A DNA stretch of 64,000 bases from Candidatus Nanohaloarchaea archaeon. GTDB taxonomy: Archaea; Nanohalarchaeota; Nanosalinia; Nanosalinales; Nanosalinaceae. A program made the translations under genes and the position numbers. Below, piece by piece: positions 1 through 64,000 of this stretch (positions within the stretch are counted from its first letter, which is position 1; every line of letters starts with the position of its first letter). Where the stretch lies: NCBI GenBank assembly GCA_014297435.1, contig JACOQA010000002.1:160001-224000 (forward strand). The letters are read 5' to 3'. The notes beneath the pieces are model-generated. The model made no database searches. It saw nothing but the letters and a program-made list of their open reading frames with translations, and was not told the DNA's origin.

Positions 1-2026
1 TACCTGTAGGGGTCAGGCTGTACAAGGTCTGTAAAGGTTCGGCCCTTCTCTCAACAAAATGCGTGGTGTTATACCCTTCTTTTCTTAGAACGTTTTCAAC
101 GCTGCTACCATGTCTAAGACCTCCTCCAAAAGTTGCGAGCACCACAGGCCATTCCTTGTGTAGGTATTCAGATCCTAGAACCGCTTTGCTACCGATTTCT
201 CTTTCCAGTGATCTGTGGAAAAGCTTTGAAGCTTCTAAGCTGTCTGAAGGGTATCTTCCGACACCTGCCTCAAGGAAAGAATCGTTGTCCAGGTCTCCAT
301 AGTTAAGGTCGGAGGTGAAATGTTTACCGTCCTCTTTATCGCTGAAAAGTATTCCTTTTTCCACAGGGTCCTCGTAAACCTTTCTAGGAGCGTTTAATAG
401 CGATATATGTTTGCCTTCAAATACTGTGTTAGGGTTCTCTCCTATCCGTTTGAACGCATTATTGATTTTTCTATCGAGCCTTATAACGCCGTTATATTTA
501 TTGGTTGTCGAATTCAAGTTCTGGTAGCTGAAGTCGCTGTCAAAGTTAACAGGGTAAACAACTTGTTTTACAGCCATCTCCGCCGCCAAAACACCGGAAT
601 CAGAATCTAAATCAGCTACAACAACATGGTTAGGATCAAAAACCTCGATAAAACGATTCTTAACCTCTTCAAGACTCTTGTTAACCAGAGAACTTGAACA
701 CCTTTCCCTGGAAAAACTCAGGCACGAACCATTCTTAGCTGCCAAAGCAGAAGCATAAACAGCCTTAACACGATCCTTCACAAAAACACAGTCCGTCCTA
801 TTGAAAACCTTGTTCACGTTATCCGTAGAATTCGCCGAAGAAACACCTACACCAAGAACGTTTTCTTCCTGAATTTTCTCCGTAGAATTTGAAACATAAG
901 CTGTCGAGTTCAAAGCCACAGCCTCTAACATCGAACGGTCTTTACCCACAAAAACAGTTTGATTAAGAGAATGGTTCCAGGTGTCAGTCGCGGCTTTCTC
1001 AAGATCAAGTATTTTGACTTCCTGATCTAAGGCTAGAGCAAGTTCATGCTCTTGATCGGGATCATACTGTGTGAGTTTGAGCCCTTTTTGATAATTCTTC
1101 AAACTAGATGAAAATATTTTTTCGCCTTTGTAATTGAATATAGATAGATTTCTTGCCTGTATTCCAGCCATTAAATCTCTTTTAGGTAGTTTTTGGAGTT
1201 GATCAATTTGGTGTTCGTAGTTTTTCTGATGGAGTAATTCCCCTTTTTGGTTTCTGATATATAAGCTGTTTTTACCGCCATAGAGCATTTTGTTGTCTTT
1301 TAGGACTACAGAGGTTGTGATAGGAGACTTAACAGACCATTTAACAGAGCCGTTCAAACCTCTCAGTTCTAATCCCTGAGAATGTCTGATGAGGACGCTT
1401 TTATCGATGAATTTGCCGAATTTCTTATCGCCAGGGGCAGCAGACCATTCTATTTTGCCTGTTTCGGACTCAATCACTCTTAAAGGTCCTGAGCCATAGT
1501 TTCCAAAAATAACTTCCAATCTACCATCTTCGTCAAAATCTGAATGATCTCCAACTAGTTTCAAACCCTTATTGCTATTTTTCAACCATCTCTGTTTTCC
1601 ATTCAAACTAAAAACGCCGTAAATCCTTCCATTACCAGCCGCTATACGGTTGTCTGAAATGAATTTCACCGAATCAACAGCCCTTCTGAATGCGCTTTCT
1701 GAAGTAATATCGCCTTGTGAGTGTACAAACCATTTGGGGTCTGAAAACTTTGTTCCGGTTGCCCAAAAGGCAGTATTGTTGATTTTACGGTAGTCTATGC
1801 TGAAGGCGGTCCTGCCCTCAGGATTCAGGCTGTAGAGTTTGGAGGATTTGTTGTAAACCGATAAAATGTCTTTTTGATTTATTTCAAGTCCGAAATCTCC
1901 TTCTTTAGAAGTTTCAAAACTTTTTAACTTATTCTCGTAATCGAAGCTTTGAATCTCGGTTAGTTCAAAGCCCGAAGCTGCCGGTATCACCGGAATTAAC
2001 AGTAAAACAATCAGTATCTTTCTCAT
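1..2026 (-). CDS. Secreted beta-propeller (FG-GAP-like) protein with a C25/gingipain-like region; partial, runs off the window start
   Basis: Not in the ORF track. Manual translation from ATG 2026 gives signal peptide MRKILIVLLLIPVIPAASG, FG-GAP-like DFDEDGRLEVIFG and WS/W propeller motifs. In the same frame near 240-320 is FTSDLNYGDLDNDSFLEAGVGRYP, resembling the C25 SDxxYxDxDxD...VGRxP motif. Confidence 0.7.
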   Translation of the reverse strand, partial: MRKILIVLLLIPVIPAASGFELTEIQSFDYENKLKSFETSKEGDFGLEINQKDILSVYNKSSKLYSLNPEGRTAFSIDYRKINNTAFWATGTKFSDPKWFVHSQGDITSESAFRRAVDSVKFISDNRIAAGNGRIYGVFSLNGKQRWLKNSNKGLKLVGDHSDFDEDGRLEVIFGNYGSGPLRVIESETGKIEWSAAPGDKKFGKFIDKSVLIRHSQGLELRGLNGSVKWSVKSPITTSVVLKDNKMLYGGKNSLYIRNQKGELLHQKNYEHQIDQLQKLPKRDLMAGIQARNLSIFNYKGEKIFSSSLKNYQKGLKLTQYDPDQEHELALALDQEVKILDLEKAATDTWNHSLNQTVFVGKDRSMLEAVALNSTAYVSNSTEKIQEENVLGVGVSSANSTDNVNKVFNRTDCVFVKDRVKAVYASALAAKNGSCLSFSRERCSSSLVNKSLEEVKNRFIEVFDPNHVVVADLDSDSGVLAAEMAVKQVVYPVNFDSDFSYQNLNSTTNKYNGVIRLDRKINNAFKRIGENPNTVFEGKHISLLNAPRKVYEDPVEKGILFSDKEDGKHFTSDLNYGDLDNDSFLEAGVGRYPSDSLEASKLFHRSLEREIGSKAVLGSEYLHKEWPVVLATFGGGLRHGSSVENVLRKEGYNTTHFVERRAEPLQTLYSLTPTG

Positions 2027-2071
2027 GGTTAAGCTGAAAAGCTTCTGTTTTAAACCAAAGATTACGGTTCG

Positions 2072-3196
2072 ATGAGTGTGGAAGTAGGAATATACCATCC
2101 TTGGTTGAAAGAGAAAGGCGGAGCCGAAAAAGTAGTTCTAGAACTAGCAAAACGATCAACACACGAAATAACAATATACACAAGGTTCTACAACCCGGAA
2201 TCAACATTCAAAGAATTCGGAGATCTGGAAATTAAGGAACTAGGGTTTGGCGGTGACGCAAAAAACTTTATCGACGCAGGTCTCAGATTCGGAATCGGAT
2301 CCATGCTAGGCAAAATACCGACAGAAAAACTCGACGCACTAATAATATCAGAAGCAGGTCTCGGATCACTCACAGCAATCAGAAACAACAACCTACCAAT
2401 AATCTGCTACTGCCACACACCTCTAAGAGCTGCGCACCCCGAATTCACACAACTCTACATCAACGAACAACCTCTACCACTAAAACCCGTCTACAAAATC
2501 GGAACCAAAATATACAGCGTTTTCGAGAAACACGCATGGAAAAAATTCGACAAGGTAATTGCGAACAGCCAAACTACCAAAGAAAGAATAATCGCAAAAC
2601 ACCTAAAACACGAGAAAGACATAGAAGTAGTCCATCCCGGTGCAGATATAGAACAAAACAAGCCTGGAGAGTACGAAAACTACTTCCTGTACCCCTCCCG
2701 TTTCAGAAAGTACAAAAGACAAGAACTAGCTATTGAAGCATTCGAAAAAGCGGATCTCGAAGGCTTCAAACTAATTTTGGCTGGTTCCAACCAAGACCCT
2801 GAATACGTAGAACAACTAAGACAAAAAGCAGGAGAAAACGTAGAAATCAAGACCGATGTGCCGGGAGACGAATGGAGAGAACTTTACAGAAACTGTTACA
2901 GCGTCTTGTTTCTTGCAGAAAACGAAGACTGGGGTATTATCCCGGTCGAGACCGGAAGCTACGGCAAAAGTATCATCTCAGTTAATGAAGGCGGGCCGGC
3001 CGAATCAGTACAACACGGAGAAACAGGATTCCTTGTAGAACCCGAACCGGGCATGATCGCGGAAAAAATGTGTGAGTTGGCGGAAAATCCTGAGAAAAAC
3101 CGGGAAATCGGTAAAAAAGCTCGAAAAGAATCAAAGAAATACAGCTGGCAGAAATTCGCTGAAAAACTAGATAGACAAGTCGAGGATTTGGAATGA
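2072..3196 (+). CDS. Glycosyltransferase family 4 (GT-B)
   Basis: GGAEKV N-terminal motif, YCHTP, EDWGIIPVE (Ex7E), NEGGPAE. Confidence 0.93.
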   Translation: MSVEVGIYHPWLKEKGGAEKVVLELAKRSTHEITIYTRFYNPESTFKEFGDLEIKELGFGGDAKNFIDAGLRFGIGSMLGKIPTEKLDALIISEAGLGSLTAIRNNNLPIICYCHTPLRAAHPEFTQLYINEQPLPLKPVYKIGTKIYSVFEKHAWKKFDKVIANSQTTKERIIAKHLKHEKDIEVVHPGADIEQNKPGEYENYFLYPSRFRKYKRQELAIEAFEKADLEGFKLILAGSNQDPEYVEQLRQKAGENVEIKTDVPGDEWRELYRNCYSVLFLAENEDWGIIPVETGSYGKSIISVNEGGPAESVQHGETGFLVEPEPGMIAEKMCELAENPEKNREIGKKARKESKKYSWQKFAEKLDRQVEDLE

Positions 3197-4155
3197 AAAT
3201 ATCACTTATCTGCACAGTATATAATGAAGGAGGATCTATCGAAGAACTTCTAGAATCCATAGTAGGACAGAAACGAACTCCGGATGAAGCAGTTTTCGTT
3301 GACGCGGGCTCCGAGGATGGCACACGTCAGATTATAGAAAATTACTCAGAGGATTATGAGTGGATCAAATTATTTGTTGAAGAAGGGTGCAATATTGCTG
3401 AGGGCCGTAACACTGCTATAGAGAAGGCAGAAAACGATTACATCGTAGGAACTGACGGCGGCTGTATTCTTGACGAAGGATGGGTTAAGGCCATGGAAGA
3501 AGCTTTCGAAGACGGTCATGAAGCGCTCTCCGGACTCTTTAAACCTCTTTCCGATGATCTGTTCGAATTCGTTCAGGGGGAGATTCGTTGCGCACACTAT
3601 GAACGAGAGAATGTTCCGGATAACTGGCCGCCAAGCTCCCGTTCAGTTGGTTTCACCAGACAAGCATGGGAGGATGCAGGAAAATACCCTGAAGATCTTT
3701 TCACAGGAGAAGACGCGAAATATAACTCAAATATTAGGCGGGCGGGATACGAATGGCATGTCGTGCGTGATGCATTTGTATACTGGCGTATGAGGCCATC
3801 ATGGAGATCATATTTCAAGCAGTTCTACCTTTATGGGGAGGGTGATGCCAGGGCAGGAAACATGTTTGACTACCCGGGCAAAATCTTCGGTGTCTCAAAG
3901 GTCTTTCTCCAGACCTCGACCACGTATATAGGACTGATAGGTTTAGCAGGAGCTATCACCGAACCACTTCTATTATCGTTGACTGTTGCTGGATTCGGTG
4001 CTCACTACGGTTATTACCTTTCAAATCTCAAATCTGCAGTAGAAAAGAAGGGATTAAAGACAGCTCCCTACTTTATTGGATTGGTGCCGGTTCAAACGCT
4101 TGGACACTTCCTAGGTTATCACAAAGAGAAGGTGAGAAAATGGCTTCGATTGTAA
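3193..4155 (+). CDS. Glycosyltransferase family 2 with C-terminal TM segments
   Basis: SLICTVYNE, VDAGSEDGT, GRNTAIE, TDGG, GED; ATGA overlap with the upstream gene. Confidence 0.93.
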   Translation: MKISLICTVYNEGGSIEELLESIVGQKRTPDEAVFVDAGSEDGTRQIIENYSEDYEWIKLFVEEGCNIAEGRNTAIEKAENDYIVGTDGGCILDEGWVKAMEEAFEDGHEALSGLFKPLSDDLFEFVQGEIRCAHYERENVPDNWPPSSRSVGFTRQAWEDAGKYPEDLFTGEDAKYNSNIRRAGYEWHVVRDAFVYWRMRPSWRSYFKQFYLYGEGDARAGNMFDYPGKIFGVSKVFLQTSTTYIGLIGLAGAITEPLLLSLTVAGFGAHYGYYLSNLKSAVEKKGLKTAPYFIGLVPVQTLGHFLGYHKEKVRKWLRL

Positions 4156-5060
4156 TACCTACAAAAGACGAGGACAAGATCTTCACCGCGATGAAAAGAG
4201 CTAAGATGCAGGGACCCGACGAAATAATCGTAGTAAATGAACAGAGTTCCTCAGAACCTTACAAAGAAAAGCTATCTAATATGTCAGGAATAAGATACTT
4301 CGAAGTCGAAGGAGGAACCGCCAAAGCCAGAAATAAAGGAGCTGAGGAAGCGAAGTCTGATAAAATAATATTCCTGGATGCCGACTGTTATCCTCAAGAA
4401 GGCTGGCTTAAAGCCATGGAGGAAGCACTAGAACAAACAGATATGGCGGAGGGGAAGGTCGAATATCAGGGAAAAAGATGTCCCTTGAATAAAGTAGTAG
4501 AGAATCTTGGAGAAGAGAAAAGGTTTTTGACGGCCAATTTAGGGGTTAGGAAAGAAGTATTTGGCAGGATTCAGTTCGATGATGCTTACGATATATTCCG
4601 TGAAGACACTGATTTTGGTTGGAGAGCGTTGAAAGCAGGGTTCAAAACTCAGTTTGTTGAAAATGCAGGGGTCGATCATGATGCCGGAAGATACGACCTC
4701 GAATCGTTTGTTAAGGACAGGCTGAGGTACAAGACCGAGCCTTACTTCTACAGAAAGTTTAAGAACTACGATTTAATCGATAGAGAGGTATCGAAGAAAG
4801 GTCCTGTATACTATCCTAAAGAATTAGTTTTCTCACTTCTTATAATCGTAAGTCTTGCGGTCTCAATATTCCAGCCCTTGGCCTTAATAGCAACAGTAAG
4901 TTTGATGGTGTTTCTCTCAAGTTTCTACACTTACTCGAAGATAAATCAGGGCAAAGCAAGGTTCTGCCCGATCGACTGGCTGAAAGGGTTGGTGTACGTC
5001 CCTCTCGGAATGCTGGCGAAACAGTACGCCATAACCAAAGGTGTCTGGAAGTGGAGATAA
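4140..5060 (+). CDS. Glycosyltransferase family 2 with C-terminal TM segments
   Basis: SIVIPT, ARNKGA, FLDAD, REDTDF. Confidence 0.92.
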   Translation: MASIVIPTKDEDKIFTAMKRAKMQGPDEIIVVNEQSSSEPYKEKLSNMSGIRYFEVEGGTAKARNKGAEEAKSDKIIFLDADCYPQEGWLKAMEEALEQTDMAEGKVEYQGKRCPLNKVVENLGEEKRFLTANLGVRKEVFGRIQFDDAYDIFREDTDFGWRALKAGFKTQFVENAGVDHDAGRYDLESFVKDRLRYKTEPYFYRKFKNYDLIDREVSKKGPVYYPKELVFSLLIIVSLAVSIFQPLALIATVSLMVFLSSFYTYSKINQGKARFCPIDWLKGLVYVPLGMLAKQYAITKGVWKWR

Positions 5061-6025
5061 CATATGTAGGAAGTTCCACTGGTTACGCAGGAGTGGAGAT
5101 CTACAGTCAGGAGCTGAAAAGAGAGCTGGAGAAAAAAGATATAGAAGTAAACCAGGTCGAACCCGCGACAAAACTCAAGCCACACTTCCTAAACCACTTG
5201 CTGATGAACTCTAGGGAGTTAGGATCGGAGGGGGTCGTCCACGTCACGAACCAAGATCTTATGTCAGGTTTCTTCATGAAGAAAGGCAAAATGGTTGTAA
5301 CCGTCCACGATATCTTTCCATATCTGGGATACTCAGGTCCAATATATTCTCAAATCTCCAGGTTTTACGTCCGGAATATAGAGAGAAAGGCTGACAAGAT
5401 AATCGCGATTTCCGAGTTCACGAGAGACCAATTGATTGAAAACACCGATATTACTGATGAAAGGATCGAAGTCATATACCAAGGCGTTGATCTTGAAACA
5501 TTCTGCCCGAAAGAAGGATCGCCGTTCGAGTTCGACTATTTTCTGCATGTTGGATCGGAGATTGACAGGAAGAACATCGAAGGTTTGATTGAAATATTCT
5601 CAGATATTAAGGAAGAAAAAGATGTGAAGCTGGTAAGGGTCGGAAACCAGAAAGAGGAAACAAAGAATTTGATCGAATCGAAAGATCTTGAAGACGACGT
5701 TATCTATGTTGATAATATTACAACTGAGAAACTTGTTAAGATCTACTCTGGCGCAGAAAAACTACTATTCCCGAGTGAGGCAGAAGGCTTCGGAAGACCG
5801 ATGATCGAAAGCCTTGCTTGTGGAACACCGGTGGTTGCGTTTGATCGTTCACCCATGAACGAAGTTCTTCCCGAGGAAATGCTCGTTGATTGGAACGATC
5901 AGGAACGATTCGTTGAGAAGGCGCTTGAAAGTAGCGATACTGACTGTCGTTCAATCGCTGACAATTATTCGTGGGAGAGAACAGCAGAGGAAACAGTCGA
6001 GGTGTACAGACAATTAGGAAAGTAG
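5051..6025 (+). CDS. Glycosyltransferase family 4
   Basis: VTVHD, RKNI, EGFGRPMIESLACGTP; GTG start preceded by GGTG. Confidence 0.93.
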   Translation: MEITYVGSSTGYAGVEIYSQELKRELEKKDIEVNQVEPATKLKPHFLNHLLMNSRELGSEGVVHVTNQDLMSGFFMKKGKMVVTVHDIFPYLGYSGPIYSQISRFYVRNIERKADKIIAISEFTRDQLIENTDITDERIEVIYQGVDLETFCPKEGSPFEFDYFLHVGSEIDRKNIEGLIEIFSDIKEEKDVKLVRVGNQKEETKNLIESKDLEDDVIYVDNITTEKLVKIYSGAEKLLFPSEAEGFGRPMIESLACGTPVVAFDRSPMNEVLPEEMLVDWNDQERFVEKALESSDTDCRSIADNYSWERTAEETVEVYRQLGK

Positions 6026-6966
6026 TCGGTATACACTACGGAGAGCCCCATGAGGTCCACAAGGTGTGGATGGATGCGGTAGGTGAGACCAAGAGACTTG
6101 ATATCGACCACGAACCATCGATAACCAACATAATTCGTTATGCTTTAAAGGTCCGGGAAGTTCCTGATGCCGATGTTATAATCTGCGAAGGCGGAGTCGA
6201 ACTGAGGACTGCCGTCGTGAAGAAACTATTGAACCCGGGAACGAAGATAGTCCGATTGGTCGCGGACCAAGGTCTTTACGAAGTCGAGGAAAAAGATCGG
6301 AATGGTTTCGAGCAAAAGCTTCTGAATCGTTTTGTCGATGGAGCGATCACCAACTCAGAGTTCATGAAGAACTATGCTGAAAAATTCATCGATGCGCCGA
6401 TAGAAGTCGTTCATCCTTTTGTACCCGATCTTGAAAGATATCTTGAGAACAATAGAGAGTACAAAGAGACACAGGAAATCTGCTTCGTCGGCTACAACTA
6501 TCCAAACAAGAACGTCGATGTACTGGTTGAAGCAGTGAAAGATCTCGACGTTAAGCTGCACATAGTTGGGAAAGGTCACGATCAACGTGACGATGAAAAC
6601 GTTATCGTCCATGGTTTCGTCGATGATCTCGAAGAAGTCTACGATCGTTGTGATATCTACGTTCAGCCTTCGGACGGTGATGCGTTCGGAGTGGCACCGG
6701 CCGAAGCGATGGCATACGGAATACCTACAATCGTCACCGATACCACAGGGATCAAAAACTTGATCGGAGAATTAGATGAAAAATTAGTTGCGGAAACATC
6801 AGTCAAAGGAATAAAGGGCGCGATCAAAAGTTTCTACGAAAAAAGCTTCGATGAAAGAAACCAGCTATCGGAAAAGATGAGAGAGAAAGTTTCGGTACTT
6901 TCGAAAGACAGAAGCCAGAAAAGCTTTAGAGACAAGTTCGAGAAAATTGTGGAGGATAAGATATGA
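5971..6966 (+). CDS. Glycosyltransferase family 4 (start uncertain, possibly ATT at 6013)
   Basis: DAFGVAPAEAMAYGIP, ICFVG...KN; no ATG at the expected N-terminus. Confidence 0.88.
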   Translation: MGENSRGNSRGVQTIRKVVGIHYGEPHEVHKVWMDAVGETKRLDIDHEPSITNIIRYALKVREVPDADVIICEGGVELRTAVVKKLLNPGTKIVRLVADQGLYEVEEKDRNGFEQKLLNRFVDGAITNSEFMKNYAEKFIDAPIEVVHPFVPDLERYLENNREYKETQEICFVGYNYPNKNVDVLVEAVKDLDVKLHIVGKGHDQRDDENVIVHGFVDDLEEVYDRCDIYVQPSDGDAFGVAPAEAMAYGIPTIVTDTTGIKNLIGELDEKLVAETSVKGIKGAIKSFYEKSFDERNQLSEKMREKVSVLSKDRSQKSFRDKFEKIVEDKI

Positions 6967-8030
6967 GAATACTTTTTATGGAAAGATGGACCTCTGATCC
7001 TAGAGGAGGAACAGAGTCAATAAAAACCCTTTTTGAGGAAGTAAGCAAAGAACACGAAACGAAGTTCATATGGAGAGGCAACAGAAAAACCGAGGAGGGC
7101 GAGGAAGCCGCCAAGCTTTATTCGAACTCTATCAGCCCTTACGTACCTTTGGAAGTTGAGAAATTATTGCTTTTCCTTGAACCTCAACTTACCGGTCTCT
7201 ACGAAAGAATCGACGAATTTGATCCCGATCTGATAGTTACGCAGTCAGAGTCCTCATATATTGCAGTTAAGTACGCTCAGGAAAACGACTGCCGATCATG
7301 CGTGTTCTTGAGAGCATGGGAGCTTCTCTACGCTTCCGAAAAAACTCACGGAGGAAATATGATCGTCTCCAAAATTGCGAACTCGGCTATAAGGCCTTTA
7401 AACAAAAGGCTGGCCGACTATTGCCTCGAGAATGCCGATATTCTTGTAGCTAATAGCAAATATACTGCCGGAGTGTATGAGGATTACATAGAGAGAGATC
7501 CCGAAGTAGTCTATCCCTTTGTTGATCTTGAGAAGTATAGAACGGAGCCTGGCGAAAAGATTCTCCATGTAAATCCCTCGAAGGATAAAGGAATTGATCT
7601 GACTCTTGATGTTGCCGAGGGAATGCCGGAAGAACATTTTATTATCGCTGGAAACCCTAGCAGCGAAATAGCTGAAAGAATAGAGGGTCTTGAAAACGTT
7701 GAATGTCTTGGATATGTAGAGGATATGAAAGAGGCATATTCTCAGACCAAGATTGCATTAGTTCCATCAAAATGGGATGAACCCTTTGGGAGAATACCTA
7801 TTGAAGCAGGAGCTTCCGGTATACCTACGGTAGCCAGCGATCGAGGAGGTTTGCAAGAGTCAGTCGGAGAAAAAGCGCTCCTAGCTCTTAATCAAAAACC
7901 GGAAAGTTACATCGAAAAGATTCGACAAGTAGATGAGAGCTATGAAGAATATTCCGGGAAAGCCAAGAAAAATGCTGAGGAGAAGAAGATAGACCATCAG
8001 ATTAATAGATTTTTGAATTTAATTAGTTGA
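6963..8030 (+). CDS. Glycosyltransferase family 4
   Basis: GGTE, KGID, EPFGRIPIEAGASGIP, RGGLQE. Confidence 0.93.
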   Translation: MRILFMERWTSDPRGGTESIKTLFEEVSKEHETKFIWRGNRKTEEGEEAAKLYSNSISPYVPLEVEKLLLFLEPQLTGLYERIDEFDPDLIVTQSESSYIAVKYAQENDCRSCVFLRAWELLYASEKTHGGNMIVSKIANSAIRPLNKRLADYCLENADILVANSKYTAGVYEDYIERDPEVVYPFVDLEKYRTEPGEKILHVNPSKDKGIDLTLDVAEGMPEEHFIIAGNPSSEIAERIEGLENVECLGYVEDMKEAYSQTKIALVPSKWDEPFGRIPIEAGASGIPTVASDRGGLQESVGEKALLALNQKPESYIEKIRQVDESYEEYSGKAKKNAEEKKIDHQINRFLNLIS

Positions 8031-8151
8031 TTCTCATTTTTTAATGAAGTAGAGCAGGCAGAAGAGCTGAGAAAGAAAAAGCAGTTAGAGAGAAATAGGG
8101 GCTTAAAAGCTATTATTCAAGGGCTAAATAGTGTTTCTGAAGGTCGAGGAG

Positions 8152-8922
8152 TTATCTTTTAACCTTTATGTGGTTCTCGCTCTCTCGACTTCCTACATCA
8201 TATAGCTTGAATTCTTTATCTTTCAAGAATTTCTTTAGTTCTGCTTCTGAACCGCCGAACTTCTTGATTCTGTCTCCATGAAGTTCGATGAATAGAGTGT
8301 TTGCGGTTTCTAAGGTTTTTTCTAAACCCTTTAGAACTTCCAGTTCTGCACCTTCTACATCTATCTTGATTACGTCGGGTTGTTCAATTTCATGTTCGCT
8401 GATGAAGTCGTCTCCTTTCCAGGTCTCTGTACTCATATCTCCTTGATTAGATATACTTGCCTCACCTTCTCCTGCTTCTCCTGATTCTTCTTTTAGCATC
8501 ATCTCTGAATTTTGATTCATCAGTGCGACTTCGAAGACTTTACCGTTAATGCTGTTGAGTTCAAAGTTTCTTCTCAGATGCTCTGCGTTTTTCGGGAAGG
8601 GCTCGAAGCCGTAGACTTTGGCTCCTGTTTTACCTGCAAAGCAAGCATGTGTTCCAATATTGGCGCCTATATCATAGAACGTATCAGATTCATCAAGTTC
8701 TTCTATTATGGATTTAATGACAGGTTTTTCGTCTTTGAAGTTCTTTACCCGGTTGTATTCGGTTGGAGAAGTAATGGTGAAGTTACAGGAGATTTCATTT
8801 ATCTCTGTTGTTTTTCTGCCTTTCCGGAGCGTAAACTCTTGCTTCAGAAAAGAAGCTACATATCGTATCTTCCCAGGATTCTTAACAAGTTTCAGTACTT
8901 TTTTAGAATATCTTTTTATCAT
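8152..8922 (-). CDS. FkbM-family SAM-dependent methyltransferase (glycan methylation)
   Basis: YDIGANIG, FEP, IKIDVEGAE; ATG 8922 preferred because longer starts overlap the divergent gene at 8943. Confidence 0.9.
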   Translation of the reverse strand: MIKRYSKKVLKLVKNPGKIRYVASFLKQEFTLRKGRKTTEINEISCNFTITSPTEYNRVKNFKDEKPVIKSIIEELDESDTFYDIGANIGTHACFAGKTGAKVYGFEPFPKNAEHLRRNFELNSINGKVFEVALMNQNSEMMLKEESGEAGEGEASISNQGDMSTETWKGDDFISEHEIEQPDVIKIDVEGAELEVLKGLEKTLETANTLFIELHGDRIKKFGGSEAELKKFLKDKEFKLYDVGSRESENHIKVKR

Positions 8923-8942
8923 TGGATGATCTCTGATACAAT

Positions 8943-9774
8943 ATGTCGCTTTATTCTTTTTACAAGAAATGGGTCCTTCCGAAAATCGAGACTCGCCGTG
9001 GATCAAATTTCATCTGTCGACATCTAAAGAAGTTGTCTCTAGGCAGTCTGGAGTCTGTTCCAGTATCAGAGAGAGAGAGAAGGGATAGGAGACAAAGAAT
9101 GGGATAATCTGATAATATTGGATGCGTGTCGGCACGATCTTTTCGAGGAGGTTGTAGGGGAATCCGATTACCGTTATTCTCTAGGCTCCAATTCTTCTGA
9201 ATTTGTAGAAAAGAATTTTTCTGAAGGAGATTGGTCTGATACTGTTTATGTGACAGCTAATCCACATTTTCACAAGACTCATTTTGAAAGTTTAACAGGA
9301 AAGAAGGCCGAGGAAGTATTCCATGAAGTTTTTCATACCTATGAGACAGACTGGAATAAAGACGAAAGAACTATTATGCCTGAAGATGTAGCTCGCGATG
9401 CTGAAACTGCAGCAAACCTATTTCCTGATAAGAAACTAATTATACATTTTATGCAGCCGCATTATCCCTTTCTCAATTCCGATTTAGAGGAAAGCGGTAT
9501 CAGAATAGTTGATGGAGAGGGCGGAAAAACTATTTGGGAGAGAGCTGAAAGGGGGGAAATAGATAAGAGAGAAGTGCGGGGTGCTTATAAGAGAAATCTC
9601 GAAATCGTAATGGAGTATGTAAAAGACTTGAATTTAGAAGGGACGACTAGGGTTACTGCTGACCATGCTAACTTGTTTGGAGAAGGAGGAATATATGGTC
9701 ATCCGAAGGAGGCTCACGTTAAGCCCCTACTTAGGGTACCATGGTACGATTTAAAGGCCGCTAGGGCCAATTGA
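8943..9774 (+). pseudogene. AlkP-superfamily (sulfatase-like) gene, frameshifted at a (GA)6 repeat
   Basis: ATG 8943 gives MSLYSFYKKWVLPKIETRRGSNFICRHLKKL, homologous to the paralogs' N-termini. The catalytic part (WDNLIILDACRHD, TANPHF, HFMQPH, TADH, YGHP) is in the +1 frame, which has a TAG at 9040-9042 and no start codon before the conserved WDNLIILD motif. Confidence 0.85.
9068..9080. repeat. Dinucleotide microsatellite A(GA)6
   Basis: agagagagagaga at the frame junction of the 8943-9774 gene. Confidence 0.9.
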
Positions 9775-11062
9775 TGCCTTTTGTGATTCCATCATCTAGT
9801 TTATGTCTAATTTTCCTTCCTTCTATTATCAAAGCTTCATCCATACTCTTTAGGTCCTTTCTGCTTATCTGATTGAATTCTGCCCAGTCTGTCACTATAA
9901 GTGCTGCGTTCGAGTTCTCTATCGCTTTCTGGTAGCTTTCCGTGTACTCGATGTCGGGATGTCTTTCTTTCATGTTCTGGATTGCTTCTGGGTCATAGGC
10001 TTTAACATCAGCTCCTTTCTGTTTTAGTTCGGAGATTATATCGATTGCCGGACTCTGTCTTATATCGTCTGTTCCCGGTTTGAAAGCAAGTCCGAGAATC
10101 GCAACTGTCTTATTTTCAAGGCTGGGATAGTGTTCCTCTAGTAAATCTACGAGCCTGGTTTTCTGTTTCTCATTAACCTCTATAGTGCTCTCCGTTATCT
10201 TTGGGTCAACATTGTTTTTCTCCATGAAGTTGATTAGAGCTCTAACGTCTTTCGGGAAGCAAGATCCGCCGAAACCAGCTCCGGAGTCAAGAAAGCTCCT
10301 CTCTATCCGAGAGTCCATTCCGATTCCGTCTGCAACCTCGTAGACATCAATTCCAAGCTCTTTGCACATGTTTCCGATCTCGTTTATGAAAGATATTTTT
10401 GTTGCGAGTAAAGAGTTCGAGGCATACTTGATAAGCTCTGCAGCCTTTAGAGATGTCCTCATAATTGGAGCTTCGAACCCTTCGTAGACCTTCTCTAAGG
10501 TTTCTCCAGACTTTTCATCTAGCTCGCCAATAACTATTCTATCGGGTTCAAGAAAGTCGTTCAAAGCTGTTCCCTCTCTGAGGAACTCAGGGTTCATACA
10601 GACTCCGAAGTCCTTGCCCACTTTCTTTCCTGAAACTTCTTCGAGTATGGGTATTATCTCTTCCTCGGTGGTTGTCGGTACAACGGTGCTTTTCACGACA
10701 AAGACGTGGTAGCTGTCTTTGTTCTTAATTCCGTGAGCTGCGTCTTTGGTCGCTTGTTTGATGTAGTCGAGATTGATGTCCCCATCATCTTTCATGGGGG
10801 TACCAACAGCTAAAAATGTTATATCAGAGTCTCTTATTGCTTCTTCTGTATTGGTTGTTGCCCTGAGTTTATCTTCCGAAACCATCTTTTCTAGAAGTTC
10901 GGGCAGATCTTCCTCGTAGATCGGACATTCTCCGCTATTAATCTTATCGACTTTCTCTTGGTCGATGTCGATACAGGTCACATCGTGTCCTTTTGAGGCC
11001 AGCCCTGTTCCCGCGGGCAGACCTACGTAGCCGGTTCCGACGATACTTATATCCATAAACAT
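9761..11062 (-). CDS. ugd: UDP-glucose/GDP-mannose 6-dehydrogenase (AglM-like)
   Basis: GTGYVG, KSTV, NPEFLREG, GFGGSCFPKD, GLAFKPGTDD. Confidence 0.96.
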   Translation of the reverse strand: MFMDISIVGTGYVGLPAGTGLASKGHDVTCIDIDQEKVDKINSGECPIYEEDLPELLEKMVSEDKLRATTNTEEAIRDSDITFLAVGTPMKDDGDINLDYIKQATKDAAHGIKNKDSYHVFVVKSTVVPTTTEEEIIPILEEVSGKKVGKDFGVCMNPEFLREGTALNDFLEPDRIVIGELDEKSGETLEKVYEGFEAPIMRTSLKAAELIKYASNSLLATKISFINEIGNMCKELGIDVYEVADGIGMDSRIERSFLDSGAGFGGSCFPKDVRALINFMEKNNVDPKITESTIEVNEKQKTRLVDLLEEHYPSLENKTVAILGLAFKPGTDDIRQSPAIDIISELKQKGADVKAYDPEAIQNMKERHPDIEYTESYQKAIENSNAALIVTDWAEFNQISRKDLKSMDEALIIEGRKIRHKLDDGITKGINWP

Positions 11063-11109
11063 CAAATTTGAGAACAGCCATTTAAGCCTCTCGACCGAAA
11101 GTATTCTTA

Positions 11110-11835
11110 ATGAAAGGACTCATACCTGCGGCAGGTAAAGGTACACGGATGAAGCCTTTCACAAAGGCTTACCCTAAAGAGCTTCTGCCTGTTGGTGAAA
11201 AAGCCGTTATTGAACATGCAATAGAAGACCTCAAAAACGCAGGTATAGAGGAAATAGTAATTGTAGTAGGATGGAAGCAACACGCAATCCTTGACTACCT
11301 AGGTTCGGGTAAAGAAATAGGAGTTCAGTTAACTTATGTTGTTCAAGACGATAGAAATGGTCTTGCTGGTGCGGTCAAAGCGGGAGAGCATGTTATCGGT
11401 GATGAAGAATTTGCAGTTATTCTTGGAGACAATTATGTCGACAACAAGAAGTCCATGAAGGATATAGTCAATTTTCATGAAGAAAAAAACATGGATGCCA
11501 CTATAGGAACTTTCAAGCCCGACGATATAACCTCTTATGGGGTTATAGATCCTGGAGAGAACAATATTGTTAAGAGGATGGTTGAGAAACCTTCTAAAGG
11601 GGAGGCGCCTTCAAACATCGCGATCTCCGGAATGTATGTCTTCAAACCCGAAATCTTCAATACCATAGAAAAAATAGGGAGGGGCAAGGGCGACGAATAC
11701 CAGTTAACTGATGCGATTGACAAAATGAGGCAAAACGGTTCAAAAGTTGGCTACAGGAATATAAAGGGATCAAGGATTGATGTGGGGACGCCTGAAAGAC
11801 TGAGAGAGGCAAACAGAGAGTTTGATTTGAGGTAA
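11110..11835 (+). CDS. Sugar-1-phosphate nucleotidyltransferase (AglF/GalU/RmlA-like)
   Basis: AAGKGTRMKP, PKELLP, LGDN, VEKP, DVGT. Confidence 0.93.
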   Translation: MKGLIPAAGKGTRMKPFTKAYPKELLPVGEKAVIEHAIEDLKNAGIEEIVIVVGWKQHAILDYLGSGKEIGVQLTYVVQDDRNGLAGAVKAGEHVIGDEEFAVILGDNYVDNKKSMKDIVNFHEEKNMDATIGTFKPDDITSYGVIDPGENNIVKRMVEKPSKGEAPSNIAISGMYVFKPEIFNTIEKIGRGKGDEYQLTDAIDKMRQNGSKVGYRNIKGSRIDVGTPERLREANREFDLR

Positions 11836-11840
11836 TCGAT

Positions 11841-12647
11841 ATGAGCGCGGCTTTCGAGATATACAAGTACTATAGATATAAGTTCTATTCAAAGTACAGT
11901 CATCTAAAGGGCGCCACTTTCCTCCACCGTCAACTCAAAACTCTAGCTCAGAAAGGAATCGAGAAGTTTGATGGCAAAAGCGAATCCATTTTCGAAAAGA
12001 ATGACTGGGATAATTTGATTATTCTTGATGCTTGTCGATACGATCTATACAGGGAGGTAAACGGAGAAGTGGAAAAACGCATAACTCTTGGAAGCGACTC
12101 CCGTCAGTTTATAGAGGAAACATTCTCGGAGGGTGATTTCTCTGATGTGGTTTATGTCACCGCGAACCCGCATTTCTCCGCCTCAAACTTCAGAGAAAAC
12201 ATCGGAAGAGATGTCGAGGAAACATTCCACGAGGTATACCATACGTACGAGACGGACTGGAGTGAGGAAAACGGAACGGTGATGCCAGAGGCAGTGGTCA
12301 GGGATGCCAAGAACGCCAAAAAGCTTTTCCCGGATAAGAAACTGATAATTCACTTTATGCAGCCTCATCATCCGTTTGTTAACTTCGATATCGGAGATGA
12401 TACGGTTGAAAGCAATCCGTGGAGTCTTGCGGAGAGAGGGAAGCTTTCTGAGGAAAAGGTCTGGAAAATGTACCGAGACAATCTCGAGTTCGTGATGCCT
12501 TTCGCCGAACAGCTCTCGGAAGAACTTGGTGGAACTACCGTAATAACAGCAGATCACGGAAACCTGTGTGGTGAAAACGGGCTCTACCACCATCCTTACG
12601 GATCCGATGCTAAAGGCTTGAGGGAAGTTCCGTGGGATAAGAGGTGA
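11841..12647 (+). CDS. AlkP-superfamily sulfatase-like protein (short type)
   Basis: WDNLIILDACRYD, GSDS, TANPHF, HFMQPH, TADHG, HHP, VPW. Confidence 0.85.
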   Translation: MSAAFEIYKYYRYKFYSKYSHLKGATFLHRQLKTLAQKGIEKFDGKSESIFEKNDWDNLIILDACRYDLYREVNGEVEKRITLGSDSRQFIEETFSEGDFSDVVYVTANPHFSASNFRENIGRDVEETFHEVYHTYETDWSEENGTVMPEAVVRDAKNAKKLFPDKKLIIHFMQPHHPFVNFDIGDDTVESNPWSLAERGKLSEEKVWKMYRDNLEFVMPFAEQLSEELGGTTVITADHGNLCGENGLYHHPYGSDAKGLREVPWDKR

Positions 12648-13480
12648 AAAGATTGATTTGGACTAAATTGCATCGGATTTATTCTCATTATATTTTTCCC
12701 AAGGTAAAACACATCAGAGGAACCCATAGACTGATGACCGCAATTCTAAGTAGAGCCTGTGATACTTTGCCTAAAGCGGATGAAGAAGCAATTAAGATCG
12801 AGGAAATAAATTATGATAATTTGATAATTCTTGATGCTTGTCGATACGATCTTTATCAACAAGTAACTGGTAAAAAAGATTATAGAATCTCTACGGGAAG
12901 TAGCTCAAGAAACGTTGTTAAGAGGAATTTTTCAGAAGGCGACTGGTCCGATACCGTGATGATAACAGCAAATCCACACTTTAGTGATCGGCTCTTTGAA
13001 GAAATTACAGGAAGAGAATCGGATCAGGTATTTCACACGGTATTCAAATTATTCAACACGGAATGGAGTGAGGAGGAAGGAACTGTTCTTCCTAGGGATA
13101 TGGTAGATACTGCCCTAACTGCAGAAAAATTGTTCCCTGGTAAGAAAAAGATAATATGGTTTATGCAACCTCACTGCCCATTTATTCCTCTAGAATCTGA
13201 GGAATTAGATAATATTGAGGGTTTAGATTCGGAGGAAAATATCTGGGATAAGGCTGAGCGAGGGAAAATCGGAGATGAAATGCTTTGGACAGCTTACCTA
13301 AATAATCTGAAGTACGTGATGAAGGAGGTAGACGAACTAATAGATAAATTGGAAGGCAGAAGCGTAATCACTTCTGATCACGGCAACCTTGTAGGGGAAA
13401 GTGGTCTTTATGGACATCCTTTAGGTCAGGAAACAAAGGTTCTTAGAAAAGTACCTTTTGATGTCAGAGATCAGAATTAA
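12644..13480 (+). CDS. AlkP-superfamily sulfatase-like protein (short type)
   Basis: NLIILDACRYD, GSSS, FMQPH, TSDHG, YGHP, VPF. Confidence 0.85.
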   Translation: MKRLIWTKLHRIYSHYIFPKVKHIRGTHRLMTAILSRACDTLPKADEEAIKIEEINYDNLIILDACRYDLYQQVTGKKDYRISTGSSSRNVVKRNFSEGDWSDTVMITANPHFSDRLFEEITGRESDQVFHTVFKLFNTEWSEEEGTVLPRDMVDTALTAEKLFPGKKKIIWFMQPHCPFIPLESEELDNIEGLDSEENIWDKAERGKIGDEMLWTAYLNNLKYVMKEVDELIDKLEGRSVITSDHGNLVGESGLYGHPLGQETKVLRKVPFDVRDQN

Positions 13481-13505
13481 AACCATCTGAGGTGATTGGA
13501 TTACT

Positions 13506-14924
13506 ATGACAACCTATATTATAGGAATGGATGGGATGGATAAGCAAATTGTAGAAGAGAATATAGAGGAGTTTCCTAATCTGTCCGAATTAACTATAAC
13601 GGGTCTTGAATCGGTAACGCCGCCGATCACAGTCCCTGCATGGGCATGCTCGTTTTCAGGTTTGAATCCGGATAAGCTTGAGACTTTCGACTTCCAGATG
13701 GTTGACGTCAAGACCTATGAGTTCAGCCCGGCGAACCACGAGTTCTTGCAGAAGAAAGGCTTCTGGAACTACTGGAACGACTCCTCAACCATCTTCTCGA
13801 TACCAGGAACCGAGACACCGAAACTTGATGGTTATTCGCTTGGAGGGTTCTTCGACCTCGAGAACCTGGAAACGCATCCTGAAAGCCTGAGAGACGAAAT
13901 CGAAGAGGAGATCGGTGAGATAGAGATCACAAACATGTTCGACCTCAACAGTGAGAAAGAGAGAAGAGAGGCAGCCTATCACAACTTCGAGGTAAGGAAG
14001 AAAATATTCGATCTGTTATTAGAGAAAAACTCTGATGTTTACTTCCCGGTATTCAGACTTCCGGACACCATGATGCACCACACCGATAGTGAGAAGCACA
14101 TGGTCGAATCCTACAGAGAGGTAGATTCATTCGTAGGTGAGCTCAGAGACAAGATGAGCGAAGACGATAACCTGCTAATAGTGTCGGATCACGGCGCTGT
14201 AAAAGCTAAGAGAAGGTTCTTCATCAACACATGGCTCAAGCAAAATGGTTTTGCAAAGCAGAAGGAGGGAGAGGAGAATTCCTTCCTAGATGATTTGGCG
14301 ATGAAGCTGGGCGATATAGGTCAGAGACTTGGATTCAGAGATCTACTCGTAAAGCTAAATAATTTGGCGCAGGAGAAAGCCGGCAAGAACTTCGCACCTA
14401 GAAAGACCAAAGCTCTTGACTCGATGGCCTGGCAGGAGACGGAAGCGTTCTCTTACATGACAGGGGTCTGCGCATACGCAGGAATCTGGATAAACGATGA
14501 ACGTTTCTCGAAGGGAGTAGTTGAAAATACTCAGGAAAAGAAGCAGGAGATCGCATCAGAGCTGGAGAAAAGGAAGGAGGTAAACAAGGTTCGCTTTAGG
14601 GAAGAGGTATACGAGGAAGATATAGAGAAGTTCCCTGACCTTATAGTAGAGTTCTATGAAGACACGAAAGCAGCGTTGGGCTTTCATCCTGAGGTTACAG
14701 CAAGCGTCTCCAGCTATATGCACAGAAAAGAAGGCGTTTTAATGGCGGAAGGATCTAATATAGTCGATTCAGATGAGGAAGCTGAGCTTATCGATTTGGC
14801 GCCGACCTTGCTTCACCTACACGATTACCCTGTTCCGAATCACATGGACGGAGAAGTTCTAGAAATGGTCAAGAAGGGAGATGTGGAGAAAGAGGTGTCG
14901 GAGGTGGCAGGTCTCGATATATGA
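13506..14924 (+). CDS. AlkP-superfamily protein, nucleotide pyrophosphatase/phosphodiesterase-like (long type)
   Basis: IGMDG, SVTPPITVPAW (Thr nucleophile position), PDTMMH, SDHG, H...DLAPTLL. Confidence 0.88.
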   Translation: MTTYIIGMDGMDKQIVEENIEEFPNLSELTITGLESVTPPITVPAWACSFSGLNPDKLETFDFQMVDVKTYEFSPANHEFLQKKGFWNYWNDSSTIFSIPGTETPKLDGYSLGGFFDLENLETHPESLRDEIEEEIGEIEITNMFDLNSEKERREAAYHNFEVRKKIFDLLLEKNSDVYFPVFRLPDTMMHHTDSEKHMVESYREVDSFVGELRDKMSEDDNLLIVSDHGAVKAKRRFFINTWLKQNGFAKQKEGEENSFLDDLAMKLGDIGQRLGFRDLLVKLNNLAQEKAGKNFAPRKTKALDSMAWQETEAFSYMTGVCAYAGIWINDERFSKGVVENTQEKKQEIASELEKRKEVNKVRFREEVYEEDIEKFPDLIVEFYEDTKAALGFHPEVTASVSSYMHRKEGVLMAEGSNIVDSDEEAELIDLAPTLLHLHDYPVPNHMDGEVLEMVKKGDVEKEVSEVAGLDI

Positions 14925-15703
14925 TTGCCAAGATCTACAAGTTCTATCACTCGGAGTTCTATGAAAGGTTCAACCATCTAAAGGGAGCGCATTTCCTGAA
15001 CCGGAAGCTTAGCAGTCTGATAGACTTGGAGCTCGAAACAGTAGATGAAGAACCGACTCATATACGTGAGAGGGAGTGGAAGAACCTGATAATACTCGAT
15101 GCACTAAGGTATGATATTTACTCGGAGAAGTTCTCGGAATCTGACAGCATCACAAGCGTAGGGAGCCATTCTCGTGAGTTTATTAAGAACACCTTCTCCG
15201 AAGGAGACTGGTCCGACACTGTGCTCGTGACGGCGAACCCTCATCACTCCCCTGAATGGTTCGAGAACGCTACTGACAGAAAAATCGAAGATACCTTCCA
15301 TGCGATCTACAGGACTTATGAAACGGACTGGTCAAATGAAGGATCAGTCGGAGCTGATAACCTCGTGAGAGATGTGAAGAGCGCTAGGAAACTTTTTCCG
15401 GATAAGAAGATTATTGTTCACTTCATGCAACCTCACGCACCATTAGTCGGTTCCGATAAAGATACAGGTCATATAAGGTCTATGGGTGAGGGATCGAGAG
15501 AAGAGGCCGTTAAAGCTTACAGAGAAAACCTCGACTATGTTTTGGAGTATGTGAACGAACTAATGGAGTTCTTCGATGGTAGAACAGTAGTAACAGGAGA
15601 TCACGGTGAGTTGCTTGGAGAATGCGATTTTTACTTTAGACATTTCTACGGTCTAAACGCGAAACCTGTAAAGCAAGTACCTTGGCATTTAATTAACGAA
15701 TAA
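14921..15703 (+). CDS. AlkP-superfamily sulfatase-like protein (short type)
   Basis: WKNLIILDALRYD, GSHS, HFMQPH, TGDHGE, VPW. Confidence 0.85.
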   Translation: MIAKIYKFYHSEFYERFNHLKGAHFLNRKLSSLIDLELETVDEEPTHIREREWKNLIILDALRYDIYSEKFSESDSITSVGSHSREFIKNTFSEGDWSDTVLVTANPHHSPEWFENATDRKIEDTFHAIYRTYETDWSNEGSVGADNLVRDVKSARKLFPDKKIIVHFMQPHAPLVGSDKDTGHIRSMGEGSREEAVKAYRENLDYVLEYVNELMEFFDGRTVVTGDHGELLGECDFYFRHFYGLNAKPVKQVPWHLINE

Positions 15704-15770
15704 CTTTTGCCTTTGGACAGGAAGCACACCTTATTAAACTGCTTCAACATCAAGTCAAACGTGAGCGATT

Positions 15771-15983
15771 ATGGTAAAGATCGAAGTTGATGACGATATT
15801 TACAGCGTCTTAGAAGCCAGAGCTGCTGAAAAAGATTATGCGGAAACTGAAGAGTATATTGAATATCTTCTGAAGCAGATTGTTGATAAGATCAAAAGAG
15901 AGAAGCAGGAGGACGAAGGTTATTCAGAAGAGGAGGAAGAAAAGGTCAAAGAGAGACTAAAGGATCTGGGCTATTTGGACTGA
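15771..15983 (+). CDS. Small CopG/RHH-like protein with C-terminal KERLKDLGYLD tail
   Basis: N-terminal beta strand (VKIEVDD) plus two helices, acidic linker and LxxLGY tail; TATA-like TTATTAAA ~35 nt upstream. Confidence 0.75.
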   Translation: MVKIEVDDDIYSVLEARAAEKDYAETEEYIEYLLKQIVDKIKREKQEDEGYSEEEEEKVKERLKDLGYLD

Positions 15984-17527
15984 CGAATTAACAAGTCGGC
16001 AATTTTGTCCGCTTCCTCTCCTCTATTCATCCTTCTACCTATTCCAACTATAATATCTCTATCGTCTTCTTTTATGCCGCCCAGCAACACTAGGCAGGCT
16101 ACAAACATAACTCCAAAGATTATTCCTCCAGGAATCAAAGCCCAGACAGGGACAGTGTTCCAGAGAAGATTAAGTCCTAAGTAAACTAGGATTAGGCCAG
16201 GAACTGCAGCTACTACAGGTTTCCATGTGTCTCTGGAGAAGGGGTGGGTTCCTTCAAAGTAGTAGACTTCCAGAAGCAGTAGGGTGCTGATGAAGATTGT
16301 TGAACCTGCTGTGGCTAGTGCGGCGCCAATCATTCCCAAGCCCAGACCGAAGTCGGGTATTAGTACAAAGTTTAAAGCCATGTTCAGAGCTAACTGGGCT
16401 ATGCTGTTCCTGAAAAGTATATGGTTTTTCTCTATTGATTGCAGCACCTGGTCTAAGTGTCCGACTGCTGAGGAGTAGAGCTGTCCTACTGCTAAAATAA
16501 CGAGTACGTTCGAAGCCACGGTGTACTGGCTTCCGAAAAGTATGTGGAGTACTTGTTCTGAGAAGAGGAACATTAGCATGAAGGCGGGGAAGGCCAGGTA
16601 AAAAGTCCAACGTGTCAGGGTTTTCAGCATTTTTTTGAGTCCTTTGCCTTCTTTTTCGGCTTCGGACATGGAAGGCAGCGCTAAACTGTTGAAGGCTTTG
16701 TAAGGTATCATGATTAGTGCGGCGGTCGGCAGTGCGGCGTTGTAAAACCCTACTGTTGCATCGTCCATGAAGTAGCCTAGGAAAGCTGTGTCAGCCCAGC
16801 CCAGGATTGTACCTATCATTCCTGAAAGCACTAAAGGATACGAGTAACGGATCATTTTTCTTCTCTGGAAGTTTACTGATTCTTTTGATCTAATGATTGG
16901 TCCTACTTTGAACTCCATGAAGTAGAATCCTAGTAGGGAGGATAGTACGACCCCTAGCAGCCATCCTCCGGCGGCTCCCGCCACACCCCATCCAAGTACG
17001 ACAAAGCCGATTGTAAAGATTAGTTGTACGATGTTCTGGAAGAACTGGTTTGTGATAACCCGGTACTTCAACTGTTTGTAGGCTACGGTTGTTGAGATGC
17101 TTACACGGGAGAAGACTGAGAACGGCGGTACGAAAGCAAGTATCTTGATTACTGGAGCCACAGCAGGGCTTTTGAAGAAGTTTTGAGCTAGGAAATCTGC
17201 GGAGATAAACATCAGAACTCCCATGAATATTGAAACCGGTAAAGTAATGTTTAGTGCGGAGTAGACAGCGCCTTTGACTGAGGAGAGATCGTTGTCCATC
17301 CTATACTCGGGAACGTATTTTTTGATGGCTTGGTTGATTGCGAAGAGAGAGATTGTGGTTGCAATACCAAGTATCATCAGTCCTTGTGATAGCTGGCCGT
17401 AGGCGTCCGGACCAACCATTCTTGCGACTATGGCTCTGTAGAAGTATGTGAATATTTTCGAGGCGAACATTCCTACTCCTGTCAACACTGCGCCTTTTGC
17501 CAGCGTGTTCAGCCTCTGGTTGGCCAT
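15971..17527 (-). CDS. Oligosaccharide flippase (Wzx/AglR-like, MOP superfamily)
   Basis: ~14 hydrophobic segments, ARMVGPDAYG, DTAFLGYF...VGFYNAA; ATG 17527. Confidence 0.92.
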   Translation of the reverse strand: MANQRLNTLAKGAVLTGVGMFASKIFTYFYRAIVARMVGPDAYGQLSQGLMILGIATTISLFAINQAIKKYVPEYRMDNDLSSVKGAVYSALNITLPVSIFMGVLMFISADFLAQNFFKSPAVAPVIKILAFVPPFSVFSRVSISTTVAYKQLKYRVITNQFFQNIVQLIFTIGFVVLGWGVAGAAGGWLLGVVLSSLLGFYFMEFKVGPIIRSKESVNFQRRKMIRYSYPLVLSGMIGTILGWADTAFLGYFMDDATVGFYNAALPTAALIMIPYKAFNSLALPSMSEAEKEGKGLKKMLKTLTRWTFYLAFPAFMLMFLFSEQVLHILFGSQYTVASNVLVILAVGQLYSSAVGHLDQVLQSIEKNHILFRNSIAQLALNMALNFVLIPDFGLGLGMIGAALATAGSTIFISTLLLLEVYYFEGTHPFSRDTWKPVVAAVPGLILVYLGLNLLWNTVPVWALIPGGIIFGVMFVACLVLLGGIKEDDRDIIVGIGRRMNRGEEADKIADLLIRQSK

Positions 17528-17579
17528 ACACAGAAGGTTTGACTCCACCTTTATTACCGTTTGAATCCAACTCTAAACT

Positions 17580-18446
17580 ATGTCTGAGTTCGACAAAATG
17601 CTTGTAGTAGGGCTTGATGGGCTTGATTACAGGAAAATCCAGAAATACGACTGCAGCAACCTGATGCTTCAAACATTCGGAAAACTGGATACCCAAGGAC
17701 TGGCCTTGAAAACCCCGATGCTCTGGGCCTCAATAATAACCGGCAAAAGCCCTGGAGAACACGGAATCGATGACATGCTCGCGTTTAAAGGTGAAAAAGC
17801 AAGGAAGCTAGACGATTTAATGGACAGGTTCTTCGGTTTCTTCGGCAGATCAGGTCTACACCTAAGAAAGACCGTAAACTACTATCTTTACGACGACAGC
17901 ATCTCGGTTCCCGACAAAAACTACATGGAAACCGACTCTATCTTTGAAAAAGTCGCTGACTCGAAAGCTTTCGACATTCCAGGCTATTCCGAGTATCCTT
18001 ACATTTCCGGCAAGATGAATGTTGCTAAACTATCCCGTAAAAACCCTCCTGTCTCACGTAAACGCGTGAAGAGGGATATTGACGCCGAACATCTTTACAG
18101 GAAAGAGCAGCTGTTCGAAAATATCGGAGAACATACTCTTTTGATGCAGCATTTCCACTACAGCGACTGGCATCAACACATGTATCTCTCCGAGGAAAAA
18201 GATAGGCAATTATACAAAGAAATGGACGAGCTGGCTGGAAAGATACTTGAGAAAGCCGATGATGATACCTTAGTGGTTTTCTGTTCCGACCATGGTTTGG
18301 AAGATGGCGGGCATAGAGATGAAGCGTTTTTCTCGGTAAACACGGATATAGACGAGAACCAGAGTATTACAACACTTCTTGAGAGCTGTCTAGAACATGT
18401 TGACTACAAAAACAAGGAGGAAACCGTTGAATCAATCGAGGTCTGA
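17580..18446 (+). CDS. AlkP-superfamily protein
   Basis: VGLDG, KTPMLWASIITG, SDWHQH, SDHG, GGH. Confidence 0.83.
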   Translation: MSEFDKMLVVGLDGLDYRKIQKYDCSNLMLQTFGKLDTQGLALKTPMLWASIITGKSPGEHGIDDMLAFKGEKARKLDDLMDRFFGFFGRSGLHLRKTVNYYLYDDSISVPDKNYMETDSIFEKVADSKAFDIPGYSEYPYISGKMNVAKLSRKNPPVSRKRVKRDIDAEHLYRKEQLFENIGEHTLLMQHFHYSDWHQHMYLSEEKDRQLYKEMDELAGKILEKADDDTLVVFCSDHGLEDGGHRDEAFFSVNTDIDENQSITTLLESCLEHVDYKNKEETVESIEV

Positions 18447-18448
18447 AG

Positions 18449-19120
18449 ATGGATCTGGTCTTTCTAGGGATGAATCCGGCAGGAGAAAAAACACTGGAGT
18501 GGTTGAAAGAACGTGAAGACGTAGAATTACTGGTCTCGATAAAAGAAAAGAAAAATTTAGGTCTAATAGAAGAAGAGCGGCCGGAACTAGTTATTTCCTC
18601 GGGGTTCGAACACAAAGTACCAAAAGAGATACTTGAGGTTCCGGAAAAAGGGGTTGTCAACTTACATCCTTCGTTCCTACCTTTCAATAGAGGTGCGCAT
18701 CCTTATGTGTGGCCTTTAATCGATGGAACGCCGGCAGGGGTTTCTATACACTACATGAATGAAGGTATTGATGAGGGTCCTGTTATTTCGAGGAGGAAGG
18801 TTGAGAAAAAAGAGACGGATACTGCTAAAGATCTCTACGACCGTTTACAGCATGAAATGTTCCAATTATTCAAGGATTCCTGGAGGGATATAAAGAAAGG
18901 TGTTGAGGGTAGTGAACAGGATCTAGCTAAAGGAACTGTTCATAAAAGCAGTGATTTGGATGATTTAGCGAGTATTAATCCGAACGAAGAGTTTAAGGCT
19001 AAAGAGTTGGTTGATCTTTTACGGGCTTTAAGTTTTCCGCCTCACGGCATGGCTTCTATCGATGGAAAGTTTCTCGAACTGAATGTACGTGAAAATGTAG
19101 GAGACGAACCCAAGCACTAA
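18449..19120 (+). CDS. Formyltransferase (probable sugar N-formyltransferase)
   Basis: NLHPSFLPFNRGAHP, GVSIH...GIDEGP; glycan-cluster context. Confidence 0.88.
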   Translation: MDLVFLGMNPAGEKTLEWLKEREDVELLVSIKEKKNLGLIEEERPELVISSGFEHKVPKEILEVPEKGVVNLHPSFLPFNRGAHPYVWPLIDGTPAGVSIHYMNEGIDEGPVISRRKVEKKETDTAKDLYDRLQHEMFQLFKDSWRDIKKGVEGSEQDLAKGTVHKSSDLDDLASINPNEEFKAKELVDLLRALSFPPHGMASIDGKFLELNVRENVGDEPKH

Positions 19121-19121
19121 C

Positions 19122-19147
19122 TTAATAAACATGCATAAGTTATGCAT
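19122..19147 (+). promoter_or_regulatory. TATA box (TTAATAAA) followed by perfect inverted repeat ATGCATAA-G-TTATGCAT (candidate operator)
   Basis: TATA at 19122-19129; 8-bp arms at 19131-19147, ending 5 nt before the ATG of an RHH gene. Confidence 0.65.
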
Positions 19148-19152
19148 CTTCT

Positions 19153-19347
19153 ATGCCGAGGAAAACAATTTCTCTGCCTGAAGACCTCGCAGACTTCGTG
19201 GATGATAATCATATCAACCTCTCAAGATTCGTACAGGACAAACTAAGAGAGCTAGCAGAATCCGAAAACACCGAAGAAGAACTCTCCGAAGAACAAGCCA
19301 AGGAAATCGCGAAAAAACTCGAAAAACTCGGCTATCTAGACAGGTAA
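19153..19347 (+). CDS. Small RHH (CcdA/CopG-like) protein with C-terminal KKLEKLGYLDR tail
   Basis: RKTISLPEDL...INLSRFVQDKL is a typical RHH; acidic linker; LxxLGY tail. Confidence 0.8.
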   Translation: MPRKTISLPEDLADFVDDNHINLSRFVQDKLRELAESENTEEELSEEQAKEIAKKLEKLGYLDR

Positions 19348-19357
19348 AAACTATATT

Positions 19358-20122
19358 ATGAAAGTATTCGGAATTGACGCCGCGACATGGGACATGATAA
19401 AACCACATAGAGACGAACTACCCAACTTCGACCGTTTAATGGAAGAATGTGACTACAAAACCGTTACGGTCGAGGAAACACCTAAATCCGCGCCGCTCTG
19501 GACATCAATCTTCACAGGTTTAAGACAGAGCGAACACGGACACAAAGACTTCGTGGTGGACGAAGAACTCCAGAAAAGAGAGGATATCGACGGAACATTC
19601 GTATGGGAAGAACTGGAAAACGTTGACTCCAAAATCCTGCAGGTTCCTGCGGTCATTCCGCCAATCAACTACAACACAAGTTACGAACCGGAAGGTTTCG
19701 GAGTCTCAAGTGACCTAGAAGAACTAGAAGCAGACAGAAAGAAACTGATGCAAAAATCGAAGGAAGTACTCGAAGAAGATCCAGAATTTTTCGCTGTAGT
19801 TTTCATGCAGCTCGACAGGGTAAGCCATTTCTACTGGAACGACAAAGAACTGATCCTCGAATGGTACAAGAAAATGGACGAAGTACTCGGCGAACTGCTT
19901 GAGTACTACGACTTTGACTCGGATGAACCGTTGATCGTTCTTTCAGACCACGGGTTCGCCGAGCACGGCGAAGGAAGAGTACAGACTTTACCTGAGGAAA
20001 CACCTCACGGAACCTTGGAAGGCGATCACCATGAAGATGCGGTTTTAATCACGAAAAACGTTGACTTTGAAATCGATCAACCTGAGGACGTCGGAAAGGC
20101 GATCCTCAATCACTTCAACTAA
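19358..20122 (+). CDS. AlkP-superfamily protein
   Basis: FGIDAA, SAPLWTSIFTG, LDRVSH, SDHGF, GDH. Confidence 0.85.
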   Translation: MKVFGIDAATWDMIKPHRDELPNFDRLMEECDYKTVTVEETPKSAPLWTSIFTGLRQSEHGHKDFVVDEELQKREDIDGTFVWEELENVDSKILQVPAVIPPINYNTSYEPEGFGVSSDLEELEADRKKLMQKSKEVLEEDPEFFAVVFMQLDRVSHFYWNDKELILEWYKKMDEVLGELLEYYDFDSDEPLIVLSDHGFAEHGEGRVQTLPEETPHGTLEGDHHEDAVLITKNVDFEIDQPEDVGKAILNHFN

Positions 20123-20145
20123 TCTTTCAAAGAGGTATCACCACT

Positions 20146-21063
20146 ATGACACTTGAAGCACCTGTAACAAGAGAAGAAATTGAAAACGCGCCTACAAAAG
20201 CTAAAATAAGGGCTGGAGAAGAAGTTGTCAAGAAAGCCCTAGAAAAATACGACACCGAAAACGTAGTAATCGGTTTCACAGGAGGAAAAGACTCCACATT
20301 AACCGCATGGCTCGTCAAACGTGTCTGCGAGGAACACGGCTTTGATAAGCCACGTTTCATGTTCGTAGATCACGGCCAGCACTTCGACGAACTTGAAGAC
20401 TACGTCAACCGGTTAGCGGACGACTGGGGGTTCGACGTAATGGTGGCGAAGAACGAAGACTTGATCGAAAAAGCAGAAAACCCTGGAGACAAGGTTCCTG
20501 TCGCAGAACTTAACGAAAGAAACCAGAGGGAAGCAGAACGGGTCGGAGACTACGAAGAAGTGCCTTGGTTGATGGATACCGAAGCCGGAAACCATCTTCT
20601 CAAGACCGTTCCTATGAACGAACTGCTCGAGAACCATAACATAAAGGCCGTGATTAACGGAGTTCGATGGGACGAACACGAATCTAGAGGCGACGAGGAC
20701 TTCTACAGTCCTAGAAACGATCCGGACCACATCAGAGTCCACCCGATCCTTCAACTGGATGAGAGGGATGTCTGGGATGTTTCCTGGTTCCACATGGTTC
20801 CCGATGTAACAGGCATCGACATAGAAGAGTATCCGGAGACCGAAGAGGACTTACCGGAAGGACTGTCGAAAGACAGCGTTCCAATAAGTCCGAAGTACTG
20901 GGCAGGGTTCAGAAGCCTTGGATCAGAAGTTTCGACAGAGAAAAGCGAGGAAGAACCGGCTTGGTTACAGGATGTCGAGAACACGAAGGAAAGAGCTGGC
21001 AGAGCCCAGAACAAGGACGATAAAGAGATCATGGATAAGCTTAGAGAATTGGGTTACATGTAG
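20146..21063 (+). CDS. PAPS-reductase-family protein, CysD (sulfate adenylyltransferase subunit 2)-like
   Basis: PP-loop FTGGKDS, GVRWDEHESR, RVHPIL, FRSLG, ERAGRAQ...GYM. It lacks the C-terminal ECG(L/I)H of reductases and matches the CysD ER-GR...GYF tail. Confidence 0.82.
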   Translation: MTLEAPVTREEIENAPTKAKIRAGEEVVKKALEKYDTENVVIGFTGGKDSTLTAWLVKRVCEEHGFDKPRFMFVDHGQHFDELEDYVNRLADDWGFDVMVAKNEDLIEKAENPGDKVPVAELNERNQREAERVGDYEEVPWLMDTEAGNHLLKTVPMNELLENHNIKAVINGVRWDEHESRGDEDFYSPRNDPDHIRVHPILQLDERDVWDVSWFHMVPDVTGIDIEEYPETEEDLPEGLSKDSVPISPKYWAGFRSLGSEVSTEKSEEEPAWLQDVENTKERAGRAQNKDDKEIMDKLRELGYM

Positions 21064-21072
21064 AGTTGTGAA

Positions 21073-21120
21073 TACTTTCTTTCACAACATTTCTTTTTCC
21101 TTTTTTAACTGTATTTTTCC
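21073..21120 (+). terminator. Pyrimidine/T-rich archaeal terminator-like tract
   Basis: tactttctttcacaacatttctttttccttttttaactgtatttttcc just after the stop of the CysD-like gene. Confidence 0.5.
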
Positions 21121-21132
21121 AAACTAAGAAAC

Positions 21133-22047
21133 GTGAAATTAAAACTTGTCGCGTTTTTAGCCCTAGTAGTTGTAGCTTCAGGCTGCCTGGGATCTTCACA
21201 GACCCCAGAACAAAAACTTGAATCTCTAACCTCCAAAGCCAACAGTTCCACATACCATATTACCTATGCGGCGGAGCTTGGAGGTTCCGAAGCACTCTCA
21301 GGTTTAATTGGAAGCCCTGAGATCTACAGCCTGAACGGAGACACTAAACACTTAACCACTACAAATCTGCTTGGTTCCGAAACTACTTCGGCAACATACA
21401 AGAAGAATGGGATGACTGTACGCTGTACAGACTCTGCTTTAGGTCTTTCAGAAGGCATAAGCTGTAGCAAAAGCTCTTCTTCCACAACCGCCTCGAGACC
21501 TTCAGAGATGCTGGAAAACGTTCCCAAAATTGCAGTAAACGAGACCGGCACAAGAACTATAGCCGGAAGAGAATGTTCTAACTTCGAACTCAGGGCATCG
21601 GAAAACACCACGACCTACACAGAAGATGTCAACGGCACTATGAACCTCTGTGTCGATAACCAGAAAGGCTACATCGCATCCATGGGGATAAACATCACAA
21701 CAAGCACTGAGCTGAACACTGAAAGGACAAGAAACGCTCTCAGAATGTACGTCAAAGAGTACGATGACGAAGTAAGTCCTGAAGACCTCGAAATCCCTGT
21801 AAATACTTTGGTCTCTCTGAGCTGTGATCCTTTCCACGCAAACATCACTTCTCTAGGTTACACGGGAGAAGCCCAAGTCGAACTTGCCGGAAATAACCAG
21901 ACAGTCAACCTCGAAGAAGGCGAGGAGAGAAGGTTGGACTTTAAGACGTCAAAAAGAAGCAACTACAATACCAAAGTGACTGTTTACGCGGGAGGGAAAG
22001 CCAGTTCGGACAGCTGTACTAACGTAGGAGGCTTCCTGAACCAGTAG
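21133..22047 (+). CDS. Secreted lipoprotein, Cys-containing, many N-glycosylation sequons
   Basis: LALVVVASG|C lipobox; sequons NSS, NET, NTT, NGT, NIT, NQT. Confidence 0.8.
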   Translation: MKLKLVAFLALVVVASGCLGSSQTPEQKLESLTSKANSSTYHITYAAELGGSEALSGLIGSPEIYSLNGDTKHLTTTNLLGSETTSATYKKNGMTVRCTDSALGLSEGISCSKSSSSTTASRPSEMLENVPKIAVNETGTRTIAGRECSNFELRASENTTTYTEDVNGTMNLCVDNQKGYIASMGINITTSTELNTERTRNALRMYVKEYDDEVSPEDLEIPVNTLVSLSCDPFHANITSLGYTGEAQVELAGNNQTVNLEEGEERRLDFKTSKRSNYNTKVTVYAGGKASSDSCTNVGGFLNQ

Positions 22048-22065
22048 ACTCTCCTTCTTCATTCC

Positions 22066-22962
22066 TTATTTCAGATCTTTTACAGTTTCTCTGATAGCTT
22101 CTTCAGAATTCATGGATGGCTTCCAGCCGGTTTCTTTCAGTTTCTGAATATCAAGCCTCATCTCCGGAACATCCCCGTCCCAACCCTTTCTACCTCCCGT
22201 ATAGCTAAAATCAGGATCGAGATCCATCTCGTCCGAAACAACTTCTGCAATCCTTGTAACATCAATAGCATCCTCATTACCGATATTAAAAACAGTTTCT
22301 TCACTCTCCCAGGCTGCGATAATTCCTTCCACGGTATCTTCGACGTGTATATACGATTTTTTCTGTCTACCGTCACCCAGTATTTCAAGCTCTTCAGGAT
22401 CCTCTTTCAGTTTCTGAACAAAGTCGTAGGTAACTCCTTTTTCAGCTCTTCCACCTACAATATTTGCCAGCCTTACTATAGTCAAGTCTAAGCCAAGTAT
22501 CTGCTGATAAACTTGGCACATGTGTTCTCCCCCAGCCTTTGTGGCGCCGTACATCGAGATAGGGTCGAAATTAGCGGTCTCAGGCGTAGGTATCTCACAG
22601 TCCTCGCCGTAAATAACAGATGAAGAAGTAAATACTAGCTTTTCCACATTAGATTCCTGGCATGCATCAAGCACAGCCTTTGTTCCTTCAAAGTTTTCCT
22701 CAAAATCTTTGTCGCGGTCATCCGGAAAAGTATTGACTTTGGGGTTAGCAGCTAGATGTAAAACAGCGTCAAAACCTCTAAACACTTCTCTAAGCTTAGA
22801 AGTGTTCTTTATGTCTACCTCCAAAAAATCTGCGTTTTCAGGTATCAATTCTTTTTTCCCGGAGGAGAGATTATCTACAACAGTTACTTCGTGTTTTTCC
22901 AAAAGTTTCTCTGTAAGATGTGATCCTATAAATCCTGCTCCGCCGGTAACCGCTACGTTCAT
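22066..22962 (-). CDS. NAD-dependent nucleotide-sugar epimerase/dehydratase
   Basis: TGGAGFIG, HLAA, TSSS, YGATK. Confidence 0.93.
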   Translation of the reverse strand: MNVAVTGGAGFIGSHLTEKLLEKHEVTVVDNLSSGKKELIPENADFLEVDIKNTSKLREVFRGFDAVLHLAANPKVNTFPDDRDKDFEENFEGTKAVLDACQESNVEKLVFTSSSVIYGEDCEIPTPETANFDPISMYGATKAGGEHMCQVYQQILGLDLTIVRLANIVGGRAEKGVTYDFVQKLKEDPEELEILGDGRQKKSYIHVEDTVEGIIAAWESEETVFNIGNEDAIDVTRIAEVVSDEMDLDPDFSYTGGRKGWDGDVPEMRLDIQKLKETGWKPSMNSEEAIRETVKDLK

Positions 22963-23017
22963 ACTAAGAATCTTTTGTCCCTAGACGGTTTAAAATCTGC
23001 TCGACCAGTAAAGAATA

Positions 23018-23758
23018 ATGGCTAAGAAACGTGTCTCTTTAACCCTTGAGGAAGAGATGGTGGAGAAAATAGATGCCGAGGCTGAGGAAAGAGAGTTGAA
23101 CAGGTCGCAGACGGTTGAAGAGATAGCGGAGAAGTACTTTGGTGAAAGAGGTATAGATACAGCGGTTGTTTTCTGCGGAGATCCTGAAGCCAAAAGCCTC
23201 GAACTACATAACGGCAAGCCAGTACTATCACATATACTTGACCATCTTGCCGAGGAAGGTATCAACAGAGCTATACTTCTTTCAGGGAAGAATAAAGAGA
23301 TTGAGGAAAGCTTCGGGTCAGAATACAGTGGTTTAGCGCTTGAATATATTGAGGATGAGCCAGAGGGCACGGCTGCAGCCTTGAAGAAAGTTGAAGGTAA
23401 GGTCGATGGCGAGTTCGCTGCTTTGAACGGTCATGTTATCGCGGATGTAGATATGGATGAAATGTTAAGGTTTCACAGAGAGGAGAGCTCTGTTGCAACG
23501 ATCGCATTGACCTCTGTAGAGGATCCTTCGAGCTACGGTGTTGCAAGATTAAAAGGCAGGAAGGTTCTTGGTTTTGTTGAAAAACCAGAAGATGGCGAGG
23601 AACCTTCGCGTTTGATAAACGCCGGCACCTATATTTTCGGATCGGAGATCTTCTCTATGCTGGAAGAGGAAAGTATAGAGACTGTTTTCAAGAACTTAGC
23701 GGATCAAAAACAGCTTTCAGGTTATATTTACGGTGGAAAGTGGCGTAACTGGGATTAG
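23018..23758 (+). CDS. RHH domain fused to a degenerate sugar-phosphate nucleotidyltransferase domain
   Basis: KKRVSLTLEEEM...LNRSQTVE (RHH); GTAAAL, YGVA, FVEKP, INAGTYIF retained; GxGxR loop and NGD Asp lost. Confidence 0.8.
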   Translation: MAKKRVSLTLEEEMVEKIDAEAEERELNRSQTVEEIAEKYFGERGIDTAVVFCGDPEAKSLELHNGKPVLSHILDHLAEEGINRAILLSGKNKEIEESFGSEYSGLALEYIEDEPEGTAAALKKVEGKVDGEFAALNGHVIADVDMDEMLRFHREESSVATIALTSVEDPSSYGVARLKGRKVLGFVEKPEDGEEPSRLINAGTYIFGSEIFSMLEEESIETVFKNLADQKQLSGYIYGGKWRNWD

Positions 23759-24180
23759 ATTGTTCTTATCAGCTTCCTCTCTATCCTCATGGCTTCCTCG
23801 GATACGAGTTCTTCTACAAGCATTCCCAGGTTGTAGAGGAGTGATGCAGCTATTCCTATAGCCAGGTGTGCTTTTACAGGTTCTAGTGCATTAAGTTGGA
23901 AGGCTGCTATTATTGGCACGAGAGCCGCAACATAATGAATCATGCTTAGAATTACTATATCGTTCTCCTGGTAGTTTGGTGTTCCTAATGCTTTCCTGTA
24001 TGCTATGATGGAGAGTATCCCAAATCCCAAGACTGCTCCAAAACCGTAAGAAACAGCTTCCAAAAGTGTTGGCAGTCCGTGAGCTTTGATTAATGCGGCT
24101 CCGGATCCCCAAAAGGCTATTGTGAATCCATAAGCTCTTGACTCCTTTGCAAGGGTTGCTCTGAGGAAGCTTTTTCTCAT
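23755..24180 (-). CDS. Small membrane protein (4 TM)
   Basis: Hydrophobic segments; ATG 24180 (MRKSFLR). Confidence 0.75.
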   Translation of the reverse strand: MRKSFLRATLAKESRAYGFTIAFWGSGAALIKAHGLPTLLEAVSYGFGAVLGFGILSIIAYRKALGTPNYQENDIVILSMIHYVAALVPIIAAFQLNALEPVKAHLAIGIAASLLYNLGMLVEELVSEEAMRIERKLIRTI

Positions 24181-24243
24181 AATGATTGTTTCTCTACGCT
24201 CATTTAAAGAAATTTTATAAACGATATCGTAATACATCGTAAT

Positions 24244-24906
24244 ATGGGTGCTGTAGGGGCCCGAAAAGTAGACGGAAAATACAGAAAGCAGCTATGGGGG
24301 CAGATAGGCGTAGAGGACGAACACACTGAAGAAGATCCTCATCCCGTAGCAAAATATCTTGAACAAGCAGAAGCTGTAGATAGAGGCTACGCTCTTCCCG
24401 AGGCAGAAGAAGTTCTTCAGCCAAACCAAAGGGATGACTACTGTTGTAATGCCGATAGAATAGATAAAAAACCGCACAGCGCCCGTGAAAGGATATGGTG
24501 GAGAAACAACGAAGGCGACTACGTAGTTGAGACTGTGAACATGAAAGGTCACGAATACAGGGACATGGCGGTATACAGACAGCATGGAGTAATACCTACA
24601 GAAAATTCTGAGTGGGATGAAGCTGTAGAACATCTGTTCTCCAGAGCAGCTTTACAGGTAAGAAACGACCCGGAAGTATCAAACGATCTAGCACTGTTCG
24701 TAGGATTGAATGATATACCAAACCATCATCACATAGTAGTTTCGGATATCGATGGAGGACAAGGAGAAACGCTAAGCGATTTAGAGCAGATCGATAATTT
24801 CGCACTATACGATCTTTCCGGAGACGAGTATTCGATCGAAAAACCCGATTATTTCGAGATCGGCGATAAAAGAGGAGAGATCGGGCTTGAACCCTACATA
24901 ACATAG
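24244..24906 (+). CDS. Hypothetical protein
   Basis: 220-aa acidic ORF with TTTTATAA upstream. Confidence 0.7.
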   Translation: MGAVGARKVDGKYRKQLWGQIGVEDEHTEEDPHPVAKYLEQAEAVDRGYALPEAEEVLQPNQRDDYCCNADRIDKKPHSARERIWWRNNEGDYVVETVNMKGHEYRDMAVYRQHGVIPTENSEWDEAVEHLFSRAALQVRNDPEVSNDLALFVGLNDIPNHHHIVVSDIDGGQGETLSDLEQIDNFALYDLSGDEYSIEKPDYFEIGDKRGEIGLEPYIT

Positions 24907-24956
24907 AGTGAAAAACGTAACCAAACCACATACTAGAATAGAGGCTTACAAAATAT

Positions 24957-25898
24957 ATGGAACGAGCACTAATTACTGGAGGAGCAGGATTTATAGGTTC
25001 AAACATCGCAGAACTACTTGTCGAGGAAGGTTGTGAGGTCGTTGTACTTGACAGCCTTTACTTAGGTTCTGAAAACAATCTTTCTGAGATAGAGGACGAG
25101 GTCGAGTTCGTAGAAGGATCAGTAATAGATACTGAGACAGTTAAAGAAGCAATAAAGGGTTGTGATGTGGTTTTCCATCAGGCTGCAAGATCAAGTTCGC
25201 CTATGCACAAGGAAGATGCGGCAGAAGGAGCAAGGATAAACGTCGAAGGCTTCGTTAACGTAGTAGAGGCTGCGAAAGACGAGGAAGTAGAGAAAATTGT
25301 TTACGCCTCTACGAGTTCGATGTATGGTAGTGTCGAACCGCCGCACAAAGAGGACACGGGAGAATATCCAACAAACCTTTACACGGCTTCAAAGATGTCT
25401 AGAGAGCTTTACGCCACGGTATACTCCCAACAAACAGATATTAACTTTACAGGTCTCAGGTACTTCTCGGTCTACGGACCTCACGAAAAAGCGAAGGACA
25501 AGTATGCCAACGTCCTGACCCAGTTCATGTGGAAGATGCTTGAAGGAGAAAGGCCTGTCATATGGGGAGACGGAACCCAGACAAGAGACTTCACGTTCGT
25601 CAAGGACATCGCAAGAGCCAACCTCTTGGCCGCAGAGAACAAGAGCGAAGAAGTCAACGGCGAATACTTCAACATCGGAACAGGAAGAGATGTCTCATTC
25701 AACACTTTAGTAGAAAAATTGAACGAGACATTAGGAACTGAGATAGAGCCAAAACACATCGAACACCCAAGAGACAACCCCGTGATGGCTACAAAAGCCG
25801 ATTACTCCAGAGCAAAAGAAAAACTGGGCTACGAACCGGAGTACAGCTTTGAAGAAGGCTTGAAAGAGACCGCGGAGTTCTACCAGGAAAACAGATAA
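24957..25898 (+). CDS. NAD-dependent nucleotide-sugar epimerase/dehydratase
   Basis: TGGAGFIG, HQAA, YTASK, RYFSVYGP, GDGTQTRDF. Confidence 0.94.
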   Translation: MERALITGGAGFIGSNIAELLVEEGCEVVVLDSLYLGSENNLSEIEDEVEFVEGSVIDTETVKEAIKGCDVVFHQAARSSSPMHKEDAAEGARINVEGFVNVVEAAKDEEVEKIVYASTSSMYGSVEPPHKEDTGEYPTNLYTASKMSRELYATVYSQQTDINFTGLRYFSVYGPHEKAKDKYANVLTQFMWKMLEGERPVIWGDGTQTRDFTFVKDIARANLLAAENKSEEVNGEYFNIGTGRDVSFNTLVEKLNETLGTEIEPKHIEHPRDNPVMATKADYSRAKEKLGYEPEYSFEEGLKETAEFYQENR

Positions 25899-25935
25899 GA
25901 GTCTTAACTAGGAAATATCCACAGGTGTCTTGAAA

Positions 25936-26304
25936 ATGGGACGTATCGAAAAGCCCTGGGGATACGAAGACCAGGTCTTAATGACACAGGTAGACGTCGG
26001 AGAAAAACAGGGAATGCTCGGCATGAGAAAGCTCGCGATCAACGCGGACGAAATGACCTCTTACGCCAAACACGAGGAACAGGCAGACATTATCTATCTC
26101 GAGAAAGGCGAAGTAACGATCAGAAAGGACGGAGACCTCATTGAACTTGAGAAAGGAAACGCAGTTGTAATAAGATCGGGAGAAAAGCACCAGCTCCAGA
26201 ACATAGGAACCGATGTAGCTGAAGTTCTCGAAATATCCTTCCCGTACAGACCAGAGGATATTGAAAGGATAGAGGATCCTTACAATGATGAAAGAGAGGG
26301 TTAG
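25936..26304 (+). CDS. Cupin protein, mannose-6-phosphate isomerase type II C-terminal-like
   Basis: EKPWG, cupin H...H, DIERIEDPY. Confidence 0.8.
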   Translation: MGRIEKPWGYEDQVLMTQVDVGEKQGMLGMRKLAINADEMTSYAKHEEQADIIYLEKGEVTIRKDGDLIELEKGNAVVIRSGEKHQLQNIGTDVAEVLEISFPYRPEDIERIEDPYNDEREG

Positions 26305-27398
26305 AGGAAGAGAACAAACCCTATAATTATTACAACCACTTCAACGGAGGTAAGGATCAGTGTTATCTGTTTCTCCGTAAATCCTCTTTTCATTAATGGA
26401 ATTGTAAGGCTGTAATTCTTCGGATGTTGGGGTTCTAGTTTGCCGTTTTCTTTCAGAGTTCCCCAGGAATGGGAGTTAAACCCACTTCTCGCACTAAGCA
26501 AGAACTCAGCGTACCAAGGCGCGAATATGAAAGCTCCGAACTTCTCGATATTTCCCACGACCATGGACGCGAAGAGAACTGCACCAGCCAAGTAAGTTAA
26601 AGAGTCTCCGGGAAGTATCGAAGCCGGATAAAAATTGTACCAAAGGAACGCGAGCAGACATGACGAAGCAGATAAAGCTATCAAAGCTGCTTCCATTCGA
26701 CCGTTAGACAAAGCGAAAACACCTAGCCCGAGACTAGCTACCAGACTCATTGCAGCCGACAAACCGTTCATACCCGCCAGCATGTTCACAACGTTCGAAA
26801 CGAACAGAAGTCCTAAAGGTAGGAGAACTAGTGGGTAGAGCAGACCCCAGTTCACTACACCAATTAAAGGAAGGCTCATCTCCCATGAACCAGCACCTAC
26901 CGCAATCAAAGGAAGTGCGGCCGGTAAGACGAAAAGCATCTTGGGTATCTGCGAGAGCCCGGTTCTATGGATCATCGAATCATCCTTATCATTAGAAAAA
27001 CGGAGAATAAAGCGTTCGATAAAGTGTGTTTTCTCGGTCTCAAGCTCTATCTCAACCTCCTCCTCAACATGTTCGGTTATCAGCTTCTGCAGATCGATAT
27101 GAATATCATCTATCAAGCCAATTAATGCGATAATAGTTACTGAGTTCAGAGCTGCGAGTACAAGCGCCAGGTTGATACTTCTAGAACCGAAAAGCTGGTT
27201 CAAACCGATAAAGCTTGTGACGGCTACAATAAAACCGAAGAGAACAACCAATCCGCCTGAAGTCGGTATCTTCGGTCTATTATTCTTCTGCTGGTCTATT
27301 CCATAAATCCCTGAAGACATCAAGTACTTTTTCGCCGCAGGAACTCCAACAAAAACTGTAAAGAAACCGAGAAGGGAAGAAAGGAGTAGGAACCTCAT
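26301..27398 (-). CDS. aglH: UDP-GlcNAc:polyprenyl-phosphate GlcNAc-1-P transferase (AglH/Alg7, MraY family)
   Basis: IPTSGG, GLIDD, NMLAGMNGL, NFYPASILPGDS; ~10 TM. Confidence 0.88.
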   Translation of the reverse strand: MRFLLLSSLLGFFTVFVGVPAAKKYLMSSGIYGIDQQKNNRPKIPTSGGLVVLFGFIVAVTSFIGLNQLFGSRSINLALVLAALNSVTIIALIGLIDDIHIDLQKLITEHVEEEVEIELETEKTHFIERFILRFSNDKDDSMIHRTGLSQIPKMLFVLPAALPLIAVGAGSWEMSLPLIGVVNWGLLYPLVLLPLGLLFVSNVVNMLAGMNGLSAAMSLVASLGLGVFALSNGRMEAALIALSASSCLLAFLWYNFYPASILPGDSLTYLAGAVLFASMVVGNIEKFGAFIFAPWYAEFLLSARSGFNSHSWGTLKENGKLEPQHPKNYSLTIPLMKRGFTEKQITLILTSVEVVVIIIGFVLFL

Positions 27399-30346
27399 TA
27401 CTCCTCAATTTCCTGCTGGTTTACCTTCCACATTTTGATGAAGCCGTTCGAACCGCCTTCAACCTTCTCAACCCAGTCAATACCATAACCGTCCATCAGG
27501 TAAAGCCGTCCAAGACTGGATCTTGCAACCTTCTTAGGCACTATAACTAATTTTGCCGGCTGCGTCTGCATGTTAGATCTTTGACTTGTTATCGCGGCAC
27601 GTTCTAAGGTGTAGAACGGATTCTCTGCTATACACATTTCGCTGCCGCTTAGCTGAGCTGGTTTTTCAACGTCCAGCTCCTTAATGCCATCTTCGGTTAC
27701 AACACAACCTACTCTTGACCTGCCTGTTGCTGTCTCGTAAATAGCTCTGGTGTCTTGGCTCTTCAGATCGATCGAATTGTTAGAGGATTTAATCTCAGCA
27801 TAGACCGTTCTTCTTCCATCCGAGAAAGTTGACTGGTTTGAGTTCTGGCTGTTCCCTCTCCAGGTCAGCTGTGTCATGTAGTCGAACTCGGAGTTGTCTC
27901 TGTGCGCGATCTGGGAAACTGCGGAGTACTTGCCTATCATCGTCTCATCAAGCACTATGTAATCTATAGAATGCTTTTTGAACAGTTCCGAATGGTTTGA
28001 AGGATTCGTTGAGGTAAGGAAGTCGGCGATAGGATAGTTAGTCTTACCGAGGATATCGCTGGTGTAGTAGCCGGCGTTTCCTCCGTCCGCAACCGCAGCT
28101 CTTCTACCTACCGATTCGAACCAGTAACCGTAGTCCCACCATGATAGGACTACTGAATCTCCGGGTGTTTCTGACTCCATGTAGTCAAGGTTCTGCATCC
28201 AGAGCTGGTTAGGCGAACCCCCAAGATTATCTGATGCTGCAAAACCGGAACTGAAGTTGACCGCTGCAAATGCAACGATAAATACGCCTGCTAGAATCTT
28301 CTTCAGATTCGACGAATTTAGGATTCCTTTGACTTCATCTTCCAACTCGAGAGCCACGTATAGCAAAGGAGTGTTCAGAAGCAGCATGAATCCTATAAGT
28401 TCCAGGTTTGAGGCTTCATAAGCGGAACTGATCGCAAGAACCACTACGTTCGCCACTAGCAGCAGAACAGATCCGCCTATAATGTTGAATGTCGACCTGT
28501 CTAGTTCTCTGGCTTTTAAGTAGATTCTTGAAACCATGTAGCCTCCGAGGAATGCGCTTGAGAACGCGGAAAGGAATACAAGTCTTGACTTTGCTGCTGC
28601 CCCCAGAATGTTTGTAATAGCCCATACTAATCCTAGGATTTGGTAAGACTTCATCTCTATCTTGTAATCTGAAGCCTCCTTGAAGTAGTAGAGCAATCCT
28701 ATACCGGTCACTGAAAGCAGTAACGGATGGAAAACTGCGCTTGAGAAAGGAAGCTGGAACAGGGCTTGGGAAATGTTCGCCCTGTAAAGATTTCCTATCT
28801 GCAGAGGCAGTATAGCGACTCCGGCTGTGAAAAGTGCAGTTACAAGAGAGTTGATCTGGAACGCCTCATCTTCGTCAAAGAAGTAGACTATGCTCAGGCT
28901 GATTAGGAAGATCAGTGCGCCTGCAGCAATCGTCTCGATTCTGTAGAGCGACTGGATTGCGTTAGCACTTTGCAAGGTATTTGTGTATGCAAAGCCGGCG
29001 ATTATAGCAAACCAGCCCATGATCGAGGCTTGCATGTAGCCTAGGTACTTCTTCCAGCCAATTTCTTCTTCGACAACTCCATAACGTCTCAAAACCATTA
29101 GAGTGATTTTTGAGCCGATTACGGGAATGCCTATGATTGCCAGAGTCCAAGCTCCTGAATAGCCTCCTAGAAGGCTTCCGAGAACTGACATTATCTGTCT
29201 AAGGGCGCCATCTCCTATGACAGGTATGTCGGCTAGTAGTCTTGAGACGCCTACTCCTGCGTTTGATGCGCCAAGAGTTCCGGCCATGTCTCCAATACTT
29301 GAGGCTGTGTTCTCAGCCACCGTGCCCGCGATAACTGCGCCTCCACTCTGAGTTACGCGGCTTATAATCGAACTAAATCTGCTGTAGATAAACTGAGAGT
29401 AAAGCGGGGAGAGAGCTACCATGATTAGACCTACTGCGGATATGGAAGGTACGAAGTAAGCCAGCTTGTCCCTTTCAACTATCTCCAGCTTTTCAACTAG
29501 GTAACGTGTCCAGAGAAGTCCTAGAATCGCTATGTTTCCTAAGAACATCGATCCGGTCAAGCCGAATCTCGAAGGGTTGGCTGCTGCTGCGAAACCTCCT
29601 GCAACCAATACAGTTGGGGTGTATACCGCTACTAATTCTTCTATGTCCTGATCTAGGAATGCGGTTATGCCTACTACTAGGGGCAGGAGAAGCCACAGCA
29701 TCTTTGATCCTCCCCAGGAGATAGTGAATATTCCTAAGGCTAGACCTGCAAAGATTCCGGAAATTCTTTCCTTTCGTTTCCAGCCTCTCGTGAAAAAGTA
29801 CATAGAGATTATCATGAAGAGTGTGCCGACAGGCTCCTTCTCGAAGAAGCCGGCAGAAGTTCTGTGCATGACTCCTCCGACTGTAGCTAGAAGGAAGGCA
29901 GCTGAGATGCCTGTGTACTTGTCGAACATTTCTTTTCCTAGGAAGTATGTTGCTACCGTGCTTAGTGCACCCATGAAGGCAGGGAAGAACTGTGCCCACT
30001 CCATGTAGCTGTTGAAGAACAGCGATCCGCCCATTTTATACATGGCTGCGGGTATAACGATTTCTCCCACGTTATGGTGGTGGAAAGGTGCGTTGTAAGG
30101 GAAGTAGCGCATGAAATCTGTTGTAGGTATATTGCCGTCGAGCGCAAGATGTTGGCTCTGTCTAAAGATCCAGTAGGGGTCTAATGCTTGAAGATACTTC
30201 ATCCCCTGTTCCGGTCTGTATCTCAGGAACAGTGCGGTGAGGAAAACAGTGAAAACGGCTGGTGCCGCCCAGTAAGAAACCGGATTTTGTCTAACATCAT
30301 CATACTTATCCTCTAAGCCTTCCCTGAGGTTTCCGAAGTCCATCAT
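27398..30346 (-). CDS. aglB: Oligosaccharyltransferase AglB (STT3)
   Basis: ALDPYW, GFFEKE, TVAE, SWWDYGYW, DETMIGK. Confidence 0.97.
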   Translation of the reverse strand: MMDFGNLREGLEDKYDDVRQNPVSYWAAPAVFTVFLTALFLRYRPEQGMKYLQALDPYWIFRQSQHLALDGNIPTTDFMRYFPYNAPFHHHNVGEIVIPAAMYKMGGSLFFNSYMEWAQFFPAFMGALSTVATYFLGKEMFDKYTGISAAFLLATVGGVMHRTSAGFFEKEPVGTLFMIISMYFFTRGWKRKERISGIFAGLALGIFTISWGGSKMLWLLLPLVVGITAFLDQDIEELVAVYTPTVLVAGGFAAAANPSRFGLTGSMFLGNIAILGLLWTRYLVEKLEIVERDKLAYFVPSISAVGLIMVALSPLYSQFIYSRFSSIISRVTQSGGAVIAGTVAENTASSIGDMAGTLGASNAGVGVSRLLADIPVIGDGALRQIMSVLGSLLGGYSGAWTLAIIGIPVIGSKITLMVLRRYGVVEEEIGWKKYLGYMQASIMGWFAIIAGFAYTNTLQSANAIQSLYRIETIAAGALIFLISLSIVYFFDEDEAFQINSLVTALFTAGVAILPLQIGNLYRANISQALFQLPFSSAVFHPLLLSVTGIGLLYYFKEASDYKIEMKSYQILGLVWAITNILGAAAKSRLVFLSAFSSAFLGGYMVSRIYLKARELDRSTFNIIGGSVLLLVANVVVLAISSAYEASNLELIGFMLLLNTPLLYVALELEDEVKGILNSSNLKKILAGVFIVAFAAVNFSSGFAASDNLGGSPNQLWMQNLDYMESETPGDSVVLSWWDYGYWFESVGRRAAVADGGNAGYYTSDILGKTNYPIADFLTSTNPSNHSELFKKHSIDYIVLDETMIGKYSAVSQIAHRDNSEFDYMTQLTWRGNSQNSNQSTFSDGRRTVYAEIKSSNNSIDLKSQDTRAIYETATGRSRVGCVVTEDGIKELDVEKPAQLSGSEMCIAENPFYTLERAAITSQRSNMQTQPAKLVIVPKKVARSSLGRLYLMDGYGIDWVEKVEGGSNGFIKMWKVNQQEIEE

Positions 30347-30431
30347 TTGAAAAACTGTTTCGTGCGGGACCTTTTTTATTTCTCTGCTGGGATGTCGGAG
30401 TGTTTAAAAACCTTCCAGAGACAGAGATTTT

Positions 30432-31352
30432 GTGGAGTTCGAAAAATACTTTGACAGCATATATGAAGAGTATGACAAGTATCTGGTTGTGCCGGTAGCA
30501 CTTATAGCCCTCTCCGTCCTGGCGTTAGGCTTCTCATTGGTGACGACAGGAGAGGTTGTCCAGAAAGGTCTAGACTTCACTGGGGGAACTGAGGCAACCT
30601 ACTCAATCAACGAAAGCTTCACAACAGGAGAGATCGAACAAGTATTTTTAGACGCAGGAAGATCAAAAGTACAAGTATTCAAGACAACTTCGGGGGAAAA
30701 CACAGGTTTAAGCGTTAGAGTGCCTCCCCCCAAACTTAAAGGTCAAGAGGCAGCAGAAATACTAAATTCGGCAGGATACAATGTAAGTGTTCAGTCTACT
30801 AGAGAGCTTTCCGCTTCAGTATCGGATGCATTCTTCACGCAAGCGGTATTAGCCTTTGTAATGGCGTTCACAATAATGAGCCTGGTAATATTCTACGCAT
30901 TCAAGGATTTGACGCCTTCAGCCGCCGTAATATTTGCTGCAGCCGGAGACATAATCTTTGCGCTTGCAGGAATGAGTATACTTGGAATACCATTAACTCT
31001 AGGTTCTCTGGCGGCTCTATTGATGCTTATCGGTTATTCAGTCGACACAGATATTGTGCTATCGACCAGAGTGCTTAAACAGGAAAGAAATACTGTGAAG
31101 GACCGTATCTGGGATTCGATGAAGACTGGTGTTACAATGAGCTCAGGTGGGATCGCAGGTTTCACACTACTATATATAGTATCTCAAATGATCGTAGGTC
31201 CTTCAGAGCTCTCAAATATAGCAGCGGTCATGGTGATCGGTCTACTAGCCGACATGCCTTTCACATGGTTCGGAAACGCAATAATACTCAAGAAGTATGT
31301 TGATGGAGAAATCCCATCAATCAATATCGAGAAGGTGATTCCATGGAGATGA
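30432..31352 (+). CDS. secF: Protein translocase subunit SecF
   Basis: GLDFTGGT, IGYSVDTDI. Confidence 0.93.
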   Translation: MEFEKYFDSIYEEYDKYLVVPVALIALSVLALGFSLVTTGEVVQKGLDFTGGTEATYSINESFTTGEIEQVFLDAGRSKVQVFKTTSGENTGLSVRVPPPKLKGQEAAEILNSAGYNVSVQSTRELSASVSDAFFTQAVLAFVMAFTIMSLVIFYAFKDLTPSAAVIFAAAGDIIFALAGMSILGIPLTLGSLAALLMLIGYSVDTDIVLSTRVLKQERNTVKDRIWDSMKTGVTMSSGGIAGFTLLYIVSQMIVGPSELSNIAAVMVIGLLADMPFTWFGNAIILKKYVDGEIPSINIEKVIPWR

Positions 31353-32947
31353 AAGACTTGCTGAAGGAGTGGAGAATCTGGATACTAATCCTTTCACTTG
31401 GTTTTTCGCTCTTCATGCTTGGACCTCACTACGAGACAAACGAGCAAGGAGACACAACTATCTCCACTGACATCAATAAGGGACTTGACCTATCGGGAGG
31501 AACTCGAGCGCTTCTATCAGTCCAAGGAAACAACACATCTGAGGCTATTGTAACACAGATTAAGAACATACTTGAACGAAGAGTCTCGGCATTTGGACTT
31601 ACACAGACCTCCGTTAGAACTGTAGAGCTTGGTGGAGAGACGAAGATCCAGATGGAGATTGCATCAACCAACCAGTCTAACCTTAGAGAACTCATATCTC
31701 AGGAAGGACGGTTCGAGTCCAGACTTCCTCTAACGGTTTCCGACAGCCAAGAGTTCACGCTTGACCAGCCATACACTTTCAACTATGAAAACAACACGGT
31801 TTCTGTTCTAAACAATAGTTATAATGAGGGCGACAGCTTCTCGATAGATGGCACTAGATTTTTCTATGTAAACAATACTGAAGAAGGCGCAAACCTTCAC
31901 GTTGTCGCATACGATGGAGAGGACGTTAAGCAGGTCATTACTTCTGATTCAAGAGTAACTTCATCAAGAAGCGGAGGCTACAGCTTCAGATTCCCGGTAG
32001 TACTTAGCTCCGAAGCGGCAGATAACGTTCAAAGGGTCGCTCAGAACTATCCTACCACCACGGTTAGAGGACAAGCATACCTAGGAAAAATTAATGGTCA
32101 AGGTGCTGCGAAACTGATGCTCTACGTAGACGGAGAAAGACAGAGCGCATTAAACGTCGGAACGGAGTTCAAAAGACAGGTTATAACACAGCCATCTATC
32201 AACGGAGGCGCCGAAACAGCAGCACAGGCAAGAAGCGACATGAAGGAGTTGCAGGCTATTCTGCAGTCTGGAAGGCTGCCAGCACCTGTACAGATCGACT
32301 CACTTTCCACAATTTCATCCTCACTGGGATCACAGTTCATGACGGCCGCAGTTCTCTCGATCGTAGCATCCCTCATCGCTGTTGGAGGACTTATCTACGT
32401 AAGATACCGGAACATGAAACTGGCAATACCTATCGTGATCACAGGATCCTCAGAAGTCTTTATTCTGCTAGGATCTCTGTTCTCCACATTGATCACACTT
32501 GACTTAGCATCGATTGCAGGAATTATTGCGGCTGTAGGTACAGGTGTAGACGACCAGATAATTATTACTGACGAATCAGGCAGGGAGAAGATAAGAGACT
32601 GGAGCAAGCGACTGAAGAGAGCATTCTTCGTAATCTTCACTTCTGCAGCATCTACAATAGGTGCTATGATGCCGATTGTATCACCTTCGCTTTCAAACAT
32701 CGCGATTGGAGCAGCAGGAATCGGTCTCCTCGGATACAATTTCTATAGCAACAGGATGAGACCTCACTACTTCGGGATCGGACTATTCGCAGTAATGGTG
32801 TCATTTGTAGCCAACTGGGTCGGTCTATCTGGTTTTGCACTACAGTCAGTCAGAGGCTTTGCAATAACAACAATCCTCGGAGTCCTTGTAGGTATCACGA
32901 TCACAAGACCGGCTTACGCCAAGATGCTTGAAGCAATCGAGGACTAA
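31343..32947 (+). CDS. secD: Protein translocase subunit SecD
   Basis: GLDLSGG, LQSGRLP, GTGVDDQIIITDE, GFAITT. Confidence 0.93.
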   Translation: MEMKDLLKEWRIWILILSLGFSLFMLGPHYETNEQGDTTISTDINKGLDLSGGTRALLSVQGNNTSEAIVTQIKNILERRVSAFGLTQTSVRTVELGGETKIQMEIASTNQSNLRELISQEGRFESRLPLTVSDSQEFTLDQPYTFNYENNTVSVLNNSYNEGDSFSIDGTRFFYVNNTEEGANLHVVAYDGEDVKQVITSDSRVTSSRSGGYSFRFPVVLSSEAADNVQRVAQNYPTTTVRGQAYLGKINGQGAAKLMLYVDGERQSALNVGTEFKRQVITQPSINGGAETAAQARSDMKELQAILQSGRLPAPVQIDSLSTISSSLGSQFMTAAVLSIVASLIAVGGLIYVRYRNMKLAIPIVITGSSEVFILLGSLFSTLITLDLASIAGIIAAVGTGVDDQIIITDESGREKIRDWSKRLKRAFFVIFTSAASTIGAMMPIVSPSLSNIAIGAAGIGLLGYNFYSNRMRPHYFGIGLFAVMVSFVANWVGLSGFALQSVRGFAITTILGVLVGITITRPAYAKMLEAIED

Positions 32948-32982
32948 AAGAAGTTATCAACAATAACCCAAAATTCTTCGTT

Positions 32983-33729
32983 ATGAAGGTCCTGGTTACA
33001 GGCGGAAGCAACGGTATCGGAAAAGCAACTTCTCAACGGTTAATCGAAAAAGACCACGAAGTCACAGTATTTGATAAAGAAGAGCCTGACTACGAAGTCG
33101 ACTTCTATCAAGGAGATGTAAGGGATGAGAACAGAGTAAAAGAAGTGGTTGAAAGTGTAGAGTTCGAGGTTCTTGTGAATTGTGCAGGTTTCTACGAACT
33201 TGGAAGTATTGAAGACATGGAGCGCGAGACTATCGATAAAATTTTCAATACGAACGTCCACGGATACCTCAACTTTATCCGACATTCGATGCCGATGCTG
33301 AGACAGAAAAATGGTAGGATCGTAAATATTTCCTCGGTAGCTGGAAGGGTTTCGATGCCTTTCTACGGAGCGTACTGCGGATCCAAACACGCAGTAGAGT
33401 CTATAAGCCACTCGCTTAGAAGAGAGTCTGAGGTGGAGGTAGTTCTGGTTGAACCGGGTGTGATCAAGACAGGTTTCAACGAAAGAGCACGAAAAGCACT
33501 TGAGAAATACCTGCCGGACTCGCATTATGCAAATGAGTACGAAGAAATTCTGGACAATGAAGTTCTGGAGAGTATTGGTGCTGAAAAAGTCGGGGAGAAG
33601 GTAGCTAGAGCAGTAACTACGGGAAGACCTAAAAGAAGATATCAGGTGCCTCTCAGAGCAAAGTTTATTACTTGGATCAGCTTTTTGCCTCAGAGAGTTA
33701 AGGATCGAATATTTGAAAAAGTAGGATAG
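32983..33729 (+). CDS. Short-chain dehydrogenase/reductase
   Basis: TGGSNGIG, NCAG, YCGSK. Confidence 0.93.
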   Translation: MKVLVTGGSNGIGKATSQRLIEKDHEVTVFDKEEPDYEVDFYQGDVRDENRVKEVVESVEFEVLVNCAGFYELGSIEDMERETIDKIFNTNVHGYLNFIRHSMPMLRQKNGRIVNISSVAGRVSMPFYGAYCGSKHAVESISHSLRRESEVEVVLVEPGVIKTGFNERARKALEKYLPDSHYANEYEEILDNEVLESIGAEKVGEKVARAVTTGRPKRRYQVPLRAKFITWISFLPQRVKDRIFEKVG

Positions 33730-33730
33730 T

Positions 33731-34048
33731 TTACTGGAGCTCCATTACGGCTCCGGCAACGTCCTCACTGTTCTCAAGCGCTTCGACAGCATCTTCTTCG
33801 CTGCAACCGGTTTTATCCATCACAAGCTCTACGTCTTCAGGATCCGGTCCTGTCTGAACAGCTTCCTCAGAGTAATCTCCTTGGAGCTGGAACATTTCCT
33901 GACCCTTGGCATCGATCTTCGAGATCTGAGGGTTGTTGAATACTAGTTTCTTGTCGCCGATTTTAACCTCTACTTTATCGGCATCGAGCTCTTCCATATC
34001 GATCCCCATCTGCTTCATCATCGCGCTCATGTCGTTTCCGCCAAACAT
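33731..34048 (-). CDS. nac: Archaeal nascent polypeptide-associated complex protein
   Basis: MMKQMGIDMEEL, FQLQG, C-terminal UBA-like DVELVM...AVEAL...DVAGAVMEL. Confidence 0.92.
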   Translation of the reverse strand: MFGGNDMSAMMKQMGIDMEELDADKVEVKIGDKKLVFNNPQISKIDAKGQEMFQLQGDYSEEAVQTGPDPEDVELVMDKTGCSEEDAVEALENSEDVAGAVMELQ

Positions 34049-34152
34049 ATTTTGTGAATCTGAGCTGCAGCTTTAAATCCGTGGTGAAAACTCTGGTGCA
34101 ACCGTTAAACTGTAAGCCTGTTTTTCTCCCTGTTTGAGAAACCTGAATTTTC

Positions 34153-35337
34153 ATGTGGATCGAGCTAGGTTTGGCGGTTCTAGGGGTTTTTGCAGGAGTT
34201 TTCACAGGTTTAACGCCAGGAATCCATCCTAATACTGTGATTTTTACATCACTACCGTTTTATCTCGGTTCGAGTATCGAGTTCATGTACTACCTTAGTT
34301 TTATCGCAGGACTTTCTGTGTCACACACTTTCCATGATTTCCTGCCCTCAATTTTTCTTGGAGTGCCTGAGGCAGAAACTGCTTTGGCATCGGTTGCAGG
34401 AGCCGACATGGCAAACGAGGGAAAAGGCATAGAAGCTTTTCACTATACTGTTCTCGGCGGATCTATATCAGTTATCGTCATGATAATGTTATCTCCTCTC
34501 TTGATCTTATTCCTTCCATATTTTTACAAGTTGGTTAATCCTGTGATGTTCTATGTGCTGGTGTTTTTTCAGCTGGTTCTGGTATTTAACTCGGAAGGTA
34601 TTTTGAAGGCAGGAATTACTGCGATTTTGTCGGGAATCCTGGGCTTGATTGCTTTTTCTATGCCGGTCAACAGTCAGAATGTTTTGATGCCGGTCTTTGC
34701 CGGTCTCTTCGCAGTACCTACATTTCTCTCATCTTTCAAACCGGTGCTTGAGGAACAGGAAACTCCTAATATGGAAGGAGGATTCTTGAAGGGAAGTTTC
34801 TTTGGCACTTTGGCTGGTCTGATAACAGGAATAGTGCCGGGAGTAACCGGCGTGGTGTCGACCTCTTTCTTCACACCGTTTATGGAGAAGCGTACTGAAA
34901 GTTTTCTGGCTGCTATGGGTGCGGTAAATACCTCGGATATTCTTATCTCTTTTCTCGGACTCTACTTGATTGAGAAAGCGCGTTCAGGTGCAGCTGTCGC
35001 TATGAGTTCGGCTGCGAAATTTAACGATCTCCAGCTTTTCTTCCTAATCGGCGTCTCACTTACAGCTATAGGCTTGTCGATTCCCGTGGCTTTGAAGACC
35101 CCTCCTTACTTTCTGAAACTTCTAGAGTGGGCTAATCTAAGAATCGTTTTGATAGTGGTTTTAGGCTTGCTTCTAAGCTCAACTTTTTTCCTGACGGGTT
35201 TTCTTGGCTTGCTGATTCTGTTGGTTTCGAGCTGTATTGGTTATTCTGCGGCTTTAAGTTCGCAGCGGAAAGTTTTGGTCTCGGTGCTTCTGGTTCCTTC
35301 GATCACATATTTTGCGGCGAACGGGTTTTTTATTTAA
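34153..35337 (+). CDS. TctA-like (DUF112) membrane protein
   Basis: GLTPGIHPN, SHTFHDFLPSIFLGVP, KARSG. Confidence 0.85.
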   Translation: MWIELGLAVLGVFAGVFTGLTPGIHPNTVIFTSLPFYLGSSIEFMYYLSFIAGLSVSHTFHDFLPSIFLGVPEAETALASVAGADMANEGKGIEAFHYTVLGGSISVIVMIMLSPLLILFLPYFYKLVNPVMFYVLVFFQLVLVFNSEGILKAGITAILSGILGLIAFSMPVNSQNVLMPVFAGLFAVPTFLSSFKPVLEEQETPNMEGGFLKGSFFGTLAGLITGIVPGVTGVVSTSFFTPFMEKRTESFLAAMGAVNTSDILISFLGLYLIEKARSGAAVAMSSAAKFNDLQLFFLIGVSLTAIGLSIPVALKTPPYFLKLLEWANLRIVLIVVLGLLLSSTFFLTGFLGLLILLVSSCIGYSAALSSQRKVLVSVLLVPSITYFAANGFFI

Positions 35338-35360
35338 CTCTCGGGACTTTAAAGCTCACC

Positions 35361-36362
35361 ATGAACGAGCAAAAAGGCTTCCTAATAGTTCTAACCGGTC
35401 TACTAGCAGCAATTTCATTTCTGATGCTCCAACCGTTCATGGGATACTTTCTGGGAGCTGCCCTACTCGCCTTCATACTTCACCCGGTTCAGGTAAGATG
35501 GAGAAAATACCTGGGTTCAACAATTTCATCACTCCTTATAGTCTTTCTCGCTATATTCGTCATCGTTGCACCTTTCCTCTTCACTGCCACCGCCGTTATA
35601 GATGATGCACAGGATCTAGCGGGAGATGTTAGGCAGTCGGATCTTATTAACTCGACGCAGATTGAAAACAAGATTCACGAGCTTACAGGTCAACGACTCG
35701 ATGTTGAAAAAAACGTGGAGAGGGCTGTAGACCGTTTCACCAATCTGACTTTAGGTAACTTCTCTCAGCTCTTGAGTTTAATTGCGAACGCCTCAATCGG
35801 ATTGACGGTTATGTTATTCCTCCTCTACTACATGCTTAAGGATGGAGAGATGCTTGTTAAATGGCTTAACAGTCTTATACCGCTTCCAGAGGAAATAACT
35901 AGAAATCTTCATAGTAAAATGAGTAAAACCACTTGGGCGGTCATAAAAGGTCATGTCCTGGTTGCGATAATACAAGGTTTGGTTGCAGGTTTAGGTTTGA
36001 TGGCTACAGGTGTTCCAAACAGTGTTTTCTGGACTTTCGTTATGATACTGCTGGGGTTCATCCCGATAATAGGAACTATCTTGGTTTGGCTGCCTGCATC
36101 AGTCTATCTCTTCCTCGTGGATAAACCTTTGATGGGAGTCCTACTAGCTCTTTACGGATTTGTGATAGTAGGTCTTACAGATAACATAATTAGACCTCTC
36201 GCGGTTGAGAGAGGAGCTGATCTGCATCCTGCGGTAATCATAATAGGTGTATTGGGGGGTGTATACATCTTTGGAGCTGTAGGTTTGTTTATAGGTCCTA
36301 TAATACTTGGAATCTTCAAGTCTGTTCTCGTTGTGTTCGAGAAACACTATAAGTCATTATAA
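35361..36362 (+). CDS. AI-2E family transporter
   Basis: FIPIIGT, DNIIRP, LHP...GVLGG...GLFIGP. Confidence 0.92.
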   Translation: MNEQKGFLIVLTGLLAAISFLMLQPFMGYFLGAALLAFILHPVQVRWRKYLGSTISSLLIVFLAIFVIVAPFLFTATAVIDDAQDLAGDVRQSDLINSTQIENKIHELTGQRLDVEKNVERAVDRFTNLTLGNFSQLLSLIANASIGLTVMLFLLYYMLKDGEMLVKWLNSLIPLPEEITRNLHSKMSKTTWAVIKGHVLVAIIQGLVAGLGLMATGVPNSVFWTFVMILLGFIPIIGTILVWLPASVYLFLVDKPLMGVLLALYGFVIVGLTDNIIRPLAVERGADLHPAVIIIGVLGGVYIFGAVGLFIGPIILGIFKSVLVVFEKHYKSL

Positions 36363-36386
36363 GGAATTGCGGACAAAGATTGTCCT

Positions 36387-37247
36387 ATGGCTGATATAGG
36401 TACTTCGGTTACGTTAGCGTCAGTCATAGTCGGCATGCTTGCCATACCTGCCGCATCACAAAGCCTAGGCGAAGGACAAGATCTAATATCCTCGCCGCCC
36501 AATATCTCAGCAAACTCAGAAACCCCAAGACAGGTATCTGTAAACAGGACAACCGATGGAATAACCAAAAGTATACAGACAGCTATACAGAGCTTCAAAG
36601 CAAAAGTAGGTTCTGAAGGAGCCTCAGCAAAGCTTCAAGGTCCATCAACATCACTAGAGGTAAATAGAGAGCCCGGAAAAACAGTATGGAAACTGAAAAG
36701 CAGCGAGGGAACGCTCGAACTAGTCAAAAGTTCTACCAAGACTCAGAAAACGGTTGAAACTTCAGAAGGAACATTAAAGATCACGAAAGCAGATGGAAAA
36801 ACTTCCAGAAGCTTCGAAGGAACAAGCAGAAAACAGCTCAAGAAATCGATGGAAACCCTTGAAACCAAGATGGAACAAAAACTCGAGGAAGCGCGTGGAA
36901 AGATCAACGCCACAACAACACATCAGGAAAACGGTCAGACAATAGTTCAGACGGGACTAGAGATATCGGTCAGCCCCGAAACGCCAGAGTATATCACTAT
37001 CAAAAACTCGGGCGAATTCAGAAATCTTGAGGGCTGGAAGCTTCAGAACAACAATCCGGACACGCACGAATTTGGAAATCTGGAGCTGAACGCTTCTGAG
37101 TCTATCAGGGTTTACACGGCTGAAGATGAGGACATAAACTACACAGGCAGAGCAGTATATGACACAGGACTCTCCTGGGAAGACGGTGGAGACACTGTCA
37201 CGCTCAGAAAACCCGACGAAACAAAGGCTGCGGAAAAAACTTACTGA
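36387..37247 (+). CDS. Membrane-anchored/secreted protein with C-terminal lamin-tail domain
   Basis: N-terminal hydrophobic helix; EYITIKN...LEGWKL...W.DGGDTVTL. Confidence 0.78.
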   Translation: MADIGTSVTLASVIVGMLAIPAASQSLGEGQDLISSPPNISANSETPRQVSVNRTTDGITKSIQTAIQSFKAKVGSEGASAKLQGPSTSLEVNREPGKTVWKLKSSEGTLELVKSSTKTQKTVETSEGTLKITKADGKTSRSFEGTSRKQLKKSMETLETKMEQKLEEARGKINATTTHQENGQTIVQTGLEISVSPETPEYITIKNSGEFRNLEGWKLQNNNPDTHEFGNLELNASESIRVYTAEDEDINYTGRAVYDTGLSWEDGGDTVTLRKPDETKAAEKTY

Positions 37248-37492
37248 CGCTTACGCAGCGTAAACCTTTCCTCTTTTCCTATTTTCTTCACGACATCATC
37301 TTCAACTTCGACATAGAAACTGTTGATCTTTGGTAACCCTGAGTTCTTTAGACCGAGGACTGCGCTTAAAACGACGTACCCGTAGCCCATGAGCATAAAC
37401 GAGGTGTTGTTGAAGCCGATCAACTTTACAGTCAAGACTGCTAAGCCCGAAAAACCTGTTCCCAAAAGCAAGGAGAATTTAAGATCGTCCAT
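37241..37492 (-). CDS. Small membrane protein (2 TM)
   Basis: Two hydrophobic segments; fills the intergenic gap. Confidence 0.6.
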   Translation of the reverse strand: MDDLKFSLLLGTGFSGLAVLTVKLIGFNNTSFMLMGYGYVVLSAVLGLKNSGLPKINSFYVEVEDDVVKKIGKEERFTLRKRQ

Positions 37493-37544
37493 GAAAACCT
37501 TGGAATCGAACTAGACTAAAAGAATTCCTTCAAAATCATATAAC

Positions 37545-37919
37545 GTGAAAGGTGTATACGTGGTTTTTGCGTTCCTAGAGCGCGACAAGGATATAGAGAT
37601 CGGCGCATTAGGAACCATAGAGTTCGAAAAAGGAGTTTACGCATACGTAGGATCCGGACAGAACTCGCTTGAAAAACGCCTCAAACGACACTTCGCCCCT
37701 ACAGAGGACAAACACTGGCATATCGATTACTTCACCTCAGAAGCCCGGGTATTCGACTTTTTCGCCGTACCGGAAGGTCCAAACTACGAATGCACATTAG
37801 CTCAACATTTGTCAAACCGGTCTAAACCGGTAGAAAGATTCGGCTCATCAGATTGTAGTTGTGCGTCTCATCTGTTCAAACTGCCGGAAAGCTTTTCACA
37901 GTCAAAAACTAGGTTTTGA
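37545..37919 (+). CDS. DUF123 / GIY-YIG (Uri superfamily) protein
   Basis: KGVY, YAYVGS, RLKRH, HWHIDY, FGSSDCSCASHL. Confidence 0.9.
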   Translation: MKGVYVVFAFLERDKDIEIGALGTIEFEKGVYAYVGSGQNSLEKRLKRHFAPTEDKHWHIDYFTSEARVFDFFAVPEGPNYECTLAQHLSNRSKPVERFGSSDCSCASHLFKLPESFSQSKTRF

Positions 37920-37921
37920 AC

Positions 37922-38107
37922 ATGTTCTTCCAGTGTCCTGACTGCGGCTACAAACAAAGATCAAAGGCAAAGAAAAGGGTTCAGTGCCACCGCTGCGGAA
38001 GAAGCTACAAGAAAAGCGACGCAAAAAAGTTCGAAAACAAAACGCAAGGCGTCGACCAGGAAGAAGCCGACAAAGCCAACTTCCACAAGTACTCAAGAAA
38101 AGACTAG
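37922..38107 (+). CDS. Small CPxCG zinc-ribbon protein
   Basis: CPDCG...CHRCG. Confidence 0.75.
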   Translation: MFFQCPDCGYKQRSKAKKRVQCHRCGRSYKKSDAKKFENKTQGVDQEEADKANFHKYSRKD

Positions 38108-38149
38108 GAAACAGAGGGTATTTGAGATTTTCAAGATAACTAATTCTAC

Positions 38150-39013
38150 ATGGAAAGACACGAAATCGCTGCAGAAAACTTTGATCTAGAGCTGACGATG
38201 ACATGCGGTCAGACCTTCTGCTGGCACCGAACCAAAGGAGATCTTTACGGAGAGGGTACTTCTAAGTTCTATACTTACAGGGATAAAAAGCCGATATTTG
38301 TAGAGCAGGAAGGAGATGTGATATTTGCTGAAACTGAACATTCGAAAGAAGAAGTGAAAAAGGCGCTTGGACTTCATAAAGACCTTGAATCTGTATTCTC
38401 TAACCTTCCAGAGGATGAAAGCCTTGAGAAAGCTAGGGAAGAGTACTGGGGTCTCAGAGTAGTCAATGATGATTTTTTCCAGTGTCTAATAGGTTATCTT
38501 TTGTCTCCGCAGAACAGGATTCCACGCATAAAGGAGATGTTTGATGAGATCGCCAGAAACTTTGGAAGCGTTGAACAGGTTAATGGTGAGGAGGTTCTGC
38601 GTTTCCCGACGCCAGAAGAACTGTCGAAAGCATCGGAGGATGATTTAAGAGCTATAGGAACAGGTTATAGAGCTAAATACATAGTTGAGACGCTGGATAT
38701 TCTTCAGGACGGCTTCGATCATAATGAGCTTGATTCGATGGATTATGTTGAAGCAAGAGAACACATGCAGAACCTTTACGGTGTTGGAGACAAGGTCGCG
38801 GACTGCGTACTACTGTTCTCGAAAGGTTTTCATGAGGCCGCACCAATTGACACGTGGGGTAAGAAATTCCTAGAACAGCTTTATCCTGAATTACATTCTG
38901 AGGACTACGAGGAGGCATCGGAAAACATGCGTGAACATTTCGGGGAACACACGGGTTACGCCCAAGAATATCTCTTCCACGCTGCAAGAAACGGGGTGAT
39001 TGAGGTAGAATGA
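38150..39013 (+). CDS. ogg: 8-oxoguanine DNA glycosylase (OGG1-type, HhH-GPD)
   Basis: CGQTFCW, GYRAKY, GVGDKVADC, PIDT, GYAQEYLF. Confidence 0.9.
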   Translation: MERHEIAAENFDLELTMTCGQTFCWHRTKGDLYGEGTSKFYTYRDKKPIFVEQEGDVIFAETEHSKEEVKKALGLHKDLESVFSNLPEDESLEKAREEYWGLRVVNDDFFQCLIGYLLSPQNRIPRIKEMFDEIARNFGSVEQVNGEEVLRFPTPEELSKASEDDLRAIGTGYRAKYIVETLDILQDGFDHNELDSMDYVEAREHMQNLYGVGDKVADCVLLFSKGFHEAAPIDTWGKKFLEQLYPELHSEDYEEASENMREHFGEHTGYAQEYLFHAARNGVIEVE

Positions 39014-39225
39014 TTGAGATAGAGTTTGTAAGAGATGATCTTGAATCCGAGAAGGAGAAAAATCTTGAGGTTGAGGAAGGTACTACGATCGAATATCTTC
39101 TGGAAGAAGAAGGTATCGAAGCCCAAGAGGTTCTAGTCGCGAAGAACGGCACAATAATATCTGGTAAACATGAATTAGAGGATGGAGATAGTTTGACTGT
39201 GATGGATGTTATCGCAGGCGGGTGA
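39010..39225 (+). CDS. Ubiquitin-like small archaeal modifier protein (SAMP/ThiS/MoaD)
   Basis: 71 aa beta-grasp pattern, KNG, C-terminal VIAGG. Confidence 0.88.
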   Translation: MIEIEFVRDDLESEKEKNLEVEEGTTIEYLLEEEGIEAQEVLVAKNGTIISGKHELEDGDSLTVMDVIAGG

Positions 39226-39258
39226 AGCTTTTATTGTCTAACGTTTAACGTGATACTG

Positions 39259-39585
39259 ATGGATTTCCTCGATACCGATGGGAAGGACGAGAAAGATATC
39301 ATATTCGAAGTCTTCGATCTCAACGGACTTCAGCGCTCTCTATTTAAAGAGATGAAGTCGGCAAAACTTACGGTAAAAGAACTTTCTAACCGGGTTGACC
39401 GGAACCGTTCAACAGTTCAGAGAGCCTTACAGGACATGATGGACAAAGACATCATTATGAGGGAGGGTAAAACTGATCGAACCGTGTACTATGTTTATAC
39501 TACTCTTCCGATGGAGGATATCCGTGAAGTCACCTTGGACGCTCTGGACTCCTGGCACCGGAACGTGAAGGAACGTTTAGGTTAG
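39259..39585 (+). CDS. HTH transcriptional regulator (TrmB-like)
   Basis: LTVKELSNRVDRNRSTVQRALQDM, YYVY wing. Confidence 0.85.
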   Translation: MDFLDTDGKDEKDIIFEVFDLNGLQRSLFKEMKSAKLTVKELSNRVDRNRSTVQRALQDMMDKDIIMREGKTDRTVYYVYTTLPMEDIREVTLDALDSWHRNVKERLG

Positions 39586-39878
39586 AACTTCCAGAAGAGG
39601 AACGCGAAATAGAGCAGCGTGACCACCTGACTTACAATAGGTAGAACAGCTTCAATACCATACCCCGCAAAGATGTTCAACAAACCAAGTCCGGTAACCA
39701 CGATAACAACGTTCTCCGAATAATCGATTAAACTATCTAAGTAGTAATCTAAGTCTTGGTTCTCTATTAATGTATCGACGCCTACAGCTACCAGAAAATA
39801 CTTCACGATTATAGTTGAGAATATCCAGGACTGTTCAACCCACTGGAATCCGAAACCGATTAGCTGATCGAGAACCAT
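39582..39878 (-). CDS. Small membrane protein
   Basis: About three hydrophobic segments. Confidence 0.65.
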   Translation of the reverse strand: MVLDQLIGFGFQWVEQSWIFSTIIVKYFLVAVGVDTLIENQDLDYYLDSLIDYSENVVIVVTGLGLLNIFAGYGIEAVLPIVSQVVTLLYFAFLFWKF

Positions 39879-39908
39879 AGATAAAAGATTAAGAAGTGAG
39901 GTTAAAAA

Positions 39909-40175
39909 TTATTCCTCGACTTCGTCGGTCTTGAAGTCCTTGATAATTACGATGTCGTCGACCGACTCAACCATCCTGTAAGGGATAACGACGTTGCGCG
40001 TACCGCCTACCTTCTGCGCTAGGTAAGAGCCTTTCTGCGCGCCGACAACAACCGCTCTAACAGCGAACTTGCCGAGGTTGATCTCTATATCTTTTAGCTT
40101 TCCGCAGTAGGAGCCACTCTTAGTGAAAACGTCTTTCTCCTCGATGTTCGAAAAGTCCAGGATGTTGTCAGCCAT
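39909..40175 (-). CDS. PRC-barrel protein (CdpB-like, possible cell-division role)
   Basis: KDVFTKSG.YCGKLKDIEI, VVIPYRMVESVDDIVII. Confidence 0.88.
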   Translation of the reverse strand: MADNILDFSNIEEKDVFTKSGSYCGKLKDIEINLGKFAVRAVVVGAQKGSYLAQKVGGTRNVVIPYRMVESVDDIVIIKDFKTDEVEE

Positions 40176-40279
40176 AGTTTTGAACCACTTTACAGTAAAT
40201 CCTGTTCTACAGAAACTTATATACCTTGTCTCCGTGACTACACTGAGCCAGTTTAATGAACTTCAGAAGACTCGAACCA

Positions 40280-40287
40280 TTTTAAAC
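40280..40287 (+). promoter_or_regulatory. TATA box of tRNA-Ser
   Basis: TTTTAAAC ~30-37 nt upstream of the mature 5' end. Confidence 0.5.
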
Positions 40288-40316
40288 AGTTGGAGTTGGT
40301 TTAGTTACTACAAGAA

Positions 40317-40405
40317 GTCAGGGTGGCGGAGTGGTCTAACGCGGTGGCTTGCTAAGCCATTGAGGGTATTACGCTCTCACCCGGGTTCAAATCCCGGCCC
40401 TGGCG
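40317..40405 (+). tRNA. tRNA-Ser(GCT)
   Basis: Acceptor GTCAGGG/CCCTGGC plus discriminator G, D-loop TGG, anticodon stem GTGGC/GCCAT with loop TT-GCT-AA, long variable arm, T-arm CCGGG-TTCAAAT-CCCGG; CCA not encoded. Confidence 0.95.
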
Positions 40406-41315
40406 TCCCACATTCTGCTTCAATCTCCAGTTCTTCGACTGCCGTTACAGCAGCTTGTCTTGCCGACTCCCTTGTAGATTCTTTGTTCCTCCATTTGCCG
40501 GGCTCATATTCCTTTGAATAGAAATTGTCGTATATGCTTCCATCCTCTCTTTGAGCGAATCTTACAGGGTACTCGGACTCTGCTAGTTCGGAGAAAGAGG
40601 TGAACTCGTCTCCGTGTTTTTCCTGGTTCTCAACTTGGCTTCGGTTAGGCATTTCAGGATCTGAGTAGAATTCAGTTGAATCAGGGAATCCTTCTGTTTC
40701 CTCAAATCTTTCTCTAAAAAGCGCTCTAATGTCCTCGCCACTTAGATCGATATTTTCTGGTCTTTTGTCAAAACGGTATCTTGCATTCTTCATGCCGTTG
40801 TAGCGTCTTTCAATCGCCCTTGAAGGAGCTTTGTTAATATTCTCCAATTTCTCTCTAGTGATTCTTTCTCCTTCTTCCAGTATCTCGTCTTTTATGACTT
40901 CTAGGCAGGCGTCGGTGTAACGTTTAGTCCATTTGAATTTTCTATCTTCGTACATCAGGTTTTGAACGTATGAAAGATGTATTCCGATGTTTTCTGCAGC
41001 TTCAGCATCCTATATCTGGTAGGTATGACCGTTTTCACCCCATCTTTCGATTATTCCTTCTTTGGCTAAGTAAGCTGCCGCTCTTCTCTCATCAGTTTCT
41101 TTCAGACTTATCCAGTTACTTCCATTTGATTTTTGGGCTACATGGTGGAAGCTATCTGCACGGTTAGCAAGAATCGATAGGTGTTGAGGGCTTTCAAACG
41201 CTAGTTCGACCGCTCTTTTTGCCAGTTCATCCTGTTCCTTAACCCAAACCTTTTCTTCATTCACAAGCAGCAAATAATCTTCAATTTTAAGTGTGTCAAT
41301 CTGTTAAAAACTCAT
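40377..41315 (-). pseudogene. Decayed gene with two in-frame stops; carries homing-endonuclease-associated-like repeats and overlaps the tRNA 3' end antisense
   Basis: ATG 41315, TAA 41304-41306, ORF 41273-41010, TAG 41010-41012, 18 sense codons and ORF 40955-40377 all lie in one frame. Confidence 0.7.
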
Positions 41316-41410
41316 GGTTTGCCTATCTGTAGAAAGGATTCCGGAAGTTCGCAGATGGACTATTGAGAGAATTCTATATACAGGCTTTAACCCGTTTTTA
41401 GATTGTGAAT

Positions 41411-41770
41411 CTAGTCTCTGGCTTTAGATATCAATATTTCTCTCTGAACGTGATATGACTCACGTCTAATCATAGTTATGTAGCTTACAACTCCGTAGAG
41501 GACAATTATGAGTGTTGTACCAAGGTATGACGCCATTCTTTGAAGAATTTTGGCCTGCGGGAGACCAAATGTTGCTGCAACAGAAGTGATTATTGAGGCA
41601 TAAAGGAGAGCTCTAAGAAAAGACTGAATGAGTTTGAAGTTTCTATAATATGCTAGAGAACGCTCATATCTTTCTAACTCCTTTCCATCCAGTTTGTCCT
41701 CTAGGAAATCTTTCACCTCTTTATCAGCTTTTCCAAGAGGAGTCAACTCGAAAAGGTAGTCCTTAATCAC
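41411..41770 (-). CDS. Small membrane protein (2 TM)
   Basis: Two hydrophobic segments. Confidence 0.7.
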   Translation of the reverse strand: MIKDYLFELTPLGKADKEVKDFLEDKLDGKELERYERSLAYYRNFKLIQSFLRALLYASIITSVAATFGLPQAKILQRMASYLGTTLIIVLYGVVSYITMIRRESYHVQREILISKARD

Positions 41771-41846
41771 AGAACTGGGTTCTGGTTCTAGCTTAAAATA
41801 ACGACCGCCATGAGATATTAAACATTCGTAGCTAGTAATCTATACT

Positions 41847-42971
41847 ATGAACAAGATAAAAGCAGCTTTGGCGGCGCTATCTCTCATAACTCTGGGGGTC
41901 GTGTTGGGAGGTACAGCGAGCTTCGTCCAGCTTCAGGGTCAGATAGACCAGCTCAACAGTTCGATTCAGGATAGAGAAACAAGGGTTGTAAGCGTACAGT
42001 ATTCTGGAGAGAGAGCTGTCAGCGAGATCTTTGATAGCGCAGATCAGTCGGTGGTTTCGATCGCAGCCTTTGGAGAACAGGACTCTCAGGGCTCAGGATT
42101 TGTCTACAGTAAGAATGGATATATAGTGACAAACCATCACGTCGTGGATGGAGCAAGCCAGATAGAAGTAACATTTACTGATGGATCGACCAAAAATGCA
42201 AGAATCGTCGGATCCGATCCCTATACTGATTTAGCAGTTCTAAAAGTGAAAAAAGAAGGTTTGAGACCTCTTGAGCTTGCGGACTCTTCAAATGTAACTG
42301 TCGGACGGAAAGCTATCGCTATCGGAAACCCATTCGGACTAAGAAGTTCTGTAACTCTTGGAATAATAAGCCAGAAGGGGAGAACACTAAGGACTTCTGA
42401 AGAGTTCTCTACTCCTAATGTTTTACAGACGGATGCAGCGATTAATCCAGGTAACTCGGGAGGTCCTCTAATGAACATAAATGGAGATGTTGTAGGCGTT
42501 AACACAGCGATAGAAAGTAGAACCGGAACTTTCTCAGGTGTCGGATTTGCAATACCTTCAAACACCGTAAAAACCGTAGTGCCTGAAATTATTGCAGAGG
42601 GAGACTACGAACATCCGTGGATAGGCGTCTCAGGCTTTGATCTAACTCCAGAACTTTCAAGGAGAATGGGGTTAAACACCACATCAGGTTTCCTTGTAAT
42701 TGATGTCGTGGATGATGGTCCGGCAGCAAAAGCTGGTGTATTGGAAGGAGGTACAACGATAGATTACAGAGGCAGAAAACTGGATATTGGAGGAGACGTA
42801 ATAGTAGGTATTGGCGATCAGAAAGCCAGGGGAATCAACGACATACTTCTGTATCTCTCAAGACAGACAGAAGTTGGGGATACTGTTAATCTTGAGATTA
42901 TAAGAGATGGTGAAAGAAAGACGGTTTCACTCACTTTGGATCAGAGGCCTGAAGCGAACGTTCTTGACTAA
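41847..42971 (+). CDS. htrA: HtrA/DegP-family serine protease with PDZ domain
   Basis: GSGF, TNHHV, DLAVL, GNPFG, INPGNSGGPL, C-terminal PDZ; N-terminal TM. Confidence 0.95.
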   Translation: MNKIKAALAALSLITLGVVLGGTASFVQLQGQIDQLNSSIQDRETRVVSVQYSGERAVSEIFDSADQSVVSIAAFGEQDSQGSGFVYSKNGYIVTNHHVVDGASQIEVTFTDGSTKNARIVGSDPYTDLAVLKVKKEGLRPLELADSSNVTVGRKAIAIGNPFGLRSSVTLGIISQKGRTLRTSEEFSTPNVLQTDAAINPGNSGGPLMNINGDVVGVNTAIESRTGTFSGVGFAIPSNTVKTVVPEIIAEGDYEHPWIGVSGFDLTPELSRRMGLNTTSGFLVIDVVDDGPAAKAGVLEGGTTIDYRGRKLDIGGDVIVGIGDQKARGINDILLYLSRQTEVGDTVNLEIIRDGERKTVSLTLDQRPEANVLD

Positions 42972-43948
42972 GGAGAGTACCTGAGTAGGGCTGCTATGCC
43001 TCCAAAGTTTTCTATTCTTTCGCCAGCCTCGTGATCTGTATGTACTAGAACTGTTTCTCCGCCTTGCCTCTCGACCTGTTTTTTTAGCTCAGAGTTCTCT
43101 CTGTTCTGTTCAGGCGTTATTAGCAGTTTCTTAACAGCGCCCATTTCTGCCAGATTTTTCACCGGTTCGCCGTAGCTTGCGTCTCCTTCTTTCTCCAGTT
43201 CCTCAAGAAAGCTTTCTACAGCTTTTGATTCCTCTGATATTCTAGATTCCTCGACTACTTTCTCGAGAGCTCCGCGTTTTATTGCTTCGTGAAGCCCAGT
43301 CTTTCCGGTAACCGAAGTATCTTGTAGGAAGGTTTTTTGCTGAAGATCTTCGCTCAGAAGGTTGTAAACTTTGTTCTTCTGCATTCCTGGACCGCATAGA
43401 ATCAGGTTGTCTTTGTCTGTACGTTCAAGCACGTTCCTGACTTTCTCGTAGAAATCTTCTCCTGTTTTCTGGTCGGCATACATCTTGCCAGGAATGTTCT
43501 CCTCGACCTTGGAAAGATCTCTTATACCTGATTCTTCCACTATGAAGAAGTCTGCGGAACCCTTCTCTACAAGACAGAAAAGAACAGAGTACGAACGTTT
43601 CTCTTCCCATTCTTCCAGTTTCTTCCAGTCCTCTTTGGTAAACTCGCGTTCGATTTCGAATGTTGATCCGGCTTCAAGATTGAAGGTGTGGTAGCCGAGC
43701 TCTATATCGTCCGCACCTTTAGTTATCTCTCCCGTAACTCTCAAACGGTCGTTTTCGTAAGCAGTCTTCTCAACTTCTAATGTTAAGGTACAAGTCTTCT
43801 TTTCCCGTCCATCAAGCTTGGTTCTCTGTGTTAAAGACCTTACAAGGTCTCCTTTGCGTATAAAGTCTTTCAGCCTCCAGAGATCGTCGTCATTCTCTAT
43901 CTCTATCTCGGCGTATCCTGAGTTCCGATCTGTTTTGAGTAGCTTCAT
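42968..43948 (-). CDS. pelA: Pelota (mRNA surveillance/ribosome rescue)
   Basis: DDLW, RLRVTG, YHT, GPG, FGGIAALLRY. Confidence 0.95.
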   Translation of the reverse strand: MKLLKTDRNSGYAEIEIENDDDLWRLKDFIRKGDLVRSLTQRTKLDGREKKTCTLTLEVEKTAYENDRLRVTGEITKGADDIELGYHTFNLEAGSTFEIEREFTKEDWKKLEEWEEKRSYSVLFCLVEKGSADFFIVEESGIRDLSKVEENIPGKMYADQKTGEDFYEKVRNVLERTDKDNLILCGPGMQKNKVYNLLSEDLQQKTFLQDTSVTGKTGLHEAIKRGALEKVVEESRISEESKAVESFLEELEKEGDASYGEPVKNLAEMGAVKKLLITPEQNRENSELKKQVERQGGETVLVHTDHEAGERIENFGGIAALLRYSP

Positions 43949-44002
43949 AGGGACGTAACTGCTACCTACAAATAAAAACCTCCAGTCGATACCATAATTA
44001 TT

Positions 44003-45133
44003 ATGGAGGAGAAGTTTGGCGCCGTCCTCGCCGCAGGACTTGCAGTCTTCGGTCTAATGTTCGTACTAAACCAGGGAGGCTTAGACCTCAACCAGCAACA
44101 GGAGATGGACAGACAAGTATTTCTTGATAAGAACATAGGTCAAGTAGGCAAGTCCAATCCGGACCGAAGAACTATCGATTTCGGAAGTTTCACGGTAGGT
44201 GAAACAAGAGGAGACATCCAAGGTTATTACAATGAGAAAGCAAGTATAAGCGACTCTCTATTTGGCGGAGAGAGCATAAAGTTTTCTTACAAGGCAGAAC
44301 AACCATTAGAAGGCAACATAACCTTTGAGGTTCTCGGAAGAAGCGGTAAAGGTTCTGTATGGGTAAAAGCAAACGGCAAAAAAGTATTTGAGGAGCCTTT
44401 AATCTCTACTTCAAGACCTCAAGTAAGCATACCTCAGGAAAGAATCAAACGTGGAGAAAACGACTTTGAGATTGGTGTTAAGAGACCAGGTATTTTCTCA
44501 AGCTCTTCCTACACTCTTGAAGAAGTCGAACTAAGGGTTAACGATCGAAAGTTCCACGATTTCGAAGAAACCTTTAATCTTTACGGATACGAGCTATCAG
44601 ACTATATTGCAAGCCCTCTAAGCTTTTCTATATCGGACTCGATTAAGACTGCACCTCTAAGAATCTACGTGAATGGCGAGCAGATCTACTCGAAGCAGCA
44701 GGTAAGGGTTTCAGCTGAAGAGGTAAAGGTGACGCCGCAGAACTCAAATATTCATCCTGGAGCCAACTCTATCACTTTCGAAACAGATCAGCCCGCAAAA
44801 TACTCTATCGGAAGCGCAGATCTAACAGTAAGATACTTAGGAAATGTAGCACAGCAAGAGATAGTCGACTATTTTGAGGCAAACGAACAATTTGCTTCCC
44901 GTGAGGACACAACAGAGAAGATCAGCTTCGACTATCAAAATCTCTTACCTTCGCCAAGACCTCTTAGAATCGAACTTAACGACTTTAACACAACTTTGAC
45001 GCCAGACAACACAGTCAACAACATCACCCTGCCTGAAGATACAATCAATAGACACAATCAAATCAGGTTGAACAGTAACGGGACTTACAAAATCGATTCT
45101 TTAAAGGTCATATCCGAGAAGCAAGAGGAATAG
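44003..45133 (+). CDS. Membrane-anchored beta-rich hypothetical protein
   Basis: N-terminal TM; repeated ...V.[AV]NG..[VI][FY]...G.N motifs. Confidence 0.8.
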   Translation: MEEKFGAVLAAGLAVFGLMFVLNQGGLDLNQQQEMDRQVFLDKNIGQVGKSNPDRRTIDFGSFTVGETRGDIQGYYNEKASISDSLFGGESIKFSYKAEQPLEGNITFEVLGRSGKGSVWVKANGKKVFEEPLISTSRPQVSIPQERIKRGENDFEIGVKRPGIFSSSSYTLEEVELRVNDRKFHDFEETFNLYGYELSDYIASPLSFSISDSIKTAPLRIYVNGEQIYSKQQVRVSAEEVKVTPQNSNIHPGANSITFETDQPAKYSIGSADLTVRYLGNVAQQEIVDYFEANEQFASREDTTEKISFDYQNLLPSPRPLRIELNDFNTTLTPDNTVNNITLPEDTINRHNQIRLNSNGTYKIDSLKVISEKQEE

Positions 45134-45136
45134 AAA

Positions 45137-47275
45137 ATGGGCGCGATAGACTTTATCAAGAATAGAATAGTTTATCTTGCCTGGTCTATCGCAGGTTCTG
45201 CCGTACCTTATGCATTTGACACCGAAATTATTGGTATAGCTGCCTCTAAAATTGATGCTTTGGAATCTCTGCCGGGGGTAGAGCCTATAAATACAGAAGA
45301 ACTTGGTTTAAAACACTACCTCTACATAATTATGCCTATTTTGTTGGATAGGGAGGTTTTCAAGTTCTTTGGAATTGACCTCTTTGAGGGCACCTACATC
45401 AACAGCGGAACGCCTTCTCTAGATCCTATGTATGATAGAAGCTCTGGCGAGATAAACAGAAGAGGTCGTGGTAGATCATCGGGTGAAGACTCTGATCGCG
45501 GTCTGGTAGGTAAGTTTCTTTCAGGAATCTTCGGTTTCATCTTTAGCACTAAAGGTATGATTTTAGTTATACCTTTGATGTTGGTCGGAGGGCTTCTTGC
45601 TACAGGTTACGGTGCTTATGCGGGAGTGGCTGCAGATCAGGCTCTTGCAGGTTCAGGTCCTACTGAAGTTATAGAGGACACAGCTTCGACATTTTCAGAG
45701 GCAAAACAGCGAGTAATGTGTCTTTTCCAGGGTCCAGAATGCCTCAGACAGTGGAGGCTGAACAACACTAAAAGGCCTGACGCTAACGATGTCGGTGAGA
45801 ACTATGGGTTGAAGATAAAGGAGTTCCGGTTAGGCTCTGGCTCCCAGCTCGATATAGCGTTCAAGAACAAAAATTACAAGATGCCTCTATCATTCAGAAT
45901 AAGAAATACCCGCCATGGTCTAAAAGGGATCAATGCTAGAGATGTAGAATACAAGATAGAGGTGGTTGATTACGAACACGATACACAGAACCCTTTCTGT
46001 GAAACTGAATGGGTTAAAATAAACGGTTACGATGTCGATGATGACGGAGATGACTATGATCTCTATCCGGGAACCTCTGCCGCAACAGGTTATAAGACAT
46101 TGAATTCATTATCTCTTGAAAACTGTCATATGCTTTCACCTGGAGCAGGACAACAGAAAACAGTTAACCTCTATCTAAGATATGATTACTTCTCTCAGGC
46201 GACCTTGTACTTCGATGCGATGTCAAGGCAGTACAAGAATTCGGAGAACATCGAGATAAGCACAAAACCTTCGGAAACTGCCGATACACCTGTTGAAGCA
46301 ATATTAAATGTTGACTCGCCGGCAGTGTTTAATGAAGAAACGCTTAATTCTCAGCCTTTGGCTGTGAGAGCCACTTTGACCACAGAAGAAAGCGATGTTG
46401 AATACCAGGTCAGAGATTACGAGGTAACTGACTCGGAGAAGACCTGCGTGCCAGGAGAAGGAAACTGTGAGACAACATCGGGAATAGATTCAAATTCCTG
46501 CGCCCTCACCAGGGAGGGAGGATCAAACAAGTATGAGCTAAAGAGTGAAGCTAAGAAACGCCTTATAGCCGGATCTGGTGGTGGTGCGGATGATGCCATA
46601 CCTGGAGATTACTGGTTCTCGGAAGATCGTCCTCCGGAACTCTTTGGATGTCTCTTCAGCTTAGAAGATGTTCAAAGCATAAATCCTGCCGGTGAAACAC
46701 TTACAATGGGAATAGAAGCTAATTATACGGTGAAGAAGACTGAGTCTATCGATTCTTTCAAAGTTCTCAACTCTCAGTGCCGGAAGATAAACTGCCCAAT
46801 AATCCGACCTGTCGAAAATAATCTTGAAGGCGTGGTAACCTCCAGCATTGGTCAAGATCAGGAGTACTGGACGAAGAGAAGCGCTATGTGTGATGGTTTA
46901 GATGCGGGTGATGGATGCAAGGTTGTGGAGTCCTACCAGCCTAGCTACGATAATTTAGGGGCTAAACCTACCGTAGATCAAGGTGAGATAGCAGTAAGAG
47001 TTTCATCAGGTAACCCTGATTGGTTCTCCTGCGAAATAAAAAATGGCGAAGTCCAGCCAGAGTATGGAAATATCGCAGGTTTCGATGAGAACCGTCTAGA
47101 ATCTGTGTTTAATGGAGATATGGTTTTCGATTGGACCCAAACGGGGTGGCAGATAACTCGTGGCAGAGCCATATGTCCGAAGAAGTCTGAAGGCTCCTCT
47201 TCAACATGTGACGAGGACGAGGTAAAGACCCAGAGCGGAGAATGTGTCCTCGTGCCAAGTAGAGGCGTATATTAA
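45137..47275 (+). CDS. Large membrane-anchored Cys-rich surface protein
   Basis: Internal TM near residues 125-165; multiple Cys; shares YxY and ANY motifs with the downstream lipoproteins. Confidence 0.8.
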   Translation: MGAIDFIKNRIVYLAWSIAGSAVPYAFDTEIIGIAASKIDALESLPGVEPINTEELGLKHYLYIIMPILLDREVFKFFGIDLFEGTYINSGTPSLDPMYDRSSGEINRRGRGRSSGEDSDRGLVGKFLSGIFGFIFSTKGMILVIPLMLVGGLLATGYGAYAGVAADQALAGSGPTEVIEDTASTFSEAKQRVMCLFQGPECLRQWRLNNTKRPDANDVGENYGLKIKEFRLGSGSQLDIAFKNKNYKMPLSFRIRNTRHGLKGINARDVEYKIEVVDYEHDTQNPFCETEWVKINGYDVDDDGDDYDLYPGTSAATGYKTLNSLSLENCHMLSPGAGQQKTVNLYLRYDYFSQATLYFDAMSRQYKNSENIEISTKPSETADTPVEAILNVDSPAVFNEETLNSQPLAVRATLTTEESDVEYQVRDYEVTDSEKTCVPGEGNCETTSGIDSNSCALTREGGSNKYELKSEAKKRLIAGSGGGADDAIPGDYWFSEDRPPELFGCLFSLEDVQSINPAGETLTMGIEANYTVKKTESIDSFKVLNSQCRKINCPIIRPVENNLEGVVTSSIGQDQEYWTKRSAMCDGLDAGDGCKVVESYQPSYDNLGAKPTVDQGEIAVRVSSGNPDWFSCEIKNGEVQPEYGNIAGFDENRLESVFNGDMVFDWTQTGWQITRGRAICPKKSEGSSSTCDEDEVKTQSGECVLVPSRGVY

Positions 47276-48078
47276 GCTGTTGTCAGTGTGAGAATGTTCC
47301 TAGTGGCGATTGCAAAGCCGAGTAAAGCTATCAAGAAGAGATAGTACTTTCTCTCCTCTCCCTCTATATTCCTATCTATGTAAAGCACAGCAGGTATTAT
47401 GATTAATCCTTTCATAACGAACATTCCTGCCGGACCTATTAGATCTATGAAAAATCTTCCGAGAACATGTTTCTCAACGGCAATATCAAGTCCTACGCCG
47501 ACAGCAGTGATTGTCGCATCAAAGAAGTGAGCTGCAACAGGCAAAACGAAGCCGTATTTCAAAAGCTCCGGTTTGAAGCGTTCAAGTAAAATAAATCCGG
47601 TAAGCAACCAAGCGAGAGATATCCCGGCAGTCCACAGAAGAATACCTAAGTTGGCTATGGAGTAGAAAGTGAGAAGGAACCCCAAAGTCGCTATCCCGAC
47701 AATTGAAAACGGTTTGAAATAGTCTATACCGGTTTTTCTCTGTAGCCCTAGCGAAATCAGAAGCACTGAGACTGTGAATCCGAACATCAGTATGTAGATG
47801 AAAGGTGTTTCAAGCAGAACAGTGTTTACTGCGTTAATATCTTTTAGAGATCTGAGGGCGCCGCCAAGAAATATATAAGGAGTTATGCCGATTATAAAGC
47901 CTCTGTCGATACTGATATCGAGCTTTTTGAGCAGAGGCAATCCAATGTATGCCGCGGCTAGGGCGAAAAGAGCTGAATATACTGCGGTGTTGAAGGGATT
48001 GTAGAAAACCGACTCGTTAGCCACAGGTCTCCAGAACTTGTCGATTAGAAAGCTTTTAACCCCTCCAAGAGAACTCAT
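47272..48078 (-). CDS. DUF63-family membrane protein
   Basis: YNPFNT, GGALRSL, AHFFDA, EKHV. Confidence 0.85.
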   Translation of the reverse strand: MSSLGGVKSFLIDKFWRPVANESVFYNPFNTAVYSALFALAAAYIGLPLLKKLDISIDRGFIIGITPYIFLGGALRSLKDINAVNTVLLETPFIYILMFGFTVSVLLISLGLQRKTGIDYFKPFSIVGIATLGFLLTFYSIANLGILLWTAGISLAWLLTGFILLERFKPELLKYGFVLPVAAHFFDATITAVGVGLDIAVEKHVLGRFFIDLIGPAGMFVMKGLIIIPAVLYIDRNIEGEERKYYLFLIALLGFAIATRNILTLTTA

Positions 48079-48083
48079 TAATT

Positions 48084-49061
48084 ATGCAAAAGGAAAAAGC
48101 AGTTTTAAGTCTCTTGTTTCTCTCGGTAGTCGCTTCGGGTTGCATGAGTTCCGGTAACTCGACAGGCTCAGTAACGGTAAAGAGTCTTAACGTCGAGCCA
48201 ACTCAGATCTTTGAGGGTCAAAGCGTCAGAGCACAGATGGAGATCGAGAACACGGGGAATATTGCTGGCGAGGTAGCTATTGGAGAGGATGGTAAGGAGA
48301 TACTTAGAGGGCATTGCCCGGATATATTCTCTGTAGATTCTTCAGGTTTCTCAGTTACCTCAACGCGGGACAGCTATGATGGAGAGTCAGCAAAGTTGGA
48401 GCCCGGAGATCAGTTGAGAGTAAGATGGAAGCTTAACCAGAAAGCGGAGAGAGTTCCGCTCTACGGTCTTGATTGCGATTTGAAGTTCCCTGTTAAGTTT
48501 AATTACTCGGTTTCGGGTCTCAGACAGGTTCAGATAAAGAAGAATAAAGAAGTTGAGGGCTCGAACAAGCTTCAAACACAGAGCTCGCCCGGACCGATGA
48601 ATATAGTTATGGGTACTCTGCCAAGTTCTACTGGTAAAACCTCGACATTTATTGCTGACACTTCAGACGATTCTAGAGATCTCAGCATAGCGATCCAGCT
48701 CCGGAACCCTAATCCGGAGAGCGAGGAGTACAGGAAGGGAGTTGTGGATGTTAATGAGAACAGTTTCCGCATTGAAGCTACTGAACCTCTCGAGCTTGAT
48801 GAATCTATGTCATTAGATGGAGAGGATATGGTTTGGAACGCAAACGGTTATTCTGATCCGAAATGTGAGGTTCCTCAGACACGAAGAGGTCTTAGACTCG
48901 ATCAGGGCAAGTCCGTAACTATCAGATGTAACATTCCTTTACCTGAGAAAAACGAGCTTCAATCGCCTTCTGCTATATCTGAGATATCGGCTCATGTAAA
49001 CTATACATATGAGAAAGATGCCGGCACGAGAAATATAAAGGTGGAGAGTCGTGGACAGTAA
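48084..49061 (+). CDS. Surface lipoprotein (paralog family)
   Basis: VVASG|C lipobox; NTG, FNYS, SSPGPM, NYTY. Confidence 0.82.
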   Translation: MQKEKAVLSLLFLSVVASGCMSSGNSTGSVTVKSLNVEPTQIFEGQSVRAQMEIENTGNIAGEVAIGEDGKEILRGHCPDIFSVDSSGFSVTSTRDSYDGESAKLEPGDQLRVRWKLNQKAERVPLYGLDCDLKFPVKFNYSVSGLRQVQIKKNKEVEGSNKLQTQSSPGPMNIVMGTLPSSTGKTSTFIADTSDDSRDLSIAIQLRNPNPESEEYRKGVVDVNENSFRIEATEPLELDESMSLDGEDMVWNANGYSDPKCEVPQTRRGLRLDQGKSVTIRCNIPLPEKNELQSPSAISEISAHVNYTYEKDAGTRNIKVESRGQ

Positions 49062-49824
49062 AATAACTATTTTTCTGGCTCTTGTGGTTGTAGCTTCTGG
49101 CTGCGCACAGCAAGAGTCAGAAAATTCGCCTGAAAAAGGGCTTGAAGTCAAGGATTTTTCGATATCCGAGAAAAGCCTTGTTCCGTCACAGCAAGCATAT
49201 ATAACTCTAGTTTTGAAGAACCATCACACGCAACAGATTAACCTTCGGGATATCTCTCTTTACAACACGGGTTTGCTCAAAGCCGATAAACAGGGGTGTA
49301 GACCTGAAAATATAGAGGTAGCTACAGCAGATGTGGCGCCTGAAATGGAGTGTACATGGAAGGTCGAAGCGCCCGAAGATATTGGAGCCTTCAACTCAAA
49401 ATCTGTATCTCTTAAGCTCAACATTGAGTATGATTCGCAGCTAGAGCCGACAGAACCGTTTAAGATAGATTTCAAGAGTCCTGAAGACATAACTGAAACT
49501 TCTAATTTAGAGAAAACCTATACTAATAGTGAGATCAAGTTAGATATTTCGACCGAAAATCCTGCACCTTCTCAGGGAAGGTTGATAGATTTAACTATTT
49601 CTAGCGCGGGAAAGGGCAGGGTTGCATCTGACTTTTCTATGGACTATAGTCCTTCCGGGGTCTTCGAGGATTGTGATCAACAAAAAGAGATCGTGGTAGG
49701 ATCCTCTGTAGAGTTTAGCTGCCAGATAAGCTCTGATCAAACGGTTGAACGGAATCTAATGATCTCCACATCTTATAAATACGTCAAAGCACCAACGCTT
49801 GATGTCGAGGTCGTTAAAAGATGA
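49051..49824 (+). CDS. Surface lipoprotein (paralog family)
   Basis: LVVVASG|C lipobox; EYDS, GKG, SYKY. Confidence 0.82.
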   Translation: MDSKITIFLALVVVASGCAQQESENSPEKGLEVKDFSISEKSLVPSQQAYITLVLKNHHTQQINLRDISLYNTGLLKADKQGCRPENIEVATADVAPEMECTWKVEAPEDIGAFNSKSVSLKLNIEYDSQLEPTEPFKIDFKSPEDITETSNLEKTYTNSEIKLDISTENPAPSQGRLIDLTISSAGKGRVASDFSMDYSPSGVFEDCDQQKEIVVGSSVEFSCQISSDQTVERNLMISTSYKYVKAPTLDVEVVKR

Positions 49825-50732
49825 TAGAAAAAAGAGCTATTGTTTTTATTGCGCTTGTTGTTGTTGCCTCTGGATGCGCATCAACTACAACCCCTGAAAA
49901 TTCTTCAACTGCGGACAGTGTTTCAGTAATGAACTTCACTGCCTATCCTTCTTCTCCCTATAGCGGAGAGCAGGTGCGCTTAAGACTTACGCTAAAGAAT
50001 ACCGGTGATGCTACGGCTGAAGATGTTACCGCACAGCTATTTAACGTTCCGTTTTCAGGCTCAGGTAATGTTTGGGACTATGTAGGAGATCAATCGGCTG
50101 ATAAAAGCTTCGGAACGCTTGAGCCAAGGGATGACGAGAACAATCTTCCTGCAAGACCTTCGACAAAGGTCTGGAACATTAAAGCACCAACTTTGGAGAA
50201 CGGCGTGACAATCCCTTACAACTTCAAGTCGAGGATTTACTACAAATACAGCACTCAGGGAACTTCGAGAATTACCTTGATGAGTAGAGAGCGTTTCCAG
50301 AATGAAAGAACAAGAAGCAGACCGACGCTTGACACAACCTCGGGTCCTATTCAGATGAGCATAAGGACTAAGTCGCCAATTACATATACGGGAGATTCGC
50401 CGACAAACTCTCAGATGTGTATCCAAGTCAAGAACGAAGGGAGCGGAACACCTTTCGTGTCGGACGATTATGATGTAAGCGACTCGGAGGAAAACACTGT
50501 TGAGATAACAGTTCCTGACCAAGGATCGATTGATTTCTCGGCAAATCAGGGAGATGGCAACTCCGCAGAACTAGATCTCGTTGGAGGAAGAGGTTTCTCT
50601 TGCTTTACAATCGAAGCTACAGGCGGTATCGGTCCACAGCAGGAGATACCTGTAATAGTGGAAGCTGACTACGGATACCTTAAAGAGGATACACAAACTG
50701 TAAGGGTGAGGGGAAGCCGCCTATCTAACTAA
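49821..50732 (+). CDS. Surface lipoprotein (paralog family)
   Basis: LVVVASG|C lipobox; KNTG, YKYST, TSGPI, NEGSG, DYGY. Confidence 0.82.
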   Translation: MIEKRAIVFIALVVVASGCASTTTPENSSTADSVSVMNFTAYPSSPYSGEQVRLRLTLKNTGDATAEDVTAQLFNVPFSGSGNVWDYVGDQSADKSFGTLEPRDDENNLPARPSTKVWNIKAPTLENGVTIPYNFKSRIYYKYSTQGTSRITLMSRERFQNERTRSRPTLDTTSGPIQMSIRTKSPITYTGDSPTNSQMCIQVKNEGSGTPFVSDDYDVSDSEENTVEITVPDQGSIDFSANQGDGNSAELDLVGGRGFSCFTIEATGGIGPQQEIPVIVEADYGYLKEDTQTVRVRGSRLSN

Positions 50733-50945
50733 CCTTTCTACTTTTCCTCTTTTCCATTTAATATCCGCATCTAACAGTATTCTGAGTACTTTTTGGTTCT
50801 TCTATAAATTTAAAGAGGTAAATATTGAAATCTGAAGCTGTTCGTTTACCAGCCTCTCAATCAATTGGGGTTACCAGATAATATGTAGTCTACTGAGATG
50901 TATGAAAGAAGGAATTGAGGAAAAAAGAGGATAGATAAGAAATAC

Positions 50946-52667
50946 TTAGATGAGGTAGAGGGCTGAGAGAACTATTCCCAGTCCTGCAACGATCGAGGCG
51001 ATTACTTTGCTACCTGTGTTGCCATCTACCTCGCTGATGAAGCTGGAGATGCTCTGTGTGAACGAGCCAGAGACCTGGTTCTGGTCTGACTCAATAGCTT
51101 CCTCTATGTCTTCTCCAACTACAAGTCTTACTGTCTTCGACTTCTGAATTTCTTTGCCTGTTGCGGTTGCTGTGATCACAACCTCTCCTTCCTTCTTGAA
51201 AGGAATTCCTGCGTAGAGGTAGACGTTCTCTGACTGTCCTCCCTCAATTGTAACGTTGTCGGTTCCTAAGTCTACCCATTCAGGTCCGTCGGTCTTCAAG
51301 GCGTAAGTGTTCTGCTGTGTTCCTGTGTTGTTTAGCTGAATTTCGTAGACTGTCGAACGGTTCTCTCCAGCTGATACTACTTCAGGAAGCACGTCCATCT
51401 CTAGATCATAGCAGTTCTCGACTACTACGTTGGTTTGTGCGGATGATGTCGGCTCTCCGAATGTTTCAGCTGTTGTCTGAACTGTTACAGGGTAACTGTC
51501 TGGCTGTCTGTTTCCTAGATTGACTGTTACGTTGGTTGATTCTCCTTCTTCAAGCTGGACGTTCGAAGTTGAAAGGTTGCCGTCCGAGGTTGAAAGGCTG
51601 AATGTTTCTGCTGCAGCTCCCGTGTTTTGAACTCTTACTTCTGCGGAAGCTCTCTCGTCCTCACAGTATCGAGGATTTGAGTTAGTGTAGCCGATTGATG
51701 CTTCCATGCCGTTCTGTACGTTTAGTCCGACATTTGTTGAACTTGTTGATTCTCCTTCTGCAGCGATCTGGATCTGCTGTCCTCCAAGTTCTTCCGGTCT
51801 TACATTTAATGTGGTTGTCTCTGTTTCTCCGGATGCGACTTCTAGCTCTTCTTCTGCTAGTTCTCCTGCCGAACTTGTAACCCGGAAGACGTCAGACTTG
51901 GTTCCAAGATTTTCGATTGATACTTCGAACTCTGCCTGGTTGAATGCTGCTACGTCCTGTGTCTGCGGCTGGACGTTCATCTCGGAATCGAAGCAGGTTT
52001 CTGCTGTGAAGCTGATTCTGTCGATCTCCTGTGCGTAACTTGTTATTGATGCGGTGACTAGGTTGAAGTTTCTCTCAATTTCTGAGTTCGAAGAGATTCT
52101 GAGTTCAACTGTCTTTGTCTCTCCGTCCTCAAGGCTTACTCTCTCTGTTGAGAGCTGTCCGTAATCTGTCTCGAGGCTGAACTCTTCCTGCTGAATTCCG
52201 TCGTTCGTTACCTCGATCTTGTATGTTGCTGCCTGTCCTAGGCAAGCTGTCTGAGAACTTTCAGCTACTTCAACGGAAACGTCGTGGTCTTTGATTACGT
52301 TGACTTCTCCGTTTGTTGTGAATGTTGTGCCTGAGGCTTGAGAAGTTGCGTAGAGTTCGAACGAGTATGTTCCTTCGTCCTTGTCGACTGCTGGATTGTA
52401 CCAGACATTTACTGTTCTGGATTCTCCTGAGTCAAGAGTTACTTCGGTTGGTGCGATCGATATCTCGGATGGTTCTGAAGAACTGAACTTGAAACTGTCT
52501 TTTACTGGTCCGAGGTTCTCGACTTCCATCTCGTAGGAAGTGAAGGAGTCGATCCTCGAACTTGATTCATCTGGGAATAGTGTTAGGTCTGCGGGTCCTG
52601 CCGCGACCGCTGTTGTCATTATTGTTATTAGAAGTGTTAGTATGGTTAGACGTTTAGAGAGATTCAT
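50946..52667 (-). CDS. Surface protein with ~5 Ig-like (COG1470/CARDB-like) repeats and a C-terminal TM anchor
   Basis: Signal peptide; repeated [VI]xNxG...F.L....L..GE..TV; C-terminal hydrophobic helix; ATG 52667 after AGGTGA. Confidence 0.85.
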   Translation of the reverse strand: MNLSKRLTILTLLITIMTTAVAAGPADLTLFPDESSSRIDSFTSYEMEVENLGPVKDSFKFSSSEPSEISIAPTEVTLDSGESRTVNVWYNPAVDKDEGTYSFELYATSQASGTTFTTNGEVNVIKDHDVSVEVAESSQTACLGQAATYKIEVTNDGIQQEEFSLETDYGQLSTERVSLEDGETKTVELRISSNSEIERNFNLVTASITSYAQEIDRISFTAETCFDSEMNVQPQTQDVAAFNQAEFEVSIENLGTKSDVFRVTSSAGELAEEELEVASGETETTTLNVRPEELGGQQIQIAAEGESTSSTNVGLNVQNGMEASIGYTNSNPRYCEDERASAEVRVQNTGAAAETFSLSTSDGNLSTSNVQLEEGESTNVTVNLGNRQPDSYPVTVQTTAETFGEPTSSAQTNVVVENCYDLEMDVLPEVVSAGENRSTVYEIQLNNTGTQQNTYALKTDGPEWVDLGTDNVTIEGGQSENVYLYAGIPFKKEGEVVITATATGKEIQKSKTVRLVVGEDIEEAIESDQNQVSGSFTQSISSFISEVDGNTGSKVIASIVAGLGIVLSALYLI

Positions 52668-52817
52668 AGCTTTAAGTGTCACCTGATGATAACACAAATT
52701 CTTAACTCTTTTATACCTTTTTACATGCCGTAATGGTTACAGAAGTTAATAACTGCTTAATGAGAAACTAAAAAGTTCTAGAAACGATTAAAAAAAGTAG
52801 TAGAGCGTTTGAAGCCG

Positions 52818-55800
52818 TCAGAAGATTCCAAACAACCTATCAATCAAGCCTTTCTTCCTTGGCTGTTTCGAACCTCCTGCCCATACACGGACATCCTTCT
52901 TGAAGACCTCCGATCCATCCGAAGAGACCGTGATCTCTGCCGTTCCTTCACCTTCCTCACGAGGTGTCAGGTAGAAGAAGACTGTCTTCTTCTCGCCGGT
53001 ATCCAACAATACCTGTCTCTCCGACTGGGAAACCCAGGTGTCCGGCAAACCTTCAAGCTCAAGCTGGTAACGCTTCACCTCTCTATGGGTGTTATAGAGA
53101 TCAACCTTCACCAAGCCTTCCTCAGACTCGACAGAGGCAATCTGATCAGGGAAGCTCTCAACCTCGTTACCAAGCTCCAAGACCTCAACAGTTGTCGAAG
53201 CGCTTCCAGACTTACCGCCTGTTACAGCACGAACCTCAAACTCGTGCTCACCGGGATCACTGGCGCTTACATCGAAGCAGACCTCTCCGCTCTGAGTCTT
53301 CGAATCAACTACTCTTCCATCTCTCAACAGGTAGACCTTAGGATCGATCTGCGAACTAACGTCGCCACAGATCTCGTAGGTCTCGCCTTCAAACACTTCA
53401 CGAGGTGCGTAGACAGCTTCCACTGTCGCAACCGGAAGGATTGAAACAGCCGTTGACTGTGAAGCTCCATTAGTCGAAACCTCGACATTCTGCTGTCCTA
53501 CTTGGTTTGAACGTACGTAGACCTGGTAGTAGCCATCAGGCTGTGTTGTGGTCGATGCTACACGTTCAAAGCCTACTTCTATATCAGCCTGGCTTCTGCC
53601 TCTGACGCCGTCAACGTACCCGGAAACCTTGAACGATTTTCCGGCAACAACTTCCCTTGGTGAAACCTCTACGGTCATCGAGGAAGCCTCTCCGCCTCCA
53701 ACGTTTCCAAGTCCGCAGTCCCTGACATCGATCGTTCGGGTAACCGAGTCAAAGCCTCCGTTCGAGACCTGAACTCTGTAGTTCTCTGAACCCGACCCTT
53801 GGACGTTTGTGAAACGGATGTTCTTCGTCCTGTAACCGTCTCCGGATACATGGATGTCTCTTACAACTTCGCCGTCAAGTCCGGTTCCCTGGATCTCAAC
53901 GACTTTACCGTAACTATCTCTATTACTTACAGTGACTCTTGTCGTGAAGCTTTCACCTCTACATACGTAGTTAGGTCCTGAGACTTCGGTGATTCTGAGC
54001 TCCCCATCTTCCTCGTCAGAGTCATCGTCTTCTCTTTCTAAAGTGAAGTCTTCGGTCTCCGGTTCTCCTTCTTCAAGTTCTATATCTCTTGTCTCTGTTT
54101 CGTAACCGTCTTTTGAGACCGTTATCTCGTAGTCATCAGGTTCGAGGCTGAAGTAAGCCTCTCCCTCATCATCGGTTTCATCTGATTCATCGTCGCCGTT
54201 TTCGACTTCTACCTCTGCGTCTTCTATCGGATCGTTATCTTCGTCTTCAACGCTAACTGTAAGATCTACTTCTTCCTCGTCAGAATCATCGTCGGTCTCC
54301 CCAACTTCTATCGTTTCGGTCTCTGTATCGGAACCTTCGGATCCGACAACCTCCAGTTCTACATCATAGTCTCCTTCTTCATCGAAGGTGTAATCTACTT
54401 CCTCACCGTACTTGTCAGGAATACCGTTCTCGTCGAAGTCCCATATAAAGCTGTCCGCTCCTGTCGAATCGGATGCATCGAACTCTACTTCTTCACCTGC
54501 CTCGGGTTCGTTAGGGCTCCAGTCAAAATCAGCTTCAACTTCTTCATCTGTCCCATCTTCTAGCTCCGAAAGCTCAAGATCAATGGATTCTTCCTCTCCT
54601 TCGTCAAGATCCACGGTTTTTGAGGCTGTTTCATAATCTGGGTCGGAAGCTGTTACTTCGTATTCGCTAGGCTTAAGCTGGAAAAGGACTTCTCCATTCT
54701 CATCAGTCTCTTCACTTGTTGTCTCGCCGTTCTCGGCTTCAACATCTATATCTTCGAGAGCATCACCGTCTTCATCGACTACATTTACTGTCAATTCTGC
54801 TTGTTCTTCTTCACCTTCCTCAACTAGCTCAATCGTTTCCTCTGTTGGTTCTCCCGAGTTCACTTCTACATCATCTCTCGAGTTATCCTGGTAATCGTAC
54901 TTCGAAACATCTATGTCGTATTCTCCTTCTTCAAGTGAGAAGCTGACCTCTCCATCATCGTCAGTCTCTTTCTCCTGATTGTCAACTTCGACAGTCGCAT
55001 CCTCAAGAGGATCTTCTTCTGAATCTGTAACTGTTACTTCAAGAGTTCCTCCATCTCCGTTTACATTAAGAGTTACTTCATCGCTCGTGAAGCTCTCTCC
55101 TTCACACGCTCCGCTGTCAACATCAAATTTCGCGTTGATATCAACATCGCCGGTGTCAAGATCTTCCGTATCAAAGTCTACTTCGTAGTCATCATCGCTG
55201 TAACCATCTACAGTTATTTCGTCTGAAGCTACTTCATCTCCGTCTGCCTCTATAATCAGTTCGCCTTCTTCATCCTCGGATTCTGCGTTCTCAATATTTA
55301 CTGCGGCAGTAACTTCTTCGTCTTGGTTGGCAAAGTCCTCGTTCAGATCAACCGTAACTGTTTCATCATCCAAACCGCACTTAACTCTCTCTTCGGTGAA
55401 GAAATAGTTTCTTTCAGAGTTCGAGGTTGCGGTTCCGTCCGAGGCTTCCACTTTCCAAATGTACTCTCTATCGTAGCTTAGGCTTCTCCAGTCAGGGAGG
55501 GTAAAGTCAACGTTATCGCCTTCATCAACATTCCTTAGTTCGTCGTAATCATCGCTATCCAGAGTCCTGATCCTGTCTCCGTCATTGTCTAGTACTTTAA
55601 TAGTGTAGTCAAGATCGTCTCCGTCTCTGTCTTCCGCGCTAAACTCGAAAGTTGGTGTTGTACTTACTATTTCGTCTTCTGAAGGATTCTGAAGATCAAA
55701 GTTTCCGGGAGCCTGATTATCAGGTTCTGAATCTTGAGTCCATTCAAGTGTTATCTTCTCCCGATTTTCTGAGCCTTCAACTACCGTAACAGCTCTCACT

Positions 55801-56072
55801 TGCAAACTTCCTTCGGTCCCCTGTACATAATCGTTGCTTATGCTGCAGCCGTTGCTGCATGAGAAAGTCATGGCGTCCGCGATCCATTCATCTTGTACAT
55901 CACTCCATCTTTCTACACGTATACTGCTCGCGGAGTTGGATGTCGAAGCTGTAACTTTCTGTGACTCTCCGATTTTAAGATTGGTATCGGAGCTAGGTTG
56001 AATGTTTACTGCTGTTGAAAATGTTGTGAAAGCCGCCAATAGGATTATTATTGTAATTAATTTGTTTCTCAT
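52818..56072 (-). CDS. Large acidic surface protein (carboxypeptidase-regulatory/PEGA-like repeats, PKD and Ig-like domains)
   Basis: Signal peptide; three L.V.V.D...D.[LI]ED..VE repeats; PKD-like FDASDS...WDFD...YTFDEEGDY; amphipathic C-terminus KKGLIDRLFGIF. Confidence 0.88.
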   Translation of the reverse strand: MRNKLITIIILLAAFTTFSTAVNIQPSSDTNLKIGESQKVTASTSNSASSIRVERWSDVQDEWIADAMTFSCSNGCSISNDYVQGTEGSLQVRAVTVVEGSENREKITLEWTQDSEPDNQAPGNFDLQNPSEDEIVSTTPTFEFSAEDRDGDDLDYTIKVLDNDGDRIRTLDSDDYDELRNVDEGDNVDFTLPDWRSLSYDREYIWKVEASDGTATSNSERNYFFTEERVKCGLDDETVTVDLNEDFANQDEEVTAAVNIENAESEDEEGELIIEADGDEVASDEITVDGYSDDDYEVDFDTEDLDTGDVDINAKFDVDSGACEGESFTSDEVTLNVNGDGGTLEVTVTDSEEDPLEDATVEVDNQEKETDDDGEVSFSLEEGEYDIDVSKYDYQDNSRDDVEVNSGEPTEETIELVEEGEEEQAELTVNVVDEDGDALEDIDVEAENGETTSEETDENGEVLFQLKPSEYEVTASDPDYETASKTVDLDEGEEESIDLELSELEDGTDEEVEADFDWSPNEPEAGEEVEFDASDSTGADSFIWDFDENGIPDKYGEEVDYTFDEEGDYDVELEVVGSEGSDTETETIEVGETDDDSDEEEVDLTVSVEDEDNDPIEDAEVEVENGDDESDETDDEGEAYFSLEPDDYEITVSKDGYETETRDIELEEGEPETEDFTLEREDDDSDEEDGELRITEVSGPNYVCRGESFTTRVTVSNRDSYGKVVEIQGTGLDGEVVRDIHVSGDGYRTKNIRFTNVQGSGSENYRVQVSNGGFDSVTRTIDVRDCGLGNVGGGEASSMTVEVSPREVVAGKSFKVSGYVDGVRGRSQADIEVGFERVASTTTQPDGYYQVYVRSNQVGQQNVEVSTNGASQSTAVSILPVATVEAVYAPREVFEGETYEICGDVSSQIDPKVYLLRDGRVVDSKTQSGEVCFDVSASDPGEHEFEVRAVTGGKSGSASTTVEVLELGNEVESFPDQIASVESEEGLVKVDLYNTHREVKRYQLELEGLPDTWVSQSERQVLLDTGEKKTVFFYLTPREEGEGTAEITVSSDGSEVFKKDVRVWAGGSKQPRKKGLIDRLFGIF

Positions 56073-56085
56073 TTTTCTTCACCCT

Positions 56086-57084
56086 TTAGAAGTCCTCCGT
56101 GATGGTCACGATTTTATTGTTGCCGTCTTCAGAGTAGATTGTTACAGAGCCTCCGCTGTAGCCGAAGTCTACATCACTTGCTTCAAGGTCTGTTCGATCG
56201 TTAACATCAAGGTATGACTCAACTTCTCTTGCTGTCAGATCTCTGTCATCTGTTGCGGAGTTCAAGGCATCAAGGTCTTCGAAGTAGTTAGGATTTTCAG
56301 AGCCTATAGGTCCTTGGTCTGTTCTTGTACCGTTTAGTCCGGATCCTCCGGTTCCACCATTCCTGTTGATACTCTGATCGCCTGATCCGCTCTCCTTGTA
56401 GACTGTCTTATCATCGTCAGGCCAGAAGATCGCGGCAAGACTTCCTCCGATAAATCCTGCGCCTATCAACGCTCCCCCTATTTTACATAGTGAGTCCCTC
56501 TTATCCGGATCGTCTACCTCAGGTTCTGTAGGTTTTTCGGGGTCGGAGCTGGTTGATCCATATGGATTTATGACATCGTCTGGGTCCATGCCTTCTGTTC
56601 TCTTAGCCCTGTTCCTGTAGAATTCGGACATGTGTTCGCCGAGATTGTTTATCTCAGGAGAATTGTTCTTTACGTAGGTACTGAATGATCTTTCTGATAC
56701 TGCTATGTCGTCAAACTGTTCAAGTGAATAGTTTCCTTCGAAGTAGTTCATAGGGTTTAGGATGTTGGCTGTTCTCTCTCCTCCTGGCACATTAATATCT
56801 ACATCAAGATCCTCTATCTCGTTCTCTACCTTAGTTAAACGGTTCTGATAATTGTTTAGACGTGTCTCAAAAGAATTAATATCTCCTTCTATAGATCCCA
56901 AATCATCCGACAGGTCTTCAAGCCAGTTAGTTACGGATTCGAATGCGTCGTCGTGATCATCAACTCTATTTTCCAGATCTTCTAGCCGGCTATTAACCTG
57001 ATCTAGTTCTTCATCTAGATCTTCTATAAACTGATCGTCTGCTCCTTTTCCTTCGATCCAGATGTCGTCTCCGTTGTTCGACAT
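56086..57084 (-). CDS. Acidic coiled-coil protein with a single TM segment
   Basis: Heptad-like residues ~20-95; IGGALIGAGFIGGSLAAIFW TM. Confidence 0.8.
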   Translation of the reverse strand: MSNNGDDIWIEGKGADDQFIEDLDEELDQVNSRLEDLENRVDDHDDAFESVTNWLEDLSDDLGSIEGDINSFETRLNNYQNRLTKVENEIEDLDVDINVPGGERTANILNPMNYFEGNYSLEQFDDIAVSERSFSTYVKNNSPEINNLGEHMSEFYRNRAKRTEGMDPDDVINPYGSTSSDPEKPTEPEVDDPDKRDSLCKIGGALIGAGFIGGSLAAIFWPDDDKTVYKESGSGDQSINRNGGTGGSGLNGTRTDQGPIGSENPNYFEDLDALNSATDDRDLTAREVESYLDVNDRTDLEASDVDFGYSGGSVTIYSEDGNNKIVTITEDF

Positions 57085-57155
57085 AATTTTAATTACCTCT
57101 TATCACTTATTTGTCACAAACACCTTATATATCTTTTGTTATTTAGTAGTGACAA

Positions 57156-58022
57156 CTAGTAGCCTTTATCATTCAGTAGTTCTCGGGCGTTGTTAAAAGA
57201 ATCTTTACAACCTTTAGCAACCTCGTCCTCAGGCTTCATCCTCTCTTCATGGCTCTTGCTGAACTCTTCTACTCTGTTTTCAATAAAGTTCTCCATAAAC
57301 GCGTATAATCCATCAGGAACTCCATCGCAGCTCCTGTCGTCAGGTATACTGGTGAAGTCGGGCGCCTCAGGCACTTCAGGCATATCAGGATCCACGACCA
57401 CTTCGTCCGGCATTTCATTCTCTGTTACATGCTTCACAATCTTTCTGTTAAGCAGTTCGGCTCGTGCCCCTGTCGTCATCAAACCTGGGTCGTAGTCGAG
57501 TTCTTTTGCGTTGAAGCCCTCTGCGGATCTAGGTCCGTATATTATTATGTTGAGATGCTCCTTAACGCTCGAAATAGGGTGGTCTTCCACATTCTCTCTC
57601 TTTGCGCCCTCAAGTATTTCGTCAGAAAGGTCTTTAACAACTTCAGGTTTCTTTAGAACTTTACTTTTCACATCTAAATCTTCGTAGACTTTTGACCAGA
57701 CTCCTTCGAAGTCAATATCTTCTACATTCCCTTGATAATCATCTGTTTCGGCTAGGTATCTTTCCTTTATAGAATCCCATTCTTCTTCTATGTCCGAATA
57801 AAGAGTCTCTATATCTTCGTCTAAGTCGTCTGCAACTTCGTCTTCTAATCCGTCCACCATTTCGAGGTTTCTTTCAAGTGCCTCTGCTTGGTCTCTCACA
57901 TATCTTATTCCTTCTACGTAAGCGGCTTCGTAGCTGTTAAAGAGGTCTCTCTGATCGGAGTCTAGCTCTTCCTTTTTTTCTTCGGCCTCTTCAAAGTTCA
58001 TGTGGGGATTATCTACCGACAT
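57156..58022 (-). CDS. Acidic helical hypothetical protein
   Basis: 288-aa ORF; TTTATAT ~27-33 nt upstream. Confidence 0.78.
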   Translation of the reverse strand: MSVDNPHMNFEEAEEKKEELDSDQRDLFNSYEAAYVEGIRYVRDQAEALERNLEMVDGLEDEVADDLDEDIETLYSDIEEEWDSIKERYLAETDDYQGNVEDIDFEGVWSKVYEDLDVKSKVLKKPEVVKDLSDEILEGAKRENVEDHPISSVKEHLNIIIYGPRSAEGFNAKELDYDPGLMTTGARAELLNRKIVKHVTENEMPDEVVVDPDMPEVPEAPDFTSIPDDRSCDGVPDGLYAFMENFIENRVEEFSKSHEERMKPEDEVAKGCKDSFNNARELLNDKGY

Positions 58023-58180
58023 ATTATTACTTTAGAGTTACAAAATTATTTATATCTGTCTCTGATATCTGGGTCGTGACAAGGGGTGTAACCATATATA
58101 TTGTTGCGAAAGAATTGTGATGTTACTACGGAGTACAAATATAAAGATTTGCTGGTAGTATAATTATGTGGTGACACAAA

Positions 58181-59398
58181 ATGGTAGGATCTAACACTAA
58201 CGTAGGAGAAGATGACGACAGGATCTCGGCAGACGGCGGAGAACCTGACGAAGATCAAAATCAGGACATGAACAGAGCAGGGAGAGCTAACAGCCTAACA
58301 GGTTTAGTAGATGAAACACTAGAGTCCCAAGAAGAGAGAGAAGAGACCGCACAACAAGCTATGAATAATTGGGAAGGAAATGCGGCAGAAGAAACAAATG
58401 ATGTCGTGGAGGAATACCAAGAACTCAGAGATGATGCAGGAGAAGCCACAGAATGGGAGTTCTCACAATCAACTGAGGCGGCAGAATTTGAAGATGATCT
58501 TGAGTATCATGGTGAGCTAGGCATAAGAGATTATGCTGAGACTCAGTCTGGTAAGATTGAAGGACTTACAGGAACGATAAGAAGATTCTCTGGCATGATA
58601 GCTGACAAACAAGATGAAGTACAGAGTAAGGAAGCCGACCTTGAAGGTCTTGAAGATGAAAGAGAAGAAGCTTACCAAGAAGTTGATAAAGAAGTAAACA
58701 ACATGGACGATGAAGATTTCGGACAAATGACTGCAAGCGAGTTTAGAGACTCGAAGAGAGACAGCGTGGACAGCGAATATGACAGAAAGGAGTCGGAAAT
58801 TGAAGATGACATAGAATCTCTAAGAGAGAGCATTACAGATCTAAATGAAACACTTGCTCCGGCGACATCTGAGAGAGCAGACCGAAGAGAAGAAGCTCAA
58901 GCTGTCTACAATCAGTTCGCTGAAGAAGCAGAGGAAGTTGTTTCTGACAACTTCGGTAAGCTAAGAGAAAGCCTCGGAGTTCTAAGAGAACTTGAGGTTC
59001 AACAGACTAGACACGAGCAAAAATCTGTTGATAACGGTCTTGTAGATCAGAGACAGAGCGATCAGGCAGACGCAAGAACCGAAGCGGCACTTGCATACGT
59101 TTCAGAGGCTCTAGATGAGATTGACCAGCTTGAAGATGCAGTTCAAGATCATTACAGGGTCGCTGAAGGTTTCTCAGAACTTACAGATGTAGAGACAAGA
59201 GAGCTAAAGGGAATCTACGGCGATCTTGTGGACGATGAAGCAGTAGACGGCGAAGTCGGCGAAGATCAGTTCGGTACTGAACTGCTTAGACAGAGAGTTT
59301 ACGAGGCTGCCGAATCAATCACTGCTGACGGCTATGATTCCATCAGAGAACTTAGAGATATCGCTGATGACATAGCTGGCGGTTACGAAGAGGAGTAA
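58181..59398 (+). CDS. Very acidic coiled-coil protein
   Basis: 405 aa, extended heptads; GGTGA SD and ATATAAA upstream. Confidence 0.82.
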   Translation: MVGSNTNVGEDDDRISADGGEPDEDQNQDMNRAGRANSLTGLVDETLESQEEREETAQQAMNNWEGNAAEETNDVVEEYQELRDDAGEATEWEFSQSTEAAEFEDDLEYHGELGIRDYAETQSGKIEGLTGTIRRFSGMIADKQDEVQSKEADLEGLEDEREEAYQEVDKEVNNMDDEDFGQMTASEFRDSKRDSVDSEYDRKESEIEDDIESLRESITDLNETLAPATSERADRREEAQAVYNQFAEEAEEVVSDNFGKLRESLGVLRELEVQQTRHEQKSVDNGLVDQRQSDQADARTEAALAYVSEALDEIDQLEDAVQDHYRVAEGFSELTDVETRELKGIYGDLVDDEAVDGEVGEDQFGTELLRQRVYEAAESITADGYDSIRELRDIADDIAGGYEEE

Positions 59399-59405
59399 TC
59401 TCCTC

Positions 59406-60422
59406 TCATTTCTTCTTTAATTCTACACATACACGTTTCTCGGAAGGACTTCTCTCGCCACACTCAACAACATTTACGATAGAAAGATCATCTGAAACAT
59501 TCCTGATCTCTTTCTCGATTGGTTTAAGATCATCGTTCTCAACAAAACGATAGTAATGAATCATACCATCTTTCTTCAGATGATCGTAAGCAAGTTGAAG
59601 AAAATCATTTGCTGAACCGGGTAGTGGCATCACGATACGGTCAAACATTCCAAGCTCCGGAACTTTATCGTTGACATCGCCTTCAATACCTTCAGCAGTG
59701 TCTTCAAGATCGTTAAGCTCGATGTTTTGTTTCATGTAATCGGCAGCTATCGGGTTCTTTTCGACTCCGACAACTTTTTCGGCGCCCAGTTTCCCGGCAA
59801 GAACAGCGAAAGGTCCTACACCAGCAAACATGACAAGAAATTTTTCTTCCTCCTCTATCTGGTCGCAGACACGTTTCCTTTCTGTTCCGAAACGTTCCGA
59901 GAAATAAACCTTGGTTGGATCCACTTTGTAACGAAGTCCGAACTCCTTATGAATTGTCTCTGTCTCTTCACCGTAAAGTTTTTCGTAGTCGCCTACGCGG
60001 AACTCCCCCTTTAAACCACCTTCCTGCTTCAAAATTATAGTTTTAACCTGCGGGTTGTAGTGTAAAATTCCTTCAACTGCATCTTCCCTCGATACTTTCG
60101 ATAGTTCGTTGATAACAGCAACTTCGCCTATTAGTTCGTAAGAGGGAAGGTCATAATCTTCATCTTTTTCCTCATGGATTATCGAAACATCGTTCTCCAA
60201 CTTTTCCTGAACTTCGGAAAACTCTTCATCGATGAAAACATTATCAGATGCATCAACGCTTTCCATTATTTCTTCCACAGAGTATTTTTCAGATGAGAAT
60301 GGTTTCAAAGTAAGTTCGATCTCATCATTTTTGGCAGTGATCGAAACTCCTTTTTCTTCAAGTTCGAAGCCTTGCCTCTCGAATAGTTCTTTTACTTTTT
60401 CTCTTAGCTTTTCCTGTTCCAT
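59406..60422 (-). CDS. trm5: Trm5/TYW2-family tRNA methyltransferase
   Basis: GEFR, HKEFG, KVYFS, MFAGVGPF, EKNP, DRIVMPLP; ATG 60422 (MEQEKLR). Confidence 0.88.
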   Translation of the reverse strand: MEQEKLREKVKELFERQGFELEEKGVSITAKNDEIELTLKPFSSEKYSVEEIMESVDASDNVFIDEEFSEVQEKLENDVSIIHEEKDEDYDLPSYELIGEVAVINELSKVSREDAVEGILHYNPQVKTIILKQEGGLKGEFRVGDYEKLYGEETETIHKEFGLRYKVDPTKVYFSERFGTERKRVCDQIEEEEKFLVMFAGVGPFAVLAGKLGAEKVVGVEKNPIAADYMKQNIELNDLEDTAEGIEGDVNDKVPELGMFDRIVMPLPGSANDFLQLAYDHLKKDGMIHYYRFVENDDLKPIEKEIRNVSDDLSIVNVVECGERSPSEKRVCVELKKK

Positions 60423-60457
60423 GAGATAAAAAGGTTTCCTGAGAGTTTTATACCGTA

Positions 60458-61162
60458 ATGCTATATATTGTAGGACTTGGTCTCGATGATGGAGAAGTAA
60501 CGCAGAAAGGCTTAGAAGCGCTTGAAAATGCGGAAAAAGTGTTCGCTGAGTTCTACACAAATACCGAAACAATTGATCTTGCAGAACTTGAGGAAGAGGC
60601 TGGAAAAAATATTGAGAAGCTTTCGCGCGAGGAAGTTGAACGTGAAGACAAGATAATAGGATCAGCAAAAGAAACAGATACGGCGTTCCTTGTCTCCGGT
60701 AATGCGTTAACTGCGACCACTCACTACGATATCAAACATAGAGCTGAAGAGAAAGGTATCGATGTTGAGGTTGTTCATGCACCATCAATCTTCACTTCTA
60801 TTGCGGAAACCGGTCTGAATGTTTACAAGTTCGGCAGAACGGTTACTTTGCCGAAAAAAGGCGAACCTTCTTCGATCGTAAAGCATATTGAGAAGAATGA
60901 TTCGATCGATCTTCATACTCTAGTTTTGCTTGATATTGACTATGATGCTTCGGAGGCTGCCGAAAAACTGGTTTCGATGGAAGAAAGCCTGGGTTCTAGA
61001 AAAGTTGTTGTTCTTGAAAGAGCCAATCTCGAAGACCAGAATATCTCGGTTATGAAGTTAGAGGGGGCAGCTGAGGCCGAGTTTGGTGGCACACCTCATT
61101 CAATTATCTTTGTAGGTGAGACCTCTCACAAGGAAGAAGAGTTTCTTTCAGCACACAGTTAA
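60458..61162 (+). CDS. dph5: Diphthine synthase
   Basis: MLYIVGLGL, EFYT, ATTH, YKFGRTVTLP, HTLVLLD, PHS. Confidence 0.95.
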   Translation: MLYIVGLGLDDGEVTQKGLEALENAEKVFAEFYTNTETIDLAELEEEAGKNIEKLSREEVEREDKIIGSAKETDTAFLVSGNALTATTHYDIKHRAEEKGIDVEVVHAPSIFTSIAETGLNVYKFGRTVTLPKKGEPSSIVKHIEKNDSIDLHTLVLLDIDYDASEAAEKLVSMEESLGSRKVVVLERANLEDQNISVMKLEGAAEAEFGGTPHSIIFVGETSHKEEEFLSAHS

Positions 61163-61186
61163 ATTTACAGCTTGTTAATCAGTTGT

Positions 61187-61639
61187 ATGTCGACAGCAAG
61201 CAAGAATAATTCCAGTTCTAATCTAGATAGATCTGTTGAAGCCACAGAAGCGGAGATCGAGACGGTTGAAGAGATGAGGGAAACACTTTCAGAGATGGAA
61301 AAGGAATCGGAAAGATTTCGCTCTGATATAATGGAGATACTCAAATACGTGGTGGAGGCAGAAAGAGAGCTGAAAGATGTAAAATCGAAGGAGGCTGCTG
61401 CTAAAAGGACAGGAAACCCGCGCCAGCTTGCACAAGCTGTGAGAGAAGAACATAGAACAATAGAAGAACTAAGTCATGTGAAAGAAGGCATGTCGGATCT
61501 GGCAGAGAAAATAAAGATACAGAGAGGTCTTCTAGAAGAGGCTCTAGACCTTGATGCTGAAGCAGTTGAGGAAGGAGAGCTCGCACATGAAATAGATGAG
61601 GAAGAGCTGGAAGAAATAAGAGAATCTCTTGAAACATAG
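61187..61639 (+). CDS. Acidic coiled-coil hypothetical protein
   Basis: Helical heptads; ATG 61187. Confidence 0.7.
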   Translation: MSTASKNNSSSNLDRSVEATEAEIETVEEMRETLSEMEKESERFRSDIMEILKYVVEAERELKDVKSKEAAAKRTGNPRQLAQAVREEHRTIEELSHVKEGMSDLAEKIKIQRGLLEEALDLDAEAVEEGELAHEIDEEELEEIRESLET

Positions 61640-61652
61640 AAAGTGTTTAGAA

Positions 61653-61883
61653 ATGGATGAAACACAGGAAAGACTTGAAAATGAGACGAAGAAATGGCTG
61701 GAAAAACTTGAGAAACGGGTAGAGAAAAGAGATGAAACCGTTGAGCAGATGGAAAATGTTCTTGCGTACAAGGACGATACCTACCATTTTCTTAAGGAAG
61801 ATGATTATGTAAGGGCGTGGGAGTCGGTTATCTATGCCTGGGGAATCCTTGAGACCTTGGAGAGGCTGGGAAAGTTTGAATAG
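61653..61883 (+). CDS. DUF357-family protein
   Basis: AYKDDTYHFLKEDDYVRAWESVIYAWGILE. Confidence 0.85.
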   Translation: MDETQERLENETKKWLEKLEKRVEKRDETVEQMENVLAYKDDTYHFLKEDDYVRAWESVIYAWGILETLERLGKFE

Positions 61884-61914
61884 TTAAAAACGAGCTTCTT
61901 CCAATCAAACTATT

Positions 61915-62190
61915 ATGAGGGACCCTTGGAAATACATCGCCTTTCCGATCGCCGCAGTCTCAGGCTACTTCGTATCGATCGCGGCAACCCAACAGGTTAA
62001 GGCATACCTAGGTCTCTCAGATTTTCTAACAAGAGTAATTGTTTTAGCCGCTGTCGGACTTATAGCGGGTTTTATGGTTGATGAGGTTATACCTGCCTAC
62101 ATAGAGAAAGTTAAAGGTTCTCAAGGCGGTGTCAGAGGAGATGACTTCGGTGGCGGCGGAGGTGGAGACGATTTCGACTTCGACAACTAA
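61915..62190 (+). CDS. Small membrane protein (2 TM) with Gly/Asp tail
   Basis: Two hydrophobic segments; GGGGGGDDFDF. Confidence 0.7.
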   Translation: MRDPWKYIAFPIAAVSGYFVSIAATQQVKAYLGLSDFLTRVIVLAAVGLIAGFMVDEVIPAYIEKVKGSQGGVRGDDFGGGGGGDDFDFDN

Positions 62191-62638
62191 ACTACTGGTA
62201 GGTCTCGCCGGCATCTTGATGTTATCGGGCGCTGTCTCAGGATATTATTACGGCGATGGATCAGGAAGTTCGCTTTCCACTGGTAATGCCGAATTTTCGA
62301 TTCCACAGTATAATTCTCAGGGCGAAATCCTGACTAAGTTAGTGGCTCCGTTCCTACTAGTATTCATAATATTCTATCTAGGTCTTTTCAAAGCGCTCTG
62401 GTTTGCATATGCTGACGATGATGGACCTTTCCTAACAAAGAATAAGAAGGAGGAGAAGAAGCAGGTCAGGAAGTACGCCACAATAATATCGATCCTTATT
62501 TCGGCGATGATTATTCCTTCGCCGCTTTTCCATGCGTTGAATGATTTCACGGCGATAGTTTTCGGAGGTCTTACCTACATACTTCTGGGTGCTTTGGGCT
62601 TCGCATTTTTACTGGTTCTCTGGAGCATCTTCTCCTGA
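62129..62638 (+). CDS. Membrane protein (3-4 TM); start uncertain
   Basis: APFLLVFIIFYLGL, ATIISILISAM. Confidence 0.72.
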   Translation: MSEEMTSVAAEVETISTSTTKLLVGLAGILMLSGAVSGYYYGDGSGSSLSTGNAEFSIPQYNSQGEILTKLVAPFLLVFIIFYLGLFKALWFAYADDDGPFLTKNKKEEKKQVRKYATIISILISAMIIPSPLFHALNDFTAIVFGGLTYILLGALGFAFLLVLWSIFS

Positions 62639-62682
62639 TTAAGCCCAGATAATTTATAAATTAGGTGCGAATTAACTACTGT

Positions 62683-64000
62683 ATGAATAACAAAATAAAG
62701 GCGATTCTAGCCTCCTTCTTTGTCCAGATCTCAACAGTTGCAGCTCAAAATGATCCTATCGGAGTAGCGAGTGGGAGCGGAGATTTCCAAGGACTCATAC
62801 CATTAATGTCTGATATTTTTGGATTGCAAATAGGTGGATGGCAGGACGTAGCAGTATTCGGAGCAACCATAGGTGTTTTCTGGTTATCATTCTATATTGT
62901 TATCGAGACAGCCTTGAGAAGGATGGGCAATGACTACCTGCTTAAGGCATCTGGATTAGACGAAAGTTACAACTCTGATGGCGGTATGAGTAGCAGGGTC
63001 GCGCTATTCTCGCTTTTACTGGTAGTTTCTGCCTTCGGAGCAAACGGAGTATTCGGAATAATCGAGGGTCTTCAGGGCGTTATTCTATTTGCTATGGGTT
63101 TCGGACTACTCGGAGCCATTCTCTGGGCTATCGGCGGAGGACTTATCTTCTCCGGAATGGGTGCAAAGGTCGCCGGCGAAGGAACCAAAGAATGGGGGGA
63201 AGCGGCCTCTGGAACCAAACAGTATCTCGAGGATGCGGTTGAAAACATGAACGCTGGTGGAGGTAACCAGGAGGAACATCTCGAGAAAGCTATTCAGGAC
63301 ATCAAAAATGCTGAAACAGACGTAGAAGAAATGCTCGAGATAGATATTCAGAGGATTGAAGATATTGCAGAGGAAATAAAGGAAGAGATAAGGTTTGAGG
63401 AAGATGAGATTGAAGATGAGAGAGAGATTCAACAGGTAATTAAAGACATTAGAAAGAAAATTGACAATGCAGAACGTGTTAATCCTGACCAAAGAAGGGG
63501 GAGACCAGAACAAATTTATAAGTCTATTTTAGGCTTCAACGATCAAAATGGCACAAGTTTGGAGAAAGACTTGCAGGTATTGCACAGCCTGCTTAAAAAT
63601 ATAGATGGCGATCAAGAAGGAGAGATTTCTGAGATAGAGGACGAGGTTCAGGCGATTGAGGAAACAGTAGAGGAGTTAGAAAAAGACTTCCAAGCAGTAA
63701 GAAAACTTGGAGAGATAATACGGGACAGCGAAGCCCACTGGGAGAATATAAGAGAAAGAATGGGCTCGGATGAAGAATTAGCCTTAGAAGAGTCACAAAT
63801 TGAGAAATTGGAGGGAATCATGCAAGGTCTTGGCGATCTAGAGTCTCAGGCAATAGCAGAGCTAGAACAGCTAGAAAATCTTCTTGAAAAGCAGATTACT
63901 CTCGGAGAGGAAGAAATCAAGATGCTTAGTGAAGAAATAAGTGAGTCTAAGGGATTAGAGGCAAAAATGGAAGATCTTGAGAATACAATGGTCAAAAAAC
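62683..64000 (+). CDS. Multi-TM protein with a long acidic coiled-coil; partial, runs off the window end
   Basis: Not in the ORF track. ATG 62683 follows TTTATAAA; MNNKIKAILASFFVQISTVAA leader, ~3 TM, then >250 aa of E-rich heptads with no stop. Confidence 0.85.
   Translation, partial: MNNKIKAILASFFVQISTVAAQNDPIGVASGSGDFQGLIPLMSDIFGLQIGGWQDVAVFGATIGVFWLSFYIVIETALRRMGNDYLLKASGLDESYNSDGGMSSRVALFSLLLVVSAFGANGVFGIIEGLQGVILFAMGFGLLGAILWAIGGGLIFSGMGAKVAGEGTKEWGEAASGTKQYLEDAVENMNAGGGNQEEHLEKAIQDIKNAETDVEEMLEIDIQRIEDIAEEIKEEIRFEEDEIEDEREIQQVIKDIRKKIDNAERVNPDQRRGRPEQIYKSILGFNDQNGTSLEKDLQVLHSLLKNIDGDQEGEISEIEDEVQAIEETVEELEKDFQAVRKLGEIIRDSEAHWENIRERMGSDEELALEESQIEKLEGIMQGLGDLESQAIAELEQLENLLEKQITLGEEEIKMLSEEISESKGLEAKMEDLENTMVKK

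Follow-up and report, generated by a model that had tools for sequence, protein, structure and literature searches.

Can a glycan cluster that lacks the usual sulfate-activating partners still supply sulfate for its sugars? We came to this question through a 64,000-nucleotide stretch of nanohaloarchaeal DNA (the window), in which seven AlkP-superfamily genes stand beside a gene for a CysD-like PP-loop protein. Gene calls and Pfam place these genes (8943–21063) within a ~28-kb AglB-anchored surface-glycan cluster (about 2072–30346), of which they are best read as the decoration part. An earlier note on this DNA had assumed such a context, and Pfam assignments of the neighbouring genes confirmed it. 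The reading-frame starts given there (11841, 12644, 13506, 14921, 17580, 19358 and 20146) were matched exactly; its inventory of the block omitted the AglF-like nucleotidyltransferase and the N-formyltransferase. The cluster contains:

2072–8030, + strand: six successive glycosyltransferase genes (GT4/GT1-type and GT2; Pfam)
8152–9006, − strand: FkbM-family methyltransferase (PF05050, E = 9e-21; TIGR01444, 110 bits, cut-off 37.7)
8943–9774, + strand: group A AlkP-like copy 1, frameshifted (reading frames and family alignment A1)
9761–11065, − strand: UDP-glucose 6-dehydrogenase, AglM-like (TIGR03026 scores 486 bits, cut-off 190; the AglM model scores 533, cut-off 670)
11110–11835, + strand: sugar-1-phosphate nucleotidylyltransferase, AglF/GalU-like (PF00483, E = 3e-48)
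11841–12647, + strand: group A AlkP-like copy 2, 268 aa
12644–13480, + strand: group A AlkP-like copy 3, 278 aa
13506–14924, + strand: B1, 472-aa AlkP protein of the NPP type (PF01663, E = 4e-25), with Thr in the nucleophile position
14921–15703, + strand: group A AlkP-like copy 4, 260 aa
15971–17548, − strand: MOP/Wzx-type flippase (PF13440, E = 2e-31, and PF01943)
17580–18446, + strand: B2, 288-aa AlkP protein of the NPP type (PF01663, E = 2e-12), with Thr in the nucleophile position
18449–19120, + strand: sugar N-formyltransferase (PF00551 and PF18216; closest NCBIfam model dTDP-4-amino-4,6-dideoxyglucose formyltransferase, below cut-off)
19358–20122, + strand: B3, 254-aa AlkP protein of the NPP type (PF01663, E = 4e-24), with Ser44 in the nucleophile position; its gene is conserved as a partner to the CysD-like one
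20146–21063, + strand: CysD-like PP-loop protein, 305 aa, starting 23 nt 3′ of B3 (PAPS_reduct, E = 9e-23)
21065–21088, + strand: candidate hairpin with T-rich tail right after the CysD-like stop codon (consensus match only)
21133–22047, + strand: lipobox-bearing ORF, 304 aa, with seven N-x-S/T sequons, possibly a surface glycoprotein
22066–22962, − strand: SDR sugar epimerase/dehydratase (26 of the 80 loci have a relative close to the CysD-like gene)
23018–23758, + strand: RHH-domain plus NTP_transferase protein (32 of the 80 loci have a relative close to the CysD-like gene)
26301–27398, − strand: GT4-family (PF00953) phospho-sugar transferase
27398–30346, − strand: AglB/STT3 oligosaccharyltransferase (PF02516; TIGR04154 below cut-off)

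The AlkP-type proteins had been described as seven paralogs. All seven do belong to the superfamily, but they form two families: group A, whose four tandem copies of ~270 aa are sulfatase/EptA-like (pairwise identity 38–53%), and the mutually distant B1, B2 and B3 (21–23% identity to each other). No significant similarity connects the two families; hhalign aligns the SDHG motif only, with a probability of 3%. B1, B2 and B3 pass the Pfam cut-off of the NPP family (PF01663), and no Pfam cut-off was reached by the group A genes (8943/9118, 11841, 12644 and 14921). Three of these four gave weak C-terminal matches to PglZ, Sulfatase or STM4013; the 9118–9774 piece of copy 1 gave not even a weak one. 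Copy 1 is also not the single intact gene that had been proposed at 8943: its 54 N-terminal codons (8943–9104) are out of frame with the catalytic part (9118–9774), and the frameshift is located within an (AG)6 run at 9068–9080. For 11841, the structural neighbours of its ESM Atlas model (pTM 0.84) are sulfatase, STM4013 and EptA proteins.

The active-site features claimed for these proteins held up better. The [CS]xPxR motif occurs in none of the seven, and the metal ligands and the Ser/Thr nucleophile position form conserved columns in both alignments. In group A, D63, S85, H176, D238, H239 and H251 are invariant in 12 of 12 aligned sequences; in the PF01663 proteins, D7, S/T44, D153, H157, D197 and H198 are kept in 42 of 42, and alignment of H224 is limited to B1, B3 and the nanohaloarchaeal rows. 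Hydrophobic N-termini are absent from all seven (highest Kyte–Doolittle 19-residue mean ≤0.81, where the flippase reaches 2.65 and the lipoprotein-like ORF 2.19), in line with the claimed absence of signal peptides, and all seven are predicted to be cytoplasmic. B1–B3 thus resemble NPP enzymes in their bimetal ligands and nucleophile, but are short and without signal peptide. B3 further departs from NPP in having Ser instead of Thr at this position, in lacking the Asn two residues beyond it that belongs to what we take to be the NPP motif (TFPN), and in its genomic partner, the CysD-like enzyme. Trp48 is invariant in the B3 family. On plasmids, haloarchaeal relatives lie in glycan clusters in four of five contexts examined for group A and in both contexts examined for PF01663; none of the five group A contexts contains a PAPS-reductase-family gene.

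AlkP-superfamily proteins are known to sulfate glycans in halophilic archaea. Halobacterium salinarum Agl30 (VNG1056C) and Agl31 (VNG1057C), both with an AlkP core, were genetically shown to be N-glycan sulfotransferases in a 2025 report, as far as we consulted it (PMC11980604), and Haloferax volcanii Agl7 is stated to "contribute to sulfation" in the consulted part of another (PMC3892788). These publications bear out the precedent on which the earlier note had drawn, and the 2025 study makes the idea of AlkP-type sulfotransferases less new than had been claimed. According to the parts consulted, Agl30, Agl31 and probably Agl7 share with the present proteins the AlkP core, the sulfatase-like character and the AglB-anchored N-glycosylation cluster of a halophilic archaeon, work on the lipid-linked glycan before flipping, and are dedicated to one sulfated position each. 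Agl31 is described as belonging to the arylsulfatase family. The window instead holds a family of 270-aa proteins that belong to no Pfam family, together with three members of PF01663, and it also differs in that a CysD-like gene belongs to the cluster. A further AlkP protein, VNG1063H, with "LTA synthase family" as its top BLAST match, had no detectable role in sulfation in the same report (PMC11980604), and some group A relatives carry the PGAP label "LTA synthase family protein" as well. In the text of that report, the words "PAPS", "donor" and "adenylyl" occur zero times each and the sulfate donor is not named; our literature search found no paper naming one for haloarchaeal AlkP-type N-glycan sulfation.

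As proposed, the terminal gene encodes a PP-loop protein without the reductase cysteine: a motif scan found no ECG[LI]H, which we take to be the reductase motif, and its single Cys is not conserved in the family alignment. The assignment as CysD-like, rather than CysH- or FAD1-like, was also upheld. The family profile scores best against CysD (1zun_A, E = 6e-15), covering both halves including the C-terminal ERxGR...GY tail; its match to human FAD synthase (PAPS-reductase-like domain, E = 2e-10) is confined to the N-terminal nucleotide-binding part, and PAPS reductase is matched at E = 5e-6. The TGGKDS PP-loop, the GVRWDE...R...E...S.R block and the C-terminal ERAGRAQ..LGYM segment can all be aligned with 1zun_A. 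With CysD, the small subunit of CysDN ATP sulfurylase (NodP in rhizobia), the protein therefore shares the PP-loop motif, the GxRxDE...R...E...S.R block, an FRSLG motif, the ERxGR...GY(F/M) tail and a length of about 300 aa, but it is only 22–23% identical. Its best NCBIfam matches are CysD models, all of whose curated cut-offs it misses (76.8 bits against 195, 49.6 against 413 and 48.9 against 396.6), and the Atlas clusters closest to it bear the automatic names sulfate adenylyltransferase (subunit 2) and nodulation protein. A tblastn search of plasmids returned 32 records, 25 of them outside its own halophile family and two Desulfolutivibrio relatives; the outside matches listed (18 of 25) are all cysD genes, or E. 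coli or Sinorhizobium records unannotated at the match. By these comparisons, the nearest solved relative is CysD and the protein appears to be a divergent member of the CysD type.

Canonical CysD requires CysN. The claim that the window holds no CysN, APS kinase or P-loop sulfotransferase was borne out: a Pfam scan of its 59 ORFs found no EF-Tu/CysN, APS-kinase, Sat or Sulfotransfer family, and G....GK[ST], presumably the signature of a CysN-type GTPase, is absent from every window ORF of at least 60 aa. This motif was not seen in the 80 loci of the CysD-like gene either, and neither in the window nor in these loci does cysN or cysC stand beside it. What does stand beside it is an NPP-type AlkP gene, in one case fused to it.

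Comparison of these 80 loci (23 nanohaloarchaeal and 57 from Halobacteria) established B3 and the CysD-like gene as a conserved two-gene unit. A B3-type gene lies upstream in 17 of the 23 nanohaloarchaeal loci; in 16 of them it shares the strand and is no more than 1.5 kb away, and in one the distance is 2.3 kb; four of the five loci left over offer no upstream sequence once the fused locus is set apart. That locus (L021), from a single metagenome-assembled genome, encodes both proteins in frame as one chain of 571 aa, uninterrupted by stop codon or N, with 43% identity to B3 and 60% to the CysD-like protein. In L021 and L023 the pair is retained amid non-glycan genes. In Halobacteria, a PF01663 gene adjoins the CysD-like gene in 23 of 57 loci, in several orientations. 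No AlkP gene adjoins it in 31 of the 54 judgeable loci, where its neighbours are housekeeping genes (Dph6, glutaredoxin and glucose dehydrogenase, among others). Group A members with a strong score occur within 10 kb in four of 23 nanohaloarchaeal and none of 57 Halobacteria loci. The expected co-occurrence thus holds for the PF01663 proteins and not for group A; this link of the CysD-like gene is new here. Some haloarchaeal contexts point to sulfate. On Halopiger pHALXA01 the order is AlkP, PiT permease, CysD-like, GT4, sulfatase, GT4, AlkP, GT4, sulfatase, and the sole NCBIfam match of the permease is the CysP sulfate permease (134 bits, below cut-off). Halorubrum kocurii (L080) has a 66% identical permease between AlkP and CysD-like genes, with epimerase and GT2 genes as neighbours. 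On Natrinema pellirubrum pNATPE01, aglM, aglF and a flippase precede the CysD-like gene.

Phosphoryl transfer has to be weighed because the best solved relatives of group A, though weak (E = 1.4e-3 to 0.3), are the phosphoethanolamine transferases EptA, EptC and MCR-1. The AlkP proteins, above all group A, might add phosphoethanolamine, glycerol phosphate or nucleotide-linked groups to the glycan or its lipid carrier, or trim such groups off, via a Ser/Thr-phospho intermediate, and the CysD-like protein would then serve a separate role. Group A shares HxxxxHxP (around the second His), SDHG and GExGxYxH with these enzymes and with STM4013/SEN3800, which are also its structural neighbours in the Atlas, as is Kdo2-lipid A phosphoethanolamine transferase; the LTA synthase labels and the family name of PF01663 (phosphodiesterase/pyrophosphatase) point the same way. 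EptA and LtaS enzymes work with lipid donors on the extracytoplasmic side of the membrane, whereas group A lacks the N-terminal membrane domain, is predicted to be cytoplasmic, and constitutes a halophilic-archaeal family found in glycan clusters. Phosphoryl decoration also leaves the PF01663/CysD-like pairing, the fusion, the CysP-like permease and the sulfatase-rich contexts unexplained, and the role for which AlkP-core glycan enzymes of haloarchaea have experimental support is, in the consulted part of the report, sulfation (PMC11980604). We consider this reading a distinctly weaker contender. Somewhat less probable still is that B3 and the CysD-like protein form a core nucleotide or cofactor module, for instance an FAD1-type FMN adenylyltransferase with a nucleotide pyrophosphatase, that merely adjoins the glycan cluster. 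Nanohaloarchaeota have small genomes, in which both proteins are highly conserved (60–98% and 70–91% identity), and the loci outside glycan clusters as well as the FAD synthase match would fit. This match is confined to the N-terminal part, while CysD is matched over the whole length; no FAD synthetase or cysH was found among the 25 plasmid matches listed, and unrelated Halobacteria again have the gene beside those for AglM, AglF, a flippase, GT4, sulfatase and a CysP-like permease.

Resemblance to CysD, together with glutaredoxin and glutamate–cysteine ligase neighbours in some Halobacteria, could also suggest ordinary assimilation, in which the CysD-like protein would serve to make cysteine and the AlkP genes would code for glycan enzymes with no connection to it. 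CysN, CysC, CysH and sulfite reductase were found neither in the window nor in the 80 loci, the fusion to an AlkP domain would be left unexplained, and nanohaloarchaea are reduced symbionts, unlikely to assimilate sulfate; we regard this as improbable. Hardly credible is a defence system that combines PAPS-reductase-like and PglZ-like AlkP proteins as in BREX, Dnd or Ssp DNA modification. Three group A copies do match PglZ weakly (E = 6e-4 to 6e-3, below cut-off) and the CysD-like protein matches SspD with 18.6 bits, but this was the only hit among eight proteins scanned with PADLOC (none of the seven AlkP proteins matched), helicase, methylase and other defence partners are absent amid the glycan genes, and the CysD-like gene belongs to the conserved core of two phyla.

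We therefore favour, at a probability of roughly 0.5, a CysN- and CysC-independent sulfate-activation module that feeds AlkP-type glycan sulfation, the chemistry of which we infer throughout. The CysD-like enzyme would adenylate sulfate to APS without CysN or APS kinase, and B3 would use up APS directly, moving the sulfuryl group via its Ser44/bimetal site or handing it on; this consumption could drive the unfavourable adenylation forward. B1, B2 and the group A copies might then decorate the lipid-linked glycan, which probably bears hexuronic acid and N-formylated and methylated sugars, at the cytoplasmic face, most likely with sulfate by analogy with Agl30 and Agl31. The covalent Ser/Thr-sulfate mechanism, APS as the donor and position-specific roles for all seven proteins, as the earlier note envisaged, are likewise inferred. 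NPP enzymes normally attack phosphorus, which on APS results in hydrolysis and not in sulfuryl transfer. The missed CysD cut-offs, the CysN-type motif not seen in the window or the 80 loci, the Halobacteria loci without an adjacent AlkP gene and the rarity of group A near the CysD-like gene also count against the module, and the part given to group A is the least secure step of the chain. The pairing and fusion of a CysD-like protein with a PF01663 protein nonetheless point to an undescribed route of sulfate activation for sugar decoration.

The block at 8943–21063, which an earlier note had read as a putative glycan sulfation system composed of a CysD-like enzyme and seven AlkP paralogs serving as sulfotransferases, lies inside a surface-glycan cluster that spans positions ~2072 to 30346 of the window. 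Besides the block, this cluster contains six glycosyltransferases, an FkbM methyltransferase, two SDR epimerases, an RHH-nucleotidyltransferase, a cupin, a PF00953 phospho-sugar transferase, and AglB. The window has a G+C content of ~44%, encodes very acidic proteins, and carries the archaeal markers AglB/STT3, SecDF, NAC, a pelota-like protein, and TYW2. The nearest relatives of its proteins occur in Nanohaloarchaeota; one example is a protein of Candidatus Nanohalobium constans with 90% identity. The features discussed here are the following.

8943–9774, first copy of a tandem set of ~270-residue AlkP-like proteins (group A), frameshifted
11841 (start), second group A copy
12644 (start), third group A copy
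13506 (start), B1, NPP-type AlkP protein (PF01663)
14921 (start), fourth group A copy
17580 (start), B2, NPP-type AlkP protein (PF01663)
19358 (start), B3, NPP-type AlkP protein (PF01663)
20146–21063, + strand, CysD-like protein with a PAPS_reduct domain, 23 nt downstream of B3
21133–22047, ORF directly after the CysD-like gene
22066–22962, SDR epimerase
23018–23758, RHH-domain-plus-nucleotidyltransferase gene
23755–24237 and 24244–24906, two ORFs
24957–25898, epimerase

Rfam returned zero matches between positions 8000 and 23000. A scan for promoters and terminators gave counts close to the shuffled expectation, with a promoter consensus of the bacterial sigma-70 type. The Walker A motif G....GK[ST] is absent from every ORF of at least 60 residues in the 64-kb window.

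All seven AlkP reading frames named in the earlier note exist, but instead of one paralogous set they form two families. The four group A proteins are true tandem paralogs (38–53% identical) that fall below every Pfam and NCBIfam cut-off. Three copies produce only weak C-terminal matches to PglZ, Sulfatase, or STM4013, and the truncated first copy matches none of these models. B1, B2, and B3 score 89.5, 48.0, and 86.4 bits against PF01663 (gathering cut-off 23), a family to which group A gives no match. These three are mutually only 21–23% identical. In a profile–profile comparison of group A with B3, the SDHG motif alone aligns, with a probability of 3%. Other parts of the original description stand for both families: hydrophobic N-termini are absent from all seven proteins, which speaks against signal peptides; the [CS]xPxR formylglycine motif is equally absent, so that these proteins are not classical sulfatases, and the best score against PF00884 (type I sulfatase) is 18.2 bits, below the Pfam gathering cut-off of 25; and alignments confirm that the metal ligands and the Ser/Thr nucleophile position are conserved. 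Specifically, all 42 aligned PF01663 proteins retain D7, S/T44, D153, H157, D197, and H198. A further residue, H224, can be aligned in B1, in B3, and in the nanohaloarchaeal sequences; for B2 and Halobacteria its alignment is ambiguous.

Two details of the group A genes deserve mention. The reading frame of the first copy shifts within an (AG)6 run (9068–9080), at which a tandem repeat finder scored nothing; this may represent a sequencing error, a pseudogene, or a switch prone to slippage. Copies 2 and 3 have a common 41-nt segment (12009–12049 and 12815–12855) with 95% DNA identity, which exceeds their overall similarity. This segment covers the metal-ligand motif ILDACRYD and, judged from this identity, may be the trace of a gene conversion.

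The CysD-like protein carries a PAPS_reduct domain and, as proposed before, lacks the reductase cysteine. The motif ECG[LI]H, which we take to mark the catalytic C-terminal cysteine of PAPS/APS reductase (CysH), is absent, and the only cysteine of the protein, residue 61, is not conserved. The PP-loop TGGKDS (SxGKDS-type) is identical in all 22 family members and aligns with SIGKDS of the solved CysD structure 1zun_A. The profile made from these 22 sequences (A2) matches 1zun_A with an E-value of 6.2e-15 over profile positions 25–113 and 155–309 of 310. This match spans both halves of the protein, including the GxRxDE block and the C-terminal ERxGR...GY tail. With this profile, human FAD synthase is matched at E 2e-10, restricted to the N-terminal part (positions 15–105 and 172–227), PAPS reductase at E 5e-6, and yeast-type FMNAT at E 0.026. 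The best NCBIfam matches are CysD models, all far under their cut-offs (NF003587, 76.8 bits vs 195; NF009214, 49.6 vs 413; TIGR02039, 48.9 vs 396.6).

A genome scan identified at least 439 confirmed relatives. Close relatives show 60–98% identity in Nanohaloarchaeota and ~52–57% in Halobacteria. In the plasmid collection, the protein matches 32 records: five haloarchaeal members of its own family, two from Desulfolutivibrio (36–37% identity), and 25 others. Among the 18 of these 25 that were listed, all with 22–23% identity over 85–91% of the length, 14 are annotated as cysD, three are E. coli records, and one is a Sinorhizobium record with no annotation at the match position. Taken together, the profile, NCBIfam, and plasmid matches indicate that, at the level of sequence, this protein is a divergent CysD-type enzyme and not a CysD equivalog. 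In the literature we found no paper that assigns a function to the halophile CysD-like family, and COG labels only for the function of halophile PAPS-reductase-family proteins. One of the Desulfolutivibrio relatives (L088:6845–7801, 37% identity) has, at a distance of 2.7 kb and on the far side of an IS element, an annotated sulfotransferase, a DegT aminotransferase, and a WbqC sugar-modification gene.

The earlier note had also stated that the window holds no CysN, APS kinase, or P-loop sulfotransferase. We confirmed that none of the 59 window ORFs scanned belongs to the CysN, APS kinase, Sat, or Sulfotransfer families. The GTP_EFTU family is likewise missing from these ORFs and from the neighbor-family representatives scanned, and no EF-Tu-type G1 motif, the signature that presumably marks the partner GTPase CysN, occurs within the window or in the surroundings of 80 genomic relatives of the CysD-like gene. 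Unlike CysD, the CysD-like protein scores under the curated cut-offs and has no CysN alongside in the window or in these loci.

These 80 loci (23 nanohaloarchaeal and 57 from Halobacteria) were searched with local profiles, and neighborhoods were clustered on a filtered set of ORFs. The expected co-occurrence of AlkP clades with the CysD-like gene was borne out for the PF01663 genes and not for group A, which is found near the CysD-like gene at strong score in 4 of 23 nanohaloarchaeal and 0 of 57 Halobacteria loci. In 16 of the 23 nanohaloarchaeal loci, the CysD-like gene is preceded on its own strand by a B3-type gene at a distance of at most 1.5 kb, and in one more this gene lies 2.3 kb upstream. 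B3-type genes are also present outside the halophiles, in Aenigmatarchaeota, Altiarchaeales, and Archaeoglobales. In a Candidatus Nanohalalkaliarchaeum locus (L021:5417–7129), the two genes form one reading frame of 571 codons, with no stop codon and no N. Residues 9–252 of this natural fusion are 43% identical to B3, and residues 265–571 are 60% identical to the CysD-like protein. Four of the five remaining nanohaloarchaeal loci offer no upstream sequence; in the fifth, L013, the B3-type gene is truly absent within 10 kb. The genes around the pair in the fusion locus and in L023, a second nanohaloarchaeal locus, are unrelated to glycans, and the pair therefore outlasts the loss of the surrounding gene order.

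Among Halobacteria, a PF01663 gene adjoins the CysD-like gene in 23 of 57 loci, in several orientations. It encodes a protein of ~470–520 residues whose identity is 23–27% with B1 as well as with B3. In a phylogeny of 79 CysD-like proteins (L022 was left out as too short), the loci with this neighbor belong to a Halorubrum/Halopenitus/Haloparvum clade, to Halorutilus, and to one uncultured lineage. No member of a 24-member Haloferax/Haloplanus/Halolamina/Halorussus clade has an adjacent PF01663 gene; in this clade, the CysD-like gene is flanked by housekeeping genes or by a second CysD-like paralog. Such a paralog lies directly downstream of the first in some Halobacteria, Haloferax included (L025, L041, L048, L054, and L067), and is often followed by Dph6 (diphthine-ammonia ligase). 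We dismissed Dph6 as a functional partner: it scores above the cut-off of the model for the housekeeping diphthine-ammonia ligase, and its adjacency was treated as incidental.

Other neighbors recur as well. The RHH-domain-plus-nucleotidyltransferase gene is found no more than 6 kb from the CysD-like gene in 32 of 80 loci, and the SDR epimerase of the 22066–22962 type in 26 of 80; each recurs in both phyla. The ORF at 21133–22047 encodes 304 residues with a lipobox-type N-terminus and seven N-x-S/T sequons; on these features its product may be a glycoprotein substrate. The corresponding position in L020 and L023 is taken by a lamin-tail-domain protein.

Plasmids provided further contexts. On Halopiger xanaduensis pHALXA01 (L086), the gene order is PF01663 AlkP, PiT-family permease, CysD-like, GT4, sulfatase, GT4, PF01663 AlkP, GT4, sulfatase. 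Within L086:4307–7918, a PiT/PHO4-family permease thus separates the AlkP and CysD-like genes; its single NCBIfam match is the CysP sulfate permease model (134 bits, under cut-off). The same arrangement, with a permease 66% identical to this one between the two genes, recurs in a second locus of Halorubrum kocurii (L080:7274–10891), where it is surrounded by an epimerase, GT2, and integrase-like genes; the integrase-like gene suggests that AlkP, permease, and CysD-like genes form a mobile three-gene module. On Natrinema pellirubrum pNATPE01, genes for aglM, aglF, and a flippase precede the CysD-like gene, and the three remaining plasmid copies have non-glycan surroundings. Relatives of the PF01663 proteins are carried by 29 plasmids, every one of them haloarchaeal, and the two contexts inspected are both glycan clusters. 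For group A, relatives are present on 48 haloarchaeal plasmids; of five contexts inspected, four are glycan clusters, and a PAPS-reductase-family gene is missing from all five.

Several other explanations were considered. A route through UDP-sulfoquinovose was rejected, as the epimerase at 24957–25898 scores 47 bits against a UDP-sulfoquinovose synthase cut-off of 575, and that at 22066–22962 does not match this model at all. The ORFs at 23755–24237, which resembles a small membrane protein, and 24244–24906 both lack a P-loop, and do not represent a hidden APS kinase. A defense system of the BREX, Dnd, or Ssp type was discarded too: the sole PADLOC match is SspD at 18.6 bits, the surrounding genes are glycan genes, and the partner genes are absent.

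Haloarchaeal N-glycan sulfotransferases were named only in 2025 (Zaretsky et al., PMC11980604); its abstract presents sulfated glycans as the earliest N-glycans to be reported from outside eukaryotes. Deletion and heterologous expression showed in that study that two sugars in the N-glycan of Halobacterium salinarum are sulfated by Agl30 and Agl31, both sulfatase-like proteins with an AlkP core, and that VNG1063H, the third AlkP protein of that cluster, had no detectable role. The sections consulted name neither sulfate donor nor mechanism, and the terms PAPS, donor, and adenylyl do not occur in the text. According to PMC3892788, Agl7 (HVO_2046) "contributes to the sulfation" of a dolichol-phosphate-bound hexose. 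Our literature search found nothing relevant on the haloarchaeal sulfate donor. The window proteins resemble Agl30, Agl31, and Agl7 in their AlkP-like core and in their location in an AglB-anchored glycan cluster.

There is good support for the setting in a glycan cluster and for a functional link between the CysD-like enzyme and PF01663 proteins. Sulfate activation as the underlying chemistry is close to an even bet, on the basis of the likeness to CysD, the CysP-like permease, the sulfatase-rich neighbors, and the Agl30/Agl31 precedent. The weakest step is the assignment of the group A proteins as sulfotransferases, for which transfer of phospho-groups instead of sulfation is a live rival. 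For the 11841 protein, the structural neighbors of the ESM Atlas model (pTM 0.84) include sulfatase, STM4013, and EptA, and the group A family profile weakly matches phosphoethanolamine transferases in the PDB (E 1.4e-3). Unlike EptA and MCR, group A lacks an N-terminal multi-helix membrane domain (maximal 19-residue hydropathy 0.18–0.59).

A bolder and more novel reading, to which we tentatively assign a probability of roughly 0.3, is that halophilic archaea of two phyla possess a PAPS-independent, two-component sulfation engine. A CysD-type enzyme would produce APS without CysN, and its physically linked partner, an NPP-type AlkP enzyme that one lineage carries as a fusion, would accept the sulfuryl group on its active-site serine. 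In the window, B3 would take this group from APS on Ser44. The sulfuryl group would then be handed to sugars or to further AlkP-fold transferases. Model haloarchaea of Haloferax and Halorubrum are genetically manipulable, and species of both genera contain orthologues of the CysD-like protein, which makes the question directly testable. The conserved pairing of a CysD-like enzyme with an NPP-type AlkP protein, once as a fusion and in two cases together with a CysP-like permease, points to concrete candidates for the genes of sulfate uptake, activation, and hand-over. If an AlkP-fold enzyme does use APS directly, this would add a type of sulfuryl transfer that is not known to us from other systems, and would provide PAPS-free sulfation biocatalysts. 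The two-component engine, if true, would be a new mechanistic class of sulfotransferase, and would supply the sulfate-donor pathway for the sulfated N-glycans, and possibly the sulfated glycolipids, of haloarchaea.

Follow-up and report, generated by a model that had tools for sequence, protein, structure and literature searches.

A conserved C-terminal LGY tail on putative RHH regulators of sulfation operons and on a CysD-like enzyme of a nanohaloarchaeon

In the 64-kb stretch of nanohaloarchaeal DNA analysed here (the window), three genes lying within 5.3 kb of a gene cluster for a sugar coat end in the motif [IV]xx[KR]LxxLGY, and two of them, P0001 and P0002, encode members of a family of small, predicted RHH proteins in which this C-terminal tail is kept across many lineages, in loci for sulfate activation and sulfation. 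The third gene, P0003, encodes a CysD-like enzyme. We put at about even the chances that the RHH proteins are antitoxin-like autoregulators of sulfation operons and that their tail docks on a putative shared partner.

According to its translation, homologues and AF2 model, P0001 (positions 15771 to 15983, plus strand) is a predicted RHH protein of 70 aa that carries an acidic linker and an LGY tail, and ends in ...EEEKVKERLKDLGYLD*; its tail, delimited by conservation and codon differences, consists of the core V59-Y68 (VKERLKDLGY) with L69 and D70 (15945 to 15980, plus strand). P0002 (19153 to 19347, plus strand), a 64-aa paralogue recognised by translation, homologues and hhalign, ends in ...AKEIAKKLEKLGYLDR*, and its tail was aligned as the core I52-Y61 (IAKKLEKLGY) followed by LDR (19306 to 19344, plus strand). 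P0003 (20146 to 21063, plus strand), assigned by Pfam, AF2 and Foldseek as a CysD-like PP-loop enzyme with a PAPS_reduct domain, ends in ...DKEIMDKLRELGYM*, with the tail core I295-Y304 at 21028-21057. The translations thus bear out the three tails reported in the first-pass annotation.

LGY was found within the final 12 residues of 3 of the 330 ORFs of at least 40 aa, namely these three, and three further window ORFs have a GY-x(0-4) ending that lacks the Leu pattern. When all six frames (1,821 stop-to-stop segments, 90,952 residues) were scanned with the core [IVLM]xx[KR]Lxx[LM]GY, three matches were obtained, each at the end of P0001, P0002 or P0003; the single looser match lies on the minus strand, ends at 45101 and is antisense to a long gene. 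Three genes have LGY among their six final residues, against 0.057 expected from a composition model of 63 likely genes (Poisson P = 3e-5). Because the tail DNA is identical at only 17 of 30 bases between each pair of the three genes, a recent duplication is excluded. One to three residues follow the tail Tyr and some CysD-like homologues run on, so that, judged from the alignments, a free C-terminus is unnecessary for the tail.

Comparison of the P0002 and P0001 family profiles with hhalign gave a probability of 96.9% and E = 2e-10 over 73 columns, full length, and on this profile evidence the two proteins are paralogues within one RHH family; their tails are therefore not independent cases. 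The widespread family of sulfation-operon leaders that contains P0001 is named RHHt here. A profile search returned 2,197 representative clusters at E <= 1e-3 and 716 at E <= 1e-10. The tail is kept in 65 of 65 P0001 homologues and in 118 of the 119 P0002 homologues listed, and among 147 newly listed family members the strict tail is present in 134 and the loose tail in 143. V59, L63, L66, G67 and Y68 are the sole invariant columns among 71 P0001-family sequences from about nine lineages, an alignment in which identity falls to 24-30%; K60 and R62 are, like Y68, conserved, and in the P0002 alignment I52, K55, L56, L59, G60 and Y61 are invariant. Synonymous changes make up 70% of the codon differences in the tail core versus 21% in the RHH body, and by these comparisons conservation is higher in the tail than in the putative DNA-binding body.

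The AF2 model of P0001 (pLDDT 87) has an N-terminal extended segment followed by helices at residues 8-20, 26-48 and 53-65. Its top Foldseek matches were all RHH domains, RHH antitoxins, NikR, PutA and CopG being named among them (TM 0.5-0.57, rmsd 1.0-1.4 Å, every E > 1), and the best PDB sequence match was the RHH of NikR, at E = 0.12 over the RHH part only. P0001 gave no match to Pfam or NCBIfam, P0002 scored 20.4 bits with Pfam CcdA, under the cut-off of 22.4, and tandem relatives matched Pfam RHH_1 at 7.7e-6. Weak scores underlie the predicted RHH assignment of P0001 and P0002, on which the model, Foldseek and the NikR match agree.

A pattern scan with AT[AG]CATA-N1-5-TATG[CT]AT found one match in the window, the palindrome ATGCATAA-G-TTATGCAT (19131 to 19147), a candidate operator that precedes the P0002 start codon by 6 nt. 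The same pattern matched 7 times in 1,096,046 bases of homologous loci, and each of these matches lies where a tail-bearing RHH gene begins. TAATTA-type repeats were present in 44 of 78 segments upstream of RHH genes versus 5 of 177 other intergenic segments, the pattern having been set post hoc and the genomes being AT-rich; in the window, P0001 is not preceded by such a repeat. Operator-like repeats lie in tandem, with a period of about 10 bp.

P0003 matched Pfam PF01507 at 9e-23 and remained under the NCBIfam cut-offs for CysD (NF003587, 76.8 bits for a cut-off of 195; TIGR02039, 48.9 bits for a cut-off of 396.6). Foldseek with its AF2 model (pLDDT 89) retrieved PAPS/APS reductases, FAD synthase and CysD, the PAPS/APS reductases and 1zun_A at E <= 2e-8. 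The PP-loop T45-G46-G47-K48-D49-S50 is invariant in homologues, and P0003 possesses the core of a PP-loop ATP pyrophosphatase with the PAPS_reduct fold. The tail of P0003 is part of a conserved C-terminal block, E282-M305 (ERAGRAQNKDDKEIMDKLRELGYM; 20989 to 21060, plus strand), in which E282, R283, G285, R286, A287, Q288 and K290 as well as M296, L299, R300, G303, Y304 and M305 are invariant in an alignment of 48 sequences. This ER.GR...GY-hydrophobic block matches in alignment the one at the C-terminus of CysD 1zun_A, to two residues from the 1zun_A end, and a canonical-type CysD beside an RHHt gene (locus L070) ends in ...MEDRKKEGYF, with GYF kept and the two Leu absent. By these alignments the CysD-like tail is a continuation of the native, ancestral CysD C-terminus. 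Beyond GYM, 7-20 hydrophobic residues continue in 20 of 120 CysD-like homologues. No CysN/EF-Tu-like GTPase was found among the scanned ORFs of the window; a GTPase lies near P0003 relatives of Woesearchaeota and Methanosarcinales, and in 7 of 79 loci sampled around the 80 best of at least 361 relatives.

Seven AlkP genes lie in the window, and none carries the LGY tail, as had been noted. A short-type enzyme (14921 to 15703, plus strand; Pfam and family assignment) stands directly upstream of P0001 and has paralogues, by family assignment, at 9118-9774, 11841-12647 and 12644-13480; the others are of the NPP-like AlkP-462 type (13506 to 14924, plus strand; Pfam Phosphodiest, PF01663, 4e-25), the AlkP-284 type (17580 to 18446, plus strand; Phosphodiest 1.8e-12 and family assignment) and the AlkP-257 type (19358 to 20122, plus strand, between P0002 and P0003; Phosphodiest 3.6e-24). 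The described stop at or just after VPW/VPF was recovered in the four short-type enzymes, which finish with it plus 3-9 residues, but two others have short acidic ends instead (13506-14924, ...EVAGLDI; 17580-18446, ...VESIEV), and nanohaloarchaeal AlkPs end more often in a different acidic motif than in the LGY tail. Among 44 AlkP-462 sequences, D9, D187, H191, D228 and H229 do not vary, and conservation reaches at least 90% at T42 and H406, so that by alignment the 13506-14924 type carries the predicted AlkP/NPP bimetal ligands and Thr nucleophile (T42). A polysaccharide flippase gene (15971 to 17548, minus strand; Polysacc_synt_3, 2e-31) is convergent with P0001 and overlaps its last 13 bases, an arrangement that recurs in nanohaloarchaeal loci L002-L005, L008 and L010, and the order P0002-type RHH, (DUF2061), AlkP-257, CysD-like recurs in L004, L005 and L007.

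Loci were fetched for the 80 best of at least 361 relatives, and 79 of them hold the RHH gene, with 79 P0001 relatives among the locus ORFs; many of these loci are related, and their counts are not independent events. In this sample, an ATP sulfurylase gene (Sat or CysD-like) was found within the same fetched stretch in 59 of the 79 loci, from about nine lineages, usually immediately after the RHH gene (median gap 45 nt to Sat, 7 nt to CysD-like), and an AlkP-type gene or a sulfotransferase gene in 58; the predicted linkage of RHH-LGY genes to sulfation loci in other genomes was thus observed. By family, Sat was present in 48 of these 79 loci, CysD-like in 11, APS kinase in 42, AlkP-462 in 41 and sulfotransferase in 8. 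RHHt loci come from Nanohaloarchaea, Woesearchaeota, Asgard groups, Thermoplasmata, Methanosarcinales and Methanofastidiosia among archaea, and Patescibacteria, Aminicenantes and Eubacteriales among bacteria. No gene family is common to every one of these 79 loci, sampled around the 80 best of at least 361 relatives, and this counts against docking on one shared receptor: a universal partner would need to have its gene at another place in the genome, or else the tail would work with no such partner.

The strict tail ends 107 of 1,240 ORFs in the 80 loci fetched, those of the 80 best among at least 361 relatives (RHH 87, CysD-like 8, P0002-type RHH 7, sulfatase 2, DUF2061 2 and short AlkP 1), that is, six families, all from sulfation clusters, and occurs only twice internally in 324,127 locus residues, which supports the tail as a real, selected module that is portable, as had been suggested. 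It had further been stated that many sulfatase/AlkP proteins carry the tail in cis; some do, but far fewer than 'many', namely 3 of 82 in the same sample (2 of 14 sulfatases, 1 of 10 of the short type, 0 of 45 AlkP-462, and 0 of 8 and 0 of 5 in the remaining types). The short-type AlkP concerned (L048, 1424-2374) has linker and tail in cis (...SEEDEKVKEKLRGLGYL), a near-copy of those of the RHH protein.

These observations suggest that the LGY tail, with the consensus [IV]xx[KR]LxxLGY[LIM], is a C-terminal docking helix, which would be amphipathic, with a Gly cap and a Tyr-hydrophobic anchor, and would mark proteins of sulfate-activation and sulfation gene clusters. The family of about 70 residues appears to be built like RHH antitoxins, with an N-terminal, predicted DNA-binding RHH, an acidic flexible linker and the tail. 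Its gene comes first in sulfation operons, directly before that for ATP sulfurylase (Sat or CysD-like), and the protein most likely binds the repeats of its own promoter and so regulates the operon, while the tail would dock on a protein site and report the state of the sulfation machinery. The CysD-like enzyme, which natively ends in a C-terminus of this shape, may occupy the same putative site, as may some DUF2061 proteins and a few sulfatases.

Among known systems, RHH type II antitoxins (CcdA, ParD, CopA_SO, AtaR, MazE9) are likewise encoded by a small first gene of the operon and have, as predicted for RHHt, an N-terminal RHH followed by a flexible C-terminal part ending in a partner-binding helix; they are the top Foldseek matches of P0001, and P0002 is weakly CcdA-like, none of the scores being significant. 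Unlike antitoxins, RHHt precedes genes for ATP sulfurylase, APS kinase, AlkP-type enzymes or sulfotransferase, and its tail is near-invariant across phyla and common to enzymes. No cognate toxin gene was found directly downstream, where the window has an AlkP gene (19358-20122) or the convergent flippase gene and the loci have Sat, CysD-like or AlkP-462. In NikR, MetJ and PutA an RHH domain controls a metabolic pathway, as proposed for RHHt, but NikR senses its effector by a full C-terminal domain, whereas in RHHt linker and helix together come to no more than about 18 residues. P0003 has the PP-loop and C-terminal block in common with CysD (PDB 1zun, the small subunit of a GTP-regulated ATP sulfurylase) and differs from canonical CysD in its scores under the NCBIfam cut-off, in the lack of a CysN-like GTPase in the window and in the two RHH-type Leu of its tail. 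Sulfatase/AlkP proteins with a C-terminal ...RLxxLGY share the ending but are few in the loci and absent from the window.

The first-pass annotation had interpreted the tail as a docking or activation peptide given in trans by dimeric RHH scaffolds to tail-less AlkP enzymes, its Tyr possibly carrying sulfate. Among the loci sampled around the 80 best of at least 361 relatives, AlkP-superfamily genes are present in 50 of 79, AlkP-462 follows RHHt and Sat in Asgard loci and lies no more than two genes from RHHt in Asgard and Aminicenantes loci, and AlkP-462 and sulfotransferase genes do not occur together in any locus (41 and 8 loci, none with both); the three natural fusions and the window itself, with a CysD-like gene, seven AlkP genes and neither APS kinase nor classical sulfotransferase found, also favour that proposal. 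It is nevertheless improbable. AlkP-superfamily genes are missing from 29 of these 79 loci, 8 of which have a classical sulfotransferase, where no sulfate carrier would be needed (in Thermoplasmata and Patescibacteria loci, the RHH gene is accompanied by Sat, APS kinase and classical sulfotransferase instead); besides, the tail also ends the CysD-like enzyme and a membrane protein, it is rare in cis, and the family resembles a DNA-binding autoregulator. AlkP enzymes are thus frequent neighbours and not an obligatory receptor, and of the former interpretation the portable tail and the sulfation linkage are supported, and AlkP as the necessary partner is not. A bolder version would make the tail a swinging-arm sulfate carrier, whose invariant Tyr is loaded as an aryl sulfate by an ATP-sulfurylase-type enzyme, in parallel to the mobile C-terminal residue of related PAPS reductases, and from which arylsulfatase-like AlkPs pass sulfate to glycans, replacing PAPS-dependent sulfotransferases, with RHH as carrier and sensor tying transcription to sulfate charge; we regard this as very far from likely. 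The window, with its CysD-like gene, seven AlkPs and two tail proteins and without APS kinase or sulfotransferase, and the lack of any locus with both AlkP-462 and sulfotransferase are consistent with such an arm, and the family also heads loci with the full PAPS and sulfotransferase set, which speaks against it.

Pairing of the tails of RHH dimers, giving cooperative binding to tandem operator repeats, with enzyme tails plugging in to tune repression, would require no universal partner gene and so fits the absence of one across the loci. V59, L63 and L66 have the i, i+4, i+7 spacing of a short coiled coil, the repeats are tandem, tandem-RHH forms and a two-tailed protein occur naturally (P0308, P0312), and the Mnt repressor tetramerises via a C-terminal helix; however, about two heptads are few for a bundle to be stable, pairing does not account for the invariant Gly-Tyr or for the acidic run, and such oligomerisation is unlikely. 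There is only a small probability that the tail, perhaps with the RHH dimer, forms a site for a small effector (sulfate, APS, PAPS or PAP) and that the CysD-like tail is an active-site lid. Sulfate-nucleotide chemistry is the only element common to all loci, K60, R62 and Y68 are conserved, the CysD-like tail comes after the invariant ERAGRAQ block, and in related PAPS reductases a mobile C-terminal tail acts at the active site; yet a 12-residue helix makes a poor ligand site, the same tail is present on a membrane protein and on sulfatases, and, because 1zun_A resolves 204 of 325 residues and probably lacks the C-terminal part of CysD, it lends the lid no structural support. It is, finally, rather improbable that the likeness of the RHH tail to the CysD-like C-terminus reflects two separate solutions with no shared function, helix-Gly-Tyr-hydrophobic being a common helix end. 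A GY-hydrophobic end is native to CysD, APS kinases of the same loci end in ...MGYLPN or ...NGY[IV], and the endings are family-specific, GYM-stop versus GY[LIM][DE], but the archaeal CysD-like clade matches the RHH tail in the two Leu and the K/R positions, unlike canonical-type CysD, and the strict motif, so rare internally, ends six families of sulfation clusters. Against docking of both on one site, the CysD-like GYM-stop, beyond which some homologues run on, differs from the RHH ending, and the tails may serve different ends or be alike only as helix caps; the L070 CysD, adjoining RHHt without the two Leu, also speaks against it.

Archaeal surface glycans are often sulfated. To our knowledge, the control of archaeal sulfation genes and, in haloarchaea, also the enzymes that add sulfate are poorly known. 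In the excerpted text of one paper on Haloferax volcanii (PMC3892788), only Agl7 is genetically tied to sulfation of the lipid-linked sugar. A large family of small RHH proteins, without a name so far, is now defined, and from Asgard archaea to Patescibacteria, in many archaea as well as in some bacteria, the presence of RHHt is a marker of operons for sulfate activation and sulfation. AlkP-462 type enzymes are a possible stand-in for classical sulfotransferases. The conserved tail offers a handle for finding the partner of RHHt and, if it couples enzyme state to transcription, would constitute a compact, testable feedback device.

The C-terminal LGY tail, a helix of consensus [IV]xx[KR]LxxLGY[LIM], was found in the translations of two small ribbon-helix-helix (RHH) proteins, P0001 (15771-15983, plus strand) and P0002 (19153-19347, plus strand), and of the CysD-like PP-loop enzyme P0003 (20146-21063, plus strand), with the endings reported in the first-pass annotation; its reported absence from the AlkP enzymes held for all the AlkP genes of the window (0/7). 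Six-frame translation of the window yielded 1,821 stop-to-stop segments with 90,952 residues in total; when these were searched with the pattern [IVLM]xx[KR]Lxx[LM]GY, three matches were obtained, each at the end of one of the three genes, and LGY within the last six residues was observed in 3 genes against 0.057 of 63 expected under a composition model (P = 3e-5). Tail DNA was identical at 17/30 bases for each pair of the three genes, which rules out a recent duplication of tail DNA and indicates that the likeness is old and lies at the protein level.

The window derives from a nanohaloarchaeon, and close homologues of its proteins bear the names Candidatus Nanohalobium or Nanohaloarchaea. 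ORFs were called mechanically and scanned with Pfam. The first 37 kb is occupied by an N-glycosylation cluster containing six glycosyltransferases (2072-8030), UDP-glucose dehydrogenase and sugar nucleotidyltransferases, a flippase (15971-17548, minus strand), a formyltransferase, AglB/STT3 (27398-30346, minus strand) and the seven AlkP-superfamily genes. Typed against related loci, the latter comprise four of a short type (starts 9118, 11841, 12644 and 14921), one NPP-type gene of about 460 aa (13506-14924, its family being called AlkP-462), one of a 284-aa type (start 17580) and one of a 257-aa type (start 19358). Reading the short AlkPs as a PglZ-based defence system was rejected because the matches were weak and below cut-off (E 6e-4 to 6e-3) and the surrounding genes form a clear AglB glycosylation cluster. 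Sat (ATP sulfurylase), APS kinase, CysN-like GTPase and classical sulfotransferase were all absent from the window ORFs scanned. Elsewhere in the window, an RHH domain (RHH_1, 5.5e-7) lacking the LGY tail is fused to a sugar nucleotidyltransferase (23018-23758), a 66%-identical relative of which is present in L005, one of the fetched loci described below, and a 71-aa ThiS-family (ubiquitin-like) small protein (39010-39225) adjoins an 8-oxoguanine glycosylase gene.

By sequence comparison, the tail is the best-kept part of the RHH family. It was retained in 65/65 homologues of P0001, although the body drops to 37-50% identity, and in 118/119 homologues of P0002, and the only invariant columns among 71 sequences from many lineages were V59, L63, L66, G67 and Y68. 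Across the ten codons of the tail core, synonymous changes accounted for 70% of the differences between codons, versus 21% in the body, a value that rules out conservation of the tail at the RNA or DNA level. The P0001 and P0002 families were joined over their full length by profile-profile comparison (96.9% probability, E = 2e-10, 73 columns); they are thus paralogues, which implies a single origin of the tail and not two. Searching 1.84 billion representatives with a profile put the family size at 2,197 representatives at E <= 1e-3 and 716 at <= 1e-10, and of 147 newly listed relatives 134 carried the strict and 143 the loose tail. Fused forms were also present (P0308, 185 aa; P0312, 107 aa; P0322, P0389, P0423 and P0427, about 205 aa), namely a tandem RHH joined to a P0001-type protein so that a tail lies internally, a protein that bears the tail twice, and proteins with an extra N-terminal RHH and an insert of about 100 aa.

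The family lies outside every Pfam and NCBIfam model, the ESM Atlas returned only clusters automatically named 'CopG family' with no Pfam family in common, and the PDB held no entry from the family, the top match being the RHH part of NikR (E = 0.12). In the AF2 model of P0001 (pLDDT 87), an extended N-terminus is followed by helices 8-20 and 26-48, after which a weaker linker leads to the tail helix 53-65; the closest solved folds were all RHH domains (antitoxins, NikR, PutA, CopG), none of them significant for so small a domain. No description of the family or the tail was found in the open-access literature, and passages of PMC5770160, PMC5867893 and PMC11625862 mention neither.

Species-representative genomes were scanned for relatives of the RHH-tail gene (P0001 type, hereafter RHHt), at least 361 were obtained, and the best 80 of these loci were kept with up to 10 kb on each side; their 1,240 ORFs were clustered and the recurrent families named by Pfam. 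RHHt is the leader gene of sulfation operons. The expectation that RHH-LGY genes would be linked to sulfation loci in other genomes was strongly borne out: in this set (the best 80 of at least 361), an ATP sulfurylase gene was present in 59/79 loci (Sat in 48, CysD-like in 11), APS kinase in 42/79, an AlkP-superfamily gene in 50/79 (AlkP-462 in 41 of them) and sulfotransferase in 8/79, many loci being kin by descent and the counts therefore non-independent events. Six of the 79 loci contained none of these genes, five of them being short, with 4-12 ORFs apiece on stretches of 3 to 10.8 kb, and the sixth being L060. The median gap from RHHt to the next gene was 45 nt for Sat and 7 nt for CysD-like.

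Gene order differed among lineages: RHHt, Sat, AlkP-462 and APS kinase in Asgard groups; RHHt, Sat, DHH phosphatase and APS kinase, in some cases followed by sulfotransferase, in Thermoplasmata; RHHt, Sat, sulfotransferase and APS kinase in Patescibacteria; and tandem-RHH, RHHt, CysD-like, DUF2061, HIT and EF-Tu-like GTPase in Woesearchaeota, Methanosarcinales and one Halobacteriota genome. In Aminicenantes and Eubacteriales, RHHt adjoins AlkP-462 or sulfotransferase together with UDP-glucose dehydrogenases, the two occupying the same position in otherwise similar loci. The CysD-like operons of L012, L014, L024, L044, L047, L068 and L078 also contained HIT-family, TauE/SafE-type transporter, DUF2061 and EF-Tu-like GTPase genes. 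AlkP-462 (e.g. L029 2906-4294) and classical sulfotransferase occurred in 41 and 8 loci with 0 shared (P = 0.002, lineages not independent), and among Sat loci AlkP-462 (29) and DHH phosphatase (9) were together in 0 (P = 6e-5, with the same non-independence). AlkP-462 may substitute for sulfotransferase or for PAP removal.

The earlier proposal that the tail is portable was upheld, as six protein families end in the strict form. Within the best 80 of at least 361 loci, the strict tail ended 107/1,240 ORFs (RHHt 87, CysD-like 8, P0002-type 7, sulfatases 2, DUF2061 membrane proteins 2, short-type AlkP 1), and the motif was internal at only two sites in 324,127 locus residues. Tails in cis on AlkP-superfamily proteins were rare (3/82 in the loci). 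The short-type AlkP at 1424-2374 of L048, in which no Pfam family was found, ends in ...SEEDEKVKEKLRGLGYL, almost the RHHt linker plus tail, and looks like a natural gene fusion. A second shared ending, [LIV][DE][VFIL] after an acidic run (e.g. ...EVEDLDF), was seen in 15/31 nanohaloarchaeal AlkP-superfamily proteins of three families in L001-L008 versus 4/70 other proteins; the window AlkPs 13506-14924 (...EVAGLDI) and 17580-18446 (...VESIEV) carry it, and the two LGY-tailed sulfatases do not. The APS kinases of L015-L067 also end in helix-GY-hydrophobic (...KMGYLPN, ...NGY[IV]), a weaker echo of the tail.

In P0003, the core is a PAPS_reduct PP-loop domain. Its final 24 residues, ERAGRAQNKDDKEIMDKLRELGYM, could be aligned to the block that closes CysD at its C-terminus in the solved structure 1zun_A, in which 204 of 325 residues are resolved and the C-terminal tail is probably not visible. 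The protein was named CysD-like rather than CysD since it scores under the curated CysD cut-offs and a GTPase partner was not found in the window. The 120 homologues listed come from Nanohaloarchaea and Halobacteria and show 51-90% identity; GYM is the ending in 98 (GYC in one), 20 extend 7-20 hydrophobic residues beyond GYM and 2 are truncated. The Gly-Tyr-hydrophobic end is ancestral, since the canonical-type CysD adjoining a GTPase in L070 also ends in such a form (...MEDRKKEGYF), and the tail of the CysD-like enzyme is native to its own family; in contrast to canonical CysD, the two Leu and K/R of the RHH-like pattern are peculiar to the archaeal CysD-like clade. The residues beyond GYM (P0123, P0127, P0141 and others; mean hydropathy 0.9-2.8) may form a membrane anchor. 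In the window, a TAG stop immediately follows GYM of P0003, and reading through it gives an unrelated sequence. A LAGLIDADG-type ORF lies 3' of a CysD-like gene in L024, the product of that gene extending 6 residues beyond GYM.

Upstream of P0002, a 17-bp palindrome, ATGCATAA-G-TTATGCAT, was found at 19131-19147, 6 nt 5' of the start. The pattern AT[AG]CATA-N1-5-TATG[CT]AT matched once in the window and, across 1.1 Mb of loci, at 7 sites (L010 2212, L048 4935, L012 4568, L014 8268, L024 1663, L044 6637 and L047 4810), all at the starts of P0002-type or tandem-RHH genes of Nanohaloarchaea and of Woesearchaeota/Methanosarcinales, and it is likely a shared operator of these genes. Hexamers resembling TAATTA, with a period of about 10 bp, lie some 20-100 nt 5' of RHHt in loci of Asgard groups and Thermoplasmata (L016-L067 and others), in 44/78 upstream windows versus 5/177 other intergenic regions, the pattern being chosen post hoc in AT-rich DNA. 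Nothing beyond a likely TATA box and ribosome-binding site was seen 5' of P0001.

Several roles of the tail were weighed. In the model of the first-pass annotation, RHH scaffolds supply the tail in trans to activate AlkP, its Tyr possibly carrying sulfate; AlkP as the required receptor was not supported, because 29/79 loci are without an AlkP gene and in some a classical sulfotransferase stands in its place. Complex prediction with AlkP-462 type, CysD-like and residues 36-70 of P0001 gave a score of 0.00 and a mark of 0.32, the fold of the partner being uncertain, and so speaks neither for binding nor against it. No gene family was common to all 79 loci (best 80 of at least 361). Proteasome-type HbYX and PDZ-type motifs require a free C-terminus; these and other such motifs do not match the tail, since its Tyr comes after a Gly and has 1-3 residues behind it, and 20/120 CysD-like homologues carry 7-20 more. 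A free C-terminus is dispensable for the tail. The ESCRT MIM1-like helix has a pattern resembling the tail, but ESCRT is not expected in some of the lineages that carry the family, bacteria among them. Membrane targeting is unlikely as a general role, since DUF2061, a membrane protein, also bears the tail. The tails might instead oligomerise with one another, form a small effector site, or simply resemble one another.

The preferred reading is that the RHH-tail proteins are autoregulators of sulfation operons, because they are built like RHH antitoxins and small metabolic repressors: an RHH domain, an acidic linker and a short helix at the end, encoded by the gene that opens the operon. Their tail would dock on a putative partner within the sulfation machinery, at a site that would also receive the tails of the CysD-like enzyme, of DUF2061 and of a small number of sulfatases.
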